A stretch of DNA of 64,000 bases. Origin: Chloroflexota bacterium. Its GTDB lineage: Bacteria; Chloroflexota; UBA11872. Numbering within the stretch: position 1 is the first letter of the stretch; every line of letters starts with the position of its first letter. This document shows, piece after piece, positions 1-64,000 of the stretch. The DNA is taken from the NCBI GenBank assembly GCA_965263175.1, contig OZ253587.1:136105-200104 (forward strand), read 5' to 3'. Position numbers and translations under genes: made by a program. A model generated the notes under the pieces. The model ran no database searches, was not told where the DNA came from, and saw nothing but the letters and a program-made list of their open reading frames with translations.

Positions 1-443
1 AAAGCAAGTACGTCCTCGTGCATCAAATCATTCGTCAGTATGTGATGGCTCGCATCCTTGTCGATCTGATTCACAGCGATAAGATCGTAGTTCCATTCGT
101 CGTCGGTAACGCAGGTAAGATTGCCAGCCTAAAGAGCACCGATCAAGTCAAGTTTATGCTCTCTAAAGGATGGATAAAGAAGCAGAACGTGCTGTCTTGG
201 AACGAAATTGATGAGCTTGCCAAGGCTGGGCCATCCCCTCATCGTCCCAGCCGACGTGACTCCAGAACTCGAACAGGTCACTGAGGCCACCCAGGGGCTC
301 CGGGCTGTGGTCACGCGACACCGCCACCGCCTGCGTTCCGTACCCGTCGAATCCGACCTGGCCGTCCTCAACCTCAACACCCCCGCCGACGTTGCCGCCG
401 CCGAACCCTCCAGCGGCCCCGCCCCATCGCCTAAACTGTCGGC

Positions 444-516
444 GGGCCCATAGCTCAGCTGGAAGAGCGCCTCAATGGCATTGAGGAGGTCGTCGGTTCG
501 AATCCGATTGGGTCCA
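444..516 (+). tRNA. tRNA-Ala (anticodon GGC)
   Basis: Cloverleaf read by eye. The acceptor stem GGGCCCA/TGGGTCC has the G3:U70 Ala identity pair. The anticodon stem CCTCA/TGAGG encloses the loop ATGGCAT, giving anticodon GGC. The T-arm has GGTTCGAATCC. The 3' end is followed by CCC, so CCA is not encoded. Confidence 0.85.
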
Positions 517-615
517 CCCCTTCTTCCAGCCCACGCCCCCTGTAGTCAGAACACGACCAGCTAGGACGCGCCTGGTAATGTCTCAATCTGCCCTGCGATT
601 TGCCAACAAAACTGT

Positions 616-635
616 TGCCAACAATCTTGTTGGCA
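616..635. promoter_or_regulatory. Perfect 8-bp inverted repeat TGCCAACA-ATCT-TGTTGGCA, with an extra direct half-site at 601-608, immediately upstream of the ATPase operon. Candidate operator.
   Basis: Seen in sequence: rc(TGCCAACA)=TGTTGGCA. It lies about 15 bp upstream of the ATG at 651. Confidence 0.4.
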
Positions 636-650
636 TGCTAGGGTCAGTCC

Positions 651-1910
651 ATGACCACCCAACTCATCAAGGCTGGCGCCAACTGGGTCGCTGGCGAACG
701 GTTCTTTGACCGCGAGGCGGAACTCCAGGATCTGAGAGAGCGGGTCCGGGACGGAACGCACACGCTCCTGACCGCACAACGGCGCATGGGCAAGACCAGC
801 CTGGTGCGCGAACTCCTGCGCCAGTTGGAAGGCGAAGGACACTTCGCCAGCGTTTTCGTAGACCTCGAAGCGGCAAACGACCCGGCCGACGCCGTGGCCG
901 AGATTGCGATTCAGGCTAGACCGGTCCAAGGCGCCTGGACCCGCATTCGGTCCGGGTTTGCTAATCAACTGCGCGATGTCCGCGATCACATCGAGGAAAT
1001 AGGACTTCTTGAGCTGAAGGTGAAGCTCCGCGCCGGCATCGACGCCGGGAACTGGCAGCACCGGGGAGATCAGGTCTTCGCGGCGCTGGCGTCAAGCGAG
1101 AAGCCAGTGGTGCTGGCCATCGACGAGCTCCCCATCCTCGTCAACCGTCTGCTGAAGGGTCCTGACTACCGCGTGACCCCCGAGCGGAAGGCCGCCGCGG
1201 ACCAGTTTCTCGCCTGGCTGAGAAAGAACGGACAAGACCATCGCAGTGCAGTGACTCTGATCATCTCAGGCAGCGTCAGCCTCGAACCGGTGCTTCGGCA
1301 AGCAGGTCTCAGCGCCCACGCCAACATCTATTCACCCCTGGAGTTGCATCCCTGGAGCCACGACACGTCCAGCCGCTGTCTGGCCGCCTTGGCCCGTACC
1401 TATCATCTGGACCTTTCGGAGGACGTGCGAACCGAGATTTGCCACCGCCTACGTTGTTGCGTTCCGCACCACGTGCAGCAGTTCTTCGACTACCTGCACC
1501 AGCATCTCCGCAGGAACGGCAGCAACACGGCGACCGTCGAAGATGTCGAACTGGTTTACAGACGTGAGTTGCTCAGCGTTCGAGGGCAGATCGACCTGGA
1601 GCACTACGAGGTGAGGCTCAGGCTGGTTCTCGGAGACGAGGGCTATGGGACCGCGCTCGAATTGCTAACCGAGGCGGCCGTGAACGACGGGCTGCTGACC
1701 CCACAGGCCCTTCGGCTTTACCGCGACGCGCTCGCGTCGTCAGACGCTGATGGCGGACTTCCAATTGAAGACGTGCTCTACGCGCTGGAACATGACGGGT
1801 ATTTGGAACGAAACACTGGCGGATACCGCTTCGTGTCCCGGCTGCTTCAGGACTGGTGGCTCGCCCGTCACGGTCAGTTCTTCACCCCCATCGAGGATCG
1901 CGACATATAG
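651..1910 (+). CDS. AAA+ ATPase, COG1672/Arch_ATPase-like (STAND-type NTPase)
   Basis: Walker A RRMGKTSLVREL, Walker B-like VVLAIDELP, about 419 aa. Architecture is typical of PF01637-like predicted ATPases. Confidence 0.6.
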   Translation: MTTQLIKAGANWVAGERFFDREAELQDLRERVRDGTHTLLTAQRRMGKTSLVRELLRQLEGEGHFASVFVDLEAANDPADAVAEIAIQARPVQGAWTRIRSGFANQLRDVRDHIEEIGLLELKVKLRAGIDAGNWQHRGDQVFAALASSEKPVVLAIDELPILVNRLLKGPDYRVTPERKAAADQFLAWLRKNGQDHRSAVTLIISGSVSLEPVLRQAGLSAHANIYSPLELHPWSHDTSSRCLAALARTYHLDLSEDVRTEICHRLRCCVPHHVQQFFDYLHQHLRRNGSNTATVEDVELVYRRELLSVRGQIDLEHYEVRLRLVLGDEGYGTALELLTEAAVNDGLLTPQALRLYRDALASSDADGGLPIEDVLYALEHDGYLERNTGGYRFVSRLLQDWWLARHGQFFTPIEDRDI

Positions 1911-1924
1911 AAGGTAAGGCTGCA

Positions 1925-4030
1925 ATGGCGGTAGCAGTTAAGAAATACAATCCCGGCTTCCTCAGCGACGACGACATCGTAGCTTCGTTCTGCGTCCGAT
2001 CCGCGGAGTTCGAGTCGCTCATCGAGTCCCTGCGCGAGTGCGACGCTAGCTCCAGCCCTCACTCGCTCGTCATTGGACCCCGCGGCAGCGGCAAGACGCA
2101 CTTGCTGCTTCGCGTGGCGGCCGAAGTGCGTCGGGACCCTGTCCTTGATGGTCTCTTTCCGATCGTATTTGCCGAGGAAAGCTACGAGGTCACGACGTGC
2201 GGTGAATTTTGGTTGGAGTGCCTGGGTCGCCTGTTCGGACAGGCGCCCAGCGAGGAGCGCGACAACCTGCGCCTGACCTACGACGAGCTCCGAACCGTTA
2301 CCGACGATCAAGTCTTGGCTGACCGCTGCATCGGCTCGCTGCTCGACTTTGCGGATCGTCACCAGACTCGACTGCTACTGCTGGTCGAAAACCTGAACAT
2401 GCTTTTGGCCGACATCGACGATCGCGAGGTCGGCTGGCGGCTGCGACAGACCCTGCAGACCGAGCCCCGAATCATCCTGTTTGGTACCGCCACCAGCCGA
2501 TTCGAAGAAATCGACAACCCTGAGCACGCCCTCTACGACCTCTTTCGGGTCATCAGTCTACGTTCACTCGACACCGACGAATGCAAGACTCTCTGGCAAA
2601 CCGTTGCTGGGAAGCCCTCCACCGGCGAAGCGGTTCGCCCACTCGAGATCCTCACCGGTGGCAACCCGCGTCTTCTCACCATCATCGCCCGCTTCGGCGC
2701 GGGCAGGTCGTTCCGCGACCTGATGGAGAACCTGCTCGACCTGGTCGACGAGCACACCGAGTACTTCAAAAGCCACCTCGAATCCCTCCCGCCCCAGGAA
2801 CGCCGTGTCTATCTCGCGCTGGCACGCCTCTGGAAGCCCTCCACCACCAGGGAAGTCGCCGACCTCGCGCGCCTCAACACCAACGCATGCAGTGCCCTTC
2901 TCCGGCGCCTCGTCCAGCGCAGCACGGTCGCCATCGAGGGCGGTACGCCCCGCCGTCAGCTGTATTACCTCACCGAGCGCCTCTACAACATCTACTACTT
3001 GTTACGTCGAGGCAAAGGCACTGACCGACTCGTTCAGGCGTTGATTGACTTTATGATATGCCTGTACTCGCCATCTGAGATAGCGGATGTCATCGAGAGT
3101 ACTATCGAGGACTCCTATCGCTTAAATGTTCTCCCACAGATTGTCGGAGCACAGATGGCCGGTGCACTGCTGAACAAGGCGCACTCCCTGCAAGGGATGG
3201 GTAAGAATGACGATGCTATCGCTCTCTATGACCAAGTGATTCAGCGGTTCGGCCCTGACCATGGCCCTGGCAATGAATTGCAGGTAGGTGCCGCATTGAC
3301 GAGCAAATCATCGCTGCTCATTCAGCTTGGTCGGGGACACGAGGCTATCGTTACTTGCGAAGAAGTCATGGGCCAATACAGAACGGGAAAGGTAGAATTC
3401 TCTGCAGTACTATCGGCGTATGCGCTTTGGGTTAAAGGCATAGCGATAGACGCGGTTGGCGATCCTCCAAAGGCTCTTGATACATTCAATCACGCCCTAG
3501 CGTATATTGACACCCTTGAAGCGCCGGTTCCTGACTTCATTATAGCTGGCATTCTACATTGCAAGGGATTAGTGTTTGTTCGGCTTAATCAGCTTGACAA
3601 AGCGCTTGCTGCATTCGACGAGGTCCTAACGCAATATGGCATGGCGTCGGAACTTCAGCAAACCGGAACAACAGCAATGGTCCTCATAAGTAAGGCTCTC
3701 GTATTGGATCAATTCGATCGCACCATTAGCCTCACCGAATTATCCTTTTTACTGAAGAGTCTGGCTGAGCACGGCAGCGTTCGTCCCGGCAGCACCGAGG
3801 CGCTGCTTCCCTTCGTTGCCGCCGTCGAACCGGCCAATGCCCTCGACCTCCTTCAGGCCTCGCCGGCGGCTCACCTTCTACTGCCCCTGATAACCGCCCT
3901 GCAGCAGGAACTGGGACAGAATCCGCAGGTCGCCAAAGAGGTCGCCGAAGTCGCCAGCGACGTGCGGACCAAACTGGCCGAAGCCAGAGTCAGACATGCG
4001 CATGCCCGGGCCCAACTCCACGCATCTTGA
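1925..4030 (+). CDS. AAA+/STAND-like ATPase with C-terminal TPR-like repeat region
   Basis: Walker A GPRGSGKTHLLL. A GGTAAGG Shine-Dalgarno sequence lies before the ATG at 1925. The C-terminal half is helical and repeat-rich. Positions 3040-3780 are about 50% GC, against about 68% for the flanks. Confidence 0.55.
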   Translation: MAVAVKKYNPGFLSDDDIVASFCVRSAEFESLIESLRECDASSSPHSLVIGPRGSGKTHLLLRVAAEVRRDPVLDGLFPIVFAEESYEVTTCGEFWLECLGRLFGQAPSEERDNLRLTYDELRTVTDDQVLADRCIGSLLDFADRHQTRLLLLVENLNMLLADIDDREVGWRLRQTLQTEPRIILFGTATSRFEEIDNPEHALYDLFRVISLRSLDTDECKTLWQTVAGKPSTGEAVRPLEILTGGNPRLLTIIARFGAGRSFRDLMENLLDLVDEHTEYFKSHLESLPPQERRVYLALARLWKPSTTREVADLARLNTNACSALLRRLVQRSTVAIEGGTPRRQLYYLTERLYNIYYLLRRGKGTDRLVQALIDFMICLYSPSEIADVIESTIEDSYRLNVLPQIVGAQMAGALLNKAHSLQGMGKNDDAIALYDQVIQRFGPDHGPGNELQVGAALTSKSSLLIQLGRGHEAIVTCEEVMGQYRTGKVEFSAVLSAYALWVKGIAIDAVGDPPKALDTFNHALAYIDTLEAPVPDFIIAGILHCKGLVFVRLNQLDKALAAFDEVLTQYGMASELQQTGTTAMVLISKALVLDQFDRTISLTELSFLLKSLAEHGSVRPGSTEALLPFVAAVEPANALDLLQASPAAHLLLPLITALQQELGQNPQVAKEVAEVASDVRTKLAEARVRHAHARAQLHAS

Positions 4031-4102
4031 AGCAAGCCGAGTCTTCGCGGGCCGGGCGCTCACGTCCCTAACCCCGCGCAGCGTCAGGCCGAGAGCCTCA
4101 CC

Positions 4103-4426
4103 CTACTGCAGCGGCGAGAACGCCGTTGGCGTCATGTAGCTGTTGAGCACGCGGGCCACGATTTGGCCGCTGGACTCGGTTTCGGCTTTCACGCGTTGCC
4201 ATTCCGGGTCCGACTGGAACGCCGTCCACTTGGCCTCGCGGTCGGCCTGGCTGGCGAAGCGGGTGATGTAGACCAGGCGGTCGCTGCGGCCCACCACCTC
4301 CTGCCAGAACCCCACCACCTCGATGTCCAGGCGCTCGAAGATCCGCATCGTGTGCTGGGAGAAACGGGCCATGATGGCGTCCATCCGGCCGGGCAGGATT
4401 TCGTAGACACGGAGTTCGTAGAGCAT
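4103..4426 (-). CDS. NIPSNAP family protein
   Basis: MLYELRVYEILPGRMDAIMARF...YITRFASQADREAKWTAFQSDPEWQ matches the NIPSNAP/Dabb-like fold signature. Start set at the MLYEL Met. Confidence 0.55.
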   Translation of the reverse strand: MLYELRVYEILPGRMDAIMARFSQHTMRIFERLDIEVVGFWQEVVGRSDRLVYITRFASQADREAKWTAFQSDPEWQRVKAETESSGQIVARVLNSYMTPTAFSPLQ

Positions 4427-4539
4427 CGGGGCGGTCTCTCGGCTGGCACTGCGCGCCGCAGCATGCCCCACCGGCCCGTTGCTTGCGTACTATGGCCGCC
4501 CGGCACTTCAGCCGAGTCGTATAAAGGGGCGGGGTCGCG

Positions 4540-4977
4540 GTGTACGCCATCGTCATCGGCTGCGGGCGCGCGGGCGCCGAGATCGCCAGCCGCATGTGCG
4601 AGCAGGGCCACTCCGTGGTCGTGATCGACCGCGACCGCGCGGCGTTCCGCCGGTTGTCCGAGGGCTTTAGCGGCACGACCCTGCTGGGCCAAGCCATCGA
4701 CGAGGACTGCCTGATCTCCGCCGGCATCGAGCGCGCCGACGCCGTCATCGCCACGACCTACGGCGACAACTCCAATCTCATTGCCGTGCAGCTGGCCCGT
4801 AAGCGCTTCAACGTCGAGCGCGCCATCGCCCGCGTCAAGGACCCCGTACGGGCCGCCGTCTTCGCCGAACTCGGCTTTGAGACGATCCCCTCCACCACCA
4901 TCGTGGGCAGCGCCTTCGAACAAGCCCTCGGCTGGGATCCGCCCGAGCCGAACGGCTTCGAGGGCAACGGGAGCTAG
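4540..4977 (+). CDS. TrkA-N (NAD-binding) domain protein, potassium transport
   Basis: MYAIVIGCGRAGAEIASRM...VVVIDRD is a Rossmann GxGxxG TrkA-N motif. GTG start. Confidence 0.6.
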   Translation: MYAIVIGCGRAGAEIASRMCEQGHSVVVIDRDRAAFRRLSEGFSGTTLLGQAIDEDCLISAGIERADAVIATTYGDNSNLIAVQLARKRFNVERAIARVKDPVRAAVFAELGFETIPSTTIVGSAFEQALGWDPPEPNGFEGNGS

Positions 4978-4983
4978 CGGCTC

Positions 4984-5658
4984 GTGTTCGTCATCATCGC
5001 CGGCGGCGGCAAGGTTGGCGGCCAGCTGGCCCGCGACCTGCTGGCCGGGCGCCACGAGGTCGTCGTCATGGAGAGCAACCCCCTGAAGGCCCGGGCCCTG
5101 CAGGACGAGATTGGCGACGCCGTCGTTCCGCACGACGCGTCCGAGGGCCGCTGGCTGATCGACGCGGGTATCGCTCGGGCCGACCTGCTGATTGCGGTCA
5201 CCGGCGACGACGAGGACAACATCGTCATCTGTCAGCTGGGCGCGGCCCTTTCGGACGGTCGGGCCCGCACCATCACCCGCATCAACAACCCCAGGAACAG
5301 CGACACTTTCCGCACGCTTGGGATCGAGGCCATCGTCAACGCCACCGACCTGGTGATGACCATGATCGAGCGCGACGTCAGCGTGGCCCCGGTCGTCCAC
5401 CTCATGCGACTGCGCAGCGCCGGCCTGGAACTGGTGGAAATGACCGTGGCGGAAGGATCCGCGGCGGACGGATCGACCCCCGAGGAACTCGGCTTGCCTG
5501 AACAGGGCGGCCGGATCAGCGTCATTCTGCGCGACGGCACCGCCGTGCTACCCGCGCCGACCACCCGCCTGCAAGTCGGCGACTCCGTAGTCCTGGTCGC
5601 CCAAACCGAGTTCGAGGAAGCCCTCGGCCGCCAGTTCGCGGCCCCCACCATCGTCTAG
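4984..5658 (+). CDS. trkA: Trk system potassium uptake protein TrkA (TrkA-N + TrkA-C)
   Basis: VIIAGGGKVGGQLARDL...VVVME, plus a C-terminal RCK_C-like region (LVEMTVAEGSAADGSTPEELGL). Confidence 0.65.
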   Translation: MFVIIAGGGKVGGQLARDLLAGRHEVVVMESNPLKARALQDEIGDAVVPHDASEGRWLIDAGIARADLLIAVTGDDEDNIVICQLGAALSDGRARTITRINNPRNSDTFRTLGIEAIVNATDLVMTMIERDVSVAPVVHLMRLRSAGLELVEMTVAEGSAADGSTPEELGLPEQGGRISVILRDGTAVLPAPTTRLQVGDSVVLVAQTEFEEALGRQFAAPTIV

Positions 5659-5761
5659 TCGCGCCGCATCGAGGCGGTCCGCCAACCGTCACCAGCCCCG
5701 CAACGCCTATTCAGGCGTCCTTCGCCGCAACAGCCCCGAGTTACCCACGGAGCGTCCGCTG

Positions 5762-6976
5762 CTACAGCCGGTAGGCAATCTCTCCGTGCTCGGCCGTATC
5801 CAGGCCCGCCGCCTCGTCGTCGCCCGAGACTCGCAGCCCGACTGTCAACTTGAGCGCCCAGAGAATCACCGTCGTCATCACAAACGCCCAGGCCCAGGTG
5901 GCCAGGATCGACACGATCTGGATACCGACCTGCTCCAGGCGCGAGGCGTCCGTGAACGCCGCGATTCCGCCGAAGCCCACCCCCACGAACAGACCGGTCG
6001 CTAGCGCGCCCCAGGTGCCGCCGACGCCGTGCACGCCCCAGACCGACAACGAGTCGTCCAGCTTGAGCTTCTTGAGCAACTCCGCCGCCAGGTAGCAGAA
6101 GATTCCGGCCAGCAAGCCAATGATGAGCGCCGGCATCGGACCCACAAAGCCCGCCGCCGGGGTCACGGCAACCAGGCCTGCGACCGCCCCGGACGCCGCC
6201 CCGATCACCGACGGCCGGCGTTCAACCGCCCAGGCGGCGGCCGTCCAGCCCAGAATCCCCGCCGCGGCCCCGGTATTGGTCACCACGAACGCGTTGACCG
6301 CGCTGGCGTCCACGGCCAGCGCCGAGCCGGCGTTGAAGCCGAACCAGCCAAACCACAACAGGCCCGCCCCCAACACCACCATCGGGATGTTGTGCGGCTC
6401 CATCGGGTCCGATCCAAAGCCGAGACGCCGGCCAAAAATAACGGCCGCGGCCAGCGCCGCCACGCCGGTGTTGATGTGCACCACGTTGCCGCCGGCGAAA
6501 TCGAGCGCGCCCATCGCGTCCATCCAGCCGCCGCCCCACACCCAGTGCGCCACCGGGGCGTACACCAACGTGACCCACAGCACCGTGAACAGCACGTAGG
6601 CCTTGAACTTCATCCGCTCGGCGAACGCGCCCGTAATCAGCGCCGGCGCGATCACCGCGAACATCCCCTGGAAAATCATGAATGTCTGATGCGGAATATT
6701 GTCGGCGAAGGGGCCGGGCGCCGTGGCGCTCACGTTGTTGAGGCCCAGATACTCCAGGCTGCCGATGAACCGCCCCACATCGGGGCCAAACGCCAGGGTA
6801 TAGCCCCACAACACCCACACGATCCCGACGATGCCCATGCTCATGAAGCTGTGCATCACGGTGGCTGCCGCGTTCTTACTGCGTGCCAGCCCTCCGTAGA
6901 ACAGTGCCAGGCCCGGCGTCATCAACAGCACCAGCGCGGAGCAGACGAGCATCCACGCCATGTCCGCCTGATTCAT
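5762..6976 (-). CDS. amt: ammonium transporter (Amt family)
   Basis: MNQADMAWMLVCSALVLLMTPGLALFYGG... has multiple TM segments. The C-terminus DTAEHGEIAYRL is typical of Amt. A GGAGG RBS lies upstream of the ATG at 6976. Confidence 0.8.
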   Translation of the reverse strand: MNQADMAWMLVCSALVLLMTPGLALFYGGLARSKNAAATVMHSFMSMGIVGIVWVLWGYTLAFGPDVGRFIGSLEYLGLNNVSATAPGPFADNIPHQTFMIFQGMFAVIAPALITGAFAERMKFKAYVLFTVLWVTLVYAPVAHWVWGGGWMDAMGALDFAGGNVVHINTGVAALAAAVIFGRRLGFGSDPMEPHNIPMVVLGAGLLWFGWFGFNAGSALAVDASAVNAFVVTNTGAAAGILGWTAAAWAVERRPSVIGAASGAVAGLVAVTPAAGFVGPMPALIIGLLAGIFCYLAAELLKKLKLDDSLSVWGVHGVGGTWGALATGLFVGVGFGGIAAFTDASRLEQVGIQIVSILATWAWAFVMTTVILWALKLTVGLRVSGDDEAAGLDTAEHGEIAYRL

Positions 6977-7311
6977 CGTCGGCAGCCTCCGACGCCCGCC
7001 CGGTCGGCGCGAGCACTCCAGCGGTTGAATGACCGGTGGCCGTGGGCCCTGGTTCCTGCCTCGGGCAAGGTGTGCGTCGTTGCACTGGATGCTGCCGTCC
7101 TTGCGTCGGCGGCCACGGTCCCTCGCTCGGCTATCGAGGAGATTGCCGCCACCGCCGGTCACCCGATCACCTCGCGGCGCCTGGAGCAAATTGACCCGTG
7201 ACCCAGCCGACCGTCAGCCTCCAGCACGTGTTGCCGGGCGCCGCTCTGGGCAGTGGGTCATTTTGATCGCATCCCTCTCCACGAAGCGAGCTGTCATCTT
7301 TTCCCTCTCAT

Positions 7312-7434
7312 GAGACCTTTGCACAACGCCCTTCGTCCGCGAAGGTGCGGCCCGCTCTTGCTCCCTCTCCCTGTGGGAGAGGGTTGGGGTGAGGGTCTTC
7401 CGGGCAACAGTCCCCCGGATTACGCAAAGGTCTC
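7312..7434. mobile_element. MITE-like element, full copy, about 123 bp, with TIRs GAGACCTTTGC...GCAAAGGTCTC
   Basis: Terminal inverted repeats plus an internal perfect 9-bp hairpin, CCCTCTCCC-TGT-GGGAGAGGG. The same family recurs at least six more times in the window. Confidence 0.75.
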
Positions 7435-7556
7435 TCCTGGGGGAGAGGGTTAGAGCCTGCCCCGGACGCGATCCGGGGGTGAGGGGTCTTCGCGGCTCAC
7501 AACTCAAAGTGACCCACTACCCCGCTCTGGGCATCGAGGCCTCAGACCGCGCAGAT

Positions 7557-8363
7557 TCAAGGGCGGCCGCCTGCGGATCCGCTGTCGGTCGCGCCCGCTC
7601 GGCTACTCCCCGGACCGGCCCCGGCGGAGGGCGGTTCGGTGGCTTCCACCGCCTCGCCGTCCGGCACCGGAGCGGCGCCTTCCTCTAGCAGGATCTCTTC
7701 CAGCTCGTCCTCGGGCGTCTCCTCTTCGACCTGCCGCGCCGCCGTTACCTGGACCACGGGCTCGTCCGGGTCGGTCAGCGGCTCATACGCGCCGTCCGCC
7801 GCCCGCAGATCGCGGACCTTTACCTCGTCGCCCACCTCCTCCAGGCCCGACACGTCGGCGATCAGACTGGAGGGGATCTCGATTGGCAGGGCCGTGACTT
7901 CGACCTCTTGCAGAATCTGAATCACCACCACCTCCGCGTCGTCGCTGGCCGGCGCGTGCCCCGTCAGCGATACGCGCACCATCAGCTCAATCGGCTTGCT
8001 GATATCGATCTTGCGCAACGTGACGTGCACCAGGCGGTTCGTCAGCGTGTCGATATCCACCGCATCCATCAGCACCGGCTCGGTGGCGTCCGGCGACTCC
8101 AGGTCCACCAGCTGGCCGGTCGTCTGGGCACGCACCAGGTCCGCCAGCGCCCGCTCGGACACCTGCATGGCAATGGAAGGGCGGCCGGCTTGCACCAGAT
8201 TGGCCGGGATCAGACCTTCCCGCCGCAGGCGTCGGACCTTCTTTCCCAGGACGGTGCGGGGTTCCGCCGCCAGGCGTTGACGTTCGGGCACGGCTCGCTG
8301 CTCCTCGGTTCGGGTGGCGGCGCGACCTTGTGACGGAGACGCTGGGTCGGCGCGGAAAAACAC
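7557..8363 (-). CDS. rplY: 50S ribosomal protein bL25 / general stress protein Ctc, with acidic C-terminal extension
   Basis: GKKVRRLRREGLIPANLVQ motif of the L25/Ctc family. The ORF begins with GTG at 8363, and the true start may lie further downstream. Confidence 0.6.
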   Translation of the reverse strand: MFFRADPASPSQGRAATRTEEQRAVPERQRLAAEPRTVLGKKVRRLRREGLIPANLVQAGRPSIAMQVSERALADLVRAQTTGQLVDLESPDATEPVLMDAVDIDTLTNRLVHVTLRKIDISKPIELMVRVSLTGHAPASDDAEVVVIQILQEVEVTALPIEIPSSLIADVSGLEEVGDEVKVRDLRAADGAYEPLTDPDEPVVQVTAARQVEEETPEDELEEILLEEGAAPVPDGEAVEATEPPSAGAGPGSSRAGATDSGSAGGRP

Positions 8364-8499
8364 GCGGCGCCGCTACCCGATGAGTCTAGAGAGACGCCGC
8401 ACCGCGCGTCAACGCTTCTCGCACAATCGCAACGGCGGTCCGCGATTGTGGACAATGGGCCGCTGGCGCTTCGATGGCGCATGTTTCCCGCAAGGAGTT

Positions 8500-8715
8500 G
8501 TGAACGATTTGGCTTCCCGACGACGCGTATCGCTGAGTGACCTCTATTCGGACGCCTGCCGGCGAATGGACATCACGCCGGAGGAAGCGCTGGGCTGCGA
8601 ACGACAGCCCGACCGCCTGCGGCTGATGATCACGCAAGACCGCTGGGTGGACTTTGAGCTGGTGGACGACCCGGAAAACGACCGCCTGGTTCTGGGCTCC
8701 ACGCTCGAGTCCTGA
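8500..8715 (+). CDS. small hypothetical protein (71 aa)
   Basis: Strong AAGGAG Shine-Dalgarno sequence 5 nt upstream of an in-frame GTG, and codon position 3 is GC-rich. No recognised family. Confidence 0.35.
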   Translation: MNDLASRRRVSLSDLYSDACRRMDITPEEALGCERQPDRLRLMITQDRWVDFELVDDPENDRLVLGSTLES

Positions 8716-8828
8716 GGCCGGTCGCCCTGGCTCTTGCGGCGCGTGGCTGCTGGCACTAGGGCACCCACACCGCAACCGCGCAGCCTCAGCGGCCAGGGCC
8801 GGGCGCTGAGGCGCCGCCACTCATGGCC

Positions 8829-9746
8829 CTAGCCCCCGCCAAACTGCAGGATCGACCAACTCACGGCCACCCACGCAATCACTGACGCCAGGATTCCCGG
8901 GTCTCCCAGCAGGACGCGCTCGGGTTCCTCGCCCGATCCGTTGGCCTGCAGGAGATAGACATACCGCAGGATTCCGTACAGCACGATCGGGATGGTGATC
9001 ATCATCAGGTGGTTCTCCGGCAGGTTGGGCGCGGAAAACGTGTACAGGGCGTAGCTGAGCGGCGTGGCCGAGGCCGTAATGACGATGAGCGTACGCAGGA
9101 ATTCCGGCGTATAGCGGTCCAGAACCGGACGGGCCGCGGACGAACGGGCTTCCGCGCCAAGTTCAGCCCAGCGTTTGCCCACGGCCAGGAACAACGCCAG
9201 CAGGAACGTGCAGATATAGAGCCAGGGCGAGATCGGCACCTCGATCACCAGGGCGCCCGCCGCCGCGCGAATCACAAACCCCACCGCAATCGCCAGTAGA
9301 TCCAGGATCACCAGGTGCTTGAGCACCAGCGAATAGCCGATCTGCAGCGCCAGATACACCGCCAGCGCCGCCCCAAACGGCCAGGTCAGCGATGTGGCCA
9401 GCGCCAAGGCCGCGACGCTGAAGAGCGCTCCCACGCCAACGGCCATGCCAACTGGCACCAGCCCGGCCGCGATCGGTCGGTGCCGCTTGACCTCATGCTG
9501 GCGGTCGCGTGACGCATCAATCGCGTCGTTCAGCATGTACAGCCCGGCCGTGGCCAGCGTGAAGATGGCCACGGCGGCCACGGCGGCCAGCAGGCTGGCG
9601 CCGCTGTGGAACTCGCGCGAAAACAGTAGCGCGGCCAGCACCAGCAGGTTCTTCGGCCACTGCCGCGGCCGGCTGCTGACGGCAAGCCCCACCAGCCTGG
9701 CCCTCAGCCTGGGGGATGGCTCCTGCGGTCGCTGCGCGGGTGTCAT
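8829..9746 (-). CDS. UbiA family prenyltransferase (decaprenyl-phosphate phosphoribosyltransferase-like)
   Basis: NDAIDASRD (NDxxDxxxD) motif and KRHRPIAAG, with about 8 TM helices. The start may instead be at 9836. Confidence 0.7.
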   Translation of the reverse strand: MTPAQRPQEPSPRLRARLVGLAVSSRPRQWPKNLLVLAALLFSREFHSGASLLAAVAAVAIFTLATAGLYMLNDAIDASRDRQHEVKRHRPIAAGLVPVGMAVGVGALFSVAALALATSLTWPFGAALAVYLALQIGYSLVLKHLVILDLLAIAVGFVIRAAAGALVIEVPISPWLYICTFLLALFLAVGKRWAELGAEARSSAARPVLDRYTPEFLRTLIVITASATPLSYALYTFSAPNLPENHLMMITIPIVLYGILRYVYLLQANGSGEEPERVLLGDPGILASVIAWVAVSWSILQFGGG

Positions 9747-9762
9747 GGCGCGATCAGGCCGG

Positions 9763-10467
9763 TCAGTCGCCGTACCGGCGGTCCAGCACCGCGTTGGCGG
9801 CCCGAACCACCCCGGCAAAGGCGAGCAGCAGGCCAACCAGGGTGCCGGCCGCAGCCCACGCCTCGCCGGCCGCGGCCCACGTCAGCAGCGCAAAGACTCC
9901 CCAGGCCGACCCCACCAGGCCCAGGATGATCAGCGGGAAGATCACTCCAATCGCCATCACCGTGTAGCCCGCCGTCTGCCGCACCAGGCCGGCGTCCACC
10001 ACGCGAAACGCGCGCCGGCTCGTACGGTCCAGGTGATAGGCCGCCGTGAACCAGAACACGCCCAAGATCAGCGGCGCGCCGACCCAGGCCGCCGCAACCA
10101 GGCTCGTCGACCGGTCCACGCGCGGGTCGTCGGGCGCTGGAATCGGCGGCCAGGCCATGTCCAGCGCCAGCGCCGCCTGGACCGACTCCACAATCCCGCC
10201 GGACCATGGCACCGCCACCGAAAGCAGCCCCCAGGTCAGCGCCCCCATCAGCGCCACGCCCAGGATCGTCAGACCGGTCCCGCGCCAGGTGCCGTCCATG
10301 CGCCGCAGCTGGTCCTGAACCATGACCAGGGTCTCTCGCAGCGTCAGCGGCTGGTACGGATCCTCGGACGTCGGCGCCGCGCGCTCCGCGGCCGGCGGCG
10401 GCGAGTCCGCCGGCTCGAGACCGACGTCGTCCTCAGGCCGGCTTGCTGGCGTCACCCGCTTGATCAC
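9763..10467 (-). CDS. hypothetical membrane protein
   Basis: Hydrophobic segments, and codon bias consistent with the genome. No family recognised. The start is uncertain. Confidence 0.35.
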   Translation of the reverse strand: MIKRVTPASRPEDDVGLEPADSPPPAAERAAPTSEDPYQPLTLRETLVMVQDQLRRMDGTWRGTGLTILGVALMGALTWGLLSVAVPWSGGIVESVQAALALDMAWPPIPAPDDPRVDRSTSLVAAAWVGAPLILGVFWFTAAYHLDRTSRRAFRVVDAGLVRQTAGYTVMAIGVIFPLIILGLVGSAWGVFALLTWAAAGEAWAAAGTLVGLLLAFAGVVRAANAVLDRRYGD

Positions 10468-10776
10468 CAGCGACGGCGCAGCCGACTGCTCGTCAGTGGG
10501 TGCGTCCGCACTCGGCCCAGGATCGGAGCGGCGTTCAGCGAGCGAGGATGCCAGCGGGTCAGCAGCGCGCGCAGAGCGTCGCGGCGCACCCGGCGGTTGC
10601 TCGCCATGCGTGTCGGCGGCCGTCCGGGTCGGCTGCCGGGCTTCGGGCTCGACGCGTGACGACGCGTCGGCATCGGACGCCCGATCGCGGCGCGGACGCG
10701 GCGGTCGAGGACGGCTGGGAATGAGACGGGCCTCCGGGCCAGATGCGGCTGGCCAATATTACGGAGACGCCAGCCA

Positions 10777-11442
10777 GTGAACCGCTCCCGGCGGACGGCC
10801 GGGCCACTCCTGAGCCCGCCTCGGAATCCCGACGCCTGGGTAAGTACCCACCGCGCCACCTACGAGCGCATGGCGGTGGACTACGCCCGCCGCATCGACG
10901 ACTACGCCGCCGCCGACGAAGCCGAACGCTTCACACGCCTGGCCGCGCCGTCGGACTGGAGCGGGCCGCGCATCCTCGACGCCGGCTGTGGCCCGGGCCG
11001 CGACGCCGCCCTGCTGCGGCTGGCCGGCGCCGAAGTCGTCGGCCTGGATCTGGCTCGGGCCATGCTGCAGGAAGCCCGGCGTCTCGACGAAAGCGCCCGG
11101 CTCTGCCAGGGCGACCTGCGTCGCCTGCCCTTCGCCGCGAACTCCTTCGACGCCGTCTGGTGCTTCGCCGCTCTGGGCCACCTGCCGCCCGCCGCCATCC
11201 CCCATGCGCTTAGCGAGTTCAGGCGCGTCCTCGATGGCGGCTGGCTCTACGTCGTCATCCGCCAAGGCTCCGGCGTCCGCGCCTCCTCCTGGCAGGGCTC
11301 GCTCCCCCGCTACTTCACCGACCTCACGCCCGAGACCCTCACCACCGCCCTCCACGCCGCCGGCTTCACCATCCACGAACAAAACACCTGGCCCGCCCCC
11401 AACCACCACCCCTGGCTCCACACCATCGCCCGGGGCTTCTGA
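10777..11442 (+). CDS. class I SAM-dependent methyltransferase (Methyltransf_11-like)
   Basis: ILDAGCGPGRDAALL (motif I), VVGLDLARAML, and FDAVWCFAALGHLP. Confidence 0.65.
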   Translation: MNRSRRTAGPLLSPPRNPDAWVSTHRATYERMAVDYARRIDDYAAADEAERFTRLAAPSDWSGPRILDAGCGPGRDAALLRLAGAEVVGLDLARAMLQEARRLDESARLCQGDLRRLPFAANSFDAVWCFAALGHLPPAAIPHALSEFRRVLDGGWLYVVIRQGSGVRASSWQGSLPRYFTDLTPETLTTALHAAGFTIHEQNTWPAPNHHPWLHTIARGF

Positions 11443-11447
11443 CCCCC

Positions 11448-12290
11448 TCAGTCGTTCAGCCAGGCCTCGTCCGGTTCCTCGCGCGGGCGGCCGCCGGCGG
11501 CGGTGTGGCGCTCGATGGCCGCAACAACCGCCCGCAGAAAGCCGTCCAACTCGCCCAGGTGCCCGCGCAACGCCTCGGCCACGGGAGCGCGGCCAATCGG
11601 ACCTGGAACGCGGTCCGACCCGGCGTCTCGAAACGTCACCGGCGCCTGAGCCACGCGTCGCCCGATGCCCGCAATATCCCCCAGCCAGATCCGTCGCTCC
11701 TGCAGCGCCGATCCCAGCGCGGGGTCCAGGAACATCAGGCGCCCCGTCAGTTCGCGGCCGCCGGGGTCCGGACGCACGCGCGACGCTAGCCGCAGGTCAA
11801 AGGCCTCGGCCAGCCAGCGTCCGGTTTGGGCCACGCTCTCGGCCACGTGACGCAGGGCCGCGCCGGCCAGCAGGTCGAACTCCGCCGTGGCCGGATCAGC
11901 CATCGCCGCGCCCGCCGCCGCGATGGCCGCCAGCCGGTAGTGCCCGAACACGCCCCAGGCGCAGTCCGACTCGGTCGTACCCGGCGCATCCGCGTACGCC
12001 TCCAGCAGCGGCCGGGCGAACGCCACGTCATGCGCAACGCCCGCGGGCAACGGCCGCCCCAGCGCCGCCAGGTCAGGCGGCGAGGCCGTCGGTCGACCGC
12101 CGAAAAGGTTCTCCACGAGGCTGCGAATCCACACCCATCGGTCGTCGGCAGAGAAGCCCTGGCGGTGGCGTCCGGCGAATCTGGCAGGCCGGTTCACTAC
12201 GATCTCTCGCCGCAATGTTTCACGTGAAACATCGCCGCCGTCACCCGGCCTGGGCCACAGGTCGGGGATACACTGAACGGCGTTTCGCAC
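11448..12290 (-). CDS. hypothetical protein
   Basis: Long ORF with genome-typical GC3 and no recognised motif. The start may be downstream of the parS site. Confidence 0.3.
   Translation of the reverse strand: MRNAVQCIPDLWPRPGDGGDVSRETLRREIVVNRPARFAGRHRQGFSADDRWVWIRSLVENLFGGRPTASPPDLAALGRPLPAGVAHDVAFARPLLEAYADAPGTTESDCAWGVFGHYRLAAIAAAGAAMADPATAEFDLLAGAALRHVAESVAQTGRWLAEAFDLRLASRVRPDPGGRELTGRLMFLDPALGSALQERRIWLGDIAGIGRRVAQAPVTFRDAGSDRVPGPIGRAPVAEALRGHLGELDGFLRAVVAAIERHTAAGGRPREEPDEAWLND
12216..12231. promoter_or_regulatory. parS site, TGTTTCACGTGAAACA (perfect match to consensus)
   Basis: Exact 16-bp palindrome identical to the ParB/Spo0J parS consensus tGTTNCACGTGAAACa, about 80 bp upstream of proS. 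Confidence 0.8.
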
Positions 12291-12310
12291 TCTGCCAACG
12301 GCCCTACTCC

Positions 12311-14074
12311 ATGCAGCGCATGTCCCGGTTATTCGCCCGCACGCTTCGCGACGATCCCGTCGAGGCGACCATCGTTTCCCATCGCCTCCTGTTGCGGGCT
12401 GGCTACATCCGGCCGTTGGGCGCGGGCATCTACAGCATGTTGCCGCTGGGCTGGCGGGTGCAGCGCCGGGTCGAGCAGATCGTGCGCGAGGAAATGGACC
12501 GCATTGGCTGCCAGGAACTGCTGATGCCCGTCGTCCACCCCTCCGATCTGTGGGAGCGCACGGGCCGCTTTCACTCGGTCGGCTCGGAGATGGCGCGGCT
12601 CAAGGACCGCTGGGGCCGCGACATGGTGCTGGCCATGACCCACGAGGAGGTCGCCACCGATCTCGGCAAGTGGGTCGCCTCGTCCTACCGCCAGCTGCCG
12701 CTTTGCATTTACCACTTCCAAACCAAGTTCCGCGACGAACCGCGCCCTCGCGGCGGTCTGCTGCGCGTCCGCGAGTTCACCATGAAGGACGCCTACAGCT
12801 TCAACACCGACCTTGAAAGCCAGGAGGCCACCTACCAGGACTTCATGACGGCCTACCTGCGCGCCTTCCGCCGCTGCGGCATCGAGCCGGCCGTCGTCGA
12901 ATCGGACGCCGGCGCAATGCAGGGATCCGGCGCCCACGAATTCCACTGCCTCACCGAGGCCGGCGAAGACACCCTGGTCGTCAGCGCCTCCGGCCGCTAC
13001 GCCGCCAACATTGAAATCGCAAAGGCCCAGAAGCCCGTCTTCGACCACGGCGAGCCGCAGCCTGTCGAAAAGGTCGCCACGCCCGGCCAGGAGACCATTG
13101 ACGACGTGGCCGCCTACCTGGGCGTGGAAACCCACCAGACCCTCAAGGCCGTCTTCTACTGGACCGGCGACGCCCTGGCCTTCGTGGCCATCCGCGGCGA
13201 CCTGCAGGTCAACGAAGCCAAGCTGCGCAGCCTGTTGCAAGCGCCCGACCTGCGGCTGGCCGCCGACCAGGAGCTCAAGGCCGCCGGCCTGGTCGCCGGC
13301 TACGCCTCACCCGTCGGACTGTCCAACGTCACCGTGGTGGTCGACGACTCCGTCGAGTCGACAACCAACCTGGTGGCCGGCGCCAACCAGCCTGGCTATC
13401 ACCTGATCAACGTCAACTTTCCGCGCGACTTTGAGGCCGATCTGCGCGGCGACATCGCCCAGGTGCGCGCCGGCGACCGCAGCATCGAGGACGACGAGCC
13501 GCTGGAGCTGATGACCGGCATTGAGATCGGCAACACCTTCAAGCTCGGTACCTTTTACAGCGACAAGTTGGACGCCCAATACCTGGCCGCCGACGGCCGA
13601 CGGCACCCCTTCATCATGGGCTCCTACGGCATCGGCATCGGCCGCCTGGCCGCCTCGGTGGTGGAGCGCTATCACGACGCCCACGGAATCATCTGGCCCG
13701 TCAGCGTGGCCCCCTACGACGTCCACATCGTGCAGCTCGGCGCCGGCGACGTGGCAGCGGACGCCGAGCGCCTGGCCGAGGAGCTCGAAGCCGCCGGCCT
13801 GGCCGTGCTGCTGGACGACCGCGGCGACAGCGCCGGAGTCAAATTCAACGACGCCGACCTGATCGGCCTGCCCTTCCGCCTCACCGTCAGCCGCCGCACC
13901 CTGGCTGCGTCGGCCGTCGAGTTCAAGCCCCGCGCGTCAACCGAACGCCAGTCCATCCCACGCGACCAGATCGTCAGCGCCGTCCTCGACGCCCGCGCCG
14001 CCGCGATCGCGGCCTTGACCCCCAACGCTCCCGTCACCATGCCCCCACTCGAAGCCGCCGGAGCAGTTCGCTAG
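12311..14074 (+). CDS. proS: proline--tRNA ligase (bacterial type with INS editing domain)
   Basis: MSRLFARTLRDDPVEATIVSHRLLLRAGYIRPLGAGIYSMLPLGWRV...LLMPVVHPSDLWERTGR aligns to the E. coli ProS N-terminus. About 587 aa. The ATG could be at 12311 or 12320. Confidence 0.85.
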   Translation: MQRMSRLFARTLRDDPVEATIVSHRLLLRAGYIRPLGAGIYSMLPLGWRVQRRVEQIVREEMDRIGCQELLMPVVHPSDLWERTGRFHSVGSEMARLKDRWGRDMVLAMTHEEVATDLGKWVASSYRQLPLCIYHFQTKFRDEPRPRGGLLRVREFTMKDAYSFNTDLESQEATYQDFMTAYLRAFRRCGIEPAVVESDAGAMQGSGAHEFHCLTEAGEDTLVVSASGRYAANIEIAKAQKPVFDHGEPQPVEKVATPGQETIDDVAAYLGVETHQTLKAVFYWTGDALAFVAIRGDLQVNEAKLRSLLQAPDLRLAADQELKAAGLVAGYASPVGLSNVTVVVDDSVESTTNLVAGANQPGYHLINVNFPRDFEADLRGDIAQVRAGDRSIEDDEPLELMTGIEIGNTFKLGTFYSDKLDAQYLAADGRRHPFIMGSYGIGIGRLAASVVERYHDAHGIIWPVSVAPYDVHIVQLGAGDVAADAERLAEELEAAGLAVLLDDRGDSAGVKFNDADLIGLPFRLTVSRRTLAASAVEFKPRASTERQSIPRDQIVSAVLDARAAAIAALTPNAPVTMPPLEAAGAVR

Positions 14075-14212
14075 GGCGTTTGCCCCAACACTCCGGACCG
14101 GCCGCCACTGAACGCTGACAGCCCCCGGTCTGGCGCAGGGCCTCGAGATCTTGCGCGGCGCCTAGAATGCCCCGGCTCCGCCGCCTGACGCGGTGGCCGC
14201 CGGTGCCTGGGC

Positions 14213-15316
14213 ATGCAGTGGATTAGAGATCCGCAACGCGACTCGCGCGAGGACCTTCGCGCGGCCCAGCAGGCCTTGGTGTATGCCGGCTATCCGCATT
14301 CCGACGCGGTGACCGAGGTCACCACCCACCTCAATCGCGTCCGCGCCGCCCTGGCCGCCCCCCGCCAGGCCCTCGTGGCCGGATTCCTGACCGGCGCGTC
14401 CATGGCCATCGGCGTCTTTCTGGTGCTGTCCCTGGCGCTCGGCGGGCTTGGCCTGGTGATGCGCGCTGTCGGCGATTCCGGGACTCCCGGCAACATCGGC
14501 CCGGCCGCATCCGACGCGGCGCCAGCGGAGGCTGGCCCTGGTTCGCCGCTCGGCGTCCTGCCGGCGGTGGTGGTGGCGGCGCCGGTGCTGGGACTTGCCG
14601 GAGCTGGCATGGCCCGCGTCACGCGTAACCGCTGGCGACGGGCCGGCGTCCTCCGCACGTTTACCGATCTGCGCCCGCGCCGCCGCTACCTGCTGGAAGC
14701 CGCCGCCGTCTGGCTGGGAGTGGCCGGAGTGATCGTGCTGATCGTCTGGGCATTGGCCGGACCGCGGCTGGGCGCCAACGTGGCGCAGGGGCTGGCCTTT
14801 TTCGGAATTCCCCTCGGTGCGGCCGCCTTCGCAGCCTGGTTTTCCAAGCTGTATGCCTTGATCTTGCCGCGAATAAGTCCCGTGGACGCTGCTGCTGCTG
14901 CGCGCCCAATCATTGAGCGCGACGCGGCACGGCAGGTTGTGTCGGAGCGGGGATACTACGGCCGCGCCGCCTATGACCGCACCGCCTACGATCGCAGCCG
15001 CTGGGCCGACGAGGTACTCGCCTCCAAGTCCCAGGGGGACTTTGCCGAGGCACGGCGTAGCCAAGCTACGGCCCGCGACATCGCCCAGCGGTCGGGGGCA
15101 TATTCATACGGCCAGACACCGTGGCGTCGTATCGCGCACTACGGCCTGATCACGGGCGGGGCCACGATTGCCGTCACCTTCCTCATCTATCGGATGGCTT
15201 GGCTCATGTCGCCGCAGGCGCCCGGCCCTGGGGTGGGAGTCCTCGCCCTGTTCGTCGGCCTCATCCTCGGCGTCGGCCTCACCTGGGTCTACGCCCGCTA
15301 CTTCGAGGGCCTGTGA
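14213..15316 (+). CDS. polytopic membrane protein, founding member of a local paralogous family (unknown function)
   Basis: N-terminus MQWIRDPQRDSREDLRAAQQAL, VTRNRWRRAGVL, ISPVDAAAAARPIIER, C-terminus GLTWVYARYFEGL. Paralogues lie at 16454..17290, 15348..15824 and the remnant at 18961..19068. Confidence 0.55.
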   Translation: MQWIRDPQRDSREDLRAAQQALVYAGYPHSDAVTEVTTHLNRVRAALAAPRQALVAGFLTGASMAIGVFLVLSLALGGLGLVMRAVGDSGTPGNIGPAASDAAPAEAGPGSPLGVLPAVVVAAPVLGLAGAGMARVTRNRWRRAGVLRTFTDLRPRRRYLLEAAAVWLGVAGVIVLIVWALAGPRLGANVAQGLAFFGIPLGAAAFAAWFSKLYALILPRISPVDAAAAARPIIERDAARQVVSERGYYGRAAYDRTAYDRSRWADEVLASKSQGDFAEARRSQATARDIAQRSGAYSYGQTPWRRIAHYGLITGGATIAVTFLIYRMAWLMSPQAPGPGVGVLALFVGLILGVGLTWVYARYFEGL

Positions 15317-15347
15317 ACGCCCACCTCGCACCGAAAGCACGGTCATC

Positions 15348-15824
15348 GTGACCCCCAGGCGCCCAACGGACGGTGATCGCGCGCGCCGCCCCTTTTCTGA
15401 TCCGCAGGACCCCTTCAACGAGCGACCACGTCGAGCATCGCGCAGCCAGCGGCGCCTCCAAGAATCCGCCCGCCGTGAGCAGGCGACACGTCATGTCGGT
15501 CGCCTATCCGCCCGGCGCGATGCAACGCTTGGATGGCGACTGGGGGTCTACGGGCTGATCACGGTCGGAACCACGCTCGTCGTCTGGCGCCTCACGCACT
15601 GGATCGTCTGGGCTTACGATCCCAGCGGCGCCGTGAGCACTCGCGTCGCGGGCCTCCCGAGGCCCGGGTTCTATGCCGGTCGTAGCGCCGCCGAAATCGC
15701 CGCCTCCGGCCTGGCGAATCAACCGGAGCCGGCGGCCTGGATCGACCCGGTTGGCCTAATCGTTGGTCTCGCCGTCGGCCTCGCCATCACCTGGGTCTAC
15801 ACCCGCTACTTCCAAAACCTGTAA
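15348..15824 (+). CDS. truncated paralogue (C-terminal TM domain only) of the 14213 family; possibly a pseudogene
   Basis: Frame-0 homology: TLGWRLGVYGLITVG...GLAITWVYTRYFQNL against the C-terminus of the 14213 product. There is no ATG. An in-frame GTG at 15348 is the best start candidate. Confidence 0.35.
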   Translation: MTPRRPTDGDRARRPFSDPQDPFNERPRRASRSQRRLQESARREQATRHVGRLSARRDATLGWRLGVYGLITVGTTLVVWRLTHWIVWAYDPSGAVSTRVAGLPRPGFYAGRSAAEIAASGLANQPEPAAWIDPVGLIVGLAVGLAITWVYTRYFQNL

Positions 15825-15916
15825 GCCCCCACGCGCGCCGTAGTCTGTGTCACCGTGGCGGCGGTCGATACAGACGCTGCGACTGTTCTCATACCGCCTA
15901 TTGAAAGAGCTAACCC

Positions 15917-16315
15917 TTGCAACTGGACTTCGCCTTCATCTGCGACTACGCCGACAGCACATCCAAGGTCGTGGCCATCGGCATTGGGTTCGATCAGATC
16001 CACGCCCCAAACCTCCCCGCCCGCCATCCGCGCCTCTGCGTCGTCGCTCGTTTCCGAGCCCACAAGACCGAGGTCGGTCGCAAGCAGGCAAAGGTCGTCA
16101 TTATGGACGCCGATGGCGCCGAAACCGCGGCAGTCCAGGGGAACCTTGAGTTCACGGAACTGATCAACCGTCTCGAAACCACAGCCACCCTGGTCGTCAA
16201 CTTCGACAACTTGAACTTCGAGCGCTACGGCCCCTACTCGGCGCACGTCCTACTCGACGGCAACGAAATGCACCGCATGGCCTTCGAAGTCTCCGAACCT
16301 CCGGCCGCAGGCTAG
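15917..16315 (+). CDS. small hypothetical cytoplasmic protein (132 aa)
   Basis: TTG start after an AAAGAG-like RBS. Beta-rich sequence (VVAIGIGF..., LVVNFDNLNFERYGPYSAHVLLDG). No family recognised. Confidence 0.4.
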   Translation: MQLDFAFICDYADSTSKVVAIGIGFDQIHAPNLPARHPRLCVVARFRAHKTEVGRKQAKVVIMDADGAETAAVQGNLEFTELINRLETTATLVVNFDNLNFERYGPYSAHVLLDGNEMHRMAFEVSEPPAAG

Positions 16316-16453
16316 ACCTTCGTCGCCGACGCAACTGACTTGATTCGCTTCGGGCATTCGGTCACACACGTTCACTGAGCAGCCACGGCATGCTGGGCGG
16401 CAGACCGGACAGCAAAGCGATCGTGGCGAGACCCAAAGGGCGGCGGTGCGATA

Positions 16454-17290
16454 ATGCCTTGGTTCTCCGACCCCCAACGCGACTCGCGCGACGACATTCG
16501 CGCCGCCCAGCAGGCGCTGAAATATGCCGGCGACCCGCGTTCCCAGGCCGAGGTCGATTACGCGACGCATCTGTACCGCGTGCGGGCGGCCTTGGCCACA
16601 CCCCGCCACGTCCTCGGGGCAGGCTTCCTGGTCAGCGCCGCCATGGCCGTGGCGCTGCTCCTGGCGCTGGGCGTCGGTTCGTTCCTGATAGTTGCGGCGT
16701 TCGGTTCAGCGGTCCCAGCTTGGGGGCCCGCCGGCCCCTTCGTGGTGCGTGGGCCGGACGATTCAGGGTCCTCGGGTGGGTCGCTGCTCGACATCCTTCT
16801 GCCTCTGGTGACGACCGTTGCAGTGCTGGGCGTGGCCGGGGCCGGGATTGCGCTGGTCACGCGCAACCGCTGGCGGCGCGCCGGCGTGCTGGACACGTAC
16901 ATCGACCTCGCCCCTCGGCAGTCCTACCTGCTGCAGACCGTGGCGGTCTGGGTGGGGGTTGGCGCTCTCATGGTCCTGGCTGTCCGGTGGCAGGGCGACG
17001 AGGAGATGGTCACCGGCGCCGTAGTGATGCTGACCTTTGCTGGGATTCCGCTGCTGGCTTTGCTGTTCTCCGCCATGTTTCCCAGCCTCTACAAGTGGCT
17101 CCTGCCCCGCTTCAGCCCGGTCGACGCCGCCGCTCACGCGCGGCCCATCATCGAGCGTGAGGCGGCACTGCGGATCAATGCCGACCGCGATCTCTACGGA
17201 CGCAGCGTCCACCGTCACAGCATCGACACCCGAAACCGGTGGGCGGACGAAGTCCTGGCTCGATCTGACGCCGCCCGACGCCGACGATAA
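16454..17290 (+). CDS. membrane protein, paralogue of the 14213..15316 product
   Basis: MPWFSDPQRDSRDDIRAAQQALKYAG, VTRNRWRRAGVL, FSPVDAAAHARPIIEREAAL, and RWADEVLARS are shared with the paralogue. Confidence 0.55.
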   Translation: MPWFSDPQRDSRDDIRAAQQALKYAGDPRSQAEVDYATHLYRVRAALATPRHVLGAGFLVSAAMAVALLLALGVGSFLIVAAFGSAVPAWGPAGPFVVRGPDDSGSSGGSLLDILLPLVTTVAVLGVAGAGIALVTRNRWRRAGVLDTYIDLAPRQSYLLQTVAVWVGVGALMVLAVRWQGDEEMVTGAVVMLTFAGIPLLALLFSAMFPSLYKWLLPRFSPVDAAAHARPIIEREAALRINADRDLYGRSVHRHSIDTRNRWADEVLARSDAARRRR

Positions 17291-17375
17291 ACCGAACGCC
17301 TTCCCCTGAAAACCGAGTCGTACCTACATGGCGCCCCGCAGCCTCAGCGGGCATGCCGTTTCGCGCTCCTTACCG

Positions 17376-17438
17376 GAGACCTTTGCCCAACGCCCCGCGT
17401 CCTCGACGGTGCGGCCCGCTCTTGCTCCCTCTCCCTGT
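17376..17438. mobile_element. MITE fragment (left half), interrupted by the IS5-family insertion
   Basis: GAGACCTTTGCCCAACGCC...CTCTTGCTCCCTCTCCCTGTG, followed directly by the IS terminal repeat. Confidence 0.65.
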
Positions 17439-18628
17439 GGAGACCTTTGCTTAACTGCGGCATGCACGGCCGAGGGGGTGAGATCGGGGCCAAACGGCGG
17501 CCAGCGGCGGCCACAACGGCCGGGCGCCGGGGGATCGTCGGGCGGTCCCGTGGGGTTCCCCCGCCGCGACGGCGCACGGATCCCACGTTAGCCACCGGCC
17601 AGCGCCTGCAAGCGGCTCGCGCGCCGCAGGTTGTAGGCCATACATTTGAACCACAGTTCCACCGCGTTCCGCGCCAGCCCCAGGTAGCGCACGGTCCGGT
17701 ACCCGTAGCTCCGCTTCAACGTCCCAAAGACGTGCTCCACCGGTGCCCGCACCTTCCCGATCAGCGCATTGCGCCGCTGCTGCCAGGAGGGCAGCCCGCG
17801 CTGGTGCTTGTGCGAGCGGTGCATGATCCGGTCGTTAATCCCCTGCGCCCGCAACCGCGCCCGCCGGGCCTTGGACTCGTAGGCCTTGTCCGCGTAGACC
17901 GCCCGCTCGTCGCCGCTGATCAACGTGTCCGCCACCTCGCTTTCGTTCACGTGCGCCGGCGTCAGCACGGCTCGCCGGATCAGCCCCGACGCCGCATCGA
18001 CCCCCAGGTGCGCCTTGTAGCCGAAGGGGGCGCGCCCACCTTTGCGCGTCCAACTCGCCTCCGGGTCGGTGGCACTGCCCGCCCCCGGCCCCTCGTCCAT
18101 CGACGGCCGCCGCGCCTGCGCCGCCACCAGCGTCGCGTCCAGGAGCGTGCCCGCCTTGACCAGCCAGCCGGCGGCGTCCACTTGCCGGGTCACCTCGGCG
18201 AACAAGCACTCGCCCAAGCCCCGGTCCGCCAGCGCGGTCCGAAAGCGGCTGATCGTCGAGTGGTCGGGCACCGGGTCCTGCAGGCCCAGCCCGACGAAGC
18301 GCCGGAACGACAGCCGGTCCCAGAGCGCCGCCTCGATCTCGGGGTCGGAGGCCTGGTACCACTGCTGCAACAGCAACACCTTCACCATCAGCAGCGGCGG
18401 ATAGCTGGGCCGCCCCTCGGGGGCGGCGTAGATGTCGCTGACCACGACCGCGAGCCGCTCCCAGTCCACGACCTCGTGGAGCTGGTCCAGCCGCGCGTTA
18501 CGGCCCACCGGCGGCGGCAACCACGCGTCCACGAACGAGGCGTCCCCTACCTGTCGATGCATGGGCCATCTCCACCAAAGTCCCGTCGTCCCCATGGTGG
18601 CCGCATAGCCCAGTTATGCAAAGGTCTC
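17439..18628. mobile_element. IS5-family insertion sequence (about 1.19 kb), copy 1
   Basis: Imperfect TIRs GGAGACCTTTGCTTAACTGCGGCATGC / GGAGACCTTTGCATAACTGGGCTATGC (the right TIR read as reverse complement). Flanked by the 6-bp direct repeat CCTGTG. Encodes one DDE transposase. Confidence 0.7.
17588..18595 (-). CDS. IS5 family DDE transposase
   Basis: N-terminus YPPLLMVKVLLLQQWYQASDPEIEAALWDRLSFRRFVGL (InsH-N/DUF772-like). C-terminus VEHVFGTLKRSYGYRTVRYLGLARN. 335 aa. Confidence 0.8.
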   Translation of the reverse strand: MGTTGLWWRWPMHRQVGDASFVDAWLPPPVGRNARLDQLHEVVDWERLAVVVSDIYAAPEGRPSYPPLLMVKVLLLQQWYQASDPEIEAALWDRLSFRRFVGLGLQDPVPDHSTISRFRTALADRGLGECLFAEVTRQVDAAGWLVKAGTLLDATLVAAQARRPSMDEGPGAGSATDPEASWTRKGGRAPFGYKAHLGVDAASGLIRRAVLTPAHVNESEVADTLISGDERAVYADKAYESKARRARLRAQGINDRIMHRSHKHQRGLPSWQQRRNALIGKVRAPVEHVFGTLKRSYGYRTVRYLGLARNAVELWFKCMAYNLRRASRLQALAGG

Positions 18629-18857
18629 CCTGTGGGAGAGCAACTGTGTGGCACGTCAAACGCCAATGGACCCTGCCGCTCTTTCTCCTTCTCCCTTGAG
18701 GGAGAAGGCTGGGATGAGGGTGGCTGCTGCCTCCAGCAACCACGCCAAATCGGCAGCAACCCGCCGCCCCTTCGCCGCCTCTTGCTCCCGCTCCCTGTGG
18801 GAGAGGGTTGGGGTGAGGGTCTTCCGGGCAACCCACACGGGGTTACGCAAAGGTCTC
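18629..18857. repeat. tandem MITE-core variants (a divergent core followed by a right-half MITE ending in GCAAAGGTCTC)
   Basis: CGCTCTTTCTCCTTCTCCCTTGAGGGAGAAGGCTGGGATGAGGG parallels the canonical core CGCTCTTGCTCCCTCTCCCTGTGGGAGAGGGTTGGGGTGAGGG. The canonical right end lies at 18776-18857. Confidence 0.55.
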
Positions 18858-18960
18858 TACAGGCGGCACGCCAATCAGCGGCTGGATTCTCACCCGCCCG
18901 GCTGTCGGCGTCGCGTTCAATCGCACTGGCGCGATAGGGCGCGCAGCTCCACCGAACCTG

Positions 18961-19068
18961 GCGCCACGGGCTGGATGCGCGGGATCGGACTTCGCAGGCT
19001 TAGCATTGGGCTGGATACTTGGCGTCGGTCTAACCTGGCTATACACCCACTACCTGGAGGGCCCGTGA
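18961..19068 (+). pseudogene. 3' remnant of a fourth paralogue of the 14213 membrane-protein family
   Basis: The frame-1 translation ...GLALGWILGVGLTWLYTHYLEGP* matches the conserved C-terminus ...GLILGVGLTWVYARYFEGL. The remnant lies just beyond the IS and MITE cluster. Confidence 0.5.
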
Positions 19069-20522
19069 GCACCAAGCCCTCGCCCCTGAACCGCCGCCAA
19101 GCCCTCGCGGCCGGCGCGGCCTCCCTGGGCGCTCTCGCCCTGGCCGCCTGCGGCGAGTCGCCAACCGAACGCGCCGCCGGTTCGCTGCCGCAAGGCCTCC
19201 AGGCGGAGTTGGCACGCAACCTGGAACGCGCCCGCGCCGAGGCCCGCACCGTCACCGAGGCCGCGCCGCGGGCCGCCGTCAATTTGCCCGCGCCGGGCGC
19301 AGGGCATCCGGTCACCGTGGCCATGTACCCCTCCAACCGGGTCGGCGGCAGCCTGTTCGGCCAGTTCGTCAACGGTCTGGCCGCGGCTCGCGAGCGCGCC
19401 GAGGAGCGCTACGCCTACACCGAGGCGCCCCTGGACTACGGGCGCAACGCCTCCTCCTTCAGCATCAGCACCTCCCTGGACGCCCTGGTGAACGTCAACC
19501 CGGACCTGGTCATCTTTTTCCGGGCCGACCAGGCCGACCTGCTGGCCAACGACCGACTGGCGCCGCTGGACGACTTCCTCGTGTCGGACCCGGACTTCAA
19601 CTCCGCCGACTTCTGGCCAGGCCTGCTGGAGACCGGCCGGCACGAAGGCGCGCAGTTCGGCCTACCGGTGGCTGTCTCGCCGCATGTGCTGTTGTTCAAC
19701 CGCTCGCTGGCGACCGAGCTACAGGTCGAACCGCCCGCCCCCGATCCGCTGGCCTTCGACGCCGAGGTCTTCCTGGATACCGTGCGCCGGCTGCACATGG
19801 AGCCGCCGCCCTCCGGCGGGTTGGGCAGCGTGGGCTACATATCGCGGTTCACGCCGGAACCGAATGCCGATGGCGACTACTCGGCTTCGCCATCGCCATT
19901 CGAACTGCTGCAGTCGGCTGTCGGAGACATTCGGGGACCCGGCAACGACTTCGCACCCCTCACCTCGCCGCCAGCCATAGCCGTCGCCGAGTTCCTGCGC
20001 GCCTGGGTGCACGACCATCGCTTGGCCATCACCGATGGCCGCACCACCCGCTCATATCAACGTACGGGCCAGTTCGGCTTCACGGGCACCATCCTGGCGT
20101 TTCTCCCGCCCACATGGCTTATCAGTGGCGGGCTGGACGTCTACCCCATGCCCAACATGGGCACCGGCCGCAACCCGGCCTTCGTCCACGCCATGATGGG
20201 CGTGCTGGCCAGCGCCAAGAACCCGGAACTCGCCTACGACGCCCTGCGCCACCTGGCGGCGGGCCTGCGCTCGAGTTCGATTCTGCCCGCAACCCGGATC
20301 TCAGCCGAAGGCGTGGCCGCGCGCGTCCCGGACCTGCCCCCCCAAGGCGCCAACCTAGTCGAGCAGCTGATGCCCAACGCCGTCTACTCCACCCTCAGCC
20401 GCCGCCAGGCCGGCCTCATCACCAACGGCATCGTCGGCGACATCGTCTTCGGCGACCAACACCCCCAAGAAGGCATGCAAGCCATCGCCAACCGCCTCCG
20501 CGCGGAGAACACTGACGCGTAG
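19066..20522 (+). CDS. extracellular solute-binding protein (ABC transporter substrate-binding, Tat/lipoprotein signal)
   Basis: GTG start. VSTKPSPLNRRQALAAGAASLGALALAACGE has a twin-arginine motif and a lipobox (LAAC). About 485 aa, with a periplasmic binding protein-like composition. Confidence 0.5.
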
Positions 20523-20559
20523 GAGTACGCCTCGGCTAGAATTCTATCGGCTGCCGGCT

Positions 20560-21357
20560 ATGTCGTACGACAGCTTTGTTGCGTCGAGAGAGGCTGACGT
20601 GGCGGACAACACCATCGCCCTCGAGTTGCACGGTTCCGACTTTGTCCTAGACGACTTGGGCACAGCGGTCGAGCACTTTCGGGGGCTCCTAAGCGACTTG
20701 GCGACCGAAGTGGCCGAGGGTGTCGTGGTTACCTGACGGCTTGGCCGTCTCGGGACCGGAAGCATCGTCGCCGAAGTTCGCTGCGAAGCCGAAGATCCCA
20801 CGGCGGTAGACCGGGTCATCGCCGCCTACGACTGCGTCGGCGCGGCCCTGGCCAATGGCGAGCCCATTCCTTATTCAGAGGCTATCGTGGCGCACACAGA
20901 CCGCCTGACCGGCCTGATTAACGGTCGAGTCACGTCGGTCCACTTCAGAACCAGGGGCCAGGTGCACGAGGTTCAACAGCCCGCGCCGAGCGCGCTCGCG
21001 GAACAAGACCCGCACCTGGACTCGTTCGGCGCGGTCGAAGGCATGGTCGACACGCTGGCTTGGCGCCGCGGGATTCGATTCGTTGTCTATACGGACGACG
21101 AAGCGCGTGGCGTTCCCTGTTACATGAGCCTCGAGGACGAGGCAAAGATGGCGGGGCTCTGGCGCAAGCGTGTGCGCGTCGAGGGACTGCTCCGGCGCGA
21201 TTCGAACACGGGCTTGCCCTTGTCCATTCGTGACGTGACCAACATTGAGGTCCTCGAACCGCCAGCCGCCGAGCCCGAGGACCTCTGGGGCATCCTGCCA
21301 ACCGTTGGCGACCGCAAGCCGGAGGAGATCATCCGAGCGGGGTGGGATGGCGTCTGA
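20560..21357 (+). pseudogene. upstream partner of the PIN toxin, 265 codons in one frame interrupted by a single in-frame TGA at 20734-20736. The track ORF 20887..21357 is the part after the stop.
   Basis: ATG at 20560, then the TGA, then the same frame continues into the conserved module DSFGAVEG...RKRVRVEGLLRRDS...EEIIRAGWDGV. The stop overlaps the PIN start (ATGGCGTCTGA). Confidence 0.4.
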
Positions 21358-21826
21358 CCGTCCACGGCTCTATTGGGACTCGTGTTGCTTCATCTCATAC
21401 CTCAACGGGGACGCCACACGTTCAGAACTGCGCACGCTCATGGCTGATGCCCAGGCCGGCGGCGTGCTGATCGTCACCTCGGCTATTTCGGTCGCGGAAG
21501 TGGCGTACGTTGCGCCGGAGTCGCCGGGCCGCCCGCTGGATCCAGATGTTGAGCGCCGGATCGAAGACATGTGGCGCTGGCGGCAGGCTATTCGGCTGGT
21601 CGAAGTCCAAGCCGGCCTCGCCGCACGTGCGCGAACCCTGCTTCGCCACGCGCTAACAAACGGCTGGGAACGGAACCCTCGCGATGCGATTAATCTCGCC
21701 TCGGCCCGGCAAGTGTCCGCATCGACGGTTCACACCTACGACGAGCGATGGGACCGTTACGCGCAGGTCATCGGCAGAAACATCGAGCGCCCAGATCTGC
21801 TATATGTGTCGCAGGCCGCGCCATAA
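21347..21826 (+). CDS. PIN domain protein (VapC-like toxin)
   Basis: MASDRPRLYWDSCCFISYLNGD... has the PIN acidic motif (D of LYWDS). Translationally coupled to the upstream gene by an 11-nt overlap. Confidence 0.6.
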   Translation: MASDRPRLYWDSCCFISYLNGDATRSELRTLMADAQAGGVLIVTSAISVAEVAYVAPESPGRPLDPDVERRIEDMWRWRQAIRLVEVQAGLAARARTLLRHALTNGWERNPRDAINLASARQVSASTVHTYDERWDRYAQVIGRNIERPDLLYVSQAAP

Positions 21827-21902
21827 CCGGCATCGGCCAACGTCTCGCAAGACGCCAAAGCGGCCTTGAAAAACTCGAGGAAACCCGCATCCGTTCGTCA
21901 CC

Positions 21903-21940
21903 AAACCGCCGATAACGCAGCCACACACCAACTGCACGCC
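21903..21940. repeat. 36-bp repeat B (AACCGCCGATAAYGCAGCCAYACACCRACTGCACG), second copy at 30538-30575
   Basis: A near-identical string is found directly upstream of the pepF start and here upstream of the MITE and IS cluster. Confidence 0.45.
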
Positions 21941-21999
21941 CGCCACCCGGCTGTCGGCCTGGGGCGTGGCCACCCGCGCCCCGGACCTGCCCCCGAGAA

Positions 22000-22033
22000 G
22001 AGACCTTTGCACAACGCCCTTCGTCCGCGAAGG
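22000..22033. mobile_element. MITE left part, split by the IS1595-family insertion. The right part is at 24817-24914.
   Basis: GAGACCTTTGCACAACGCCCTTCGTCCGCGAAGG followed by the IS inverted repeat. The MITE resumes at ...CCGCGAAGGTGCGGCCC at 24817. Confidence 0.65.
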
Positions 22034-22061
22034 GGCTTATAGCGATAGCTAGCCAAACCGT

Positions 22062-22226
22062 CTAATCCGCGCGGGCCGCATCGCGCCGCGCCTGGGCCTC
22101 GCGCTCGAAGTCCCATTCGGCTTTCGGCGGCCCCTGCATAATGGCGCGCGCGATATTCTCCGGCGTGTCGGGGATTGGTTCGGGCAGCGGCTTGGGCGGG
22201 CGGCCGCGCGTGCGCTTCTTCGTCAT
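22062..22226 (-). CDS. small basic protein (54 aa) with an AT-hook-like RGRPPK motif, translationally coupled (ATGA overlap) to the methyltransferase
   Basis: MTKKRTRGRPPKPLPEPIPDTPENIARAIMQGPPKAEWDFEREAQARRDAARAD. The ATG overlaps the methyltransferase TGA. Not present in the ORF track because it is shorter than 60 aa. Confidence 0.35.
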   Translation of the reverse strand: MTKKRTRGRPPKPLPEPIPDTPENIARAIMQGPPKAEWDFEREAQARRDAARAD

Positions 22227-23782
22227 ACGAGCCTCATTTGCATCGGCTTGCCGGTGTACGGGTCGGCCATCAACGGCAAGACGGGCGGGAGCTGGTTGAA
22301 GTAGTCGGCCATGGACCAGCGTTGCATCCGCGGGTAGGCCATGCCGCCGACCTGAATCGTGCCCATGCCGGCCGTCTCGGTTCGCGCGGCGTGCGTGTCT
22401 ACGCGATCCACGGTGAGATAGCAGCCGAGGGCCGCGCGGTCACGGGCGATGACGTGGTTGAAGTCGCGCAAGTTGCCGAGGCTGAACGCGCCGCCCTTGA
22501 CTTGAGCGAGCGCGAGCCGCGTCACGTCGGCCTCGGGTTGCTCCCAGACCGTGCCCCGGCCGTCCACGCCACCATCCGCCACCTGCTTCGTATTGGGCAC
22601 AAAGCCATTAAGCCGGGTGACCGCGCAGGTCTCGAACGCGAACGGACGTTCGGCGGCCAGCTTGGATGCGCCCGCCAGGTCGTAGGGGATGCCGTAGGCG
22701 GGAATGCTTGGGTCTTGGAGCCGCCGGTCGCGGATCACGTCAATGGCAAAGGGCGAGATATCGACGCCAAGCCACGGGCGGCCCAACTTGTGCGCAGCCT
22801 CGACGGTCGTGCCGCAGCCGCAGAACGGGTCAAGCACAACGCCATCCCTTGGGCTGGACGCGGCGATCACACGCTCAAGCAATGCACGCGGTTTCTGGGT
22901 CGCGTAGCCGAGGCGCTCTTTTCCAAGAGCCACCGGGATGTCACTCCATAGATTGCTCACCGCCACGCCGTCCCATTCGTCACGGTACTGCTTGCGAAAC
23001 GGCTTGTTATTGGCGTTGTAGTGGATGCGGTTTTCGGCATGCAGGCGCTTGAGGTTGGCTCGACTGACACGCCAGCCGTGCGGCGGGTTGTGCCCGTTCC
23101 ATTCGTATTTCGGTGAGGCATGGAGACCTGCATCGCTGTACAGGTCAGCCACGGCTCGATAGACCCCTTGCTCATCGCGATGCTTGAACGGTCGCATGCC
23201 AGGCGTCTCTTTACGGACGCGCGGGATGGTCACGACGTGCTGCGGCTTGGCGTAAAACAAGACGAGGTCGGTCACCGTCCCGAACGTCCTGGTCGGACCA
23301 CGTGTGCCCTTGACGCCTGACCGCTCCCAAACGATCTGATTCCTGAAGTTCGCAGCACCGAAAATGCCATCAAGCAGGATTTTCAAGTAATGGCCTGCGG
23401 TCGGGTCACAGTGCAAGTAGAGGCCGCCCGTCGTCTTCAGCAGCCGATGGCAGTGTTCGAGCCGTTCGGCCATGTAGGTCAGGTAGCTGAGCATCCCCGA
23501 CGGCCCCAGGATGCTGTACAGGCCGACGATGGCGGCGTGCGCGGGCCGTGCGATGGCTGAACGGTAGGCGTCCATGCGTTCGGCCGCGTCCGCGTCCCAG
23601 TGCCACGTATCGGTGAAGGCGCGGTATTGCGCGCCGCCGACCGTCTTGCCAAACAGCACGTTGTAGTTCGATTGCGAGTTGAACGGCGGGTCGAGGTACA
23701 CGAGGTCCACGGTCTGATCGTCCCACTCGCGCATCCATTCCAGGCAATCGCCGTAGTACAGCGCGTTCAGCGTGGGGTGCAT
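22223..23782 (-). CDS. beta-class N6-adenine/N4-cytosine DNA methyltransferase (N6_N4_Mtase) with a C-terminal Mrr-like (PD-(D/E)xK) nuclease-type domain
   Basis: Motif IV VYLDPPFNS near the N-terminus, then motif I VLDPFCGCGTT. The C-terminus has ADGGVDGRG...(23 aa)...LAQVKGG, resembling the Mrr_cat DGGxDG...QxK signature. Confidence 0.6.
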   Translation of the reverse strand: MHPTLNALYYGDCLEWMREWDDQTVDLVYLDPPFNSQSNYNVLFGKTVGGAQYRAFTDTWHWDADAAERMDAYRSAIARPAHAAIVGLYSILGPSGMLSYLTYMAERLEHCHRLLKTTGGLYLHCDPTAGHYLKILLDGIFGAANFRNQIVWERSGVKGTRGPTRTFGTVTDLVLFYAKPQHVVTIPRVRKETPGMRPFKHRDEQGVYRAVADLYSDAGLHASPKYEWNGHNPPHGWRVSRANLKRLHAENRIHYNANNKPFRKQYRDEWDGVAVSNLWSDIPVALGKERLGYATQKPRALLERVIAASSPRDGVVLDPFCGCGTTVEAAHKLGRPWLGVDISPFAIDVIRDRRLQDPSIPAYGIPYDLAGASKLAAERPFAFETCAVTRLNGFVPNTKQVADGGVDGRGTVWEQPEADVTRLALAQVKGGAFSLGNLRDFNHVIARDRAALGCYLTVDRVDTHAARTETAGMGTIQVGGMAYPRMQRWSMADYFNQLPPVLPLMADPYTGKPMQMRLV

Positions 23783-23785
23783 GGC

Positions 23786-24730
23786 CTAGGCGATGAGGCT
23801 CGCGCCGGTGAGTTGCTTGCCCTCGAATCCCCGCACCATCGCGGTCATCTGATCGATGGTGTCGAGGCTGCGCTGGTTGTAGCGGCCCTCGAACTCGCGC
23901 ACGTAGCGATGCAAGTGCTTCGGACTCATCTTGTGGTACACGCCGTTGTGACCGCGCTTCAACAGGCTCCAGAAGCTTTCCAGGCCGTTCGTGTGGGCCT
24001 GATCGTTCACCCACTGGTGCGTGCCATGCCGGACGGTTTCGTGATAGGGCAGGCCGCGATAGGCCAGCGCTTCGTCCGTATAGACCAACGCGCCGGGGTG
24101 CGTCCGCTCGCGCACGAACGTCCGCAACGTGGGGCCGGTGGTGTTCGGTACCACGTCGGCGCTCACGCGGCCTGTGGCGCGGTCCCTGACGCCAGCGACC
24201 GGCGTCTTGCCCACGGTGCCGCCACCGGCGTAGAGCTTCTTGTCGGCGTGCTTGTTCTTCTCCAAGCCGCCCACGTACGTTTCGTCGGCTTCGACCGGGC
24301 CGGTGAACGCGGGGTTTTCGTCGCGCCAGGTCTCGCGGATGCGGTGCGCGAGACGCCAGGCCGACGTGTAGGCGATGCCGAGGTCGCGATGCAGCTTCAT
24401 GGCCGCCGTGCCCTTGATGCCGGTGGACATCAAGTAGACCGCGATGGCCCAGACCTGGTAGTCGAGATTCGAGTTGGCCATGAGCGTGTCGGTCTTGACC
24501 GAGAAGTGCTTGCGGCAGGTGCGGCAGCGAAACGGCTGTGGCTTGCGGGATTTGACATCGGCCACGTTCTCCGACTCGCAGCGGGGGCAGCGTACGCCAT
24601 CGGGCCATCGGGTCTCAACGAACCAGACTTCGGCGGCGTCATTGTCCGGGAACATCCGCGTCACGTCCAAGAGGGACAGACCCTTGCGCTCGGCTCGTCC
24701 CGGCCCCTTGCGGCTCATGTTGCGGCTCAT
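23786..24730 (-). CDS. IS1595 family (ISXO2-like) transposase
   Basis: N-terminal zinc ribbon CPRCESENV...RCRTCRKHF, then the VEADETYVGG...KNKHADKKL hallmark of DDE_Tnp_IS1595. Confidence 0.75.
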   Translation of the reverse strand: MSRNMSRKGPGRAERKGLSLLDVTRMFPDNDAAEVWFVETRWPDGVRCPRCESENVADVKSRKPQPFRCRTCRKHFSVKTDTLMANSNLDYQVWAIAVYLMSTGIKGTAAMKLHRDLGIAYTSAWRLAHRIRETWRDENPAFTGPVEADETYVGGLEKNKHADKKLYAGGGTVGKTPVAGVRDRATGRVSADVVPNTTGPTLRTFVRERTHPGALVYTDEALAYRGLPYHETVRHGTHQWVNDQAHTNGLESFWSLLKRGHNGVYHKMSPKHLHRYVREFEGRYNQRSLDTIDQMTAMVRGFEGKQLTGASLIA

Positions 24731-24816
24731 CGCTCACCCCTTCGAATTGATACACAATTCTAGCCACCACTCGAAGGGATGTCAAGGCTTTTGGCTAGCA
24801 TTCGCTATAAGCCCCT

Positions 24817-24914
24817 CCGCGAAGGTGCGGCCCGCTCTTGCTCCCTCTCCCTGTGGGAGAGGGTTGGGGTGAGGGTCTTCCGGGCAACAGTCCCTCGGGT
24901 TACGCAAAGGTCTC
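24817..24914. mobile_element. MITE right part (continuation of the 22000-22033 fragment)
   Basis: ...GCGAAGGTGCGGCCCGCTCTTGCTCCCTCTCCCTGTGGGAGAGGGTTGGGGTGAGGGTCTTCC...GCAAAGGTCTC. Confidence 0.65.
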
Positions 24915-25028
24915 TACCTAGCGGCAGATTCCATGCCCAAGTCTGGTAGAGTTCTATTCTGTCCACGCAAATTGCCAGCCAACCATTGGCATCGCAGCCC
25001 GGCGGCAGCGACGGAGGAACGAGGAATA

Positions 25029-26954
25029 GTGTCAACATTTAAAGCGAATGCGTTCCTACTCAAGAATATTCTTGACAATGTTGCCAACGGTAGCATCCAA
25101 CTCCCCGACTTCCAGCGCGGCTGGGTGTGGGACGACGACCGAATAAAGGACCTGCTGGTCAGCATTTCGCGCGGCTTCCCTATCGGTGCCGTGATGACTC
25201 TCGATGCCGGTGGGGACTTGCGGTTTCGAAGCCGCTTAGTCGAGGGCGTGGATTCGAATGGCGACGATCAAGCATCCGAATACCTGCTGGATGGCCAACA
25301 GCGTCTTACGTCGCTGTACCAGGCGCTGCGGTATGAAGGGCCGGTAGAAACCCGCCACCGACCTGGTGGAAGATGGGTCATCAAGCGATGGTATTACATC
25401 GATATGCAAAAGATTCTGAATCCCCTGATCGATCTGGAGGACACCGTCGTTAGCGTTCCTGAAGACCGAGTTGTCAGGTCAAATTTCGGCCGTGATATCA
25501 CTTTGGATCTGTCCTCGTCTGACTTCGAATTCAAGCATCATATGCTGCCCACCGAGAAAGTCATGAATATCATGGATTGGATGCTTGGATACCTTGGTTA
25601 TTGGAAGGATCGCGGCGAGCATCCGGAGGGTGACCCGGTTGCTTTCTTCACCCAGTTCAAGGCTGCCGTGCTGGACAACTTCACCGACTACCAGTTGCCG
25701 GTCATCAGCCTTGGAAAAGGGACGTCCAAGGAGGCTGTTTGCACGGTCTTCGAAAAGGTCAACACCGGCGGCGTAACTTTGAATGTGTTCGAGTTGGTGA
25801 CCGCCGCCTTCGCTGCGGAAGTGGGCGAGGACGATTTCTCGCTGCGGGACGACTGGGAAGCGCGAAGCAGGCGGCTACACTCGGAATTCGGCGTGCTTCA
25901 AGGCGTCGGCGCTGATCAATTCCTGCAAACGGTGACACTGCTGGCGACCCAAGCACGGCGCAGGCGAGCTACTTCTGAGACTCCGTCGAGTCAACTTCCC
26001 GGTATCGGCTGTAGGCGAGCAGACATCCTCAACCTGACGTTCAGCGACTACCAGACATGGGCCGACCGAGTGGAAGAGGGATTCAGGGTCGCCGCAAAGT
26101 ACCTGCGCGGCCAATTCGTTTTCACCAGGTACAACGTGCCTTACAACACCCAACTGGTTCCCCTGGCAGCGTTGTACGTTGAGTTGGGCAAGGAGTTGGC
26201 GCCCGCCAACGCGCAGGATAAGCTGAACCGCTGGTTCTGGTGCGGCATCTTCAGCGAAGCCTATGGCGGCGGCGGTGAGACTCAGTTTGCTCGTGACCTC
26301 GAACAGGTTGCCAACTACATCCGAGGCGGCGCCGAACCGGAACTTGTTAGCCAGGCGAGCTTTGTTCCCGAGCGGCTGTTGTCGTTGAGAACACGCAACA
26401 GCTCTGCCTACAAGGGTCTGTACGCGCTGCAAATGAAAAGCAACGCGGCTGACTGGCGCAGCGATGGACCCTTGACCTTCGCCACCATCCATGACGAGAA
26501 CATCGATATCCACCATATTTTCCCGGTCGCCTGGTGCAGGCATGCCGATCCGGAGGTGCCAAGACACCTGTACGACTCGGTAATCAACAAGACGCCGATT
26601 GACGCGCAGACGAACCGAATCATCGGTGGTAAGGCGCCGTCCATCTACTTACCCCGCTTGCGCCGTCGTGATATCGGCGAAGAAAAATTGAATCGAATTC
26701 TTGAATCGCATTGGATCGATCCCAAGCTGCTTGAGAGTGATCTTTTTGGCGACTGCTTCGTCGAGCGCGGTCAAGCAATGCTCGACTTGATCAACCGCAC
26801 GATGGGTAAGCCAGCCGTCGATGGGCGTCAGGTCTTTCGCGATGCGCTGGACTCCGCCGGTCTGGCTGAGCAGGACAGCGATGACGAGGTTGAGTACGAT
26901 CCCATCGGCGACAGCGCCTTTGGCGACGAGACACTGGGCGGCGACAATTCATAA
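25029..26954 (+). CDS. GmrSD-like type IV restriction endonuclease candidate (N-terminal DUF262, C-terminal DUF1524/HNH-like)
   Basis: N-terminus LPDFQRGWVWDDDRIKDLLVSI...DGQQRLTSLY (DUF262 DGQQR motif). C-terminus DIHHIFPVAW (DUF1524 His-Me finger). GTG at 25029 with a GGAGGAA RBS. The upstream ATG at 24933 is an alternative start. Confidence 0.65.
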   Translation: MSTFKANAFLLKNILDNVANGSIQLPDFQRGWVWDDDRIKDLLVSISRGFPIGAVMTLDAGGDLRFRSRLVEGVDSNGDDQASEYLLDGQQRLTSLYQALRYEGPVETRHRPGGRWVIKRWYYIDMQKILNPLIDLEDTVVSVPEDRVVRSNFGRDITLDLSSSDFEFKHHMLPTEKVMNIMDWMLGYLGYWKDRGEHPEGDPVAFFTQFKAAVLDNFTDYQLPVISLGKGTSKEAVCTVFEKVNTGGVTLNVFELVTAAFAAEVGEDDFSLRDDWEARSRRLHSEFGVLQGVGADQFLQTVTLLATQARRRRATSETPSSQLPGIGCRRADILNLTFSDYQTWADRVEEGFRVAAKYLRGQFVFTRYNVPYNTQLVPLAALYVELGKELAPANAQDKLNRWFWCGIFSEAYGGGGETQFARDLEQVANYIRGGAEPELVSQASFVPERLLSLRTRNSSAYKGLYALQMKSNAADWRSDGPLTFATIHDENIDIHHIFPVAWCRHADPEVPRHLYDSVINKTPIDAQTNRIIGGKAPSIYLPRLRRRDIGEEKLNRILESHWIDPKLLESDLFGDCFVERGQAMLDLINRTMGKPAVDGRQVFRDALDSAGLAEQDSDDEVEYDPIGDSAFGDETLGGDNS

Positions 26955-26959
26955 ACGTC

Positions 26960-27500
26960 TGAGAAAGCTCTGATTTAATCGCCGAGCGGTGACGGTCTAT
27001 GCTCACGCGTCACGGCTGCGTGGGGATGGGCGCGTTGCTGCCGTGGCCGCAACTGGAGCAGCGCATCCAGCCGGTCTATCCGACCAGCCAGCGCGGTCGG
27101 CCCCCTATCCGCTGGCCGCGATGCTGCGGATTCACTGCGTGCAACTGTTCGACAACCTCAGCGACCCGGCGATGGAGGACGCACTCTATGATATTGCGTC
27201 CATCCAGCGGTTGGTGGGGCTGGCGGCGCGGGCTGCCTGGGCGTGGACCGGCGGCCCGAGCATCAGGGCCGGGCGATCGACTGGCAGGTGGCCCAGCGGC
27301 CCGGGCAACGGTGGCGCTTGGCCCCGGGCGGCGAAGCCGCGCGAGCCGAGCGGCGCAAGGCGTCGATCCGAGCGAAGGTGGAGCATCCCTTTCGGTATGT
27401 GAAACGGCAGTTCGGCTACGCGTGGGTGCGGTATCGAGGCTTAGCCAAGAACCGGACTCGGCTCTGCCTGCTGTTTGGGCTAGCGAATCGCTAATCGCCG
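26960..27500 (+). pseudogene. internally deleted IS5-family transposase remnant (N- and C-terminal pieces in different frames)
   Basis: [36 protein letters not shown] (InsH N-terminus) and [39 protein letters not shown] (IS5 C-terminus). The DDE core is missing. Flanked by 14-bp direct repeats TAATCGCCGAGCGG at 26976 and 27492. Confidence 0.6.
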
Positions 27501-27762
27501 AGCGGCAGGCACCCGCCTAACGCGGGATCCGTGTGCCCTGTGCGGGGCCGCGCACAGCCCGACCACGGCTGAGGATAGCGTCCCGGCCCGAACGGCGGCT
27601 CTCCCGATGCCTCGCGGGCCCCATCGACGCCCTCCACACTCCGCGACCCTAGTTGTTCAGAGCTTTCCTAGGACTAGGCTCGGGATATAGTTCTGAGAGT
27701 TACGGGCGACGCTGTCCGACAGCCTTGGCTCGCCGAAAGAACCCGGCCTAGCGGAGGACTGC

Positions 27763-28137
27763 GTGGCGGAAACGCCTCTGAACGACACCTCGCACTGGAA
27801 CTCGTTTGGGGCTGTTGAGGGCGCGGTGGAGAAGCTGGCCCAAGGCCATGCGGCGCCGTTCGCCGTGTACCCGGACGAAGCTCCGCGCGGCGTTCCCTGT
27901 TACGTCCGCGGCGAGGACGCGGCCAAGCTGTCAAGGCTCTGGCGCAAGCGTGTCCGAGTCGTGGGACTGCTCCGACGTGATTCCAGCACGGCTCTGCCCT
28001 TGTCCATCCGCGACGTCACCAACACTCAGCTTCTTGAACCGCCAGCTGCCGAGCCCCAGGACCTCTGGGGCATCCTGCCGCCGAGTCCTGGCCCGACGCC
28101 CGAAGAGATCATCCGAGCGGGGTGGGATGGCGTCTGA
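27763..28137 (+). CDS. paralogue of the PIN-partner protein (conserved C-terminal module only)
   Basis: NSFGAVEGAVEKLAQG...RKRVRVVGLLRRDSSTALPLSIRDVTN...EEIIRAGWDGV is about 70% identical to the 21000-21357 module. Confidence 0.5.
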   Translation: MAETPLNDTSHWNSFGAVEGAVEKLAQGHAAPFAVYPDEAPRGVPCYVRGEDAAKLSRLWRKRVRVVGLLRRDSSTALPLSIRDVTNTQLLEPPAAEPQDLWGILPPSPGPTPEEIIRAGWDGV

Positions 28138-28219
28138 CCGTCCACGGCTCTACTGGGACTCGTGCTGCTTCATCTGGCACCGTACTGGAACAGAGACAGA
28201 TTGGCGGCGTGTGTGAAAT
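28127..28219 (+). pseudogene. truncated PIN toxin gene (second copy), only about 30 codons
   Basis: MASDRPRLYWDSCCFIWHRTGTETDWRRV*. The sequence diverges after codon 17, and a MITE sits about 35 bp downstream. Confidence 0.5.
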
Positions 28220-28253
28220 AAAGGCAAGTAAGCTAAAGGCCCGCCCCTATTGT

Positions 28254-28375
28254 GAGACCTTTGCACAACGCCCTTCGTCCGCGAAGGTGCGGCCGCTCTT
28301 GCTCCCTCTCCTCGGGGAGAGGGTTGGGGTGAGGGGTCTTCCGGGCAACAGTCCCTCGGGTTACGCAAAGGTCTC
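28254..28375. mobile_element. MITE-like element, full copy
   Basis: GAGACCTTTGCACAACGCCC...GGGTTACGCAAAGGTCTC. Same family as 7312-7434. Confidence 0.75.
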
Positions 28376-28416
28376 TATTGTGCGGGGGCGGGCCACTCAA
28401 CCTGAAAGGGGCTGAT

Positions 28417-28617
28417 ATGGGACGGAGTGTGACCCTGCGAATTACTACGGTGGTGTTGGTTGCAATCTTGCTGTTCGGCTATATCGGCTTTACTGAAGTC
28501 CGTATCTACACGCTCTTCAACTTCAACTGGCAGGCGATTCAGCGGATAGACGAGGCTGAGAAGCGAATACTTGAATATGAAGATGAAATTGCGCAATTCC
28601 GAGGAAGGACTAGGTAA
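28417..28617 (+). CDS. small membrane protein (66 aa) in a low-GC patch
   Basis: MGRSVTLRITTVVLVAILLFGYIGF... has one TM helix. About 45% GC. The TAATG overlap couples it to the next small ORF. Confidence 0.35.
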   Translation: MGRSVTLRITTVVLVAILLFGYIGFTEVRIYTLFNFNWQAIQRIDEAEKRILEYEDEIAQFRGRTR

Positions 28618-28763
28618 TGTACGGCGATCCGTTCCGGCCCCCAAAGCCAAAGCATATGTCAGTAGGTGATTATCTGAAGGCACAAGCGTTTCGAGGCTGT
28701 GTGTTGCCAATTGTAGGTCTTGCGATTCTCTTGGCTGTGCTCGTGAAACCAAAAGGCCCCTGA
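28617..28763 (+). CDS. small membrane protein (48 aa)
   Basis: MYGDPFRPPKPKHMSVGDYLKAQAFRGCVLPIVGLAILLAVLVKPKGP. Ends inside the terminator hairpin. Confidence 0.3.
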   Translation: MYGDPFRPPKPKHMSVGDYLKAQAFRGCVLPIVGLAILLAVLVKPKGP

Positions 28764-28786
28764 GCCAATGGTCGGCTCAGGGGCCT
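28753..28786. terminator. bidirectional intrinsic terminator-like hairpin GGCCCCTGAGCC-AATGGTC-GGCTCAGGGGCC
   Basis: 12-bp perfect GC-rich stem flanked by A/T-rich sequence on both sides. It separates convergent small-ORF clusters. Confidence 0.5.
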
Positions 28787-28794
28787 AGTAAATA

Positions 28795-28941
28795 CTATGC
28801 GCTTACTTTGATCTGCCACAGCCTCCACAGGACGACAAGGCCCGAAATAACCCATAGCGTTTCCGTTACCACAGGTATCACATAGTGCAGCAGCACGAAT
28901 GAAACTGGTGGGTCGGCGCTGATGAGCGCGCTAGTCATCAT
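28795..28941 (-). CDS. small membrane protein (48 aa)
   Basis: MMTSALISADPPVSFVLLHYVIPVVTETLWVISGLVVLWRLWQIKVSA. Its start overlaps the stop of another small minus-strand ORF (about 28931..29073). Confidence 0.3.
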   Translation of the reverse strand: MMTSALISADPPVSFVLLHYVIPVVTETLWVISGLVVLWRLWQIKVSA

Positions 28942-29078
28942 CCCGGTCCTTTAGGCGTTTTAGGATTCGCGGCAGGTTCCATGCAGCAGCCAGGGCAAGC
29001 ACTGACCACAGGAAATCGGCAATCCCGTCAGCCACGATTGAGATGGTTGCCGCCCAATCGCGTGATAAATACAAGAGA

Positions 29079-29273
29079 TCAATTCCCACGACGAACTTCC
29101 TTACAGGTCATACAGAAAATACTTCCATCGGGTCGATGCACCATGTTGGCCTCATTGCAGATAGGGCAGCGCATTCGACGACCAAAGAAAAAGAACCAAA
29201 TGAAGGCACGCCAGAACCAGTCCCAGGCGAGACGTGGGATGTTCAGGATTCGTTTCATGTGTTTGCCTTTCAA
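29079..29273 (-). CDS. small protein with TM segment and Cys4 zinc ribbon (CPICN...CMTC)
   Basis: MKRILNIPRLAWDWFWRAFIWFFFFGRRMRCPICNEANMVHRPDGSIFCMTCKEV. AT-rich codons. Confidence 0.35.
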   Translation of the reverse strand: MKGKHMKRILNIPRLAWDWFWRAFIWFFFFGRRMRCPICNEANMVHRPDGSIFCMTCKEVRRGN

Positions 29274-29322
29274 TTGAACAGCCCTGGGCAGGTTGTCCCA
29301 CCCACGGCTGCGAGCTTACATG

Positions 29323-29967
29323 CTACGACCTTGGTCTGTAGTCGCCGTCGCCGTATTGTGTCTTGTTCACGTCAATAGTAATAGAATCTTGGCATTTTCC
29401 AGTCCAAGGTGGATTACGGTCCCGCCAGTCCTGTGCACGGATTTTGTATTTGCCGTAGGTGTAGTCACTGTGTGACGGCTCACCTGATCCACCATCGGTT
29501 GTGTACATGTCGGAATTTCCACGCGAGACGTAGGTGCCCAAGAGTGGTGAAACGCCTGTTTCCCATCGGTACCACAACGCTGGTTCACCAAAGGCGATCA
29601 GGTAGCCGTCGTAGCACCATTCTGTCCGAGATGTGAGTTTGTACATCATGGCCCGAGTGATCGGGACACGGTGCATACGGATAACCGTTGTTTCCTTGCA
29701 CCTGACATCACCTGACGCCGCTGCCGACATTGCGGCCACGTTGAACATCGGGTAGTTTGGTGCGGCGCTCAGCACAGTGGTCGAGGCAAGTGGAACATCG
29801 CGAGTGATCACTTCAAATGTTTCAACCCCTGGTGGGTCAACCGGTACGTCGTCAATGGCAGGGGGTTCAGGTACCGGACCCTTCGCGCTGACGCTCCCGA
29901 TCATCAGGGCCGCCAGGAATGCAAGCCTCCGAAATTCAATTAACGCATTCAGGTGAAAAGTGGACAC
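29323..29967 (-). CDS. secreted hypothetical protein (Tat-like signal), low-GC
   Basis: Putative GTG start giving MSTFHLNALIEFRRLAFLAALMIGSVSA|KGP (RRxFL motif). About 50% GC against 68% for the genome. No family recognised. Confidence 0.4.
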   Translation of the reverse strand: MSTFHLNALIEFRRLAFLAALMIGSVSAKGPVPEPPAIDDVPVDPPGVETFEVITRDVPLASTTVLSAAPNYPMFNVAAMSAAASGDVRCKETTVIRMHRVPITRAMMYKLTSRTEWCYDGYLIAFGEPALWYRWETGVSPLLGTYVSRGNSDMYTTDGGSGEPSHSDYTYGKYKIRAQDWRDRNPPWTGKCQDSITIDVNKTQYGDGDYRPRS

Positions 29968-30038
29968 GTCGCCGGGAAAAGTGAACACATTCGGGCGAAA
30001 ATCGAACACATCGCCGCAAACACGGTGAACACGGCCTC
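29955..30038. repeat. four tandem about-21-bp direct repeats (GAAAAGTGRACACRTCGSCGS core), iteron-like
   Basis: Units at 29955, 29976, 29997 and 30018, lying at or within the 5' end and promoter of the secreted-protein gene. Confidence 0.6.
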
Positions 30039-30120
30039 CGCCTCCGTGTACGGCTGCCGGCACCCCAGCGGCGGCGCGTCGCCAATCCCGTCAGCCCCGC
30101 CCTGCCCGGCCGCGTCGACC

Positions 30121-30165
30121 CCTGAGCCGGTCGAAGGGCCTGCCCTGAGCCTTTCGAAGGGCCCA
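30121..30165. repeat. two tandem about-21-bp direct repeats, CCTGAGCCGGTCGAAGGGCCTG / CCCTGAGCCTTTCGAAGGGCC
   Basis: Seen in sequence, inside a 600-bp non-coding stretch upstream of pepF. Confidence 0.5.
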
Positions 30166-30590
30166 CTCATGGGTTCGCCCGAGCCTGTCCTGCACCGGTC
30201 GACTCACCCGCCACCACCGGCAGGCGGTGGCTTCTGTAAGAGGCCGCCTGGCGTGCCCACAACCCCGAGCCCCCAACTCCAGACTTGTCATTCGTAATCA
30301 TCTCGTGTACACTATCGCACAGCCCCCTTGCCCTGCCCCCGGAACTCCATGCCCCCACGTCATGCCCGTCTGCCCACCCTCCCCATCTTCCTCCGCACGC
30401 TCGGACTCTGCCCACGCTCCGTCCTCCCGGTATGCCCACACCCTTGGGCGTCTAGCCCTGCCCCAAAATCCCGCCCAAGCTGCCTCTGGCCAGAGGCAGT
30501 TCCCCCCTTCACCCCCCGCCGGACCCGCGGTGCGGGCAAACCGCCGATAATGCAGCCATACACCGACTGCACGACCACTAGGGAGCACGG

Positions 30591-32405
30591 ATGAGTACGA
30601 CCGCCGCGGCGCCGACCAGTAGCGCGGACGGGGTGACCTGGGACCTCAGCGTCCTCTACGACAACCCCGACGACCCGAAGATCGCGGCGGACCTTGATGC
30701 GGTCGCCGAGCGCGCCGCGGCCTTCGAGAAGCGCTACCGGGGGCAGGTTGCCGGCCTGGACGCGGCTGGCCTGCGCGACGCGGTATCGGAACTGCAGGAC
30801 ATCCACGAGGCCATGGACCATCCGGCCATCTACGCCCACCTGCTGCACGCCGGCAAGACGGACGAGCCGACCCATGGCCGGCTGGTGGTCCTCACTCAGG
30901 AACGCAGCACGGCTATCAACCGGCACCTGATCTTCTTCGACCTGGAGTGGATCAAGGTTGACGACGACCGCGCCGCGGAACTGTTGGCCGACCCGATCCT
31001 GCAGGACTTCGCCTACATGCTGCGCCTTGAGCGCCGCTACAAGCCCCACCGGCTGTCCGAGGGCGAAGAGCAGCTATTGGACGAAAAAGCCAACACCGGC
31101 AGCCGCGCCTGGAGCCGCCTCTTCGGCGAACTCACCAGCCGCCTCACCTGCGAGGTGACCCTGGCCGGGGAGACCCGCACGCTCACCCAGGCCGAAACCC
31201 TGGCCCTCAGCTACCACCCCGATCGCGAAGCCCGGAAGTCGGCGGCCGACGGCATGACCGCCACCCTGCGCGACAGCCTCCATCCCCTCACTTACGTCTT
31301 CAACATCCGCCTGCAGGACCACGCCACCGACGACCGGCTGCGCAGCTATCCCACGGCCATGGCTTCCCGCAACCTGGCCAACCAGATCACCCAGGACTCG
31401 GTGGATGCCCTGGTGGCGGCCTGCGTGCGCGGCTTTCCCATCGTGGGGCGCTACTACCGGCTCAAGCAGCGCCTGCTGGGTCTGGACGAACTGTTCGACT
31501 ACGACCGCTACGCCCCGCTCAGTTCCGACCTGCCGTCCTACGACTGGGCCATCGGCAAGGACGTGGTGCTGGAGAGCTACCACGCCTTCTCCAGCACGCT
31601 GGGAGGCATTGCCCAGCGGGCATTCGACGAGCGCTGGATCGACGCCGAACTGCGTCCCGCCAAGCGCGGCGGGGCCTTCAGCATGGGCGGCACGCCCAGC
31701 ACGCATCCCTACATCCTGGCGAGCTACACGGACACCGTGCGCGACGTGATGACGCTGGCCCATGAAATGGGCCACACCGTGCATCAGTACCTGTCCTACG
31801 GCGTGGGCTACCTGCAGGCGCATACGCCGCTGACCACGGCTGAAACAGCCTCGGTGTTCGGCGAGATGATCGTCTTTCGCCGCCTGCTCCAGGCCCAGCC
31901 CTCGGCCGCCGCCCGCCTGGGACTTCTGGCCAGCAAAATCGAGGACCACTTCGCCACGGTCTTCCGCCAGATCGCCATGCACAACTTCGAGTTCCGGGCC
32001 CACCAGGCCCGCCGCGAGGAGGGCGAACTCTCGTCGGACCGCCTCAGCGACCTGTGGTTCCAGGCCAATGGCGAGATGTTCGACGGCTCGGTAACGCTGC
32101 GCGACGACTACCGCGTCTGGTGGAGCTACATCCCCCACTTCATCGGCTCGCCCTTCTACGTGCATGCCTACGCCTTCGGCGACCTGCTGGTACTCGGACT
32201 GCTACAGCGCTACCAGGAGCAGGGCGCCGCCTTTGAGCCGCGCTACGTGGAGATGCTGTCCAAGGGCGGCTCGGTCAGCCCCAACGCGTTGCTCGAACCG
32301 TTCGGGATCGACCTGGCCGACCCGACCTTCTGGGACGGCGGCGTACGGCTGCTGGGCGACCTGGTGACCGAAGCCGAAACGCTGGCCGAGGAGGCCGTCA
32401 CGTGA
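30591..32405 (+). CDS. pepF: oligoendopeptidase F (M3B family)
   Basis: HEMGHTVH zinc motif (HExxH). About 604 aa with PepF-like architecture. An AGGGAG RBS lies upstream. Confidence 0.75.
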   Translation: MSTTAAAPTSSADGVTWDLSVLYDNPDDPKIAADLDAVAERAAAFEKRYRGQVAGLDAAGLRDAVSELQDIHEAMDHPAIYAHLLHAGKTDEPTHGRLVVLTQERSTAINRHLIFFDLEWIKVDDDRAAELLADPILQDFAYMLRLERRYKPHRLSEGEEQLLDEKANTGSRAWSRLFGELTSRLTCEVTLAGETRTLTQAETLALSYHPDREARKSAADGMTATLRDSLHPLTYVFNIRLQDHATDDRLRSYPTAMASRNLANQITQDSVDALVAACVRGFPIVGRYYRLKQRLLGLDELFDYDRYAPLSSDLPSYDWAIGKDVVLESYHAFSSTLGGIAQRAFDERWIDAELRPAKRGGAFSMGGTPSTHPYILASYTDTVRDVMTLAHEMGHTVHQYLSYGVGYLQAHTPLTTAETASVFGEMIVFRRLLQAQPSAAARLGLLASKIEDHFATVFRQIAMHNFEFRAHQARREEGELSSDRLSDLWFQANGEMFDGSVTLRDDYRVWWSYIPHFIGSPFYVHAYAFGDLLVLGLLQRYQEQGAAFEPRYVEMLSKGGSVSPNALLEPFGIDLADPTFWDGGVRLLGDLVTEAETLAEEAVT

Positions 32406-33721
32406 CGACGCCGAACGGGGTGCTGGAGGCCGTCGGATCTCCGGCCATCAGCCTGGCGGAGGTGGCCGGTCTGGTCGGCGAGGCTCTTCGGAGCGCCCCG
32501 GCCGGCGAGCGCCGCTTCCTGGTGCTGGTTCCCGACTCGACGCGCAAGGCCCCGGTGGCCGACGTGTTCCGCGCCATCCACGACGCCGTGGACGGCCGGG
32601 CCGACCGGGTGGACGCCATGATCGCCCAGGGAACTCACGGACCCATGTCCGCCGCCGAGAAGCGCGCCTGGGTATTCGGCGGCGCCCGCTACCCGCGCAG
32701 CACCGTCTTCGACCACGCCTGGGACGACCCTGACGCGCTGACGCCCCTGGGCGTGGTTCCGCTGGACGACCAACTGGACCGCTTCGGCGAGAACCGCGAA
32801 TTCGCGCCCCTGCTGGGGTTCGACGGCGACATGCGCATTCGCGTCAACGCCAAGCTGCTGGAATACGACCGCCTGGTGCTGCTCACCCGCGTGCAGCCGC
32901 ACGAGGTCGCTGGCTTCGCGGGCGGGGCCAAGCAAATCTTCCCCGGCGTCTCGGGCCCGGAAATGATCAGCCTGCTGCACGCCATCGGCAGCCTGCGAAC
33001 CAACCGCGGCATCCACGGCGTCATGCCCAACCCCGTGCGCGACCTGATCGACGACATGGCGCTGAACCTGCCCAACCCCATCACCACCATCGGGCTGGTG
33101 ATCGATGACGACAGCGACGCCATCCACGGCGCCTTCGTGCAGCCGGACGGCTGGCGCGAATGCGTGGAGCAAGCGGCCGCACTCAGCGCCGCCGTCAACA
33201 TCCGCTACGTCCCGCGGCGCGTCCGGCGCGTGGTGGCGGCCCTGCCCCAGCGTAAGGACGGCAGCTGGCTTTACCCCGACCTCTGGACCGGCGCCAAGGG
33301 CGTGCTCAAGACCGAGGACGCCGTGGCGGACGGCGGCGAACTGGTGGTCTGGGCGCCCAATATCGACTCCATCTCCGACGCCCACGGCGACCTCATCAGC
33401 ACCATCGGCTACCACACCTACGCCTACTTCCTCTCGCGACCCGAGTCCTGGCAGCGCGCCGGCGCCACGCCGCTGGCCCTGAACGGCAGCGCCCTGATGA
33501 AGGGCGAGGGCCGCATGGCCGCCGGCCGTGAAGTCCCCCGCATCGACGTGCGCATCGCCACTGCCATCCCGCCCGACGCCTGCGCCCGCATGAACATCGG
33601 CTACGAGAACCCCGACGCCGTGGCCGCCGAGATCGCCGCCACGCCCCCCAACGCCATCGCCGACGACCGCCTCATCGTCCCCAACGCCGGCGGCATCCTC
33701 TGGCGATATCGTGCATCCTGA
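32402..33721 (+). CDS. lactate racemase (LarA) N-terminal domain / DUF2088 family protein
   Basis: LVLVPDSTRKAPVADVFRAI...VDAMIAQGTHGPMSAAEK matches the LarA_N signature. GTGA overlap with the pepF stop. Confidence 0.55.
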   Translation: MTTPNGVLEAVGSPAISLAEVAGLVGEALRSAPAGERRFLVLVPDSTRKAPVADVFRAIHDAVDGRADRVDAMIAQGTHGPMSAAEKRAWVFGGARYPRSTVFDHAWDDPDALTPLGVVPLDDQLDRFGENREFAPLLGFDGDMRIRVNAKLLEYDRLVLLTRVQPHEVAGFAGGAKQIFPGVSGPEMISLLHAIGSLRTNRGIHGVMPNPVRDLIDDMALNLPNPITTIGLVIDDDSDAIHGAFVQPDGWRECVEQAAALSAAVNIRYVPRRVRRVVAALPQRKDGSWLYPDLWTGAKGVLKTEDAVADGGELVVWAPNIDSISDAHGDLISTIGYHTYAYFLSRPESWQRAGATPLALNGSALMKGEGRMAAGREVPRIDVRIATAIPPDACARMNIGYENPDAVAAEIAATPPNAIADDRLIVPNAGGILWRYRAS

Positions 33722-33873
33722 CGCGCCCCGCGTAGCCGCTCCCTCCGACCGGCTGGATCCCGTGACGCGCCCCCGATACGCTGGCCGCCGTGATGAATAT
33801 CCGCCGCTCGTATCGTCCCGTCCCCACAAGCTCACCATCAAGGTTCCCGGCGCCCGAGGGCCGCTAGTCAGCG

Positions 33874-34464
33874 ATGACCGTCAACCTTCTGCCGGAATTC
33901 ATCAGGTCGAACTACGAAGTTCACGAGACAAAGCACAGCTGCGCGATCCTCAGAGGCGACTTTCCTGGGGAATGGCGTGATCTGGTCGATATGCTGACCG
34001 AGTTCAGGCTGCTGGAAAGCTATGTGTCAACGCCGGGAGGCAGGAAGTCTCGGGTGTCAAGTTTTATAGACTCCTACTTGTATAACCGATGTTGGTTAGA
34101 GAAAGAGTTTGAAACCAAGGTGGTTGTGGACGGTCAAGAAAGCGAGCAGCCCACGCATAAGATCGACTGCTTCCGCAACCGGATAGCCTTGGAGATCGAA
34201 TGGAACAACAAAGACACGTTCTATGACCGCGACCTCAACAACTTCAGGCTGTTGTTCGATTTGCATGCGGTGAGTGTTGGAATTATCATCACACGGTCCG
34301 ACGACCTTCAGGAAATCTTCAATCAGCTGGGCCGGGGCAAGTCGTACGGGTCGTCAACCACACACATGTCCAAGCTGTTGCCGCGTTTGGCCGGCGGCGG
34401 CGGCGGCGGTTGCCCGGTTCTGGCTTTTGGTATCACGTCCAAGCTATATGTCCCTGGGGAATAG
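33874..34464 (+). CDS. type II restriction endonuclease, BglII/BamHI/BstYI family (R1)
   Basis: IDCFRNRIALEIEWNNKDTFYDRDLNNFRLLF...GIIITRSD aligns to the BglII core DFGKRDTLVEVQFSNYPFLLNN...AIIITKG (ExE variant). About 52% GC. Contains a (GGC)6 run encoding GGGGGG. Confidence 0.65.
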   Translation: MTVNLLPEFIRSNYEVHETKHSCAILRGDFPGEWRDLVDMLTEFRLLESYVSTPGGRKSRVSSFIDSYLYNRCWLEKEFETKVVVDGQESEQPTHKIDCFRNRIALEIEWNNKDTFYDRDLNNFRLLFDLHAVSVGIIITRSDDLQEIFNQLGRGKSYGSSTTHMSKLLPRLAGGGGGGCPVLAFGITSKLYVPGE

Positions 34465-34467
34465 GGC

Positions 34468-35136
34468 GTGAGCATCTCCCAGGGCCTGTTGGATGGATTT
34501 GAGGAACAGAGGTTTTCGACCATTCTCGCCGACCCACCGTGGCAGTTTCAGAACCGCACCGGCAAGGTTGCTCCAGAGCACCGGCGACTTTCCCGCTATC
34601 AAACGTTGTCACTGGAAGAGATCTGCGACCTTCCGGTAGCGTCCATAGCGGCTGATCCTGCACACCTGTACTTGTGGGTGCCCAACGCGCTATTGGCCGA
34701 AGGTCTCAAGGTCATGCAATGCTGGGGGTTTACGTACAAAACGAATCTCATCTGGTACAAGGTCCGAAAGGACGGCGGCCCGGACCGGCGCGGCGTCGGG
34801 TTCTATTTCAGGAACGTAACGGAGATTCTCCTATTTGGTGTACGTGGAAAGAACGCGCGAACCCTGCCACCAGGCCGCAGCCAGGAGAACATCATTACTT
34901 CAAGGAAACGGGAGCATAGCCGCAAACCGGACGAGCAGTACCCCATCATCGAGGCGTGCAGCCCCGCCCCACGAGTCGAGTTGTTTGCCCGCGGGTCCCG
35001 CCCCGGCTGGCATACGTGGGGCGACCAGAGCGAGAACTACACCCCGGACTGGAGTACGTACGCCAACCACTCCCAGGTCGTCCGGTCGCAGGAAGCACCA
35101 CGACCGCCATCCTTGCCGACAAGCGCGCGCTTATGA
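34468..35136 (+). CDS. MT-A70 family N6-adenine DNA methyltransferase (M)
   Basis: ILADPPWQFQNRTGK (DPPW motif). GTG start 4 nt after the R1 stop. About 52% GC. Confidence 0.7.
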   Translation: MSISQGLLDGFEEQRFSTILADPPWQFQNRTGKVAPEHRRLSRYQTLSLEEICDLPVASIAADPAHLYLWVPNALLAEGLKVMQCWGFTYKTNLIWYKVRKDGGPDRRGVGFYFRNVTEILLFGVRGKNARTLPPGRSQENIITSRKREHSRKPDEQYPIIEACSPAPRVELFARGSRPGWHTWGDQSENYTPDWSTYANHSQVVRSQEAPRPPSLPTSARL

Positions 35137-35316
35137 GTCTCGGCTGCCGGGAGTTCTAGACGGTGGGCACATTCAGAGGCGGTTGATGTCGGCAAGCCGG
35201 TGGTCCGCGCGACCCGTGGCATGCTCTGGTACTATTGAGCGTCCTGAATCGGGGCCGGCGCTTCAGGTCACCCGCTGTTGCGACCTTTGGTCGATCGCTA
35301 GGAGCGCACCCCAGCA

Positions 35317-35832
35317 ATGAGGACCGTCCACAAGTACTCGCACCTTGGCGGTGCTGAAATACTTCAGGTTCGCCATCCCGAAGTTATGGCCGATATTCGT
35401 GCTGTGATTACCGCCGTTGCGCCAACCGGGTTGATGATGGGTGCCGAAGCGACCTCGCACGGGCAGTGGTCCCACCCGCCCGTGGACGTAGCTGACCAGT
35501 TCGCAGTGGAGTTCCACAGCCGTGGATTCCAGACAGCCCGCGATCCAAACGCCGCTGTTGACGCTTGCGGGCAGATCGCCTTCGTCAAGCAAAAGGTCTA
35601 CGTCGAGGTTCAGCTTAGCGCGCAACCCTTCGTGTTTTACGACTCGGCAAAGTTCCAGCACTTCTATCACAATGGCCAGGCGGAGGTTGCCGTCAAAATC
35701 GGACTGGCTCACGCACGTTTCCAACCGGTGCCGCGCGGGGTGTCGGGCGCCGACCAGCCTCTGTGCGACATTGAGCGTATGAAGCACTGTTTTCCAGTTG
35801 TGCCGATTAGCGTCCTGTTGGTTGATGTCTAG
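35317..35832 (+). CDS. second BglII-family restriction endonuclease homologue (R2)
   Basis: N-terminus YSHLGGAEILQV aligns to BglII YNHADEILNPQ. Core VDACGQIAFVKQKVYVEVQLSAQPFVFYDS aligns to BglII DIDFGKRDTLVEVQFSNYPFLLNN, including the EVQ catalytic triplet. C-terminus GQAEVAVKIGL...CFPVVPISVLLV aligns to EGMKVAIIITKG...VFDVPIRLVGLI. Confidence 0.55.
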   Translation: MRTVHKYSHLGGAEILQVRHPEVMADIRAVITAVAPTGLMMGAEATSHGQWSHPPVDVADQFAVEFHSRGFQTARDPNAAVDACGQIAFVKQKVYVEVQLSAQPFVFYDSAKFQHFYHNGQAEVAVKIGLAHARFQPVPRGVSGADQPLCDIERMKHCFPVVPISVLLVDV

Positions 35833-35877
35833 AGCGGCCGCCTGTCCGGTCCGCTGACCGTCGTCCCTGCCAATCTG

Positions 35878-36591
35878 ATGCACGACACCCGGGCCTTCTT
35901 CTTTGATCTTGACGACACGCTGGTGGACTTCGGCAAGGCCCGGCGTCAGGGCCTCGAAGCCCTAGCCGGCGAGTTGGCCGCGCGCATCCATAACCAGTCG
36001 CCCGACCACGTACGGGAAATCCAGTCACGCATCGTCGAGGACCGTACCCGCCGCGGCCGCGGCATTCCCCAGACCGGCGAACTGCGAAACAGCCGCATCC
36101 GTATCTGGACCGAGGTGCTTGAGTTCATCGGCACCCCGGACCTCGCCGACCCCGAGCAACTGGTGGACGAGCACGACAAGCTCACCCGCCGCCACCTTGA
36201 GCTATATTCCGACGCGGACGCGGCCATCCGCTGGGCGGCCAGGCGCTTCGAGGTCACCGGCATCATCACCAACGGCCCCAGCGACGTGCAGTGGGGCGAA
36301 GTGCGAGCCGTCGGTCTGGAAGACCGCGTCGACCGCGTGATCGTCGCCGGCGACATCGGCGCATTCAAGCCCGATCCGCGCATCTTCGAGGCGGCGCTCA
36401 AAGGGCTTGGCATTCCACCGCACGCCGCCGTGTTCATCGGCAACTCCGCCGACCACGACGTCGCCGGCGCTCTCCAGGCCGGCTGGTCCGCCATCTGGCT
36501 CAACCGCGCTGGCGCGACCTATCCCCCGCCACTCCCGCCACCAACCGCCACCGTAACCACCCTCAACGAACTCCCAGCCATCTTCGCCTGA
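35878..36591 (+). CDS. HAD family hydrolase (HAD-IA)
   Basis: FFFDLDDTLVDF (DxDxT motif I), ITNGPS (motif II), K...GD (FIGNSADHDVAGA). Confidence 0.65.
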   Translation: MHDTRAFFFDLDDTLVDFGKARRQGLEALAGELAARIHNQSPDHVREIQSRIVEDRTRRGRGIPQTGELRNSRIRIWTEVLEFIGTPDLADPEQLVDEHDKLTRRHLELYSDADAAIRWAARRFEVTGIITNGPSDVQWGEVRAVGLEDRVDRVIVAGDIGAFKPDPRIFEAALKGLGIPPHAAVFIGNSADHDVAGALQAGWSAIWLNRAGATYPPPLPPPTATVTTLNELPAIFA

Positions 36592-36734
36592 GGCGGCCAC
36601 TCTGCTCGTCTTTTTCGCTAGCTCGTACGCTGAGCGCGGGTCATTGCCGGCGGGTGACCTGACCCAAGCTCGCCTACTGAGGCAAGGTGGATCGTTTTGA
36701 TTCGCACGCGCCGGAACACTGTCCGGTAATCACT

Positions 36735-36758
36735 TGACACGCAACTAACTTGCATGTT
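36735..36758. promoter_or_regulatory. perfect inverted repeat GCAACTAAC-TTGCAT-GTTAGTTGC overlapping a TTGACA hexamer
   Basis: 9-bp arms with a 6-bp spacer, and no T-tract. Sits between the HAD gene and the TA operon 3' end. Candidate operator or structured site. Confidence 0.35.
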
Positions 36759-36818
36759 AGTTGCACTGTCAGGCCCGGCGCGAGTCGCTGCAACGTTGGC
36801 CAGCGACAGCTCCTCGGT

Positions 36819-37205
36819 TTATCTCCTAAACGTGATGTACGTCGGCGTGATTCTGACCCTGAATCGCTTGCCGGGATAGTTTTGGTGTATGGAGAAAGCG
36901 GATTCGATTAGTTCCCCGAGCTCAGCCACACGTCTAGCACCATCGGTTTCGTCGCAGGCAAATCCAATGTGTCCGAGTTTGCTTTGGCCAGGTGAATCGA
37001 GCGCCCCTTTTCTGCGGTCAATCCTCTGAAAGTCTCTTATGTTCCATGTGACAACTAGTGCGTCAATCGAATCGGCTAGATCCGAAACGACACGATCCGG
37101 GTTGCCTGGTAAGAGTAGGCTCAGAACGTTGATTACTTCATGCCCTCTCGCCTCGAAGGCCTCGGCCGTAGATCTCGGAACGCATTCGTCAATTAGCAGC
37201 CGCAT
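36819..37205 (-). CDS. DUF5615 family PIN-like protein (putative toxin)
   Basis: MRLLIDECVPRSTAEAFEARGHEVINV... matches the DUF5615 (Mut7-C-like) N-terminus. About 50% GC. Confidence 0.55.
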   Translation of the reverse strand: MRLLIDECVPRSTAEAFEARGHEVINVLSLLLPGNPDRVVSDLADSIDALVVTWNIRDFQRIDRRKGALDSPGQSKLGHIGFACDETDGARRVAELGELIESAFSIHQNYPGKRFRVRITPTYITFRR

Positions 37206-37240
37206 TGATCATCGGTTTCTACGCAGCCACAGCATAGTCC

Positions 37241-37897
37241 TTAACTTGCCAATGCCTCGTCATCGGATTCATGAAACCTGATCGCTGCATTTACATCCTG
37301 AATGGTTAGGGTTGGGAACTCGCTTATGATGGCGCCTGATTCATATCCGGCCTTGTGGAATGCCCATATCGCCGATGTGGGGATTCGTGTGCCGGATATA
37401 ACAGGTCGATTATGTGCAACGTACCTGTGCTTGGATATCCGGCCAACGTCGTCTTCTTGTCGCTGGCGCAGTCGATGCACAGCAGTGGACACCTCGCCTA
37501 TGACATCTTGCAGTTCGATGTCGAAGGTTGACTGCGCACCATCCTTGGCTAAGACGATCACGTCATCGCTCTGTTGGACGAATACATCTCGGCCTCTGGT
37601 AAAGAACCGAAGGCTTGCCCAAGGGTGCTCATAGTGCTCATGCAGCCACGCGCCGATCTTTCGCAGCGACTGGAGCGACGCTCTGTTGCGCAGAATGGCG
37701 AGCGTTCTGAGACCAACAACATCTCGAAATGAGTACAGACGCGAATAGGGACCGCGTCTCTTACGGGCTGATTCAGGTCTGAAGAACTCAGTCGCGTCCC
37801 AGTAGCGAAGACGCCGATCGGGGAGACCTGTCAGGCGGCACACCTGATCGGCGGTGAATGCCCTAATTGGGTTATCGAAGGAAATCTCAGAAAGCAC
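37241..37897 (-). CDS. MerR-type HTH fused to DUF433 (putative antitoxin)
   Basis: FTADQVCRLTGLPDRRLRYWD (MerR HTH). The C-terminus ISGTRIPTSAIWAFHKAGYESGAIISEFPTLTIQDVNAAIRFHE matches DUF433. 35 bp upstream of the DUF5615 gene. Confidence 0.55.
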   Translation of the reverse strand: MLSEISFDNPIRAFTADQVCRLTGLPDRRLRYWDATEFFRPESARKRRGPYSRLYSFRDVVGLRTLAILRNRASLQSLRKIGAWLHEHYEHPWASLRFFTRGRDVFVQQSDDVIVLAKDGAQSTFDIELQDVIGEVSTAVHRLRQRQEDDVGRISKHRYVAHNRPVISGTRIPTSAIWAFHKAGYESGAIISEFPTLTIQDVNAAIRFHESDDEALAS

Positions 37898-38141
37898 GTC
37901 AGCCTACGCCCCTTTCCGGCCTATGCTCCAGACCGAACAGGAAGTCTTCTGCCAACACTCACACCTCGGCGCTGTTCGGGCACGACCGAGAGTCTTGGCG
38001 AGCCTGCCGCACTCCTACAGCTCGCTTCTCCGACACTAGGCGATCCTCTCGGCCACGCCGGAGCGACAGTCGACCTTCCCAAACCTTAACATGGACATGC
38101 CGTTCTTCCCACCGACGGATAGTGTCCCGTCTTGACTTGGA

Positions 38142-38696
38142 TTGATTGGGCGACCGCACTGTTTCGTCAACGGCACGCCGCGCCTTGCGTTCGTGCGCGC
38201 CGACAGGCCAACCGTGAAGCTCTTCCTTAAGGCCGCGCTGTTCACGGCGGTGGTGCCGGGCACGGTAGCGGTGATCGTTCCGTTGTTGCTCAAAGAGGAT
38301 CGGCTGGCCGCCGGTGGCGCAACTCTTGGGCTGGCCGTGTGCCTGTTCGCCCTCGGAATCGGGCTCTACCTGCGCTGCGTGTGGGACTTTGCGGTATCCG
38401 GCGGAGGGACCCCCGCGCCGATCGACGCGCCGAAGCGCCTGGTAACAAACGGTGTCTATCGCTACTCGCGGAACCCCATCTACATCGCGGAGCTCACCAT
38501 GATTGCCGGCTGGGCCATCCTCTTCACGGCCCCGATCATCGTGGCTTATGGAGTCGTGTTGTTCGTCGTCTTATCGCTAGCCGTGCGCCGCTACGAAGAG
38601 CCGCGCCTTGCTCGGCAATTCGGCGACCAGTACGCGGCCTACGCAGAAGCGACCGGTCGCTGGCTACCCCGGCTCCGTCGCAAAGATCGGCCCTAA
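38142..38696 (+). CDS. isoprenylcysteine carboxyl methyltransferase / phospholipid methyltransferase family membrane protein
   Basis: RYSRNPIYIAELTMIAGWAI and EEPRLARQFGDQYAAYAEATGRWLP match the ICMT/PEMT signature. TTG start, uncertain. Confidence 0.55.
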   Translation: MIGRPHCFVNGTPRLAFVRADRPTVKLFLKAALFTAVVPGTVAVIVPLLLKEDRLAAGGATLGLAVCLFALGIGLYLRCVWDFAVSGGGTPAPIDAPKRLVTNGVYRYSRNPIYIAELTMIAGWAILFTAPIIVAYGVVLFVVLSLAVRRYEEPRLARQFGDQYAAYAEATGRWLPRLRRKDRP

Positions 38697-38709
38697 ACCC
38701 GAACCAGCC

Positions 38710-39897
38710 CTAGCCGGTTCCCGCGGTCGTCTCTTCGATTAGCCAGTCCACCACGGCTTCCAGGGCGTGTTGTTCGGTGGCGCCGGCGCGGCGCTGGGAT
38801 TCGTAGACGGCCAGTTGCCGGTGGGCGCTGGTGCCGCGCGCCAGGATGGTGCGAACGTGCTCCACTTCGGCCACGCAGTCCAAGCGTTCGGAATCCTCGC
38901 GAATCAAGTCCAGCAACTCCTCCATCAGCGCGTCCAGCGGCTTGATGCGGTTCTGGCCGAAATCCACCAGTCCGTTGTCGATCCCGTAGCGCTGGGCGCG
39001 CCAGCAGTTCTCATGCAGCAGCGCCATCGGGTAGATGCGCCACCGCTGGTTCCCACGGCGCATCCGGGCCAGCATGGAGGTCAGGCACACGTAGAGCGCC
39101 GCGATGCTGACCGCATCCTCCAGGCTGGTGCACACGTCGGTGATCCGCATCTCCAGCGTCGGCAGATGCGCGTGGGGCCGCGCGTCCCACCAGACCTTGG
39201 TCGGGTCGTCCATCAGCCCCGCGTCCAGCAGGTCCTGGATCATGCGCTGGTACTCGCCGTAGCTTGCGAACCGCTCCGGCAGTCCGGTGCGCGGGAACCC
39301 CTGCATGATCGTGCGTCGGTAACTCCGCAGACCCGTGTCCCGGCCCTGCCAGAACGGCGACGACGTGCTGAGGGCCAGCAGGTGCGGCAGGAAATAGGTG
39401 ATCTGGTTCAGCACGTCGATGCGGTCTTGCGGGTTGGGAATGCCCACGTGCACGTGCATCCCGCCGATCACCATCCGCTGCGCCAGCGCCTGCATGTCCT
39501 CCGCCAGCGCCCTGTAGCGCTCCTTGTCCGTCGGCAGCTGCCGCGACCAGAGCGCAAACGGGTGGGTCGAGGCCGCCACGATCCGCAGCTCGTGCGCCCC
39601 CACCGTCTCCGCCACGGCGCCTCGCAGCGCCGCCAGCCGTTCGCGGACTTCGGCGATCGAGCCGCACACGCTGGTGCCGACCTCGATCTGCGAGCGCAGC
39701 AGCTCCGGGCTGACGCTGCCCACTTCGGGCGCGATGGCCGCCGCGCACTCGTGCAGCAGCGCTCGCGGCGGGTTGGCCACCAGATCCCGCGTATCGGGAT
39801 CGACGATCAGGTATTCCTCTTCAGCGCCAATGGTGAAGTCCGGCAGCCCGTCAATGAAAGCCGTCACGCGCGCACCCTTGGGAACCTGCACGGTCAT
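38710..39897 (-). CDS. carboxylate-amine ligase, YbdK / glutamate-cysteine ligase family 2
   Basis: DFTIGAEEEYLIVDPDTRDL is the GCS2 N-terminal signature. About 395 aa from the MTVQ Met. Confidence 0.65.
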   Translation of the reverse strand: MTVQVPKGARVTAFIDGLPDFTIGAEEEYLIVDPDTRDLVANPPRALLHECAAAIAPEVGSVSPELLRSQIEVGTSVCGSIAEVRERLAALRGAVAETVGAHELRIVAASTHPFALWSRQLPTDKERYRALAEDMQALAQRMVIGGMHVHVGIPNPQDRIDVLNQITYFLPHLLALSTSSPFWQGRDTGLRSYRRTIMQGFPRTGLPERFASYGEYQRMIQDLLDAGLMDDPTKVWWDARPHAHLPTLEMRITDVCTSLEDAVSIAALYVCLTSMLARMRRGNQRWRIYPMALLHENCWRAQRYGIDNGLVDFGQNRIKPLDALMEELLDLIREDSERLDCVAEVEHVRTILARGTSAHRQLAVYESQRRAGATEQHALEAVVDWLIEETTAGTG

Positions 39898-39933
39898 GCT
39901 ACGCGGCCCCGTCAACCGCGCGGCCGGCGTGAA

Positions 39934-39949
39934 TGATTCACGTGAAACA
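39934..39949. promoter_or_regulatory. parS site TGATTCACGTGAAACA (15/16 match to consensus)
   Basis: One mismatch against TGTTTCACGTGAAACA. Lies between divergent genes. Confidence 0.65.
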
Positions 39950-40012
39950 CTCACGCCGACCTAATCCCCGACCCGATAGCCAGCTTCCGGCCCCCGCGGG
40001 TACCCTGCACCC

Positions 40013-41011
40013 ATGATCAAGATTGGCCTGCGCTTCGTTGACCTTTCGTCTGACCACCTGCAATACGCGGCGCAAATCGGCGTGGACGGCGGCACCCTGC
40101 GCACCGACGACCTTCCCGGCGTGGCGGAGACGGGCCATGTAGACGCCGCCGGTCTGCGTCATTTGCTCCAGCGACTGGACGCCCTGGACCTGCAACTGGC
40201 TGGCATGGAACTGCGCCGCGCCCGCATCGCCGGCGTCTTGCGCGGCGACCCCGCGGGCGAAGGCGAAATCGACGACCTCTGCGAGACGATCCGCATCCTC
40301 GGCGGCGAGGGCGCGCCGTTGGTCACCTGCGGTTTTTCCGTGGCCCACGCCGACGAACACATCCAACCCTGGCGCGGCTACCGCGACCTGCCCGGCGGAC
40401 GCGCCGGCACCGACCTGCGCACCTTCGACGCCGCCTGGGTCGAGGAGTCCGACCTTGTCACCTGGGGCATCGACACCGGCGATCCTGCCGTGCGCGTGCC
40501 CGAAGCCGAGGTCTGGCGGCGCATGGACGGATTCATGGACCGCGTCCTACCGGCCGCCGAAGCCGCCGGCGTGCGCCTGGCCTTCCACCCCAATGACCCG
40601 CCCCTGCCGCTTTACCGCGGGGTCGAGCAGCCGTTCGTTCACCCCGAGGGGCTGCAACGCCTGCTGGACCGCTACGACAGCCCCAACGTGGGCCTGCTGT
40701 TCTGCCTGGGCACCATGCAGGAGACCGGGGCCGACATGCCCGCCGCCCTGCGCTCATTTGGTGAGCGCGGCAAGCTGTTCACCATCCACTTCCGCAACGT
40801 GCGCGGCGTCATCCCGCACTTCGAGGAAGTCTTCCAGGACGAGGGCGACTACAACGCGGCGGACCAGATGCGCACCCTGCACGACGTCGGGTTCGACGGC
40901 TTCGTAATGCCCGACCATTACCCCGGCCTGCTGGGCGACAACGAAGCCCGCGAACGCGCCCGCGCCTGGTGCGTCGGCTACCTCCGCGCCCTCATCCAAG
41001 CCACCGCCTAG
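40013..41011 (+). CDS. uxuA: mannonate dehydratase (UxuA family)
   Basis: LAFHPNDPPLPL, LFTIHFRNVRG and FVMPDHYPGL align to UxuA AVHPDDPPRPI, YFTHLRSTMRE and IPMRPDHGHQM. Confidence 0.6.
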   Translation: MIKIGLRFVDLSSDHLQYAAQIGVDGGTLRTDDLPGVAETGHVDAAGLRHLLQRLDALDLQLAGMELRRARIAGVLRGDPAGEGEIDDLCETIRILGGEGAPLVTCGFSVAHADEHIQPWRGYRDLPGGRAGTDLRTFDAAWVEESDLVTWGIDTGDPAVRVPEAEVWRRMDGFMDRVLPAAEAAGVRLAFHPNDPPLPLYRGVEQPFVHPEGLQRLLDRYDSPNVGLLFCLGTMQETGADMPAALRSFGERGKLFTIHFRNVRGVIPHFEEVFQDEGDYNAADQMRTLHDVGFDGFVMPDHYPGLLGDNEARERARAWCVGYLRALIQATA

Positions 41012-41099
41012 GGACGTACGCCAGAACGGAATCGGCGGAAGCACCCGCGCGCGCGCTGCGGAGAGCAGCTTTGGGGTGCAGGTGACCCGTGCCTCGTCA

Positions 41100-42291
41100 G
41101 AGACCTTTGCAAAACCCTGGCGTGAGGTGGATCGTGGAGACCATCGTTCCCGCCGCCGAGAGTCGTGGCCATGCACCGTTCCACCCATTCGCCGGAACTG
41201 ATCGACGCCTGGCTGCCGCCGCGGGTGGGCCGCAACGCCCGGCTGGAGCGGCTGACGCAGCTCATCGACTGGGCGCCGCTGGAGGCGCTGGTGGCGGACC
41301 TGCACGCCGCGCCGGTCGGGCGGCCGAGTTATCCGCCGCTGCTGATGGTCAAGGTGCTGCTGCTCCAGCAGTGGTATCAGGCCTCGGACCCGGCGATGGA
41401 AGAGGCGTTGTGGGAGCGGCTGTCGTTCCGGCGCTTCGTGGGGTTGGGGCTGCAGGACGACGCGCCCGATCACTCGACGATCAGCCGCTTCCGCACGCGG
41501 CTGACGGCGGCGGGCGTGGCCGAGCCGCTGTTCGCGGCGGTGGAGCAGCAACTGGCCGCGCGCGGGCTGCTGGTCATGCAGGGCACGCTGGTGGACGCGA
41601 CGTTGGTGGACGCGCAGGTGCGCCGCCCGCAAGGGGGCGCCACCGGCGCGGGCAGCCCCCGGGACCCGGACGCGGCCTGGGCCCGGCGGGGCCGGCAGGC
41701 GCGCTTTGGCTACAAGCTGCACCTGGGGGTGGACGCCGAGTCGGAACTGGTCCGGCGCGCGGTGCTGACCCCGGCGAACGTGAACGAGACCCAGGTGGCG
41801 GACGAGCTGATCGCGGGGGACGAAGGGGCGGTGTACGGGGATGCGGCCTATGGCACGCACGCGCGCAGCGCCCGGCTGCGGGCGCGGGGGATCGCGGATC
41901 GGCTGATGCGACGGCCCACCAAACATCAGCCCCGGCTGGGCCCGGCGGCGCGCCGCCGCCACGCCCGGATCGAACAGGTGCGACGGCCGGTGGAGCACGT
42001 GTTTGGGACGTTGAAGCGCTCGTACGGCTACCAGCGGGTGCGCTACCGGGGCCTGGCCCGGAACACGACCGAGATGTGGTTCAAGCTGCTGGCCTACAAC
42101 CTGCGCCGCGCGGACCGCTTGCTGGCCGGGGCCCCGACCTCGCCCTAGGCGCGCTGCGCCCTCAACCAGGCGCGCAGGCCTGCGGGCAGGCCCCGGCGAG
42201 CGGCGACCCAGGCTGCCCCACCCCGCGCCACCCTCTCGCGGGTCGGGCGTCGCCCCTCGGCGCTGCGCAGGGCGCATTATTCAAAGGTCTC
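41100..42291. mobile_element. IS5-family insertion sequence, copy 2 (divergent from copy 1)
   Basis: TIRs GAGACCTTTGCAAAACCC... / ...TTCAAAGGTCTC. Flanked by the 6-bp direct repeat TCGTCA. About 1.19 kb. Confidence 0.65.
41165..42148 (+). CDS. IS5 family DDE transposase
   Basis: YPPLLMVKVLLLQQWYQASDPAMEEALWERLSFRRFVGL and VEHVFGTLKRSYGYQRVRYRGLARN. 327 aa. About 75% identical to the copy-1 transposase. Confidence 0.8.
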   Translation: MAMHRSTHSPELIDAWLPPRVGRNARLERLTQLIDWAPLEALVADLHAAPVGRPSYPPLLMVKVLLLQQWYQASDPAMEEALWERLSFRRFVGLGLQDDAPDHSTISRFRTRLTAAGVAEPLFAAVEQQLAARGLLVMQGTLVDATLVDAQVRRPQGGATGAGSPRDPDAAWARRGRQARFGYKLHLGVDAESELVRRAVLTPANVNETQVADELIAGDEGAVYGDAAYGTHARSARLRARGIADRLMRRPTKHQPRLGPAARRRHARIEQVRRPVEHVFGTLKRSYGYQRVRYRGLARNTTEMWFKLLAYNLRRADRLLAGAPTSP

Positions 42292-42294
42292 TCG

Positions 42295-44127
42295 TCAGGC
42301 AGATGACGGTGCCACTTCCTCGTAGCACTCTCGGTCCAAGCAGTCAATTAAGGGCGTGTGCGCGTTGGCGCAGCAGACGATCGAAAGCGAACGGCTGGAG
42401 CGCGTGATTGCCACGTAGAGCTGCGCGCGTTGCCGGTCGATCGGGAATCTCTCAGCCACGGGGTCAAGCAGGTACACCGACGCGAAGTCCAGCCCTTTCG
42501 CGGAGTGCACCGTGGCCAACGCTACAGAGGCACCGTCCGGCGGAGCGTTGCGGTCCACCACTCGCACGGGTACACCTGCCCGCTCCAGGGCTACCCTCGC
42601 CTCGTCGCGCTGCGGGTTCGAACCCGTCAGCACTGCAATCTGGCTGACAGGCCGTCCCGCCTCAATCTCCGCGAGTACCGACTCGACCACGAACGCCAGG
42701 GCTCGAGGCCCCTCAGCGCACCTAGCCAGCCGCGGCAGCGGGCCTTCGCGCTTAGGCGTTGACAACTCTTCAACGTCGCGGCGTACCTCGTCGACGTCTG
42801 CGTAGATTGAGGCGGCCAGGGCGTGAAGCTGACGGGTCGAGCGGTAGGGCTCGCGCAAGACGTGGGTCCGACCTCTACGCGACCCGAATTCGGGGGCAGC
42901 CCACCGGTAGCGTCCGGCGTAGAGCGCCTGTGCCGGGTCAGCCAGCACCAGAAGCCGCGTCTCAGCCCCAGCCACAAGCGCCTTGGCCAGCCGGGCCATC
43001 ACCGGCGAGCAGTCCTGACCCTCGTCGACAATCACGTCACGGTAGCGAGGCGGATTCGGATCCTTCGCAATCGCGGCGCGCGCCCGTTCGATTAGGTCAT
43101 TCCAACTGTCCTGCGCGTCCCTCCGGTGCCGGATCCGCTGATAGAGCGCCCAGACCGCCCGGCGTTGAGGCTTGAACAGACGCACCAACCCCTCACTCTC
43201 CGGCCTATTGAGGTCAAGGTAGGGCTGTACCTCGTCGAACTGGTTGGGGCCAAGGACATCGCTAATCTCTGTGAAGAGATCGTCCTCCGCGAGCCTCTCG
43301 AGCGCGCGGCGGTCGGCATCCGGCAGCTGCCGCACTTCCTGGGCTAGCACTGTGCGGAGCCAGCGGTCATACACAGCCGGATTTGCCGAGTAGCTGTCTA
43401 CACGCCGTCGAAGGTACCGCCCAGCCCAGCCGTGGAAGGTGTTTACCTCGATCTGCCGCGACCTCTCGGGTGGGGCGAGCGTTCTGATTGCTTCTCGCAC
43501 GGTGCGCATAAGCACTCGGTTGAAGCAGAGATACAGCACGCGTCCGTCTTCAAAGCCTGGCAGCAGGCTCTGGCGCAGCGCTCGGTGGATTGCGATCGAA
43601 GTCTTGCCAGTGCCTGCGCCAGCCGTGACGAAGGACAGCTTCGTTTGGTTGGTTTTGCTCGCGTCAAAGGTGACTAGGAAACGCTGTGCCTCATCGAGGG
43701 CCGCGAAGTAATGCTGGTACCCGCGTGCCGCCAGCGCACCCAATTTGTCTGGCTCCGTTATCGGGGTAGGGTCCTGCGAGGCAACGCTTGGAACCGGCTC
43801 GTGTCGCTGAAGAACCTTGCTGCGCCTAGGAATCTCCTGAAGGTGCCTATCCTTCCACGCGTAGGCCTCGTCGTGTTTGCCGACCCAAAGAAGCACGACT
43901 CGATTCTCAGTCTTGGCAAAGACCAGCCGATACTCCTTCGTGACCCGGGCTGAACGCACCTCCAGGCCGCAGTCGAACCGATGCAGCAGCTCGTCGTTTA
44001 GTCCGGCGCGCTTGTCACCCGCTACAAGGCGACGCGCGACCATGAGCGTTTGGTTTTCGAAGCGGCCGCTTAGTCTGTTGAGCGCATCAGAGAAGTCGTG
44101 TCCGCGCCAAAGTTCAAAGTCCGCCAT
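42295..44127 (-). CDS. UvrD/Rep-like SF1 helicase with N-terminal RelE/ParE-like domain
   Basis: N-terminus RVTKEYRLVFAKTENRVVLLWVGKHDEAY (RelE/ParE fold signature). Walker A TAGAGTGKTSIA, Walker B VIVDEGQDCS, motif VI VHSAKGLDFASVYLL. A GGGAGG RBS is present. Confidence 0.6.
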   Translation of the reverse strand: MADFELWRGHDFSDALNRLSGRFENQTLMVARRLVAGDKRAGLNDELLHRFDCGLEVRSARVTKEYRLVFAKTENRVVLLWVGKHDEAYAWKDRHLQEIPRRSKVLQRHEPVPSVASQDPTPITEPDKLGALAARGYQHYFAALDEAQRFLVTFDASKTNQTKLSFVTAGAGTGKTSIAIHRALRQSLLPGFEDGRVLYLCFNRVLMRTVREAIRTLAPPERSRQIEVNTFHGWAGRYLRRRVDSYSANPAVYDRWLRTVLAQEVRQLPDADRRALERLAEDDLFTEISDVLGPNQFDEVQPYLDLNRPESEGLVRLFKPQRRAVWALYQRIRHRRDAQDSWNDLIERARAAIAKDPNPPRYRDVIVDEGQDCSPVMARLAKALVAGAETRLLVLADPAQALYAGRYRWAAPEFGSRRGRTHVLREPYRSTRQLHALAASIYADVDEVRRDVEELSTPKREGPLPRLARCAEGPRALAFVVESVLAEIEAGRPVSQIAVLTGSNPQRDEARVALERAGVPVRVVDRNAPPDGASVALATVHSAKGLDFASVYLLDPVAERFPIDRQRAQLYVAITRSSRSLSIVCCANAHTPLIDCLDRECYEEVAPSSA

Positions 44128-44308
44128 CCAGCCTCCCGCCCGCCGTAGGCCGTACTTGTCGCGTCACCGAGTTTCGCGCAGTTTATTGAGCCGCCCGCTG
44201 TGCGTTAGTGGACATCACGGTCGCGCTCCCCGCGAATGTTGGTCCGACGGCCAGGGTCGGGGCGTAGGATCAGTCAGCTTCCAGGGTTCGCAGGAAGGTG
44301 TTCTGAGC

Positions 44309-45283
44309 ATGCATGACCCGGTGAAGGTTGGATTTGTTGGGGCGGGGAACCTGGCGAGCCGGGTGCATTACCCGTCGCTGGACGAGATCGAGGCCACGGA
44401 CTTGCGGGCGATTTCAGAACTGGACGAGGACCGCCTGACCGCGACCGCCGACCAGTACGACGTGCCCGGCCGCTACACCAACTACCGCGACATGCTCGAG
44501 CGCGAGGACCTGGACGCCGTCTACGTGGTCATGCCGCCGCACCTGCTGCACGACATCGTGGTGGACTGCCTGCAGGCCGGGAAGCACGTATTCGTGGAGA
44601 AGCCGCCCGGGGTCTCCACCTACGAGACGGAGGCATTTGCCTGGTACGCCGAGCGGCACGACTGCCTGACCATGACCGGGTTCAACCGGCGTTTCATCCC
44701 CCTGCTGCGCCACTGCAAGGCCGTGGTTGAGGCCGCCGGGCCCATCCACATGGTCTCCGTGCGCTTCCACAAGAACGACCCCGACATTGACGGCTTCGGC
44801 TTTTACCGGGGCTCCGTCAGCCACCTGACCTCCGACATCATCCACGCGGTCGACTCGCTGCGCTGGCTGGCGGGGGGCGAGGTGGTGGAGGTAACGGCCC
44901 ACACCCGCGCGCTGGGCCGCCCCTACATCAACGTGCACGCCGCGCTGATCGAGTTTTCCAGCGGCTGCTCAGGCGTGCTGCTGGCCAGCCGCCGGGCCGG
45001 CGCCCGCCGCCACACCTTCGAGTTCCACGGCGGCGACGTCTCCGCGTACTGTGAAGACGGTATCGAGGGCATGATCTACCGCGACAACTCGGACACCCCC
45101 GAGTTCGTGCGGGGCGCGGACCTTGTTGACGACTCCGACGCCCTGCATCAGCGCTCCGGCTTCCTGGCGGAGAGCCGACACTTCATGGAGAGCATCCAGG
45201 CCGGCACTCAGCCCCTCACCAACTTCGCCGAAGCCGCCAAGACCATGCGCCTCGTCGACCAGATCGCGGCGGATCGGCGCTAG
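44309..45283 (+). CDS. Gfo/Idh/MocA family oxidoreductase
   Basis: VKVGFVGAGNLASRVHYPSL (Rossmann) and HVFVEKPPGVSTYE (EKP motif). Confidence 0.7.
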   Translation: MHDPVKVGFVGAGNLASRVHYPSLDEIEATDLRAISELDEDRLTATADQYDVPGRYTNYRDMLEREDLDAVYVVMPPHLLHDIVVDCLQAGKHVFVEKPPGVSTYETEAFAWYAERHDCLTMTGFNRRFIPLLRHCKAVVEAAGPIHMVSVRFHKNDPDIDGFGFYRGSVSHLTSDIIHAVDSLRWLAGGEVVEVTAHTRALGRPYINVHAALIEFSSGCSGVLLASRRAGARRHTFEFHGGDVSAYCEDGIEGMIYRDNSDTPEFVRGADLVDDSDALHQRSGFLAESRHFMESIQAGTQPLTNFAEAAKTMRLVDQIAADRR

Positions 45284-46005
45284 CTGTCGGGGCGCCTCGC
45301 AGTCAATGATCCGCCTTTCGTTAAACCACTGGGGGACAACAGCCCTACCAGGCGCGCCAATTCCGCTCTCTGGCACCGGTTCATCCGTGAATTGGACAGG
45401 AATTGGCTCCAGCCGATAAACCGCCTGCCCAGCAATTCGCCACAGAACAAAGACGTCCCAAGACTCCTATCCACCCGCTGCTCGAATCGCGTCCCGAAGA
45501 TGCGTTCCAGCCGCTCAACAACCGTCCTGCCATTGCCCAGCAGCAACCTGATGTTGGGGCTATCGTGCAGTACTCTCTCAAAGAACGGCAGGCCGTCCTC
45601 GATCAACCTGTCCTGAATCCGCCTGTCCAACTTCCCCCATAAGGGATCGGTAGGCCACTGCACGATATCCAGAGAACAGGCCAGGTGAGGCTGACGGGCA
45701 ACGTAGCGGCCGCCGTACGACGCGCCGCACGCGTTGAGAATCGGCTCCAAGGCCGTGAAATACCTGTACCTGTGGTTCTCGAAGTACCGACGCTTGTCTT
45801 CCCACACCTGTTCGGCGCCGCCCGCTTTCATTGACGGATAGTTGCTGCGGTGCCAGACGCCATGAGGATTGATGCCAACGGTTGCGACGCCGGCGACGCT
45901 CACGTGGCCCTCGACGACCTGGGGCAGCGCTCCCGGTGGCACGCAGCAACCGTCAGGTGGCGCTGCGTCTCGGATGCAGGCGGGATAGTCCAACCCTCGG
46001 GTCAT
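45280..46005 (-). CDS. hypothetical protein
   Basis: ORF with genome-typical GC3. Overlaps the oxidoreductase stop by 4 nt. No recognised motif. Confidence 0.3.
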   Translation of the reverse strand: MTRGLDYPACIRDAAPPDGCCVPPGALPQVVEGHVSVAGVATVGINPHGVWHRSNYPSMKAGGAEQVWEDKRRYFENHRYRYFTALEPILNACGASYGGRYVARQPHLACSLDIVQWPTDPLWGKLDRRIQDRLIEDGLPFFERVLHDSPNIRLLLGNGRTVVERLERIFGTRFEQRVDRSLGTSLFCGELLGRRFIGWSQFLSNSRMNRCQRAELARLVGLLSPSGLTKGGSLTARRPDS

Positions 46006-46398
46006 CTATCGATCCTCCATGTAGTAGTCAGCAGATACCACAGCTACCGCCGAACACGCGGGCGGGCGCCCATCCACTCCTACCTCCGCACCCCCCGCAC
46101 CACCGCGTCCGCGACGGCGGCCTCAACGCGCCACTCACACTTCGTTCAGCATTCGCGCGTCAGCGGTCACGGGCCACCTCAGGCGCTCTGCAGGTACTCC
46201 AGGGCTTTGACGTAGCTGCGCCGTTGCAGGAAGTGGCGCAGCTGCGGTGGGATATCCGCGCCCAGCGACTGGGTCAGGCTGTCCACGCGGCCCAGCGCGG
46301 CCTGTAGCTCGGCGGCTGGGGCCGGCGGCGGGCCGATGGCCCGCAGCAGGCTCTCCAGCGCATTCGTCAGTTCGGCTCGGCCGTCGCTCACCTCGCGG

Positions 46399-46845
46399 CT
46401 AGCCCGCCAGCGTGGCCGAGACGGAAATCTCCACGTTGCCGCGAATCGCGTTGGAGATCGGGCAGCCGGCCTCGCCCTGCGCGGCCAGGTCGGCAAAGCC
46501 TGCCTGGTCCAGCCCGGGGACCACGCCCTCCACGCTCAGCGAGCTGCTGCCCACCTTGAAGCCACCGGCCGGCAGCGGCTCGAACGTGACGGAGGCGGAC
46601 ACCCGCAGCTCCTCGGGCGGATGGCCGGCTTCGGCCAGCGTGTGCGAGAACGCCATGGCATAGCAGCTGGCGTGCGAGGCGGCCAGCAGTTCCTCCGGGC
46701 TGGTTTTGCCGCCCGGCCCCTCGGTGCGCGCGGGCCAGCTCACGGCCTGCGCCGTCATTGCGCCGCTTCCCACGTCGAACGTTCCCGTTCCTTCAATCAA
46801 GTTGCCGCGCCAGACGACGTCGGCTCTTCGGACGATGTCCGCCAT
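46399..46845 (-). CDS. OsmC/Ohr family protein
   Basis: GTGTFDVGSGAMTAQ...TSPEELLAASHASCYAMAF matches the OsmC signature, including the conserved Cys. Confidence 0.65.
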   Translation of the reverse strand: MADIVRRADVVWRGNLIEGTGTFDVGSGAMTAQAVSWPARTEGPGGKTSPEELLAASHASCYAMAFSHTLAEAGHPPEELRVSASVTFEPLPAGGFKVGSSSLSVEGVVPGLDQAGFADLAAQGEAGCPISNAIRGNVEISVSATLAG

Positions 46846-47037
46846 AACGTTCCCTCTCCGTCACGTGACCGCAGTGATCCCACCGCGGATTGTCGCCTTT
46901 GTCGGCCATGCTTACCACACGCGGTGCGTGTGGCGGCGTCGCAGCGTTCGCCGGTCAGGCGGCCCGTACAGGTTTGACGGCCGACGCAGCCCGCCCGGTT
47001 TGGTTGCGGCTGGCAACCTCGCTATAGTGCCTGTCCC

Positions 47038-47739
47038 TTGCCTATGGGCTTTGCCAACGCCGTCCGCCAACTCCGCGAGCAGCGTCGCCTCACCAAGGCG
47101 GCGCTCGCTGTGCGTTGCGGACTGGCCCCCTCGTACCTCTCCCGGCTCGAAAGCGGCGACTACAAGAGTCCAACCGTCGCCACCCTGGTAACGCTGGCCC
47201 ATGGCCTGGAAGTTGACCCGCGCGACCTGTTGGTGCTGGCGGGCTACGTGCCGGACGACATGGCCAGCACTCGCCGGCGGTTCGCCGAAGAGACCATTGC
47301 CAGCGTGGCGGAATCAGCCATTCGCTCCATCTCGCGCACGGTCAGCGCCACGCTCAACCCCGACCAGGATGACAGCGACGACGAGCCGCTGAATGTGGAC
47401 CGGGCGCTGCTGGCGGAACGGTTGCGCACGCACCGCCGCACGGCACGTCGAACGACCCGGCAAGTCGCGCGGCAAGCCGGTGTGCGCGTGAGCGTGATCA
47501 CCGACGTCGAGGCGGGCCGCGAACTCTCCACGCCGGTCGACTTGGCACAAGTGCTCACCCGCGGCTACGCCCTGGCGACGGCTGAGGTGGACGATTTGCT
47601 ATTCGAGGTTGGACTCAGCCAGTACCTGGCCGACGACATCGTCCTGTCGTCCGAGTCGCGGCGGATGACCCTCGAGTTCGCGCGCCTGGCGCGGATTCGC
47701 GACCGCCACAGCCGCCAGGGTCCCGGCCTGATCGACTAA
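47038..47739 (+). CDS. transcriptional regulator with two XRE-family HTH domains
   Basis: LTKAALAVRCGLAPSYLSRLESGD and RRTTRQVARQAGVRVSVITDVEAGRE. Confidence 0.55.
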   Translation: MPMGFANAVRQLREQRRLTKAALAVRCGLAPSYLSRLESGDYKSPTVATLVTLAHGLEVDPRDLLVLAGYVPDDMASTRRRFAEETIASVAESAIRSISRTVSATLNPDQDDSDDEPLNVDRALLAERLRTHRRTARRTTRQVARQAGVRVSVITDVEAGRELSTPVDLAQVLTRGYALATAEVDDLLFEVGLSQYLADDIVLSSESRRMTLEFARLARIRDRHSRQGPGLID

Positions 47740-47815
47740 CGCGCTGCGTCGGGCCACCCCCGGAGTGCCGGGATGTCCTCCGGTCAGTTTCGCGGAGACC
47801 GCGCGTCGCCGGCGG

Positions 47816-49606
47816 TTAGCTGCTGGCCACGACGCCGACGGCCAGCGAGCTCGCGTTGGTCGTGGGCAGCCCCTGGGCACCCGTGAAGGCGGTCCAGGTT
47901 GAGCCGTCAAAGCGCCCCACCCCACCGTCGGTTGCCACCCAGATGTGACCCCGGCTGTCCTCCGCCAGCGCCCGCACGCTGTTTGAGGGGAGCCCTGAGT
48001 TCGCGACGTTGGCCGTGGAGAACACGTTGTTCTCGAACCAGCTCACACCTCCGGCGGTCGCGACCCAGACCGTTCCATCGCTGGCAACCAGGATGTCGCG
48101 GACGCTGTTACTCCCAAGCCCTTCGCCGGAGTCGAAATGGTCCCACGCCAATGGGTTGCGCGTGCGCGACACGCCGGCGTCGGCCGTGCCGAACCACAAG
48201 GCCCCGTCCAAGTCCACCTCGACAGCGGTGACGTTGTTGCTGGGAATGCCCGAGTTGTCTTTGCTGTAGAAAAACCAGGTCTTGGCGATCTCGTTGTACA
48301 GCGCGGCGCCCTTCGCCGTGGCAAACGAAAGGCCTCCCTCAGGTCCCGCGATCACGCGCACCCGGCGCACGTCCGAGCTTGGCAGGCTGGTGTTGTCGGA
48401 GCGGAACCGGTACCAGTCCTGGCCGTCGAAGCGGCTGGCGCCCTGCCGCTTATGGGCCATCCAGAGGGCATTCGCCAACTGCCCCCCGGCCAGGGACGTG
48501 ACGTTGTCAGCTCCGATCCCGTTGCTCGTGGTCGCCCGGCGGAATTCCGCGCCTTCCCCGTTCCGGTTGAACCGGAAGAGGCCCGCGTCCGTACCGGCCC
48601 AGATCTGGCCATCCTTGTCCACGAGGACCGCCTGGACCCGATTGGTGCTCAGCACCGATCGGTCCACGTCGAGCTGGCGCCAGGTGGCGCCGTCGTAGAG
48701 GAGGACTCCGCCGTCCGTGGTGCCCACCACAATCAGCTCCCCCGTGGAACTGAGGGAGTCAGGCGCGGGCGTCAGCGTAGCGGCTGCCGTGGGCGACGGG
48801 GTGGGCGCCGTGAACTCGACGATCCGCGGGCTGTAGATCTGCCCGGACGCCACCGGCACGGCGGCGCTGAAGACGCCAAACCCCTGCCAGACGCTTGCCG
48901 GGTATTTCTGGTTGCGTAGGTCGTCGCCCAGGAGTCGCAGCTTGACCGGGGCCTGGGAATCCTGCTGGTGGTACTCGATGACCGCGGACTGAAAGTACTG
49001 CCGGATGAAGCCGGTGGTGGCCGCCGCGATGTGCACGGTGCCGGGCGCGTTGGTGTCGATCCGGGCTTCGGTCTTGGGGAACCCAAAGGCCTGCACGCCG
49101 CCAAAGGCGTTGAAGAAGTCAAGGAAGCCGGTCCGTCTGCCGCCAACCGAGTAGTTCGAAACCTTGTGGTTCCACGGCCCCAGCTGCTCGCCGCTGTTGT
49201 TGTTCAGCGTTCCGGGTTCCACGCCAAGGTCGAGACTGCCGCCCACGCCGCCGCCGAAGTAGTCCCAGGTAAGCCGCCGCTCAAGGACGTAGATGTTGCC
49301 GAGGTCGGCTCGCCGGTGAAAGTCAACCACGCCCCGCTGGTAGTACTGCGTGAGGGTGCCGCTCTCCTCAAGGTGGACCTCGGACGTCGGGAATCCCCAC
49401 CGCGGCAGGCCGCCGGTGCTGTCGTAGAAGGCCTGGAAATCGGCCGTGAGGGTTTCGCTGCCTACCGTCACGCTCAGCCGCGGAATGTTGTGCTGGAGCG
49501 CCGCATTGCCCGGCGCGCTGACGAACGTGTTGTCGAGGACCGTAATCTGCCCAAAGCCGGATGTGACCTGGGCGGTGAGGGTCGCAGGACCTAGGGCCAG
49601 GGCCAT
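47816..49606 (-). CDS. secreted beta-propeller protein (two-component-regulator propeller/Reg_prop repeats) with N-terminal LGFP-like repeats
   Basis: Repeated GxIWxGTxxGLxRF-type motifs (GQIWAGTDAGLFRF, ALWFGTADAGVSR, TVWVATAGGVSWF, HIWVATDGGVGRFDG). The start and any signal peptide are unclear because there is no canonical upstream start codon. Confidence 0.5.
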   Translation of the reverse strand: MALALGPATLTAQVTSGFGQITVLDNTFVSAPGNAALQHNIPRLSVTVGSETLTADFQAFYDSTGGLPRWGFPTSEVHLEESGTLTQYYQRGVVDFHRRADLGNIYVLERRLTWDYFGGGVGGSLDLGVEPGTLNNNSGEQLGPWNHKVSNYSVGGRRTGFLDFFNAFGGVQAFGFPKTEARIDTNAPGTVHIAAATTGFIRQYFQSAVIEYHQQDSQAPVKLRLLGDDLRNQKYPASVWQGFGVFSAAVPVASGQIYSPRIVEFTAPTPSPTAAATLTPAPDSLSSTGELIVVGTTDGGVLLYDGATWRQLDVDRSVLSTNRVQAVLVDKDGQIWAGTDAGLFRFNRNGEGAEFRRATTSNGIGADNVTSLAGGQLANALWMAHKRQGASRFDGQDWYRFRSDNTSLPSSDVRRVRVIAGPEGGLSFATAKGAALYNEIAKTWFFYSKDNSGIPSNNVTAVEVDLDGALWFGTADAGVSRTRNPLAWDHFDSGEGLGSNSVRDILVASDGTVWVATAGGVSWFENNVFSTANVANSGLPSNSVRALAEDSRGHIWVATDGGVGRFDGSTWTAFTGAQGLPTTNASSLAVGVVASS

Positions 49607-50032
49607 CAGCAGGGCGATGGCCGCGATACCGAGCGTGACGCGTACGCGGGTCAGCTGCGCGACCCTTCCTTCGTCGCTACGGACAACTGCGCCACCGTCA
49701 TGTCCATTCGAGGGTACGCAGCGCCAGCGGCGCCACCATCGATCAGGATTATAGGTAATACCGCCAGCGCCGCCACTGGTTCCTAGCCGGTCGCCAGGCC
49801 AGCGACGACCACCACCAGCGTGAGAGCGACGCCGAGGCCCGCACTGAGGGCCAAGTCTCGGCGCAGGTGCGGCAACGAAGCCAATGACAGCGCCCTGCGA
49901 TCGGTGGTGGCAGTCGCGGCGACTGCCGTCGGCGCGGCGGCGAGCCGTCCGGGGGTCTCGGCGGCCACCGTCGGCCGGCGCACGGTGGGCCGGATCGGCG
50001 CGCGGCGGCGGCGGCGGGTTGACCGCCGTCGG

Positions 50033-50737
50033 TTAGCCATCCGTTCCCTCCTGGCGGCCAGTTGGCGCAGACCCTGCGTGGCCCGCGTCGGAAGCAGCGC
50101 CGCCCGGCCGGCGGCGCTGCCGGCACCGTCGGAACTCCCAGCGCACGAGCAGTCCTCCCATGATGCCTGTTGCGAACCCGCCGAGGTGAGCTTGCCACGC
50201 AACGTCCGCGTCAAGCAGCTCCGGCGCCTGGGCCAGAGCGCCGAACAGTTGCACCGAGAGCCAGAGGCCGCCGGCCGCCAGCCCCGCCCAACCGCCGACC
50301 GTCACCACGCCGATGAGACCAGCCACACCCGCGCTGGCCCCGATGGTCGGGATGATCGACCCGCTGTTCAGCAGCGCGTGGCACCCCCCGCCAACCGTCA
50401 CCCCCGCGGTCCAAATGGCGGCAAACCGCCACCAGCCGATCGCGCGCTCACCCATTGATCCAAGCACCGCGATGAACGCAAGGTTGACCACCAAATGCGC
50501 CAGGTTGCCGTGAAGAAAGGAGGAGCTCAGCAGCGTCAGTGCGTACGGCGCCGGCGCGCCCGGGATCGAGAATCGCTCTCCATGAAACAGCACCGCGGGG
50601 ATCAGCCCGTAGCGGACGATCCACTCCTGCCCCGCCGGCCCCTGAAGGGCCTGGAGAAGAAAGACCGCGGTGTTGGCCACCAGGAGCGCGCCAGCCACCG
50701 GGCTCGGCCGCCAGACGCCGTTCCGCCAGCGCTTCAT
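50033..50737 (-). CDS. rhomboid family intramembrane serine protease
   Basis: GASAGVAGLIG (GxSG) and AHLGGFATGIMGG (AHxxGxxxG) catalytic motifs. Multi-TM. Confidence 0.7.
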   Translation of the reverse strand: MKRWRNGVWRPSPVAGALLVANTAVFLLQALQGPAGQEWIVRYGLIPAVLFHGERFSIPGAPAPYALTLLSSSFLHGNLAHLVVNLAFIAVLGSMGERAIGWWRFAAIWTAGVTVGGGCHALLNSGSIIPTIGASAGVAGLIGVVTVGGWAGLAAGGLWLSVQLFGALAQAPELLDADVAWQAHLGGFATGIMGGLLVRWEFRRCRQRRRPGGAASDAGHAGSAPTGRQEGTDG

Positions 50738-50746
50738 GTGATCAGC

Positions 50747-51577
50747 TCAGTCCGGCAGCAGCATGCTCAGCAGCGTGTCCAGATCCTCCGGATCTCGGTA
50801 TTCGATCTGGATGCGACCACGCTTCCGGGTACCCACAAAGCGAACGCGGGTTCCCAGCCGCCACTGCAAGCGCTCGGCGACATGCGCCAACTCGACGTCG
50901 GGCGGGGACGGTGGCGCCAGGATGCGGCGGGCCGCCCGCTCGGCCTGCCGCAGATTGAGGCGACCGGTCAGCATGCGCAGAAACAGCCGCTGCCGCATTA
51001 GCGGGTCGGATATGCCCACCAGGGTGCGGCCGTGACTCTCGGTGATACGGCCCTCGGCCAGCGCCTGCTGCATCTCCGCGTCCAGCCGCTGCAGCCGCAG
51101 CGTGTTAGCCACCGCCGACCGGCTCAAGCCCACCACGGCCGCCACCTGCGCTTGGGTCAGTCCAAAGTCATCGATCAGTGCCTGGTAGGCGTGTGCTCGC
51201 TCCATCGGCCCCAGGTCGCTGCGCTGCACGTTCTCGACCAACGCCAGTTCAACCCGACGCCGAGCGTCGGCTGCGATGATCGTGACCGGAATCTCGGCCA
51301 GCCCCGCCGTGCGCGCCGCTCGCCAGCGGCGCTCGCCAGCCACCAGCAGAAAGTATCCCGGCCGCTCGATTGACGGCGTAACCAACAGCGCCTGGAGCAC
51401 GCCGTGACGTCGAATCGACGCCCCCAGGGCCGCCTCTTCTTGCGCGTCAAAACGCCGCCGCGGCTGTTCTGGATTCGGTTCAATACGGTCAAGCGGAACC
51501 GAGCGATGGTCACTGCGTATGTCGGCTGGGAAGTCAGTCACGCCGTGGTCGGATGCCATCTGATGAATCGCCACCAC
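50747..51577 (-). CDS. parB: chromosome partitioning protein ParB/Spo0J
   Basis: PEQPRRRFD (box I), VAGERRWRAA (ParB box II GERRxRA), HTH, and a C-terminal dimerisation region. Confidence 0.8.
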   Translation of the reverse strand: MVAIHQMASDHGVTDFPADIRSDHRSVPLDRIEPNPEQPRRRFDAQEEAALGASIRRHGVLQALLVTPSIERPGYFLLVAGERRWRAARTAGLAEIPVTIIAADARRRVELALVENVQRSDLGPMERAHAYQALIDDFGLTQAQVAAVVGLSRSAVANTLRLQRLDAEMQQALAEGRITESHGRTLVGISDPLMRQRLFLRMLTGRLNLRQAERAARRILAPPSPPDVELAHVAERLQWRLGTRVRFVGTRKRGRIQIEYRDPEDLDTLLSMLLPD

Positions 51578-51968
51578 CGCTAGCTGACACGCGTTCCGTA
51601 TACGATTAGCTTACATTACCTCGGATGGGCTGTCCAGCAACTGCGCGTCGGTACTCCGAAACAATACGGCTCGCCACGCGATTCATCGCGCGCCCCTGTC
51701 AGGATCATGCCGTGCGCGCTGGGGCGCACCCAGAACACTCCGGTCCTGCTAACAGGGCTGGGGTTCTTTGTTAAGAAGAGTTGGCCGTAGTCGTAGTCGG
51801 AGCGTGAGTGCTGGGGAAAGAAGGCTGCGCGCGAGCGCGGCACTCCTTTGTGGTGGGTGTCCCGCGGCTCAAGTGGCAGGAGATCCGGCTGTGGACGGGC
51901 TGGGCACATGAGCGGAAACGGCTGGAACCAGGGTCATCGTGTGGGCTGAGGAGCACGAATGTACGCGG

Positions 51969-52019
51969 TGTATCCACACCTGCAGGCAGTTATCCACACA
52001 AAAGAGCCGGTAATCCACA
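51969..52019. promoter_or_regulatory. cluster of three DnaA boxes (TGTATCCACA, TTATCCACA, TAATCCACA), candidate oriC element
   Basis: Three direct-orientation 9-mers, each within one mismatch of TTATCCACA, inside 51 bp. They sit in the 460-bp non-coding gap between dnaA and parB. Confidence 0.65.
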
Positions 52020-52038
52020 GTGGGGGGTCTTTTGGGGG

Positions 52039-53397
52039 CTATGCCGCCAGATGGGCGCGGATCGCTTCGATATCTGCTTTGAGCTGGTCCTCGAGCTTCA
52101 GCCGGCGCTCAATCTTGGCGCAGCCGTACATCACCGTGGTGTGGTCACGGCCGCCGAGAACCCGGCCAATCTCGGGCAGGGTCTCCTGCCCGTCGTTGCG
52201 CATCAGATACATGGCGACCTGGCGTGCGCCAGCGGTCCGGGCGTCGCGGCGCTTCCCCAGCAGGGCGTCTTGCGAGATATCGAAGTGCTGGCCGGTGGCC
52301 GCCAGGATGGCGGTCGGCGCGGGCGGGCGGTCGGCAGTTGCCCGCCCGAGGCCCGACAGCGCCTTCTCGGCGGCGGCCGGCTCAAGCGGCAGCCCGTGCA
52401 GCTCGGCGTAGATCAGCGTGCGGGTCAGGGCGCCTTCCAGCTCGCGGACGTTGCGGGTGATCTTGTCCGCGAGATAGTCAACCATGTCGTCCGGCAGGCT
52501 GACGCCGGCCGCCGCGGCCTGCTGGTGCAGAATCATGCGCCGCAAGTCCAGGTCGGGCGCCTGAACGTCGGCGACCAGACCGACCTCGAACCGGCTGCGC
52601 AGACGCGCTTCAAGGCGTGCAATCTCGCGCGGCGGGCGGTCGCTGGTGAGCACGATCTGCCCGCCGGCTTCGTAGATGGCGTTGAACGTGTGGAACATTT
52701 CTTCCTGCGAGGCCTCGGTGCGCGAGAGGAACTCAACGTCGTCCACCATCAGCAGGTCAACGGTGCGATAGCGCTCGCGGAAGCGACGGCGACGGTCACC
52801 CCGGCTCTCGGTGCGGATCGCGTGTAACAGGTCGTTGACAAACGTCTCGCAGGGTACGTACCGCATGCGGGTCTCGGGACGACGCGCCAGCACGGCGTGG
52901 CCGATGGCGTGCAGGAGATGCGTCTTGCCCAGACCGACCCCGCTGTAGAGAAAGAGCGGGTTATACACGTCACCCGGCCGCTCGCTCACCCGCAGTGCCG
53001 CGGCGTGCGGTAAGCGGTTCGACGAACCCACCATGAAGCGCTCAAAGGTGTAGCGGGGGTTGAGCCGCGCCCCGAGGGACCCGGCGCGGTCGGCAGCGGG
53101 CGCCGGTGCCGGCGGCGGCTCCCCCAGCCATGCGGGTGGGCCCGCAGGTTGGTCAGCCTGCACGACAAATGTAACGTTGACATCACCGCCGTGCGCCTTC
53201 GACACCGCGCGCGCGACCAGCTCGCGGTACCGCCGCGTGACGATTTCCTTGGCGAATACGGTCGGGACGGCTACGACGATCTCGTGGCCGCCGGCGCGGA
53301 CGAACCGCGCATCCCGAAACCAGGCGGCATAGTCCGCCTTTGGAACCTCAACTTGCAGCGCCCCGAGGGCGGCCTCCCATGTCCGTTGACTCAGCAT
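52039..53397 (-). CDS. dnaA: chromosomal replication initiator protein DnaA
   Basis: NPRYTFERFMVGSSNRLPHAAA, LFLYSGVGLGKTHLLHAIGH (Walker A), and a C-terminal DnaA-box-binding domain (ARQVAMYLMR...). The alternative start is 53424. Confidence 0.85.
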   Translation of the reverse strand: MLSQRTWEAALGALQVEVPKADYAAWFRDARFVRAGGHEIVVAVPTVFAKEIVTRRYRELVARAVSKAHGGDVNVTFVVQADQPAGPPAWLGEPPPAPAPAADRAGSLGARLNPRYTFERFMVGSSNRLPHAAALRVSERPGDVYNPLFLYSGVGLGKTHLLHAIGHAVLARRPETRMRYVPCETFVNDLLHAIRTESRGDRRRRFRERYRTVDLLMVDDVEFLSRTEASQEEMFHTFNAIYEAGGQIVLTSDRPPREIARLEARLRSRFEVGLVADVQAPDLDLRRMILHQQAAAAGVSLPDDMVDYLADKITRNVRELEGALTRTLIYAELHGLPLEPAAAEKALSGLGRATADRPPAPTAILAATGQHFDISQDALLGKRRDARTAGARQVAMYLMRNDGQETLPEIGRVLGGRDHTTVMYGCAKIERRLKLEDQLKADIEAIRAHLAA

Positions 53398-53861
53398 TCC
53401 ATCCCCAAGCTCCGCACCGCGCATTTGATGCGGGACGAAGAGGCTACCAGACCGTCGTCGGCAAAGCTGAGCACACCAAACCTGTTAAGAAAGGGAACAA
53501 CTGGAACGATAGAGGTTATTTTAGTGACGATTTGGGCCACCCGACGGCTGAGTGGACCGTGTGCCCGGCCCGGCCTATCGGCTCCGCTTCAAGACAGCGG
53601 GCCAAGAGCCGCGGCGGGGACGTTACGCGTGACAAGCCAGATTGCACCAACCTGAGTTTGAATTAGTCAGTTTCCGGCGCTTCCTTGCTGTCGTCGAGAT
53701 GGGCAGCGTGGTTCCGAACCTGAAACGAAAGCACCGTTACGAAGTCACGGTTACCAAAGTAACCAGACGCGCGGTCTACCCGTGGTCGCGACGCCTGCGC
53801 GGTCATAGAATTGGGCGCAATTCGCGACGCCTGCCGTGCTCACGTGAAAGGGTTGATTCCT

Positions 53862-54023
53862 ATGCGATTGATAACCGGCGCCCTGGCGGCCATCGGTCTG
53901 ATGGTCGTGCTCATCCTCGTCGTCGCGGTGGGAGTCTTTGCCTACGACGAGGCGAAACGGCGCCTGGTGGGCGATGAGTTTGCGCCCGAACCGCCGACCG
54001 AAGGTCCGCCAACTAACGGTTAG
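53862..54023 (+). CDS. small membrane protein (53 aa)
   Basis: MRLITGALAAIGLMVVLILVVAVGVFAYDEAKRRL... with an AAAGGG RBS-like sequence upstream. Confidence 0.3.
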   Translation: MRLITGALAAIGLMVVLILVVAVGVFAYDEAKRRLVGDEFAPEPPTEGPPTNG

Positions 54024-54589
54024 CCCGTCAGCCAGCCCAGCAGCTGCAGGCCGGCTGCGCCGGCCCAGGCGAAGCCGATGTTCTTGACGGCCCGACCCGG
54101 CCATGACACCAGCATGAAGCGCAGCACGCCAAAGCGGGTGGCGCCGGCGATCATGCCGGCGATGTCAAAAAATGGGTTGGGGATCAAGGCCATCACGAAC
54201 AGGGTCAGCCCGCCGTAGCGGTTCATCCAGCCGCTGACCCGTTCGTAGCCCTTCATGCGGCCCAGGGCACCCTTGCCGGACCAGCCCACGTAGTAGCCGG
54301 AGAGCTCGCCGAGCGTCTGACCGGTGGCGGCCACCAGCCCCACGGCCCAGATGTTGTCCAGCGCCGCGGCAAAGACGCCCACGCTGACGGCGGCGGGCGC
54401 CGGCAGGATCAGGGTGGCGGCGCCGACGGCGGTGATGAGGAAGACGGCCGCGTAGCCGGCGCCCTGCAGTCGCTCGCGCAGCAGGTCGGCGTACACGACG
54501 GCCAGGACGGCGATGGCGAAGACGCCCAGCAGACCGAGGGCCTGCGCCGCAAGCCGCCAGCGGCGGTGTGCGGCCGAAGGTGTGACCAT
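54020..54589 (-). CDS. DedA/TVP38 (SNARE-associated, VTT domain) family membrane protein
   Basis: GQTLGELSGYYVGWSGKGAL and FFDIAGMIAGATRF match the DedA signature. Confidence 0.65.
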   Translation of the reverse strand: MVTPSAAHRRWRLAAQALGLLGVFAIAVLAVVYADLLRERLQGAGYAAVFLITAVGAATLILPAPAAVSVGVFAAALDNIWAVGLVAATGQTLGELSGYYVGWSGKGALGRMKGYERVSGWMNRYGGLTLFVMALIPNPFFDIAGMIAGATRFGVLRFMLVSWPGRAVKNIGFAWAGAAGLQLLGWLTG

Positions 54590-54705
54590 CACGCAAGCTC
54601 CCGGTTCCGAGGCTTCACCGAAGGGCCGCGAACTCGCGGCCGTGCAGCGCGTAGCCTTGAGTGGACGACACACGAAGGACCGCGGCCGCGCGGCGAGACG
54701 GGGCT

Positions 54706-57570
54706 ATGGCCAAACGTAGACGGCTGACCGCCAAACCGCGAAAGCGTACCAGCCGTCTCTGGCTCTGGGCGGGCCTGGCCGCGGGCGCGCTGGCCGGGCT
54801 GGGCGCTGTCCTCGTGGCGTTCGTCGTGGCTACGGGCATCGGCGTGGCCATCGCCCTCAACGTGGCCGCGACCTTCCTGACCGATCTGCCGCCGGTCGAT
54901 GAGATAGCCACGGTCGGCGGGCAACTCTTTCAGACCACCACGATCCGCGACCGCCGGGGGCGGCCGCTTGGAGAGCTGCTGGGCGAGGGCCGGCGCCGGG
55001 TGGTGCCGCCCGAGGACATCCCGCAAGTCGTCAAGATCGCCGTGGTGGCCGCCGAGGACGCCACCTTCTACGACAATCCCGGCGTGGAGGTGCGCGCCAT
55101 CGCCCGCGCGATCTGGAGTAACTGGCGCGGCGGGGCAGTGGTGTCCGGCGCCAGCACGATCACGCAGCAACTGGTCAAGAACGCGCTCCTCACGCCCGAG
55201 GAGACCTACGAGCGCAAGCTGCGGGAGGCCGTGCTGGCCTGGCAGATCAGCCAGAGGTTTTCCAAGGACGAGATCCTGGGGCTTTACCTCAACCAGAACC
55301 ACTACGGCGGCCTTACCTACGGCGTGGCCGCGGCGGCCGAGGCCTACTTCGACAAGGATCTGGCCGACATGACGCTGGCCGAAGCCGCCATGCTGGTCGG
55401 CCTCTTGCCCGCGCCCTCGTTGCACAACCCGCACGTCGACCCGCAGGCCGCCCGGCGCCAGCAACTGCGCGTGCTGGCGGCCATCGCACGCCACGGCCTG
55501 GCGCCGCCCGGCGCGGTCGCGGCGGCGCGCGAGGAGGACCTGCGGATCGCCCCCCCGCGTGAGACCAGCTCGCCGGCCCCCCACTTCCTGGACTTCGTGG
55601 TGCGCGACCTCCAAGACCGCTACGGCCCCGAAATCAGCCGCCAAGGCTGGGAAGTCACGACCACCCTCGACCTGGACCTACAGACCGCGGCCGCCACCGC
55701 GGTTCGGGACCACGTGGCGACTCTGGCCGAGCGCGAGGTCACCAACGGAGCGCTGGTAGCCATCCGTCCCGCCACCGGGGAAATCCTGGCCATGGTCGGC
55801 AGCCTGGACTTCAACGACGAGGAGATCGACGGCCAGGTGAACGTAACCACGGCGCTGCGGCAGCCGGGCTCGGCGTTCAAGCTCTTAACCTACGCCAGTG
55901 CGCTGGAGCAGGGCTATAGCCCTGCAACCATGCTGCTGGACATTCCCACCACGGTGCCAATCGCCGGCCAGGCGCCGTACCGCCCGCGCAATTACGACCG
56001 TAAGTTTCGCGGCCCCGTGAGCCTGCGCACGGCCCTCGGCAGTTCGTTCAACATCCCCGCTGTGCGAACGCAGTTATTCGCCGGGCTGGACGCGACGCTG
56101 GATGTGGCGGACCGGCTGGGGATCACGTCACTGACGGACCGTTCGCGCATCGGCCCGGCGCTTTCCCTGGGATCCAATGAGGTGCGCTTGCTCGAACTGA
56201 CCGGCGCCTATGCCACCGTGGCCAACGGCGGGCGTCGCGTGACACCGGCGGCGGTGCTGTGCATCCGGGATGCACGCGGGCTGATCGTGGAGCAGCTTGG
56301 CGACGGCTGTTCGCTGGCAGCCGATGCATCCTCGCTTGGGCTGGGGCGCCTTCCGCTCACGGAGCGTGTCTTGTCGCCCGAGATCGCCTACCTGATGACC
56401 TCCATCCTCTCGGACCGGGCGGCTCGCGAGCCGGGCTTTGGCCGGGTCCGCGAACTGCTGGATCTGGCCGACCGACCGGCCGCCGTCAAGACCGGCACAA
56501 CCGAGAACACGCGCGACGCCCTCACCGTGGGCTTCACGCCCCAGCTGGCAACCGGCGTGTGGGTGGGCAACGCCGACGGCACGCCGATGGACGACGTGAC
56601 CGGGGTCCGCGGCGCCGGCCCGATCTGGCAGCGGTTCATGGATCGCGCGCATGCGGGGTTGGACCTCGTTGACTGGACCCGGCCGCCAGGCGTGATCGAG
56701 CAGGACGTCGACGCGCTGTCCGGCCTTTTGCCGTCGCCGTACACGCCCGAAACGAAGCAGGAAGAGTTCGCGCCCGGTACCGTCCCGACCCAGCGCGACG
56801 TGGTCCATCAGCCCTTCCGCATCCACGTGCCCACCGGACTGCTGGCCACCCCGGACTCGCCGCCCGACGAGGTGGAAGAGCAAGTATTCGTCGTCCTGCC
56901 AACGGAAGCGGCAACTTGGCAGCGCGGGGTGGACGAGGACTCGCCGTTCCGGCTGCCGCCCGACGTCTTCGCCGGCGGAACCGCGCTGCCCGTGGCGGCA
57001 GCCGAGGGCAGCGGGGCACAGATCACGGCACCCGTGGAAGGGCAGGCTATTCGCAACATTCTGGAAATCTTCGGCACGGCCACCATTGGCGGATTCGGCT
57101 CATCCGAACTGCACTACGGCGACGGCCCCGTACCAGGGGCCTGGACGCGGATCGGCTCGCCAGCGGACGTCCCCCGGGCCGAACAACAGCTGGGCGCCGT
57201 CGACACCATCCAACTGACCGATGGGGCCTACACGCTGCGGCTCACGGTGCGGGCCGTTGACGGGGGCGCCGAGATCGCCTTCCGGCGCTTTGTCGTAGAC
57301 AACACGCCGCCCGTGGTGGAGGTGGTGGGCCTGGGCGCCGAAGCTGGCGCGGCCGCCGGAACCGTGCCCCTTGGCGCCGCGGTCGAGGACGCCGGCGGTG
57401 TGGCCAGCGTGGAATTTCGGGTCGACGGCGAGTCAGTCGGTGTGGCCCGCTTCGCGCCCTACCAGGTGACTTGGTCCAGCGAACCCGGTGAGCACGAGGT
57501 GGTGGCGCTCGCGACCGATCGCGCCGGCAACTCGACGACGTCGGAACCCATCACCTTTCGGGCCGGATGA
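54706..57570 (+). CDS. class A penicillin-binding protein (PBP1A: glycosyltransferase + transpeptidase) with C-terminal Ig-like domains
   Basis: GT51 motifs EDATFYDNPGVE and GASTITQQLVKN. Transpeptidase motifs SAFK, SSN-like and KTGT. The ATG at 54706 follows a TM anchor region. Confidence 0.8.
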   Translation: MAKRRRLTAKPRKRTSRLWLWAGLAAGALAGLGAVLVAFVVATGIGVAIALNVAATFLTDLPPVDEIATVGGQLFQTTTIRDRRGRPLGELLGEGRRRVVPPEDIPQVVKIAVVAAEDATFYDNPGVEVRAIARAIWSNWRGGAVVSGASTITQQLVKNALLTPEETYERKLREAVLAWQISQRFSKDEILGLYLNQNHYGGLTYGVAAAAEAYFDKDLADMTLAEAAMLVGLLPAPSLHNPHVDPQAARRQQLRVLAAIARHGLAPPGAVAAAREEDLRIAPPRETSSPAPHFLDFVVRDLQDRYGPEISRQGWEVTTTLDLDLQTAAATAVRDHVATLAEREVTNGALVAIRPATGEILAMVGSLDFNDEEIDGQVNVTTALRQPGSAFKLLTYASALEQGYSPATMLLDIPTTVPIAGQAPYRPRNYDRKFRGPVSLRTALGSSFNIPAVRTQLFAGLDATLDVADRLGITSLTDRSRIGPALSLGSNEVRLLELTGAYATVANGGRRVTPAAVLCIRDARGLIVEQLGDGCSLAADASSLGLGRLPLTERVLSPEIAYLMTSILSDRAAREPGFGRVRELLDLADRPAAVKTGTTENTRDALTVGFTPQLATGVWVGNADGTPMDDVTGVRGAGPIWQRFMDRAHAGLDLVDWTRPPGVIEQDVDALSGLLPSPYTPETKQEEFAPGTVPTQRDVVHQPFRIHVPTGLLATPDSPPDEVEEQVFVVLPTEAATWQRGVDEDSPFRLPPDVFAGGTALPVAAAEGSGAQITAPVEGQAIRNILEIFGTATIGGFGSSELHYGDGPVPGAWTRIGSPADVPRAEQQLGAVDTIQLTDGAYTLRLTVRAVDGGAEIAFRRFVVDNTPPVVEVVGLGAEAGAAAGTVPLGAAVEDAGGVASVEFRVDGESVGVARFAPYQVTWSSEPGEHEVVALATDRAGNSTTSEPITFRAG

Positions 57571-57808
57571 GGCGCCCATTGACGCCGATCCGGGGGTTCG
57601 CGGGCGGGTGCGAACCCTCCCACTTCCGGGCCGTCACAGCACACGGCGTGCTAACGGTCAACGCGTGTACAATGCGGCCACGTTCTAGTCTGCAGCGCGC
57701 GTTCTTGGGCCCCAAGACGTTTAGGGGAGGCTCCGTGGCGCGAGACCGCCGGCAGTTGTTGACCTGGGGGCGGCCTAAGACTGGCGGCCCCGGGAATAGG
57801 GGGCTGCG

Positions 57809-58810
57809 GTGAGGAGCCTGCGACAGTATCGACTGTTCGTCACGCTGCTGGTTCTGCCTGTACTTGCCATCGTCCTGATCGTGGTGCTGGTCATGGCATT
57901 GACCCGCGGAGGCGAGGAGGATCCGGCAGCGGCGACGCCGTCGCCAACGGCCGCCGTTGGCGGCCTGCCGACGACCCCACCGGCCGGCCGAACGCCGGTT
58001 GCTTCGCAAATCACGGTTGCGCCCACGCAACCGCCAGTGCCAGAGCCCACGCCCACGCTGGCGCCTACCCCCACCCCCACCGAGCCGTCGGCGCCCACGC
58101 CCACGCCCACGCCCACGCCTGAAGGTCCGATCGAATACGCGGTGCAGGACGGCGACACGCTGTTTTCCATCGCCTCGGCCTACGGGGTGAGCGTGTCCGA
58201 TCTGGTCAACTTCAACGACCTGCCGGACGAGAACTTCGTCCTCATCGGCCAGGTGCTGGAGATCCCCACGGACCCGGCCCAGGTCATTGAGCGGCGTGAG
58301 TCGCAGCCCGTGGCGACGATCGCCGTGGTGGTGCCCAATGACGGGCTGAATGTGCGCGAGGCGCCCAACACCGCGACCGGCACCGTGCAGTACGTGGCGC
58401 CCGGCGGCACCGAATTGGCCCTCACGGGCGTCGTCGAGGTGATTGACGGCATTGAGTGGCGCGAGGTTACCGACGGCAATTGGGTGCAGGCCCAGTACCT
58501 GGAGATCGGTGTGCGAGCGGCCCCGGCTCAGCCGGCCGCGCCTGCGGCCACTGAGGCCCCGGCCCCGGCCGCCACCGAAGCTCCGCAGCCCACGCAGGCG
58601 CCCGAGGGCGAAACCGTGCGCGCCACCGTGGTTCCCACCGCCGGCCTCAACGTGCGGACGACGGCGGACCCGACCGGAGCCGTGGCCTACGTGGCGCCCG
58701 GCGCGTCCGAACTGGAACTCACCGGCGAAACCCAGGTCGTCGACGGCGTCACCTGGTGGCAGCTGACCGACGGCAACTGGGTCCAGGGCCAGTTCCTCAA
58801 GTTCGGCTAG
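57809..58810 (+). CDS. LysM + two SH3b domain protein with Pro/Thr-rich linker (cell wall-associated)
   Basis: N-terminal TM, PTPTPTEPSAPTPTPTPTPE linker, YAVQDGDTLFSIASAYGVSVSDLVNFN (LysM), and two repeats of G(L)NVR...WxxVTDGNWVQ (SH3_3). Confidence 0.7.
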   Translation: MRSLRQYRLFVTLLVLPVLAIVLIVVLVMALTRGGEEDPAAATPSPTAAVGGLPTTPPAGRTPVASQITVAPTQPPVPEPTPTLAPTPTPTEPSAPTPTPTPTPEGPIEYAVQDGDTLFSIASAYGVSVSDLVNFNDLPDENFVLIGQVLEIPTDPAQVIERRESQPVATIAVVVPNDGLNVREAPNTATGTVQYVAPGGTELALTGVVEVIDGIEWREVTDGNWVQAQYLEIGVRAAPAQPAAPAATEAPAPAATEAPQPTQAPEGETVRATVVPTAGLNVRTTADPTGAVAYVAPGASELELTGETQVVDGVTWWQLTDGNWVQGQFLKFG

Positions 58811-58825
58811 CCGGACAGCATTTTC

Positions 58826-58859
58826 AAAAGGGGCGCTCCAGACGGAGCGCCCCTTTTTT
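58826..58859. terminator. bidirectional intrinsic terminator AAAAGGGGCGCTCC-AGAC-GGAGCGCCCCTTTTTT
   Basis: 10-bp GC stem, a T6 tract on the plus strand and an A4 tract on the minus strand. Lies between convergent genes. Confidence 0.8.
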
Positions 58860-58868
58860 GCGATACCG

Positions 58869-59906
58869 CTAGGACGTGGCCGGGCTGGCGCCAGCCAGCC
58901 AGCGATCCATGAAACCCAGGGACGTGGCGGCCCGAAACTCGTGCCCGCCGTCGAACTCGTCGCGCTCCAGTCGCTCCGGCACGCCCGCCGCTTCGTAAAT
59001 CGCGGCCAGGCGCGCGTGCGCCTGGCGCGAGGCCTCGATAGCGAAGCCCCGGTCCATCCGTCCGGCCTCGATCAGCAGCGGCCGCGGGGCGATCAGCCCG
59101 TGCAGGTCCGGCACGTCCGCGTAGGCGTAGATCCCCGGCAGGAACTGTGACCCGCAGAAGTTGCCCGGGCCCAGGGCGTAGGCCTGGAATGTGGTGAGGT
59201 AGCCGCTTACCACCGCCGCGCGGATCCGTGTGTCCAGCGCGGCGAGGTACATCGTGCGCGTCCCGCCGAACGACAGCCCGGCGCAGCCCAGGCATCCGGC
59301 GTCCACCTCCGGCCGCGCGGCCAGGAGGTCCAGGCCGCGCCGGTCGTCCTGGATGTTCAGCGCCATCAGGTTGATGCCGAACAGCAGCGCTCGCATGAAG
59401 TTGACGTTGCAGCCGTCGCGCTGCCCGTAGCGGCGGAAGCCTTCGGCGCGTTCGCCGAATCCAATCGCGTCCGGCGCCAGCACCACGTGCCCGCGCTCGG
59501 CATAGCGTCGGGCAAAGCTGCGGTAAATGTTGGGGCTGTCGTCGCGCGCCACCAGCTGGTCCTTGCCGTCCCCGTGTCCGTGTAGCGCCAGGATTCCGGA
59601 GGCCGGCTGCCCGGCTGACGCGCCGACGGGTACCAGCATCCAGGCGGGGACAAACACGTCGGGGATGGTCTCGTACACGAGCTTGTGCTGAACGTAGGCG
59701 CCGCAATCCGTCGATTCCAGGATCGTCGGCTCGGACCCGGTCAACGCGGGCAGCTCGCCCAGCAGCGCCTGCACCCGCTCAAGCAGCGCCGCCCGCCAGG
59801 CGCCGAAATCCATGCCCGGGTGAAAGGCCAGCGAGGGTTCGCGCGCCTCGTCCAAGCCCTCAATGAACCCGTCAAAGGCGTACGCCGGCGGGTCTGCGGT
59901 CGTCAT
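58869..59906 (-). CDS. alpha/beta hydrolase (acetyl xylan esterase / dienelactone hydrolase-like)
   Basis: LALHGHGDGKD, nucleophile elbow GCAGLSFGG, and a catalytic His-containing C-terminus. Confidence 0.6.
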   Translation of the reverse strand: MTTADPPAYAFDGFIEGLDEAREPSLAFHPGMDFGAWRAALLERVQALLGELPALTGSEPTILESTDCGAYVQHKLVYETIPDVFVPAWMLVPVGASAGQPASGILALHGHGDGKDQLVARDDSPNIYRSFARRYAERGHVVLAPDAIGFGERAEGFRRYGQRDGCNVNFMRALLFGINLMALNIQDDRRGLDLLAARPEVDAGCLGCAGLSFGGTRTMYLAALDTRIRAAVVSGYLTTFQAYALGPGNFCGSQFLPGIYAYADVPDLHGLIAPRPLLIEAGRMDRGFAIEASRQAHARLAAIYEAAGVPERLERDEFDGGHEFRAATSLGFMDRWLAGASPATS

Positions 59907-60703
59907 GACGCCGGAACGCGCGCCCGCAGGTAGTCCAGCGCCAGCCCGGCCTGGGCCGGGAAGTCGGTGAACCGCTTGCCGTTGTCCTCCACGCTCATCC
60001 GCAGGTCATAGCCTGTGGCCAGCAGGGCGTCCAGAAAGTCGTCGAACCCCGGGTCGGTCGGCTGCGCCGGCGCGTCGGGAATGGGAGGCACGGGCACGTG
60101 GATGTGACGCAAGCGCGGGGCGACTTCGGCCAGGGTTTCCAGCGGCTCGTCGTTGTGGAAGACGTGGAACCAGTCGGCCAGCGTCCACACGCGCGGCTGC
60201 CCGCTCTGGCGGGCGGCCGCGAAGCCTTCGACGATGGTGTTGATCGTGTCGCACACGTCGCGCCAGAGCGGTTCGATCACCAGGTCCATGTCGTGATTGG
60301 CGGCGATCTCGCCCGCCAGCAGCAGGAAGTCCTGCAACTGTCCGGGGACCAGGTGGTGGTCAAACCCCGGCGGCGTGGAGCGAGCGCCGCCGCTCCCAAA
60401 CACCACCAGCCGGGTCCCCAGGTCGCGCATGCGGCCCATGGCCGTGGTTACGTAGGCGCGCAGACCATCCAGGTCGCGCGCCGGTCCCACCACCGGATGG
60501 TGGGGCGGGATGAACACGTTCAGGGCCTCGGGCGGCAGACCGGCGTCCTCGATCCGGCGCTTGATCGGGGCGTAGACGGTCTCGTCGTCGTCGGGCCGGA
60601 GGTCCACCACGCGCAGCTCGGCGTAGTCATAGCCGGCCGCGCGCATGGCCGGCATGTTCTCGATCGGTCCGCAGCAGCCGAATCGCATAGGGCGCGTATC
60701 CAT
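59903..60703 (-). CDS. sugar phosphate isomerase/epimerase (xylose isomerase-like TIM barrel)
   Basis: MRFGCCGPIENMPAMRAAGYDYAEL matches the AP_endonuc_2 family pattern. Confidence 0.6.
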   Translation of the reverse strand: MDTRPMRFGCCGPIENMPAMRAAGYDYAELRVVDLRPDDDETVYAPIKRRIEDAGLPPEALNVFIPPHHPVVGPARDLDGLRAYVTTAMGRMRDLGTRLVVFGSGGARSTPPGFDHHLVPGQLQDFLLLAGEIAANHDMDLVIEPLWRDVCDTINTIVEGFAAARQSGQPRVWTLADWFHVFHNDEPLETLAEVAPRLRHIHVPVPPIPDAPAQPTDPGFDDFLDALLATGYDLRMSVEDNGKRFTDFPAQAGLALDYLRARVPAS

Positions 60704-60765
60704 CCTCAGGCTGGGCTGCCCGGCATGGTACGCGAGCGCCCACCCGAACCAGGGGTAGCCGCCGA

Positions 60766-61446
60766 ATGACCTACGACGACCAAGGCGAATTGCTGGAGGT
60801 CGTCACGCCCGACGGCCGCGCGACCGGGCGCCTGCTGCCTCGCGGACAGATTCACCGCGAGGGCCACTGGCACCGCACGCGCACCGTCTGGGTCGTCCTG
60901 ACCGGCGAGCCGGACGGCCCGGCCCTGCTGCTCCAGCAGCGCGGGTTCACCAAGGACACCTGGGGCGGGCTGCTGGACGTCAGCAGCGCCGGCCACCTGG
61001 CGCCTGACGACCCCGACCCGTGGCGCGAACTGGAGGAGGAGCTAGGCGTACGGCCCACGCAGGGACCGCTGATCCAACTGGGCACCCGCCGCGTGGAAGG
61101 CGCTCATCCGCGCGACGGCCTGGTGGACCGCGAGTTGCAGGACCTGTGGCTCTGGCTGGCGCCGCTCGCGCTCGACGGATTGCGACCAGCGCGCGGGGAG
61201 ATCGAGGCCCTGCTCAGCCTGGACCTGGCGGTCGTGCCGGATCTGGAGCGTCCCGACGCACGCACACCCGCCCGGCGGCTGGACGCGGTGACGCGCACGG
61301 TTGAGCCGGCGGTCGTGACGTTGCCCGAGTTGACGCCCGGCCTTGGCCCGTATGCGGTGCATGTGGCGCGGCTGTCGTATCGCGCCCTGGCGGGTGAGCG
61401 AGAGTTGCGCTACGACCCGCGTTACGACATCCGCGCCGAAACCTGA
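60766..61446 (+). CDS. NUDIX hydrolase
   Basis: NUDIX box GHLAPDDPDPWRELEEELGV (GX5EX7REUXEEXGU). Confidence 0.65.
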   Translation: MTYDDQGELLEVVTPDGRATGRLLPRGQIHREGHWHRTRTVWVVLTGEPDGPALLLQQRGFTKDTWGGLLDVSSAGHLAPDDPDPWRELEEELGVRPTQGPLIQLGTRRVEGAHPRDGLVDRELQDLWLWLAPLALDGLRPARGEIEALLSLDLAVVPDLERPDARTPARRLDAVTRTVEPAVVTLPELTPGLGPYAVHVARLSYRALAGERELRYDPRYDIRAET

Positions 61447-61484
61447 CGGGCCGGGCCGCTTTTGGCGACCCGGCCCGCTGGGGA

Positions 61485-61593
61485 GAGACCTTTGCGTAAC
61501 CCGGGGGCGGTTGCCCGGAAGACCCTCACCCACAGGGAGAGGGAGCAAGAGCCGCCGCACCTTCGAGGACGCGGGGCGATTTGCAAAGGTCTC
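61485..61593. mobile_element. MITE-like element (shorter variant, 109 bp, opposite orientation)
   Basis: GAGACCTTTGCGTAACCCGGGGG...GCAAAGGTCTC. The paralogous locus at about 63725 lacks it (empty site). Confidence 0.75.
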
Positions 61594-61614
61594 TGGGGAG
61601 GGAGGGGATGTGGA

Positions 61615-62553
61615 TTAGCGAATGGTGATATTGCTCACACCGGCTTCGATCTTGATCGTCACGCGGTTGGCGGCGCTTTCGAAGTCGGGCGAGACGTATT
61701 GGCCGTTGTCCTGCTCCGGGAAGCGCGACTCGTCGATGTCCATGCTGGACACCCCGCCGTCGAAGTCGATCTGCGCCGCGACGCCCGGCGGAACCATGAT
61801 GTCCAGGTCCGCCGCCCCGATGCTGAAGTCAGCGCTCGTACGCCCGGCGTTGGCGGGCAGCACTACGCTGATGTCCGCGGCGCCCGCTTCGACGTTCAGG
61901 CTCTGCACGTTCAACTCCCGCAGGTCCAAATCGAAGGTCGATGCTCCGCCTTCGATACGTATATCGGACGGGATGCCCTCGGCGTGACGCAACGCCCAGC
62001 GTGGCGACGAGCTGGTGCGGCGCGGCGGGAACTGGAAGCTCCAGTCGGCGTTGAGGCGCAGGTCCACCGTGCGCCGGCCGTCCGCGGTGCTCACGCTCAA
62101 GCGCTGGTCCGTCACTTCGGTCAGGGGCGCCTGGGATCCGCCGGCCAGCAGCACGCCCGGCGGGGCGCCGCCCGTGAGCGAGAGGTCGCCGGCGGCCAAC
62201 GTGAGGTTCAGGCGCGCCGACCGCGCACCGTCGCTCGGCACCCAGATCGACTTGTTCCCGATTGTCAGGCTTGGCGGCGGCGAGGGGTCGGCCACTGCCA
62301 ACACCCAGGCCGCGGCCAGTGAGCCCGTCACGACCGCCAGCGCGGCCAGCGAGCCGATCCAGGCGCGCTGGCGGGACAGCACCAGGTTTACGCCCACGGC
62401 CACCAGCAGCAGCGGCCACAGCGTCCAGAACTCGCCCCAGAACCCGTCGGGCAACACTTCCAGGTTCCAGAGGAGCCCGAACACGCCGAGCAGGATCAGG
62501 CCGCCGGCGAATCCGAAGCCGTGCTGCCGGGTCAATGTCCTTGATCCGTTCAT
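61615..62553 (-). CDS. DUF4097/LiaF-like cell-envelope stress protein
   Basis: N-terminal TM helices followed by a beta-rich repeat domain (ADISVVLPANAG...IDFDGGVSSMDIDES...VTIKIEAGVSNITIR). Start at the MNGSRTL Met. Confidence 0.5.
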   Translation of the reverse strand: MNGSRTLTRQHGFGFAGGLILLGVFGLLWNLEVLPDGFWGEFWTLWPLLLVAVGVNLVLSRQRAWIGSLAALAVVTGSLAAAWVLAVADPSPPPSLTIGNKSIWVPSDGARSARLNLTLAAGDLSLTGGAPPGVLLAGGSQAPLTEVTDQRLSVSTADGRRTVDLRLNADWSFQFPPRRTSSSPRWALRHAEGIPSDIRIEGGASTFDLDLRELNVQSLNVEAGAADISVVLPANAGRTSADFSIGAADLDIMVPPGVAAQIDFDGGVSSMDIDESRFPEQDNGQYVSPDFESAANRVTIKIEAGVSNITIR

Positions 62554-62780
62554 TGCGGCCCCCTGGCGTGCCCGACGTACCTGACGATCATCACCAGGCC
62601 GATCCCAATCAGAATCACAGGCCACAGCTCTCGGAACTCGAACCAGCCGAACTGGTCCACCAGGAAGATGGCGCCGATCAAAATCAGCGTGGCGCCGCCC
62701 ACCAATGCGCCGTCGCCGCGTCGCCGCCTGCGACGGCGGCGAGCCGGGCCCGAACCGGCCTGGGTGTCGTTACCTGTCAT
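62550..62780 (-). CDS. small membrane protein (76 aa) sharing a C-terminal TM module with the PspC-domain protein
   Basis: ALVGGATLILIGAIFLVDQFGWFEFRELWPVILIGIG compared with ALVIGSVLIVMGALALVDQFSLLSFWQFWPLILIGIG. Confidence 0.45.
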   Translation of the reverse strand: MTGNDTQAGSGPARRRRRRRRGDGALVGGATLILIGAIFLVDQFGWFEFRELWPVILIGIGLVMIVRYVGHARGPQ

Positions 62781-62789
62781 CGCAGCCTC

Positions 62790-63410
62790 CTAGCGAATGC
62801 GGCCAAGGATCAGCGCGCCGCCGATCCCGATCAGAATGAGGGGCCAGAACTGCCAGAAGCTGAGCAGGCTGAACTGGTCCACCAGGGCCAGCGCGCCCAT
62901 CACGATCAGGACGGACCCGATAACCAACGCGCCCCGGCCGCGCCGCCGCGCCGCCGCTCGCCGCCGCCGCGCCCGGCGGGATCCGGCGCGCCTGCGCTGC
63001 CTCGGGGCCGCCGCCGGTGGGGCGTCGGGGCTGGAGGTGCTCGATGCGGCCGCGGCCGTGGCCGTAGCGCCGTCGGGCTTGGGCTCATCCTCGGCGTCAG
63101 CCTCGTCCTGACTTTCGTCCGTGGTCTGGCTGTCCGATTCGTCCCCGGCCTGGGCATCAGCCTCGTCGTCGGCTAACTCGTCGTCTTCGTACTCGTCTTC
63201 GTCCTCGTACGCATCCTCGCCGTCGGGCGGCGACGGCATGATGATCGCCATCACGAAGTAGGCGACGAGCAGCAGACCGCCAGTGAAGAGCGCGCCCAGT
63301 ACCCAGAGCAGCCGGATGATGACCGGATCGATGTCGAAGTACTCCGCCATCCCGCCGGCCACGCCCGTTAGCATCCGGTCCGTGTGGCTGCGGGTCAGCC
63401 GCTGATCCAT
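62790..63410 (-). CDS. PspC domain-containing membrane protein with acidic low-complexity linker
   Basis: MDQRLTRSHTDRMLTGVAGGMAEYFDIDPVIIRLLWV (PspC N-terminal domain). A D/E-rich stretch. A C-terminal TM module. Confidence 0.55.
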   Translation of the reverse strand: MDQRLTRSHTDRMLTGVAGGMAEYFDIDPVIIRLLWVLGALFTGGLLLVAYFVMAIIMPSPPDGEDAYEDEDEYEDDELADDEADAQAGDESDSQTTDESQDEADAEDEPKPDGATATAAAASSTSSPDAPPAAAPRQRRRAGSRRARRRRAAARRRGRGALVIGSVLIVMGALALVDQFSLLSFWQFWPLILIGIGGALILGRIR

Positions 63411-63599
63411 GACAAGGCCTTTCCGCGGTTGTGTCTGACTTGCAACGCCACGGTATGCCGTGAGCGCCCCGCCGCCATCGCCCCAAGGCCCTATTTTTAG
63501 CTCGTGGACTCGGCCAAAAGGACTAGAGGTGTTGGGCCGCGTGGCCACTCGGCGAATCGAGTCGCGTCGCTGCGCCTGCGCGTGTTCCCGGCGCAGGCC

Positions 63600-63711
63600 G
63601 GGTCCAGGGCGACGGCTGACCCCCGCCCTCGGCCCCTGCGCGGCGCACATGGCGCGGCTGGCCCTGACGGGCGCACGCGCACTCCGCTACGACCTGCGCG
63701 CCGAAACCTGA
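63600..63711 (+). pseudogene. duplicated, diverged 3' fragment of the NUDIX gene
   Basis: ...ARLALTGARALRYDLRAET* compared with ...ARLSYRALAGERELRYDPRYDIRAET*. The downstream intergenic sequence is also duplicated. Confidence 0.45.
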
Positions 63712-63775
63712 CGGGCCGGACCGCCGTCGGCGACCCGGCCCGCTGGGGGAGGGAAGGGAACGAGGATTAGCGAAC

Positions 63776-64000
63776 TACGATGTCACTGACGCCCGCGTCG
63801 ATCGTGATCGCCACGCGGTTGGCGGCGCTCGCGAAGCCTGGGGAGATGTAGCGGCCATCGCTTTGCCGGGGAAACCGCGACTCGTCGATCGTCACGCTGG
63901 ACACGCCGCCCTCGAAGGCGATCAGCGCCGCGACGCCGGGCGGAAGCGTGATCTCCAGGCTGGCGGCCCCGACATTGAAGTCGGCGTCTATGTGCCCGGC
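63776..64000 (-). CDS. second LiaF/DUF4097-like paralogue (partial, runs off the window)
   Basis: The C-terminus ...VAITIDAGVSDIVVR* parallels ...VTIKIEAGVSNITIR* of the 61615 gene. Confidence 0.45.

Follow-up and report, generated by a model that had tools for sequence, protein, structure and literature searches.

The repeat-bearing gap before pepF as the conserved right-hand end of a variable defence-gene insertion in uncultured Chloroflexota

Introduction

The window analyzed here, a 64,000-nucleotide stretch of a Chloroflexota genome, contains a gap of about 650 bp between a secreted-protein gene and pepF in which two sets of tandem repeats are found. How did so long a gap arise, and what might the repeats do in it? 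The first-pass annotation offered three readings of the repeats: a regulator-binding array, replication or partition iterons of an integrated element, or the remnant of an attachment site. Our comparison with relatives indicates that the gap is the conserved right-hand end of a variable insertion of about 10 kb that carries defence genes in a lineage of uncultured Chloroflexota. What looked like an odd long intergenic region is the stable edge of a gene-flux hotspot.

Results

The variable insertion, a defence and toxin-antitoxin island at 20523-30530 (assigned to no strand), was delimited by comparing empty with occupied relatives. Its left border is the stop codon of a solute-binding-protein-like gene (18648-20522), and its right border is the ancestral pepF upstream region (30531-30590, + strand), recognized from the empty site of L205 against occupied sites and also present in empty-site genomes. 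Only 85-130 bp separate the solute-binding-protein-like gene from pepF in the empty-site relatives L205, L208, L203 and L005, where the whole 650-bp stretch is missing apart from the ancestral pepF upstream region; in L205 and L208 the entire island is absent. Since empty-site relatives exist, pepF needs no such module. Occupied sites with differing gene sets were found in the window and nine relatives (L001, L003, L004, L008, L204, L206, L209, L210 and L211), with insertions varying from 2 to >10 kb. The arrays had been annotated as bordering acquired DNA and are in fact part of it; the stretch belongs to the insertion and is not an old intergenic region. Exact empty-site and occupied-site boundaries are now given for this lineage. 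An exact look-up of the window PepF returned no identical record.

Scans of the window island ORFs against Pfam, NCBIfam and PADLOC returned only toxin-antitoxin, restriction-modification and GmrSD genes in addition to unknowns, and scans of selected ORFs together with precomputed Pfam annotations gave the same outcome for the islands of relatives. The cargo includes PIN, N6_N4 methyltransferase and GmrSD genes. Screening of island genes from the window, L001, L003, L008, L204, L206 and L209 revealed no rep, par, relaxase or integrase gene, and no transposase gene lies nearby in the window. L209 does carry an IS4 gene, but as an unrelated insertion.

At the right-hand end, the array, B units, promoter, C-rich stretch, hairpin and pepF follow one another in identical order in the window and in L001, L003, L004, L008, L204, L209, L210 and L211, while in L206 one deletion has removed arrays, B units and promoter together. 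Identity of this module is only about 69-84%, compared to 88-91% for pepF DNA. The conserved promoter, the covarying hairpin and the absence of the whole stretch from empty-site relatives had been missed in the first-pass annotation. Further left in the island, at 21902-21994 (+ strand), the pepF upstream block recurs in decayed form, fused to a 3'-end fragment of the solute-binding-protein-like gene and matching L001 5943-5984 and 1513-1569 by blastn; this second copy is the relic of an earlier insertion-duplication at the hotspot. Another relic of this kind is found at L001 1342-1749.

Immediately left of the repeats lies the low-GC secreted-protein gene (29323-29967, - strand), a cargo gene. 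Its start is most likely the GTG at 29967, inside the first array unit, as judged from the homologue P0135, which aligns from its own Met with a signal peptide of equal length. With this gene start, the truly non-coding part of the stretch, annotated as about 650 bp from 29955, would be reduced to about 29968-30590. A link of the array to the secreted-protein gene was considered and rejected, as no arrays adjoin its homologues in other genomes.

Both repeat sets are real and lie where they had been annotated, as seen from unit matches and TRF. Repeat A in the window (29936-30038, + strand) is the truncated right-hand part, about 4.5 of 6-7 units, of an about 230-bp array element, identified by its units, blastn and nhmmer. 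Three units, GAAAAGTGGACAC, GAAAAGTGAACAC and GAAAATCGAACAC, start exactly 21 bp apart at 29955, 29976 and 29997 with 0-2 mismatches; they are followed by a terminal partial unit, CAAACACGGTGAACAC at 30018-30033, with GTGAACAC at 30026-30033, and preceded by a decayed leftmost unit with TTAACGCAT at about 29940 (unit about 29936-29954). TRF reported 29942-30011 with period 21, 3.3 copies and a score of 61, and the repeat A 13-mer had three matches in the 64-kb window (0.54 expected), all three inside the array. By blastn, 29957-30032 is 84% identical to L008 5044-5119, and an nhmmer profile built from 12 full elements gave a single window match (E = 5e-18) covering the array half only. The window copy has about 3-4.5 units, compared to 5-7 in relatives; it is without the left flank and at least two units, and two of its remaining cores are off consensus (ACACGT and TCGAACAC). 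Given this partial decay, activity of the window array may be reduced or lost.

In relatives, 5-7 units come after a 100-nt flank to make up the full element of about 230 bp; a 6-unit array lies at L001 5270-5400. Each island carries 1-4 elements, always in identical orientation; no minus-orientation (inverted) array cluster was found in the window or any locus examined. The elements share the unit core AAA-S-TG-R-ACACAT, an A-tract followed by STGRACACAT, at a spacing of 21, 22-23 or 32 bp. In a logo of 45 units from 10 genomes, ACAC is invariant and the flanking TG, R and AT are strongly conserved, while the spacers are free to vary. A coding function was considered: in L001 one frame stays open across the array (LDTLARK-like heptads). 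However, the invariant logo positions include would-be third codon positions, the opposite of a coding pattern, and a core-to-core spacing of 32 bp disrupts any reading frame while preserving helical phase. The conserved core and the spacings of 21, 22-23 and 32 bp thus point to sites on one face of the DNA and not to coding sequence. L004, L008, L204 and L209 have two arrays next to each other whose cores differ slightly (TGAACAC and TGGACAC), and the last unit of the second array is a palindrome, TGGACAC-C-TGTCCA.

The arrays are situated 500-900 bp inside the insertion boundary (about 30530) and not at its terminus. Their flanks have 63-68% G+C, and no AT-rich unwinding region adjoins them in the islands examined. 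Foreign low-GC DNA is joined to or lies inside arrays in the window (on the left) and in L209 copies a (right) and b (left). In L003, L204 and L210 the stop codon of a PIN-domain gene is 15-100 nt before the element on the same strand; arrays in the window, L008 and L209 have no PIN gene upstream.

Several known motifs were compared with the units and rejected. The right half-site expected of LexA Cheo box or ARG-box dyads is not conserved. A Chi-like hotspot does not fit a core that is nearly confined to arrays, and essentially absent outside them, across 262 kb of the lineage. For a DnaA-box cluster, some units match TTGTCCACA at 7/9 positions, but the conserved positions are the wrong ones: in our own comparison with the unit logo, the ACAC core of the array differs from the CCACA part of the DnaA box (TTGTCCACA vs GTGTYCAS).

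The search of plasmid and phage databases proposed in the first-pass annotation divided the two repeats, with nothing found for repeat A and many viral matches for repeat B. Repeat A had no blastn match in PLSDB and INPHARED (72,556 plasmids and 50,697 phages), and array-specific patterns had 0 matches in IMG/VR. A looser pattern (three GRACACAT cores at 21-bp spacing) gave two matches in a viral scan, both unrelated (a coding heptad repeat and an AT-rich array). The metagenome scan with three GRACACAT cores at 21-bp spacing is uninformative on array distribution, since among the matches listed there were unrelated perfect tandem repeats and none homologous to the array.

Repeat B (30120-30163, + strand; identified by sequence, in relatives and in viral contigs) consists of two tandem 23-bp units, CCCTGAGCCGGTCGAAGGGCC at 30120-30140 and CCCTGAGCCTTTCGAAGGGCC at 30143-30163, with period 23 and 90% identity; the window has two matches where 0.03 would be expected, and a degenerate third unit at about 30186-30205. 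Both units match 18/19 positions of a widespread core, CCCTGAGCYTGTCGAAGGG, and stand in tandem. Relatives carry 2-4 units at the equivalent place, including exact core copies. The core was recovered from >120 viral contigs of 34-72% G+C, and about 25% of its instances in IMG/VR have inverted partners while 12% are in tandem. Repeat B is a member of a short-repeat family spread across phyla and viral contigs and not a locus-specific iteron. No transposase was found associated with the core, Rfam has no family for it (a scan of hairpin-type B elements from 9 viral loci was likewise negative), and a literature search with the sequence and its peptide translations yielded nothing relevant.

Downstream of the repeats, a sigma-70-like promoter facing pepF (TTGTCA-17 nt-TACACT; 30285-30313, + strand) is predicted from its consensus match and conservation. 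It is the sole promoter-like site in 29800-30700, where 0.1 would be expected. The promoter block is conserved in the alignment of relatives, with a promoter predicted at the homologous position in L204, L008 and L211 (-10 element TACAAT) and no other predicted promoter module-wide in the four genomes scanned. The array lies 175-252 bp from the promoter, with no phase-locking between the two, and L209 has two extra array copies far from any promoter copy.

The promoter is followed by a C-rich, G-poor leader with no conserved frame (30316-30479, + strand), defined by composition, fold and indels. The sequence from 30040 to 30590 has 44.5% C and 24.5% G, and 30316-30480 has 52% C and 18% G, with a GC skew down to -0.34. 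The earlier description of this remainder as C-rich and without a convincing ORF is borne out, as ORFs lose frame between relatives. An SD-like motif with ATG/GTG is conserved, but relative to the conserved blocks its frame changes from genome to genome, the indels do not come in multiples of three, and a coding role was rejected. No excess RNA structure was detected in the leader (fold z-score -0.27), and an Rfam 15 scan of 29000-31500 gave only chance-level matches (E >= 1).

The most conserved block of the stretch, at 30461-30517 (+ strand), was recognized by alignment and covariation. It begins with CCCCAAAATCC and runs through CCCAAG into a hairpin, CTGCCTCTGG/CCAGAGGCAG (30480-30499), followed by TTCCCCCCTTCACCCCCC. 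The stem has 23 bp in relatives, and the window has lost the inner ~30 nt, which lie between two direct CTGGCCAG repeats. All 213 of 213 testable pair positions in the 23 stem pairs are base-paired; both sides have changed at four pairs (compensatory), one-side-only changes number 0, and 500 shuffles never reached the values observed. Conservation of the hairpin and its flanks exceeds that of pepF. The hairpin has no U-tract after it (TTCCCCCCTTCACC comes next), and an intrinsic terminator scan of the window, L204, L008 and L211 found none.

Within the ancestral upstream region, a GATAAT -10-like hexamer (30546-30551) and a GGGAG ribosome-binding site (30581-30585) precede the pepF ATG at 30591. 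The region also includes a block of about 40 nt, ACCGCCGATAATGCAGCCATACACC..., at 30540-30578, which recurs at 21902-21943. Most plausibly it is this block, and not a further CCCTGAGCC unit, that the first-pass annotation called "repeat B in front of pepF".

Discussion

We propose, with moderate to low confidence, that the repeat stretch holds an array of phased protein-binding sites ahead of the outward promoter of the island. The regulator-binding reading is the one earlier suggestion that gains from the comparison, as the units behave like protein-binding sites, with invariant cores, free spacers and placement on one helical face. The island entered the short spacer separating a solute-binding-protein-like gene from pepF in one lineage of Chloroflexota. 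In the model, a candidate sequence-specific DNA-binding protein would occupy adjoining array sites along one face of bent DNA, the units being spaced two helical turns apart and occasionally three, and the complex would control the outward sigma-70-type promoter 175-252 bp downstream, with the repeat B pair lodged between array and promoter. The promoter would transcribe the C-rich unstructured leader, which ends at the conserved hairpin, immediately ahead of the region upstream of pepF itself. This hairpin is probably a terminator, attenuator or insulator between island and pepF, and the G-poor leader could be a Rho entry site. The comparison establishes the insertion history, the conserved cores and their spacing, the promoter and the pairing of the hairpin; we infer protein binding, promoter control and termination, the promoter and terminator roles from consensus matches and covariation. 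No candidate for the binding protein is encoded nearby in a consistent way; a DUF433/HTH gene abuts the array only in L008 and L209. Candidates are this DUF433/HTH protein (L008 3807-4895, window 37241-37897) and the 252-aa partner of the PIN toxin (L204 5763-6521). Taken as a whole, the model of an island right end with phased array, outward promoter, C-rich leader and hairpin before pepF is tentative, and we consider it possible but somewhat short of probable.

The window copies could instead be without present function, repeat A being a decaying remnant and repeat B selfish, both kept only through the youth of the island. The truncated window array with its two mutated cores would fit, as would the loss of arrays, B units and promoter from L206, the absence of the island from L205 and L208, and a module identity below that of pepF DNA. 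However, neutral decay of tandem duplicates would not yield a core nearly invariant over 45 units with randomised spacers, helical phasing is kept even at the 32-bp spacing, and the hairpin and its flanks are conserved beyond pepF with compensatory changes. We regard absence of function as unlikely. Still less likely, in our view, are binding sites for a recombinase or transposase at a mobile-element end, or a cassette-capture hotspot. In unit size and packing the arrays fit Tn7-like and Mu-like ends, where sites of about 22 bp are likewise direct and closely packed (units of 21-22 bp match the arrays bound by TnsB and MuA). Those elements, too, pair a conserved end with variable cargo rich in defence genes, inserted just downstream of a conserved gene. 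Every array copy here has the same orientation and lies at the conserved end of a hypervariable insertion, foreign low-GC DNA abuts or enters the arrays, and the insertion-duplication relics would suit such a history. Unlike those ends, however, no locus has an inverted partner array, no DDE, TnsA-C or MuA-like gene and no integrase is linked to the arrays, and the arrays lie well inside the boundary; tandem repeats are moreover deletion-prone in themselves, which would explain the truncated copies. The attachment-site remnant of the first-pass annotation loses ground for want of an integrase and an inverted partner array. An integron attC array was also rejected, as the units are direct repeats without palindromic symmetry, the flanks of the hairpin misfit RYYYAAC...GTTRRRY cores and no integrase was found.

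Iterons, whether origin or partition repeats of an integrated plasmid-like element or decoys titrating an invader's initiator, are a further reading of the arrays. Like the arrays of R6K (7 x 22 bp), P1 incC/incA and F ori2, the full repeat A element has 5-7 direct units, about 21 bp long and two helical turns apart, with an asymmetric conserved core and a variable spacer. The paired TGAACAC and TGGACAC arrays recall the neighbouring arrays of P1 and F plasmids, and the terminal palindrome recalls the related inverted repeat at one end and iteron-derived operators; the setting in acquired DNA would also be expected. At least three direct repeats of 17-22 bp at helical phasing, as in iterons, are thus present. 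In contrast, repeat A is chromosomal, inside a defence island, and no cognate Rep or other initiator gene, AT-rich unwinding element, DnaA boxes or plasmid and phage relatives were found for it in the islands and databases searched. Replication or partition iterons, as first suggested, therefore have only a slim likelihood. An equally slim one attaches to the A element being the cis site of an undescribed island-level mechanism, either a recombinase-independent or trans-encoded platform for capturing defence and toxin-antitoxin cassettes at a single chromosomal hotspot or an initiator-titrating decoy array against replicons. The capture-platform version would work in integron-like manner, yet no integrase is encoded in the islands examined.

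We find it very improbable that the array acts as RNA, for example as the 3' untranslated region of a PIN toxin operon with repeated binding or cleavage sites, comparable to type III antitoxins or protein-sponge RNAs. The close same-strand position after the PIN gene stop in three relatives and the direct units in a single orientation would agree with it, but arrays elsewhere, the window included, have no such gene upstream, Rfam gave no match, and DNA recognition is the better fit for helix-tracking spacing (21 and 32 bp) with phased A-tracts. Repeats of type III antitoxins are also 34-40 nt long and precede the toxin, whereas the units here are 21 nt and follow the gene. A type III toxin-antitoxin RNA array was rejected as such, as the units lie downstream of the PIN gene where there is one and no toxin gene follows.

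If the AAASTGRACACAT array binds protein, as we favour, it would be a first handle on the regulation or assembly of defence islands in a poorly studied phylum, and the covarying hairpin and outward promoter offer specific targets for testing. IS and genomic-island ends also have a sigma-70-like promoter near the end, pointing toward a core gene, and a strong hairpin before the host gene. The present end differs from these in that the promoter is about 220-300 nt from the boundary, the C-rich leader is long and the hairpin has no U-tract.

Repeat B, which points to a short sequence conserved among widely differing genomes and viruses, may merit a separate study. The CCCTGAGCYTGTCGAAGGG core may be a widespread mobile or regulatory short element, for which we found no description. 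It resembles REP, BIME and MITE elements in its length of about 20-27 nt, in occurring solitary, in tandem or as inverted hairpin pairs, and in being scattered in intergenic DNA; REPs, however, are species-specific, whereas the repeat B core is nearly identical across contigs of 34-72% G+C, viral contigs among them.

The Variable Island Upstream of pepF

By PepF, the window belongs to an uncultured Chloroflexota lineage, with nearest loci sharing 93–95% amino-acid identity. In the empty-site genomes L203, L005, L205 and L208 (relatives without the island), the end of a solute-binding-protein-like (SBP-like) gene, the counterpart of window 18648-20522, is 85–130 bp from pepF. L203 and L005 are more distant (82 and 77% PepF identity), and L205 and L208 fall into the same PepF cluster at 90% identity. 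In the window, L001, L003, L004, L008, L204, L206, L209, L210 and L211, variable inserted DNA, 2 to >10 kb long, lies between these genes. The window's island (about 20523-30530) carries a 252-aa protein and PIN toxin pair, a type II/III-like methyltransferase, a GmrSD-type nuclease, small unknown ORFs and a low-GC secreted-protein gene. Comparison with the empty sites set the island's right-hand limit at ~30531, immediately left of TGCGGGCAAACCGCCGATAATG; the 650-bp "intergenic region" is thus the right-hand end of acquired DNA, and only its last ~60 nt go back to pepF's original upstream sequence.

A Conserved Module With a Covarying Hairpin

The order of elements at this end of the island was repeated in eight relatives: first the 21-bp units in one or two arrays, then two to four B-type units, a sigma-70-like promoter, a C-rich stretch of 170–260 nt, a long hairpin within an almost invariant block, and the ancestral pepF upstream sequence. 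L206 retains only the distal part with the hairpin, a single deletion having taken the arrays, B units and promoter. Within the region, 30285-30313 (TTGTCA-17 nt-TACACT) was the sole promoter-like prediction; it forms a conserved block in the alignment, and in L204, L008 and L211 a promoter was predicted at the homologous position, its −10 element reading TACAAT. The gap up to pepF (ATG at 30591) is 44.5% C overall and 52% C at 30316-30480, and no reading frame in the C-rich stretch is maintained between genomes, which bears out the first-pass annotation of a C-rich remainder lacking a convincing ORF. An Rfam scan of the gap returned chance-level matches only, and the C-rich stretch had no excess RNA structure (z = −0.27).

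The hairpin is a perfect 23-bp stem in the relatives. Over ten sequences, every one of the 213 testable pair positions was base-paired; both sides had changed at four pairs and one side alone at none, values that no shuffled or slid control came near. The window copy carries one compensated change (U-A to C-G) and a deletion between two direct CTGGCCAG repeats has removed its inner ~30 nt, leaving a 10+10 palindrome at 30480-30499. The flanks, CCCCAAAATCC on one side and TTCCCCCCTTCACCCCC on the other, are conserved above pepF itself. A canonical intrinsic terminator was ruled out for this hairpin because no U-tract follows the stem.

The Repeat A Array

Both repeat sets of the first-pass annotation are present where it had placed them. 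Repeat A consists in the window of three 21-bp units starting at 29955, 29976 and 29997 (cores GAAAAGTGGACAC, GAAAAGTGAACAC and GAAAATCGAACAC), a terminal GTGAACAC at 30026 and, to the left, a decayed unit TTAACGCAT at ~29940. The motif is found only here within the 64-kb window (3 observed vs 0.54 by shuffle expectation), and the core was essentially absent outside arrays in 262 kb of lineage sequence. The logo built from 45 units of six genomes, including the window, reads gAAAa-S-TG-R-ACACAT-y, with ACAC invariant, a freely variable ~8-nt spacer and a phased A-tract in each unit. Successive cores are spaced by 21 bp, by 22–23 bp ahead of the final unit, or by 32 bp, which amounts to two or three turns of the helix. 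Any reading frame is disrupted by the 32-bp step, and the invariant nucleotides include would-be third codon positions of the sole open frame, which argues against a coding sequence and for recognition of one face of the DNA.

A conserved ~100-nt flank precedes the array, and a profile of flank plus array (~230 bp) matched once per island in L001, L003, L210 and L211, twice in L004, L008 and L204, and four times in L209, always in one orientation across the eight relatives. Where two arrays are adjacent, the first has TGAACAC throughout and the second TGGACAC, ending in the palindrome TGGACAC-C-TGTCCA. The window's copy corresponds to the final units of an array of the TGAACAC type (84% identity with L008 5044-5119); in place of the left flank and first units is the low-GC secreted-protein gene, whose probable GTG start (29967) lies inside array unit 1 and whose homologues in other genomes had no arrays nearby. 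A DUF433/HTH (MerR-like) gene is transcribed divergently from the array in two genomes (L008, gene 3807-4895, array 4915-5137; L209, gene 1408-2540, array 2542-2685), the gene's conserved upstream region abutting the array, which makes its product a candidate binding protein, although the association is not general.

Repeat B Is a Widespread Short Repeat

Repeat B comprises two 23-bp units of CCCTGAGCCNNTCGAAGGGCC at 30120-30163, its only occurrence within the 64-kb window (2 observed vs 0.03 by shuffle expectation). Both units match CCCTGAGCYTGTCGAAGGG at 18 of 19 positions, and this exact 19-nt core was found in >120 IMG/VR contigs among the matches listed (L212-L331; e.g., L212 273-291, L223 13245-13263, L258 and L266), where about one chance match is estimated if the collection holds ~6 × 10^10 bases, a size that we estimated ourselves. 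Among the listed matches, the contigs span 34–72% G+C with the sequence almost identical; roughly a quarter of 139 instances have an inverted partner, forming hairpins with CCGTTCGCCCTGAGCYTGTCGAAGGGC arms of ~27 nt, and ~12% are in tandem. Variant copies were also seen in low-GC metagenome contigs and, ahead of pepF, in a further Chloroflexota genome (L010). Given this wide occurrence, repeat B is not a locus-specific iteron; by sequence it represents one copy of a short repeat that is widespread. No Rfam family covers it, and a literature search found no paper with its sequence or typical translations; it is apparently undescribed.

Two metagenome contigs of 40% G+C carry related arrangements. 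In L084 (1600-1800), one tandem 21-bp array mixes B-like CCCTGAGCCTGTCGAAGTGTT units with opposite-strand GAACACAT units, the only place uniting A-like and B-like cores in a single array, which may be coincidence. In L170 (3790-3940), a divergent intergenic region with direct GGACACATTTGTGCCC repeats and the perfect palindrome GTGGACACAATTGTGTCCAC looks like an operator sharing the GTGGACAC half-site; two exact B cores lie 3–4.5 kb away.

Possible Function of the Array

Of the readings considered, the evidence most favours a role for the array as a platform on which a sequence-specific DNA-binding protein docks. The array core and spacing are conserved, and the putative protein would occupy the array once per two helical turns, upstream of the island's outward-facing promoter, also conserved, which it may control. 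Transcription from that promoter would yield a G-poor leader, perhaps with a role as a Rho entry site, ending at the selected hairpin, whose pairing is conserved and which would insulate pepF or attenuate transcription into it. Against this reading, however, no candidate binder is general (the DUF433/HTH gene abuts the array only in L008 and L209), L209 has some arrays that are far from any promoter copy, the array-promoter distance varies, empty-site genomes show the module to be dispensable for pepF, and the window's array is truncated and partly mutated.

Truncation and mutation would also suit neutral remnants, an explanation that we consider unlikely for this copy. Recombination or transposition sites are less probable again, and the window's island yielded no integrase, transposase, Rep or Par protein. 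Slightly below this we place iterons of a lost replicon, or decoys: the first-pass annotation was right that the arrays are iteron-like and part of acquired DNA, but nothing links them to replication, partition or attachment, and searches of plasmid and phage databases, as it had proposed, and of IMG/VR turned up nothing related to the array, to the ~100-nt flank or to the hairpin block. Action at the RNA level is very improbable for an array whose spacing fits DNA recognition better. Each of these four alternatives failed at least one defining test run here. The array with its module is a lineage-specific member of a broad class that takes in arrays of phased binding sites together with small repeat elements of intergenic DNA; what it adds are clean island boundaries, a covarying hairpin and the B repeat.

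Other Features of the Locus

At window 21902-21994 and L001 1342-1749, decayed junctions fuse a copy of the pepF upstream/5′ region directly to an SBP-like 3′-end fragment. These are probably insertion-duplication relics of Campbell-type integration of circularised fragments at this hotspot. Compared with close relatives, further insertions lie at 33715-35877, about 36640-38205 and about 41100-42290; they contain a BglII-type endonuclease with an MT-A70 methyltransferase, a gene of DUF433/MerR type and one more block, the third; the neighbourhood as a whole is a mosaic of small islands. Split or truncated pepF calls in the low-coverage long-read assemblies L210 (2094-3862) and L211 (2052-3383) are probably assembly frameshifts, not real pseudogenes.

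A separate dispersed element of ~100–130 bp contains a hairpin, CTCCCTCTCCC-tgt-GGGAGAGGG, followed by TTGGGGTGAGGG. Window copies are at 7302-7447, 18774-18860, 24816-24917, 28242-28380 and 61483-61604 (minus strand), and relatives carry it at L002 1926-2072 and 5965-6013, L003 7830-7958, L004 3143-3252 and L008 869-1004. Two copies flank the island's GmrSD block, and in three relatives one lies between pepF and a larA-like gene.

Follow-up and report, generated by a model that had tools for sequence, protein, structure and literature searches.

A compact, stand-alone gene of ArmD-type architecture in Chloroflexota joins a predicted RelE/YoeB-fold domain to a UvrD-like helicase

We examined a gene of a Chloroflexota bacterium that fuses a RelE-like domain to a UvrD-like helicase. 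The gene lies in a 64,000-nucleotide stretch of DNA (the window), and the features recognized in and beside it are collected in Table 1. Its product has 610 amino acids and its stop codon is TGA (positions 42295-42297); we recovered the frame on the minus strand with exactly the boundaries originally predicted. About 80 full-length homologues were found (31-65% identity to the window protein in a 60-sequence alignment), and the gene is therefore real rather than a chance open reading frame of a GC-rich genome. Its GC content, first given as about 58%, was measured at 63.5%, compared with 66.1% for the whole window, and a value as low as 58.8% is reached only in the first ~330 bp. Both GC and GC3 (73%) are near the host values. 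A promoter and terminator scan of positions 41000-44500 returned nothing exceeding shuffled expectation. Large open reading frames elsewhere in the window encode ProRS, a class A PBP, a STAND-like ATPase, GmrSD, a methyltransferase and DnaA.

Table 1. Coordinates in the window of the fusion gene, its domains and motifs, and the insertion sequence at its 3' end.
Feature	Position	Strand	Evidence
RelE-like/UvrD-like helicase fusion gene	42295..44127	-	ORF list; Pfam, PADLOC and NCBIfam scans; homologues
Shine-Dalgarno GGGAGG	44132..44137	-	4 nt upstream of ATG, direct sequence reading
RelE/YoeB-fold domain (predicted), residues 1-104	43816..44127	-	AF2, Foldseek, family profile, conservation
Poorly conserved tether, residues 105-125	43753..43815	-	Full-length AF2, conservation
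Compact SF1A UvrD/GajB-like helicase core, residues 126-610	42298..43752	-	Pfam, Foldseek, motifs
Walker A GAGTGKT, residues 170-176 (K175)	43600..43620	-	Motif reading, conservation
Walker B / motif II DEGQD, residues 368-372 (D368)	43012..43026	-	Motif reading, conservation
IS5-family insertion sequence, 1190 bp, TIR AGACCTTTG	41101..42290	+	BLAST against empty site in L002, junctions
IS transposase, 327 aa, DUF772 + DDE_Tnp_1	41165..42148	+	Pfam E 1.3e-27 and 2.9e-26
Left target-site duplication CTCGTCAG	41093..41100	.	Junctions against empty site
Right target-site duplication CTCGTCAG	42291..42298	.	Junctions against empty site

An IS5-family insertion sequence abuts the 3' end of the gene. 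Its extent was defined by comparison with IS-free sister strains, among them L002, which carries the uninterrupted site; in the called gene maps of L001, L003, L004 and L005, which show no IS, the distance to the next gene is likewise 85 bp. The fusion gene of the five IS-free strains is 99% identical. The target-site duplication comprises 8 bp (CTCGTCAG), or 6 bp (TCGTCA) under an alternative end assignment; that of IS5 itself is typically shorter, at 4 bp. Four bases separate the end of the element (42290) from the helicase stop codon, as had been predicted. The right copy of the duplication includes this stop codon (TCA on the plus strand), and the insertion thus left the reading frame intact. 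We infer that the element inserted recently, is specific to this strain and has no functional effect. Its original label as IS copy 2, which implies a second copy of one element, did not hold: the sole other related sequence in the window (17604-18529, minus strand) is 75% identical and belongs to a different IS5-family element.

The AF2 model of the N-terminal domain (pLDDT 89.8) has a beta-alpha-alpha-beta4 topology followed by C-terminal helices, with elements at E5-8, H12-17, H21-35, E46-50, E56-61, E66-72 and E76-84. When this model was compared with PDB structures using Foldseek, the top 34 matches were all toxins of the RelE/ParE superfamily (RelE, YafQ, YoeB, HigB and H. pylori homologues). 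The best were RelE, YafQ and YoeB (probability 1.0; query-normalised TM 0.66-0.72, target-normalised TM 0.73-0.78), and ParE structures appeared at rank 35 and below, with E values of about 6e-3 or worse. A profile of the domain family recovered YoeB from the PDB with an E value of 3.7e-4, then HigB and RelK. The window sequence alone exceeds no Pfam threshold for a RelE/ParE model (ParE_like 15 bits, cut-off 24.4), so the fold is assigned on the strength of the family profile and the structure model; the peptide quoted in the original prediction does not carry the assignment. Residues 1-141 used as a single-sequence query against PDB sequences gave a chance match only (E 5.5), and a family profile was therefore needed. 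Among 40 aligned N-domains, Pfam recognized HigB-like in 17, ParE_like in 16, ParE_toxin in 9 and YoeB in 7. The RelE/ParE fold of the original prediction is thus confirmed, and the domain belongs to the RelE/ParE superfamily, being most like YoeB. The fold search also ruled out that the N-terminus is a canonical UvrD N-terminal extension.

The residues of interest in this domain are E46, S59, R61, R67, H85, D86, Y89 and W91. The catalytic residues of YoeB are Glu46, Arg65, His83 and Tyr84. Correspondence was read from HMMER alignments, in which E46, S59, R61 and R67 align with E46, S57, R59 and R65 of YoeB, respectively, and H85, aligned with the terminal His of S. pneumoniae YoeB, is the counterpart of His83. 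Across 60 homologues, conservation is complete for R67 and H85 (60/60) and nearly so for R61 and S59 (59/60 each) and E46 (55/60). The position beside H85 is D86, where YoeB has Tyr84, and the conserved Tyr (Y89) lies three residues further on. By alignment, the domain therefore appears to keep counterparts of three of the four catalytic residues of YoeB, the equivalent of Tyr84 being uncertain. The N-domain family has a wide distribution, with 1,451 representative clusters at E <= 1e-10. Adjacent to the fusion gene we found no cognate antitoxin gene, nor any small conserved neighbour in 21 loci.

The remainder of the protein is a complete UvrD/Rep-like helicase, as had been predicted, extending from the Q motif (Q148) through motif VI (R576). 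Pfam matches are UvrD-helicase (residues 162-410, E 4.5e-19), UvrD_C/UvrD_C_2 (residues 533-586; UvrD_C E 3.4e-14) and AAA_19. Besides GAGTGKT and DEGQD, the core contains the VHSAKGLDF motif, and Q148, K175, D368/E369/Q371/D372, D397/Q400, R429, K544/G545 and R576 are invariant in the 60 sequences. The full-length model has a pLDDT of 86.6, and its helicase part shows the fold of this group, with two RecA-like lobes and 1B/2B insertions. The top Foldseek matches were UvrD of D. radiodurans and E. coli, PcrA and Rep (E 1e-16 to 1e-20), and structures of HelD with RNA polymerase were among the fold matches. The spacing between motifs IV and V is short, from which the 2B subdomain appears to be reduced. 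The NCBIfam equivalogs for housekeeping UvrD, PcrA, Rep, HelD and helicase IV scored 41-61 bits, far below their cut-offs of 419-1168. No family-specific model was found by PADLOC or NCBIfam, which gave only generic helicase-core matches (NERD+UvrD, DRT helicase, GajB, UvrD/PcrA/HelD). The core resembles compact UvrD-like helicases of defence islands. Between the two domains, the full-length AF2 model predicts disorder (pLDDT below 50 at residues 107-121). Mean pairwise identity in this tether is 26%, compared with 49% in the RelE core and 44-47% in the helicase lobes.

The gene is flanked upstream by a divergent GFO/IDH/MocA oxidoreductase gene and downstream by the IS or by a convergent UxuA-like gene followed by GCS2. 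Nine Chloroflexota species representatives, down to ~49% protein identity, keep the fusion gene at a single conserved site, surrounded by metabolic genes and lying about 8 kb from dnaA, and the flanking genes in further species are metabolic as well. The original prediction of a defence gene had named orthologues in conserved housekeeping contexts as evidence that would tell against it, and this is in part what we find. The metabolic flanks shared by nine species weaken the reading as a mobile defence island for the Chloroflexota clade, and the single-site pattern looks vertically inherited, unlike that of a typical mobile defence gene. Upstream gene content is variable in one sister strain, where an MTase/HATPase island directly precedes the gene, and other relatives of ~700 amino acids sit in defence-type contexts. 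The 610-aa clade was found in Chloroflexota MAGs only. A pattern-limited scan of 185,579 species representatives placed it in about 20, a lower bound; taken at face value, this makes the clade patchy even within Chloroflexota. Clustering of the flanking open reading frames of 21 loci revealed no conserved partner or antitoxin, only lineage-specific synteny, and no integrase or repeat boundary was found at the locus.

The architecture had been put forward as possibly undescribed. It was, however, described in 2025 as ArmD of ARMADA (PMC12458937), and a RelE-like domain is also reported in the SF1 helicase CnuH. ARMADA type II, from E. coli NCTC 12900 / ATCC 8739 (bioRxiv 2025.09.15.676423 = PMC12458937), has been validated by experiment as an anti-phage system and requires ArmD; the ArmD mutants made were in Walker A and B only (K266 and D454). 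Its mechanism is reported as direct and non-abortive, without growth arrest, and the system is most abundant in Pseudomonadota and Actinomycetota (PMC12458937). On an E. coli plasmid we found, in this order, genes for SNF2, an MTase, a DEAD helicase of 2113 aa and a helicase of 704 aa; the last, an ArmD orthologue, carries K266 and D454. The window protein matches it over the N-domain (43% identity over 56 aa, E 4e-8) and the core (25%, E 5e-24). The ArmA-ArmB-ArmC-ArmD operon is seen in loci L016 and L015.

Both proteins begin with a RelE-like domain and continue into a GajB-like UvrD helicase, both carry the subfamily-specific N-domain motif S.R...YR......LLWV..HDEAY.W..R, of which the stretch WV.KHDEAY.W is common to the window protein and the E. 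coli orthologue, and both have Walker A, Walker B and all SF1A motifs. They differ in size, ArmD having about 700 amino acids and Walker A at K266, whereas the window protein is about 95 amino acids shorter and has the corresponding lysine at K175. In ArmD a region of ~150 residues separates the RelE-like domain from the helicase, in place of which the window protein has the short disordered tether; ArmD residues of about 100-245 are without counterpart. ArmD is the fourth and last gene of a strict operon of ArmA (SNF2), ArmB (PglX-like MTase), ArmC (YprA-like) and ArmD, whereas the window gene is solitary, and no ARMADA partner (SNF2, PglX-like, YprA/MZB) was found among the largest open reading frames of the window, in the neighbourhood or in 21 related loci. 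Their taxonomic ranges also differ, ARMADA being chiefly found in Pseudomonadota and Actinomycetota and the window-type clade only in Chloroflexota. In the helicase core, the score against ArmD (93 bits) does not exceed those against unrelated compact UvrD-like helicases: core-only BLAST gave 93-129 bits for ArmD-type proteins, 145 for a Bacillus UvrD-like helicase that lacks the N-terminal module and 109 for a NERD-fused helicase. As the core is no closer to ArmD than to the Bacillus protein, orthology with ArmD is not established. Judged by sequence, the window protein is best described as a shorter, stand-alone Chloroflexota variant of the ArmD-type architecture, of putative function.

Several other known systems share parts of this arrangement. 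The toxins YoeB, RelE and YafQ are ribosome-dependent mRNA endonucleases with the same fold as the N-domain, in which E46, S57, R59, R65 and the terminal catalytic His of YoeB all have counterparts. They are, however, free-standing proteins of 84-95 amino acids with an adjoining antitoxin gene, whereas the window domain is tethered to a 485-aa helicase, has no antitoxin gene and carries an extra C-terminal helix (residues 85-104) after the catalytic-type His. Cami1, a CARF-RelE fusion, is among the N-domain fold matches (PDB 8phb/8phj, ranks 40 and 44) and provides a precedent for a sensor-fused RelE-fold RNase that works in the ribosomal A site under control in cis, without an antitoxin. In Cami1, however, the sensor is a CARF domain that binds cA4 in type III CRISPR signalling, where the window protein has a helicase, and the RelE domain lies at the C-terminus. 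In CnuH of type II/III-A CoCoNuT systems, an SF1 helicase is preceded by an 'RNase toxin-like' domain of RelE/colicin-D fold; the domain is known from structural similarity only and the protein is a predicted RNA-targeting defence component (PMC11090510). The CnuH helicase is UPF1-like (SF1B), has extra domains and is encoded in McrBC-type operons, whereas the window protein is a solitary SF1A UvrD-like helicase. A literature search for RelE- or ParE-like domains joined to a helicase returned only PMC12458937 and PMC11090510 as relevant.

Gabija GajB and Nhi-like proteins had been named at first as examples of single-gene helicase-nuclease fusions in antiphage systems. GajB has a compact UvrD-like SF1A core as well, and PADLOC GajB models match the window protein (best E 4.5e-22), covering only its generic helicase core. 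GajB has no RelE-like domain, however, and works with an adjacent OLD-family ATPase-TOPRIM nuclease, GajA. We rejected both as readings of the fusion gene, as the locus has no GajA-like gene, the protein has no DNase domain and its extra domain is of RelE fold.

We propose, with a probability of roughly 0.5, that the protein is a compact, stand-alone relative of ArmD in which an SF1A translocase is joined through a flexible tether of ~20 residues to a YoeB/RelE-type RNase domain, and that this single polypeptide acts as a surveillance or immunity effector. Directly supported in this proposal are both folds and the tether between them, the conservation of motor and RNase-site residues, an N-domain homologous to that of ArmD, the solitary state of the gene and the placement of the IS just past its stop codon. 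The helicase module would load on nucleic acid that is abnormal or foreign, whether ssDNA, DNA ends or an RNA-DNA hybrid, and its use of ATP would position or unmask the RelE-like domain, which would then cleave RNA, most likely ribosome-bound mRNA by analogy with YoeB and RelE. As there is no antitoxin gene, control of the RNase would have to be intramolecular, via the helicase module. A more specific version, which we regard as possible but doubtful, is that of a self-contained, single-gene enzyme of immunity or RNA quality control, a minimal ArmD module fixed in the chromosome, whose UvrD-like motor would replace the antitoxin and, on sensing an aberrant nucleic acid, unmask the YoeB-type RNase to cut ribosome-bound or nascent RNA. 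If this were true, ArmD-type proteins would be able to work without ArmA, ArmB and ArmC. The non-abortive action of ARMADA (PMC12458937) fits poorly with a translation-arresting toxin, and the restriction of the clade to Chloroflexota, nine species of which keep it at a single site between metabolic genes, sits uneasily with an immune function.

The same site conservation is consistent with a domesticated housekeeping factor, that is, a chromosomal nucleic-acid quality-control enzyme of a Chloroflexota lineage that is no immune gene. UvrD, PcrA and HelD relatives bind RNA polymerase, and such a UvrD-like motor might engage DNA or RNA polymerase where transcription, translation and replication complexes stall or collide, leaving the RelE-like domain to cleave the mRNA on the ribosome that trails behind. 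Persistence at one site down to about 49% identity, metabolic flanks elsewhere, the lack of a partner, antitoxin, integrase or repeat boundary at the loci searched, the host-like GC (63.5%) and GC3 (73%) and the HelD-RNA polymerase structures among the fold matches all point this way. We nevertheless hold it to be rather unlikely, because the clade, recovered from about 20 species representatives out of 185,579 (a lower bound), looks patchy at face value, the core resembles compact UvrD-like helicases of defence islands, defence-type gene turnover is seen right beside the gene in a sister strain, and the sole characterized protein with this fusion architecture, ArmD, is a defence component.

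An RNase is also not the only function that the N-domain might have: it could be an RNA-, ribosome- or protein-binding adaptor, for example a ParE-like one, that brings in or controls the helicase, which itself would do all the work. ParE toxins do not act as RNases, the nearest single-sequence Pfam model is ParE_like, an Asp rather than the Tyr of YoeB stands beside the catalytic-type His, and the antitoxin gene expected for an unrestrained RNase is missing. Catalysis by the RelE-like domain of ArmD is itself only putative, and ARMADA works without growth arrest or abortive infection (PMC12458937). The invariant or near-invariant positions, however, are exactly those that align to the catalytic and RNA-contacting E46, R59, R65 and H83 of YoeB, and the best profile and fold matches are the RNases YoeB, RelE, YafQ and HigB, with ParE lower (rank 35 and below), which makes an adaptor improbable in our view. 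We give very little credence to the idea that the gene is a decaying remnant or a selfish addiction element, built like a fused toxin-antitoxin pair, in a degenerating locus that the IS marks. The RelE-family domain, the IS 4 bp from the stop codon and the variable upstream gene content of one strain would fit, but the reading frame is intact, the stop codon is restored by the target duplication of the IS, the gene is 99% identical in five strains that lack the IS, both domains are under strong purifying selection across 60 homologues, and the long-term synteny speaks against a selfish mobile module.

The gene shows that the module exists beyond ARMADA operons, and in a phylum whose defence repertoire is largely uncharted. 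With 610 aa, a short tether and neither a middle domain nor partner genes, the minimal solitary form would be a simpler subject for study, in which one may ask whether the RelE-fold domain is an active RNase and how a toxin domain might be gated in cis by a helicase where no antitoxin is present. The domain goes unnoticed in annotation at Pfam thresholds: current databases label the homologues only as 'AAA family ATPase' or 'UvrD-helicase domain-containing protein', and distant relatives carry a RelE label at JGI.

The gene for the RelE-like/UvrD-like helicase fusion lies exactly where the original prediction placed it, with a GGGAGG Shine-Dalgarno sequence 4 nt upstream of its ATG. Its GC content is 63.5%, rather than about 58% as had been estimated. 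In a window so rich in GC (66%), where long spurious ORFs abound, an ORF by itself is little proof. The protein has about 80 full-length homologues, with 31-65% identity to it in a 60-sequence alignment of the compact (~610-aa) Chloroflexota clade. Invariant throughout this alignment are K175 (GAGTGKT), D368-E-G-Q-D372, K544-G545 (VHSAKGLDF) and R576, and likewise the Q motif and motifs III-VI. Pfam matches include AAA_19 in addition to those tabulated, and the AlphaFold model of the full-length protein (pLDDT 86.6, pTM 0.77) is nearest to D. radiodurans and E. coli UvrD, PcrA and Rep (E 1e-16 to 1e-20), which bears out the proposed complete UvrD/Rep-type SF1 helicase. Scores against the NCBIfam equivalogs for UvrD, PcrA, Rep, HelD and helicase IV are only 41-61 bits, far under the cut-offs of 419-1168; thus, the protein is none of these housekeeping orthologues.

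Features of the window, with domain matches of the helicase fusion protein (residue numbers)
Feature	Position	Strand	Remarks
tRNA-Ala gene	444-518		followed by two STAND-like NTPase ORFs
STAND-like NTPase ORFs	651-1910, 1856-4030		AAA_16/ATPase_2; second also has TPR repeats
Direct repeats, 300 nt	21079-21378 and 27859-28158		81% identical; bracket the next two genes
N6/N4 DNA methyltransferase	22223-23782	-	
GmrSD-type (type IV restriction) gene	24933-26954	+	
IS5-family element	41101..42290		insertion seen by alignment to one IS-free strain
Target duplication CTCGTCAG	41093-41100 and 42291-42298		IS ends as drawn at 41101/42290
IS transposase	41165..42148		DUF772 + DDE_Tnp_1 (Pfam)
Helicase fusion gene	42295..44127	-	610 codons (ORF list)
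UvrD-helicase (Pfam)	residues 162-410		E 4.5e-19
UvrD_C + UvrD_C_2 (Pfam)	residues 533-586		
241-aa ORF	45280-46005	-	called as gene; conserved in sister strains
parB-like gene	50747-51577	-	
dnaA	52039-53424	-	

Taken singly, the window protein's N-terminal domain gives a sub-threshold Pfam score for ParE_like (15 bits; the cut-off is 24.4) and no match among PDB sequences. The first ~95 residues are conserved across the family and in remoter ~700-aa proteins, with the common pattern PGLN.E.L ... S.R(V/I)...YR(L/I)I ... LLWV..HDEAY.W..R. A profile built from 40 of these domains matches YoeB in the PDB (E 3.7e-4), then HigB and RelK; searched one by one against Pfam, the same 40 match HigB-like (17/40), ParE_like (16/40), ParE_toxin (9/40) and YoeB (7/40). 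Residues 1-98 are modelled confidently (pLDDT 89.8), and every one of the top 34 Foldseek matches in the PDB is a toxin of the RelE/ParE superfamily, with archaeal RelE, YafQ and YoeB in front (top ten: query-normalised TM 0.66-0.72, target-normalised TM 0.73-0.78, prob 1.0). The catalytic residues of YoeB are Glu46, Arg65, His83 and Tyr84. HMMER alignments pair family residues E46, S59, R61 and R67 with YoeB Glu46, Ser57, Arg59 and Arg65, and H85 with the terminal catalytic His. R67 and H85 are present in 60/60 clade members, S59 and R61 in 59/60 each, and E46 in 55/60. Mean pairwise identity is 49% in the RelE-like core, 44-47% in the helicase lobes and 26% in the connecting segment, which is predicted to be disordered (residues 107-121, pLDDT below 50). 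Together, the profile and model-based fold matches confirm the predicted RelE/ParE fold. Within the superfamily the domain most resembles the RNases, and it is under selection; the counterpart of Tyr84 is uncertain.

The fusion itself is not an undescribed architecture, as had been suggested: it is found in ArmD, part of the four-gene anti-phage system ARMADA type II, which a preprint of September 2025 describes (PMC12458937). There, removal of any one of the four genes abolishes defence, as does ArmD K266A, and D454N weakens it (PMC12458937). CnuH of CoCoNuT is another SF1 helicase reported to have a RelE-like domain (PMC11090510). We identified an E. coli plasmid locus with the ARMADA type II gene order (SNF2-related protein, DNA methyltransferase, 2113-aa DEAD/DEAH helicase, 704-aa helicase), in which the 704-aa helicase carries K266 and D454. 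It matches the window protein in two blocks, the N-terminal domain (43% identity over 56 aa, E 4e-8, including WV.KHDEAY.W..RH) and the helicase core (25% identity, E 5e-24). Some ~700-aa metagenomic relatives are preceded by genes for a PglX-like methylase and a YprA-like DEAD/MZB helicase, and another is solitary; some of them carry the name 'RelE' at JGI already. At L012/L013, 6336-9073, a ~690-aa ArmD-like RelE-UvrD gene follows, at a distance of 20 bp, a HigB-like toxin/HTH_3 pair together with a type III R-M system, a layout in which an HTH antitoxin-like protein could possibly regulate some ArmD-like members. The N-domain profile retrieved 1,451 representative clusters (E <= 1e-10) from 1.84 billion proteins.

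The window protein differs from ArmD (~700 aa) in several respects. It is 610 aa long and has its Walker A at K175, a short disordered tether takes the place of the ~150 residues that separate the two domains of ArmD, and its gene is solitary. The window's large ORFs and 21 related loci contain no SNF2, PglX-like or YprA-like gene, and the fusion gene has no small antitoxin-like neighbour. Its helicase core is no closer to ArmD than to a compact UvrD-like helicase from a Bacillus plasmid, a protein without the N-terminal module that is encoded in a defence island (core-only BLAST: 93-129 bits for ArmD cores, 145 bits for the Bacillus protein). This 470-aa helicase, the best plasmid match of the core, is encoded on a Bacillus wiedmannii plasmid (L066, 4905-6317), with an ABC-three-component system and a further UvrD-like gene next to it. 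Judged by sequence, the specific link to ArmD is the N-domain subfamily; whole-protein orthology is not established, and we therefore do not file the protein as ArmD. New here is a Chloroflexota variant of the ArmD-type architecture that is compact, has no partner genes and appears to be vertically inherited.

A pattern-limited scan, which sets a lower bound, found the clade in at least ~20 of 185,579 species representatives, all of them Chloroflexota MAGs (Dehalococcoidia and Thermomicrobiales among them). Nine clade species, down to ~49% identity, carry the gene at the same site, with a divergent GFO/IDH/MocA oxidoreductase on one side and, on the other, a convergent UxuA-like gene and then GCS2, ~8 kb from dnaA and parB. 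With its parB-like and dnaA genes, the window spans the chromosomal origin region. In a sister strain (L004, 1-7184; helicase 99% identical), the upstream segment is replaced by genes for an Eco57I-like methyltransferase, HATPase_c_3, HATPase_c and several unknown proteins, and the GFO/IDH gene is truncated, which makes this site a gene-turnover hotspot. The 241-aa ORF has no Pfam, PADLOC or NCBIfam match, and a 78-aa gene takes its place in a 64%-identity relative.

The protein combines an intact SF1A motor with a tethered domain of RelE fold that has a conserved YoeB-like site, and no antitoxin or partner gene accompanies it. We infer, with a probability of roughly 0.5, that the helicase module would recognize abnormal or foreign nucleic acid and control the putative RNase in cis, the most likely target of cleavage being ribosome-bound mRNA. 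Cami1, a CARF-RelE fusion that acts on the ribosome and is among the Foldseek matches of the N-terminal domain, indicates that such RelE fusions can function. Against this mechanism, ARMADA is reported to be non-abortive (PMC12458937), and the chromosomal context is conserved. The latter fits a domesticated housekeeping role, a possible but distinctly less probable explanation. Unlikelier still is that the RelE-fold domain serves as a non-catalytic adaptor, given that the counterparts of catalytic residues are conserved, and a decaying or selfish element is highly improbable for an ORF that is intact and strongly constrained.

The IS next to the gene is absent from five near-identical strains (99% protein identity), in which the helicase gene is followed by 85 bp and then the convergent UxuA-like gene. 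Its terminal inverted repeats are AGACCTTTG, and setting its ends one base further out gives an alternative target duplication of 6 bp (TCGTCA). The predicted distance of 4 bp from the stop codon (42295-42297) is exact; the right-hand target copy includes this codon, and the insertion therefore spared the protein. The element is not a second copy, as its earlier label 'IS copy 2' implied: the only related sequence in the window (17604-18529) has just 75% nucleotide identity and so belongs to a different IS5-family element (17588-18595, minus strand). Overall, the original prediction stood in its observation and structural reading, and failed on GC, IS copy and novelty.

Elsewhere in the window, the N6/N4 methyltransferase and GmrSD-type genes lie in or near low-GC patches (0.53-0.57, 25-30 kb), and, bracketed as they are by the direct repeats, they possibly form a small repeat-bordered defence island. 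GC is also lower around the tRNA-Ala and STAND-like NTPase genes; this region could be an island that has integrated, or else an Avs-like defence locus.

Follow-up and report, generated by a model that had tools for sequence, protein, structure and literature searches.

A 109-bp MITE with ISNme1-type termini in the first copy of an old, partly decayed tandem duplication in an uncultured Chloroflexota lineage

We analysed a 64-kb stretch of DNA (64,000 nucleotides, hereafter the window) from an uncultured, GC-rich Chloroflexota lineage, in which a NUDIX hydrolase gene on the + strand is convergent with a three-gene cassette on the - strand that encodes a PspC-domain protein, a small membrane protein of the LiaI/LiaF type and a LiaF-like protein. 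The NUDIX gene (60766..61446; Pfam NUDIX, 32.9 bits, cutoff 21.1) is syntenic across all relatives. Copy 1 of the LiaF-like gene (61615..62553, - strand) encodes a 312-aa protein, identical to P0092, that has a Pfam LiaF-TM domain and a C-terminal part of the toast-rack type; Toast_rack_N (PF17115) is present in its homologues. The gene had first been described as LiaF/DUF4097-like, of which the LiaF part holds, whereas the Pfam search returned no DUF4097 match at E<0.01. The other two genes encode a 76-aa LiaI-LiaF-like transmembrane protein (62550..62780, - strand; Pfam PF18917, 40.6 bits) and a PspC-domain membrane protein (62790..63413, - strand; Pfam PspC, 77.8 bits), and a GC-rich hairpin (61447..61477) lies between the NUDIX and LiaF-like stop codons. 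The cassette, which has a putative envelope-stress-type function and is a mere backdrop to the finding, resembles PspC/LiaF-type envelope-stress cassettes in its PspC, LiaI-LiaF-like transmembrane and LiaF-TM domains and in the toast-rack domain of its homologues, but differs from them in that no LiaRS two-component genes were seen adjoining it.

BLAST alignment detected two stretches of similarity within this region. Positions 61331-61483 align with 63617-63748 at 72.5% identity with two gaps (E 8.5e-21), an ungapped core (61420-61483 / 63685-63748) being 89% identical, and positions 61595-61834 align with 63746-63986 at 77% identity (E 1.4e-49), the similarity reaching to 61848 and 64000. 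The alignment is interrupted exactly at a 109-bp element in copy 1, and copy 2 had no other match inside the 64-kb window. Unit 1 of the repeat takes in the last ~115 nt of the NUDIX gene (from about 61331), and its right end (63414..63608) consists of the PspC upstream region followed by a pseudouridine-synthase remnant, the first ~14 codons of that gene (about 63563-63608, + strand). This segment is colinear with the intergenic region between PspC and the pseudouridine-synthase gene, and with the start of the latter, in the single-copy relatives L123, L124, L126, L127 and L130. At about 63609-63616 the pseudouridine-synthase 5' fragment is joined to a NUDIX 3' fragment, the homology changing from the one to the other inside ~8 nt of this novel tandem-duplication junction. 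Beyond the junction lie a non-functional NUDIX 3' tail remnant of ~95 nt (63617..63711, + strand), whose reading frame terminates ...ALRYDLRAET* and which has about 72-77% identity to the copy 1 tail and equally so to the tails of relatives; a second hairpin with its stem kept (63712..63742); and the 3' end of a second LiaF-like gene (63767..64000, - strand; 77 codons plus stop), which extends past the window edge. Units 1 and 2 are homologous, adjoin and stand in direct orientation, and a fusion of the pseudouridine-synthase start to the NUDIX tail is what a tandem duplication leaves behind, here with a unit of about 2.2 kb.

The visible 77 residues of LiaF-like copy 2 are the exact C-terminus of P0043 (308 aa), which is 60% identical to the copy 1 protein across 98% of the latter; in the protein collection, P0043 and P0092 are each recorded on a 3,783,076-bp contig. 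At the protein level, P0043 supports copy 2 as a real, full-length 308-aa paralogue. The local duplication of the NUDIX 3' end, the intergenic sequence and the LiaF-like gene that the initial annotation had proposed is borne out by both BLAST alignments, by P0043 and by the junction, and the diverged NUDIX tail (...LRYDLRAET*) that it had placed in copy 2 corresponds to the remnant frame that stops at 63711. Copy 1 of the repeat does not start at 61370, as had been held, but near 61331, about 40 nt earlier.

A single scan of the genome collection with a 23-mer common to both copies matched two relatives. Among 12 relatives, 5 have kept a second LiaF-like gene without the junction and 7 are single-copy; L123, L126, L130, L124 and L127, the relatives closest to the window, are single-copy, and the junction is kept only in the window genome. 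The five other second-copy genomes have in common a spacer of 142-147 nt that lacks the junction, and in L125 and L001 the upstream flank of the second LiaF-like gene corresponds to the PspC 5' end and the PspC upstream region. The duplication is old and partly decayed rather than a fresh segmental duplication, and the comparison supports its having preceded the split from relatives of only about 82% identity; because the closest relatives are single-copy, a single ancient origin requires several independent losses. The locus resembles bacterial tandem gene duplications, with their novel join point, decay and gene conversion, in its direct adjacent repeats, in a join point that fuses the far end of the unit (the pseudouridine-synthase start) to its near end (the NUDIX tail), in loss or reversion among relatives and in uneven divergence along the repeat. 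Unlike the unstable, near-identical amplifications that are usually studied, it is old (~75% DNA and 60% protein identity) and has lost two of the three cassette genes from the second unit.

Divergence along the second LiaF-like gene is uneven, its 5' part resembling other second copies and its 3' part being nearer to first copies, and the junction fragments are ~77% identical to their parents, which is above the expectation for neutral DNA aged like the 5'-half divergence. The duplication was probably touched by gene conversion between the units, which would account for the lower divergence of the junction and of the 3' half of copy 2 compared with the 5' half; the signal is marginal, as the bootstrap 95% interval for the difference in identity runs from -0.014 to 0.116 in the C-terminal part. 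An origin of the second gene as an independent recent copy of the first was rejected, as its 5' part lacks residues common to all first-copy proteins and has, in common with other second-copy proteins, particular residue states and an N-terminal gap of three residues. Some of these states (around ...SRY..WAGS...) also occur in the distant homologue P0052, in which the N-terminal gap is one residue shorter.

It is possible, if on balance unlikely, that the window's second unit, or the junction together with the 3' half of the second gene, arose in a separate and more recent event in the window's lineage, either by re-duplication and recombination with an older second LiaF-like gene or by import from another lineage through recombination. 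The junction-free spacer of the five other second-copy genomes, the single-copy state of all the window's close relatives and the mixed affinity of the second gene would fit such an event, as would the motif GCGCGGCTG in the NUDIX-tail remnant, which is typical of the window's clade. However, three or more steps would be required, and no donor was identified. The NUDIX-tail remnant was dated by site counts and not by topology, since the two scenarios give one and the same unrooted four-taxon tree. With 10 sites unique to copy 1 against 7 common to copies 1 and 2, the remnant branches off close to halfway along the path from the window to its relatives, and this position fits an age similar to that of the lineage split.

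The element that interrupts the alignment of the two copies is a 109-bp MITE (61485..61593, - strand) with perfect 11-bp terminal inverted repeats (GAGACCTTTGC/GCAAAGGTCTC), in reverse orientation relative to the copies at 7312 and 28254. By direct reading, it is flanked by the target-site duplication TGGGGA on the left (61479..61484) and on the right (61594..61599); the insertion site is intergenic, 15 nt downstream of the LiaF-like stop codon and immediately outside the hairpin. The terminal 11-nt pattern has 15 matches in the window, compared with 1.1 expected by chance. Of the five MITE copies in the 64 kb, two are broken up by other insertions and three are intact; one copy is of 123 bp (7312..7434, + strand) and one of 122 bp (28254..28375, + strand; target duplication TATTGT). 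The copy at 61485 is the most diverged of the five, being 82% identical to copy 7312 and having a 14-bp deletion. At 109 bp, or 122-123 bp in other copies, the MITE is too short for a transposase and so has no coding capacity; no protein family was assigned to the open reading frames that overlap it.

Two IS5-family insertion sequences in the window have matching ends. The first (17440..18628, - strand; 1189 bp) has the same terminal 11 nt and a target duplication CCTGTG, and is nested in another MITE copy; the second (41100..42291, + strand; 1192 bp) has the same tips with one mismatch and a target duplication TCGTCA. Each is about 1.19 kb long and encodes a single DDE transposase (Pfam DUF772 plus DDE_Tnp_1), which the NCBIfam model NF033581 (IS5_4) scores at 299.5 bits in the first and 285.5 bits in the second, with a cutoff of 140; the IS1182 model scored under its cutoff on these elements. 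Since they are only about 75% identical to each other, they represent two different IS species. Perfect 6-bp duplications flank MITE copies 28254 (TATTGT) and 61485 (TGGGGA) and both IS copies, and a perfect target duplication is absent or degenerate in three of the seven window elements (7312, 17376/18857 and 22000/24914).

In size, in their DDE transposase and in their GAGACC-type tips, the two elements are like IS5-family insertion sequences (NCBIfam transpos_IS5_4; e.g. E. coli IS5, ISNme1 and ISPg1). The IS5 group or subgroup typically makes a target duplication of 4 bp, whereas both IS copies here have one of 6 bp; their membership of the IS5 family stands. The non-coding MITE would have been moved in trans by the DDE transposase of such an element. 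We infer an IS5-family transposase because the two IS elements in the window have the same 11-nt tips and the same 6-bp length of target duplication, and the element at 17440..18628 is the candidate source. As the MITE and the IS elements have only ~11-15 nt of tip in common, this partnership is presumptive.

Ends of this type have been described in other bacteria. The ISNme1 tip GAGACCTTTGCAAAA and the tip GAGACCTTTGCA of BrickBuilt copies 4 and 5 of P. gingivalis match the MITE tips, and the Neisseria ATR MITE has been proposed, from terminal repeats, to have ISNme1 as its parent element (PMC4596501); the terminal repeat of the window's IS elements is identical to the ISNme1 repeat (Table 2, PMC4596501). 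Judged by its termini, the 109-bp element belongs to a known kind, a MITE with an ISNme1-type IS5-family terminal repeat. It is like the type II MITEs ATR of Neisseria meningitidis and BrickBuilt and MITEPgRS of Porphyromonas gingivalis (Klein et al., 2015, PMC4596501) in its identical GAGACCTTTGC.../...GCAAAGGTCTC ends and in being small, non-coding, multicopy and intergenic, with only the termini in common with full-length IS5-family elements of the same genome. It differs from them in its unrelated interior, in having no internal minisatellite and in its GC-rich uncultured Chloroflexota host, and from BrickBuilt also in its 6-bp target duplication, the lengths in BrickBuilt being variable. 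In metagenomes, at least 120 elements with this terminal repeat were found, and at least about 30 families with unrelated cores have it in common. Among the matches listed, perfect target duplications of 5-7 bp flank 57 of 115 elements, compared with 1 of 115 in the mismatched-flank control, and the duplication is mostly 5 bp.

The paralogous site in copy 2 (63743..63752) reads CGCTGGGGGAGGG and lacks the MITE, and all 12 orthologous loci in related genomes, the closest of them about 91% identical, are likewise empty; the paralogous and orthologous sites have a spacer of 54-60 nt and a single CGCTGGGGGAGGG, which in the 12 orthologous loci is unbroken and shows no footprint. The initial annotation had already described the copy 2 intergenic sequence as free of the MITE; the alignment, which breaks exactly at the element, agrees with this, and the 12 orthologous empty sites strengthen it. 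The 6-bp TGGGGA duplication described there does flank both MITE ends, but the empty sites contain five G where a clean duplication needs four. This one-base discrepancy points either to a slip of the G run before insertion or to other element boundaries, namely a 111-bp element with a 3-bp duplication; the latter was rejected, the extra A/T being missing from the other copies.

That the insertion followed the duplication, as had been claimed from the window itself, is well supported by these comparisons: neither the paralogous site nor any of the 12 orthologous loci has the MITE, and the duplication precedes the ~82%-identity split while even the 91%-identical relative is without the MITE. 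The further claim that the MITE "is, or recently was" mobile survives as regards past mobility, for which the copy at 61485 is evidence and which need not extend to the present; the word "recent" is unsupported because this copy is the most diverged in the window.

The MITE folds as a long hairpin (-54 to -56 kcal/mol) and contains a recurrent core, a hairpin plus GGGGTGAGGG, which occurs at 18700-18720 outside a MITE context as well, and its region gave a single Rfam match, to sbcD, at 27.3 bits. These features would suit a host repeat, such as a REP-like palindrome or a gene for a small structured RNA, instead of a transposon derivative, but we consider such a nature very improbable. The Rfam match lies below the gathering score of 40, covers the host hairpin and merely part of the element, and was judged to be due to chance. 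The element has the same termini as two IS5-family elements in the window and, like them, is flanked by 6-bp duplications; the insertion is also polymorphic against 13 empty sites.

Returning to the MITE as a mobile element, it is extremely improbable that it is older than the duplication, or was formerly present in both units, and that a precise excision then removed it from copy 2, the empty site being a secondary loss. DDE transposons are capable of excision, and the possible gene conversion between the copies could erase an insertion, but the 12 orthologous copy-1 sites (one in the genome of about 91% identity) also have no element and an unbroken, footprint-free CGCTGGGGGAGGG. Parsimony therefore puts a single gain on the window's own branch.

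Hairpin copy 1 folds at -31.8 kcal/mol on the + strand and -34.7 kcal/mol on the - strand (z -4.0 and -5.5) and is 96% conserved among relatives; hairpin copy 2 folds at -30.3 and -31.7 kcal/mol, and the intergenic segment that contains it has 87% identity to copy 1. The hairpins are putative terminators, copy 1 presumably serving as a bidirectional terminator or 3'-end stabiliser. A promoter and terminator scan made no call at the hairpins or inside the MITE, and hairpin copy 1 went uncalled by this simple scan because it has no T-tract. Although the hairpin is the best-conserved part of the segment (87-96%) and presumably functional, it is practically inconceivable that the intergenic segments are alike through a convergent or shared terminator sequence beside two old paralogous genes, with no duplication at the DNA level, as function explains neither the ~95-nt copy of NUDIX coding sequence (E 8.5e-21) nor the fused pseudouridine-synthase start, and the anatomy of the junction has already refuted it.

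The best explanation of the locus as a whole, to which we assign a probability of roughly 0.85, is a tandem duplication, its decay, and a later MITE insertion served in trans by an IS5-family transposase. In an ancestor, a unit of ~2.2 kb was duplicated in tandem. Its left end lay ~115 nt ahead of the NUDIX stop, and its right end, past the cassette, took in ~45 nt of the pseudouridine-synthase gene; the event created the junction now at about 63609-63616, followed by the second hairpin and the second LiaF-like gene. The second unit has since decayed, differently in different lineages, and relatives have lost its small-protein gene together with most of its PspC gene. The MITE insertion came afterwards, in the lineage of the window itself: the 109-bp element entered the 53-nt spacer of copy 1 and made the 6-bp duplication TGGGGA.

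A broader reading, which we offer tentatively and with considerable doubt, would join two propositions: that the GAGACCTTTGC tip marks a cross-phylum pool of at least about 30 MITE families with unrelated interiors, all of them serviced by ISNme1-like IS5 transposases, and that ongoing gene conversion between the two units has kept the junction recognisable. GC-rich families would then repeatedly carry the same hairpin plus GGGGTGAGGG core as cargo with a function, such as that of a portable terminator or RNA-stabilising module, and the locus would be a natural record of how concerted evolution acts on a tandem duplicate, one for which other lineages have reached three different outcomes.

On the best explanation, the locus is a clean but ordinary case of bacterial genome dynamics that leaves current understanding unchanged. 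It documents well how a MITE entered the DNA of an uncultured Chloroflexota lineage: one paralogous empty site and many orthologous ones fix the MITE ends, the target duplication and the sequence in which the events took place. Annotation should leave the remnants at 63563-63711 without gene calls, and the locus is a worked case of duplication decay. The preserved join point permits the reconstruction of a tandem duplication that has been kept, trimmed or reverted among relatives. Many unrelated MITE families in environmental bacteria also use the ISNme1-type IS5 terminal repeat, which is known from Neisseria and Porphyromonas.

Direct reading of 60400-64000, with its ORFs listed, was combined with a repeat finder and a BLAST comparison of 60700-62700 against 62800-64000. 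Both programs recovered the same two matching blocks, bearing out the proposal of the initial annotation that the 3' end of the NUDIX gene, the following intergenic DNA and a LiaF-like gene are duplicated. The first block pairs 61331-61483 with 63617-63748 (72.5% identity, two gaps, E 8.5e-21) and contains an ungapped core, 61420-61483/63685-63748, of 89% identity; the second pairs 61595-61834 with 63746-63986 (77% identity, E 1.4e-49). Nowhere else in the 64-kb window does copy 2 have a match. Relative to each other, the two blocks show an offset of 113 nt, and the break falls exactly around 61484-61594, where copy 1, and not copy 2, holds the MITE, a 109-bp element at 61485-61593 that starts with GAGACCTTTGC, ends with GCAAAGGTCTC and has TGGGGA on either flank. 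The diverged NUDIX tail reported for copy 2 was read in the remnant reading frame, ...ALRYDLRAET, followed by a stop at 63711. The sequence statements of the initial annotation are all correct.

A 23-mer common to both copies was scanned against a genome collection, yielding two syntenic loci from Chloroflexota MAGs (L001 and L002, about 82% identical to the window). Searching proteins for homologues of the first LiaF-like protein, and then looking up their contigs, yielded ten more (L123-L132), of which L123 is the closest relative, with about 91% identity across 3.8 kb. In 12 of 12 loci, the NUDIX gene is separated from the LiaF-like gene by 54-60 nt, a spacer with an unbroken sequence present once per locus (...CCCGGCCCGCTGGGGGAGGG..., or ...CCCGGCCCGCGGGGGAGGGG... 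in L127-L129), and the alignments of the window to all 12 are interrupted at 61483/61595. These uninterrupted orthologous spacers and broken alignments place the gain of the insertion on the window's own branch. The terminal repeat is absent from all 12 related loci (about 120 kb), compared with 15 matches in the 64-kb window. The MITE/IS terminal-repeat family may be confined to the window's genome or greatly expanded there; alternatively, the window may be a mobile-element-rich island.

The 6-bp TGGGGA duplication claimed for this insertion is present on both flanks, but every empty site, both the paralogous one (63743-63752) and those of the 12 related loci, carries five G (CGCTGGGGGAGGG) rather than four, leaving the filled site (61479-61599) one base off a clean 6-bp duplication. 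The simplest reading is that the G run contracted by one base before insertion. An element of 111 bp flanked by a duplication of 3 bp was also considered and is unsupported by the other copies.

The 11-nt tip of the terminal inverted repeat is found 15 times in the window, where chance alone would give 1.1. Intact short elements are located at 7312-7434, at 28254-28375 (flanking duplication TATTGT) and at 61485-61593 (TGGGGA); two others, at 17376...18857 and 22000...24914, are interrupted by other insertions, and a single-mismatch tip at 47290 has no partner tip and is part of no element. An IS5-family element of 1189 bp (17440-18628), flanked by the perfect 6-bp duplication CCTGTG, sits inside the MITE copy at 17376-18857, and another of about 1.19 kb occupies 41100-42291 with the perfect 6-bp duplication TCGTCA. 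Each encodes one DDE transposase, at 17588-18595 and 41165-42148 respectively, with the Pfam domains DUF772 and DDE_Tnp_1; the NCBIfam IS5_4 scores of the two are 299 and 285 bits (cutoff 140). Perfect 6-bp flanking duplications are found at both IS elements and at two short elements (28254 and 61485), and the tips alone are common to the short and the IS elements. Judged from these sequence features, the short elements qualify as MITEs for which there is a candidate autonomous partner. Divergence is greatest in the copy at 61485, which has 82% identity to the copy at 7312 and a 14-bp internal deletion. The suggestion that the MITE is, or recently was, mobile in this genome is thus upheld by the empty sites as to a past insertion, but not as to its recency; this copy is a record of insertion in the past, not of present activity.

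Besides its IS5-family element, the MITE copy at 17376-18857 holds an extra segment of about 130 bp (about 18641-18770), in which the core motif is present a second time, in diverged form, at 18700-18720. Nested in another MITE copy is an element of about 2.78 kb (22032-24815; region 22024-24823), whose inverted ends are GGGGCTTATAGCG.../...CGCTATAAGCCCC and whose target duplication, TCCGCGAA, is 8 bp long; it encodes an IS1595-family transposase (23786-24730, 175 bits) and, as an apparent passenger, a 519-aa DNA-methyltransferase-like ORF (22223-23782). Large ORFs at 24933-26954 and 42295-44127 adjoin the mobile elements and may be defence-related; P-loop and helicase-like motifs were seen by eye in one of them.

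A full-text literature search for the tip returned a published match (Klein et al., 2015, PMC4596501). A table in that paper gives the terminal repeat of ISNme1, an IS5-family element of Neisseria meningitidis, as GAGACCTTTGCAAAA/TTTTGCAAAGGTCTC; the authors propose, from terminal repeats, that ISNme1 gave rise to the ATR MITE, and near-identical tips are given for BrickBuilt and ISPg1 of P. gingivalis. Scanning metagenomes with the pattern tip-N(85-115)-tip detected at least 120 elements with the same 11-16 nt terminal repeat. The matches listed form at least about 30 clusters with unrelated interiors and a GC content of 29-67%; among the 115 listed with both flanks, perfect duplications are of 5 bp in 49, 6 bp in 4 and 7 bp in 4, while a mismatched-flank control gave one of 4 bp or more. 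The core of the window family (a hairpin, then GGGGTGAGGG) is found among the matches listed in two GC-rich elements only, L005 and L117. A recurring module, CTCCCTCTCCC-loop-GGGAGAGGG(T/C)TGGGGTGAGGG, was observed in the window MITEs at 7352-7395, 24832-24875 and 28293-28335, as well as in these two otherwise different metagenome elements. The window MITE is a new member of an already known and widespread kind.

The join point of the duplication can be placed by comparison with single-copy relatives. In L123, L124, L126, L127 and L130, PspC is followed by about 210 nt of intergenic DNA and a divergent pseudouridine-synthase gene (S4 and PseudoU_synth_2 domains). The window is colinear from 63414 to about 63608 with the PspC-side intergenic region and the first ~14 synthase codons of these relatives (start V/LRLHVFLARAGAGS in relatives, LRLRVFPAQAGSRA in the window), and homology then changes over, in the space of about 8 nt (63609-63616), to the 3' tail of NUDIX. 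Such fusion of a far-end to a near-end fragment marks the join of a tandem duplication whose unit, roughly 2.16 kb when the MITE is excluded, extended between about 61331 and about 63608. Upstream of their second LiaF-like gene, L125 and L001 have DNA that matches the 5' end of PspC and its upstream region, which indicates that the second unit was once complete and has since lost the small-protein gene and most of PspC. Beyond the window end, the 77 residues encoded at 63767-64000 are exactly the C-terminus of a 308-aa protein (P0043), recorded on a contig of 3,783,076 bp, as is P0092, which is identical to the window's first LiaF-like protein. P0043 shares 60% identity with copy 1 across 98% of its length, and at the protein level the downstream copy does not prove unrelated outside the short stretch in the window.

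Seven of the 12 relatives are single-copy; the other five (L125, L001, L002, L131 and L132) have the second gene, with no junction and 142-147 nt to PspC. A neighbour-joining tree of the 3.8-kb flanking block gave ((L124,(window,L123)),(L125,(L001,L002))). The N-terminal ~60% of the window's second protein has the N-terminal gap and diagnostic motifs of other second-copy proteins, some of these states also occurring in a more distant homologue (P0052), and lacks the residues common to all first-copy proteins, which indicates that this part is old. In its C-terminal part, first copies are slightly closer (0.68) than second copies (0.63), with a bootstrap 95% interval of the difference (-0.014 to 0.116) that includes zero. 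The remnant of the NUDIX tail has an identity of about 77% to the window's intact tail and of 78-79% to the L001 and L002 tails; it joins near the midpoint of the path between window and relatives (copy 1 has 10 sites to itself and shares 7 with copy 2) and contains a motif typical of the window's clade. We prefer a partly inferred history in which a single ancient tandem duplication would have been followed by one loss of the junction through deletion, in the clade of L125, L001 and L002, and by repeated return to single copy in the window's clade, as the two copies of the PspC start and upstream segment recombined. In the window's lineage, gene conversion would have held the junction and hairpin, along with the gene's 3' half, closer than the 5' half. 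A separate later event in the window's lineage is the less likely alternative. Under the single ancient duplication or the separate later event, the MITE is younger than the duplication, as the initial annotation had dated it; both the duplication and this copy of the MITE are of no recent date.

The NUDIX hydrolase (60766-61446, plus strand) converges with three minus-strand genes, encoding a 312-aa protein with a LiaF-TM domain (61615-62553), a 76-aa LiaI-LiaF-like transmembrane protein (62550-62780) and a PspC-domain protein (62790-63413), all by Pfam. Homologues of the 312-aa protein also contain Toast_rack_N. The earlier label "LiaF/DUF4097-like" is fair as to LiaF, but no DUF4097 was found in this protein by Pfam. 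The 76-aa protein and the membrane segment at the C-terminus of the PspC protein share 70% DNA identity (62586-62727/62808-62949), an older internal duplication within the cassette. A GC-rich hairpin (61447-61477; -32 to -35 kcal/mol, z -4 to -5.5) lies between the convergent stop codons, and its equivalent is kept in copy 2 (63712-63742; -30 to -32 kcal/mol). Neither was called by a simple terminator scan because both are without a T-tract; both probably act as terminators. An Rfam match to sbcD RNA (61439-61536, minus strand; 27.3 bits, below the gathering score of 40, E 0.014), extending from the host hairpin into the MITE, was judged a chance hit.

The initial observation is confirmed and its interpretation supported. 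Added here are the empty sites in orthologous loci, the exact junction of the duplication, a second copy shown to be full-length and the element family with its candidate partner, together with the caveat on the age of the duplication and of the MITE copy. The MITE lies 15 nt beyond the LiaF-like stop codon, just outside the hairpin, and folds as a long hairpin (-54 to -56 kcal/mol); a scan of it found no promoter-like site. With the MITE, the predicted 3' untranslated region of the cassette transcript would be 115 nt longer. As a landing site, this spacer is typical and of low cost.
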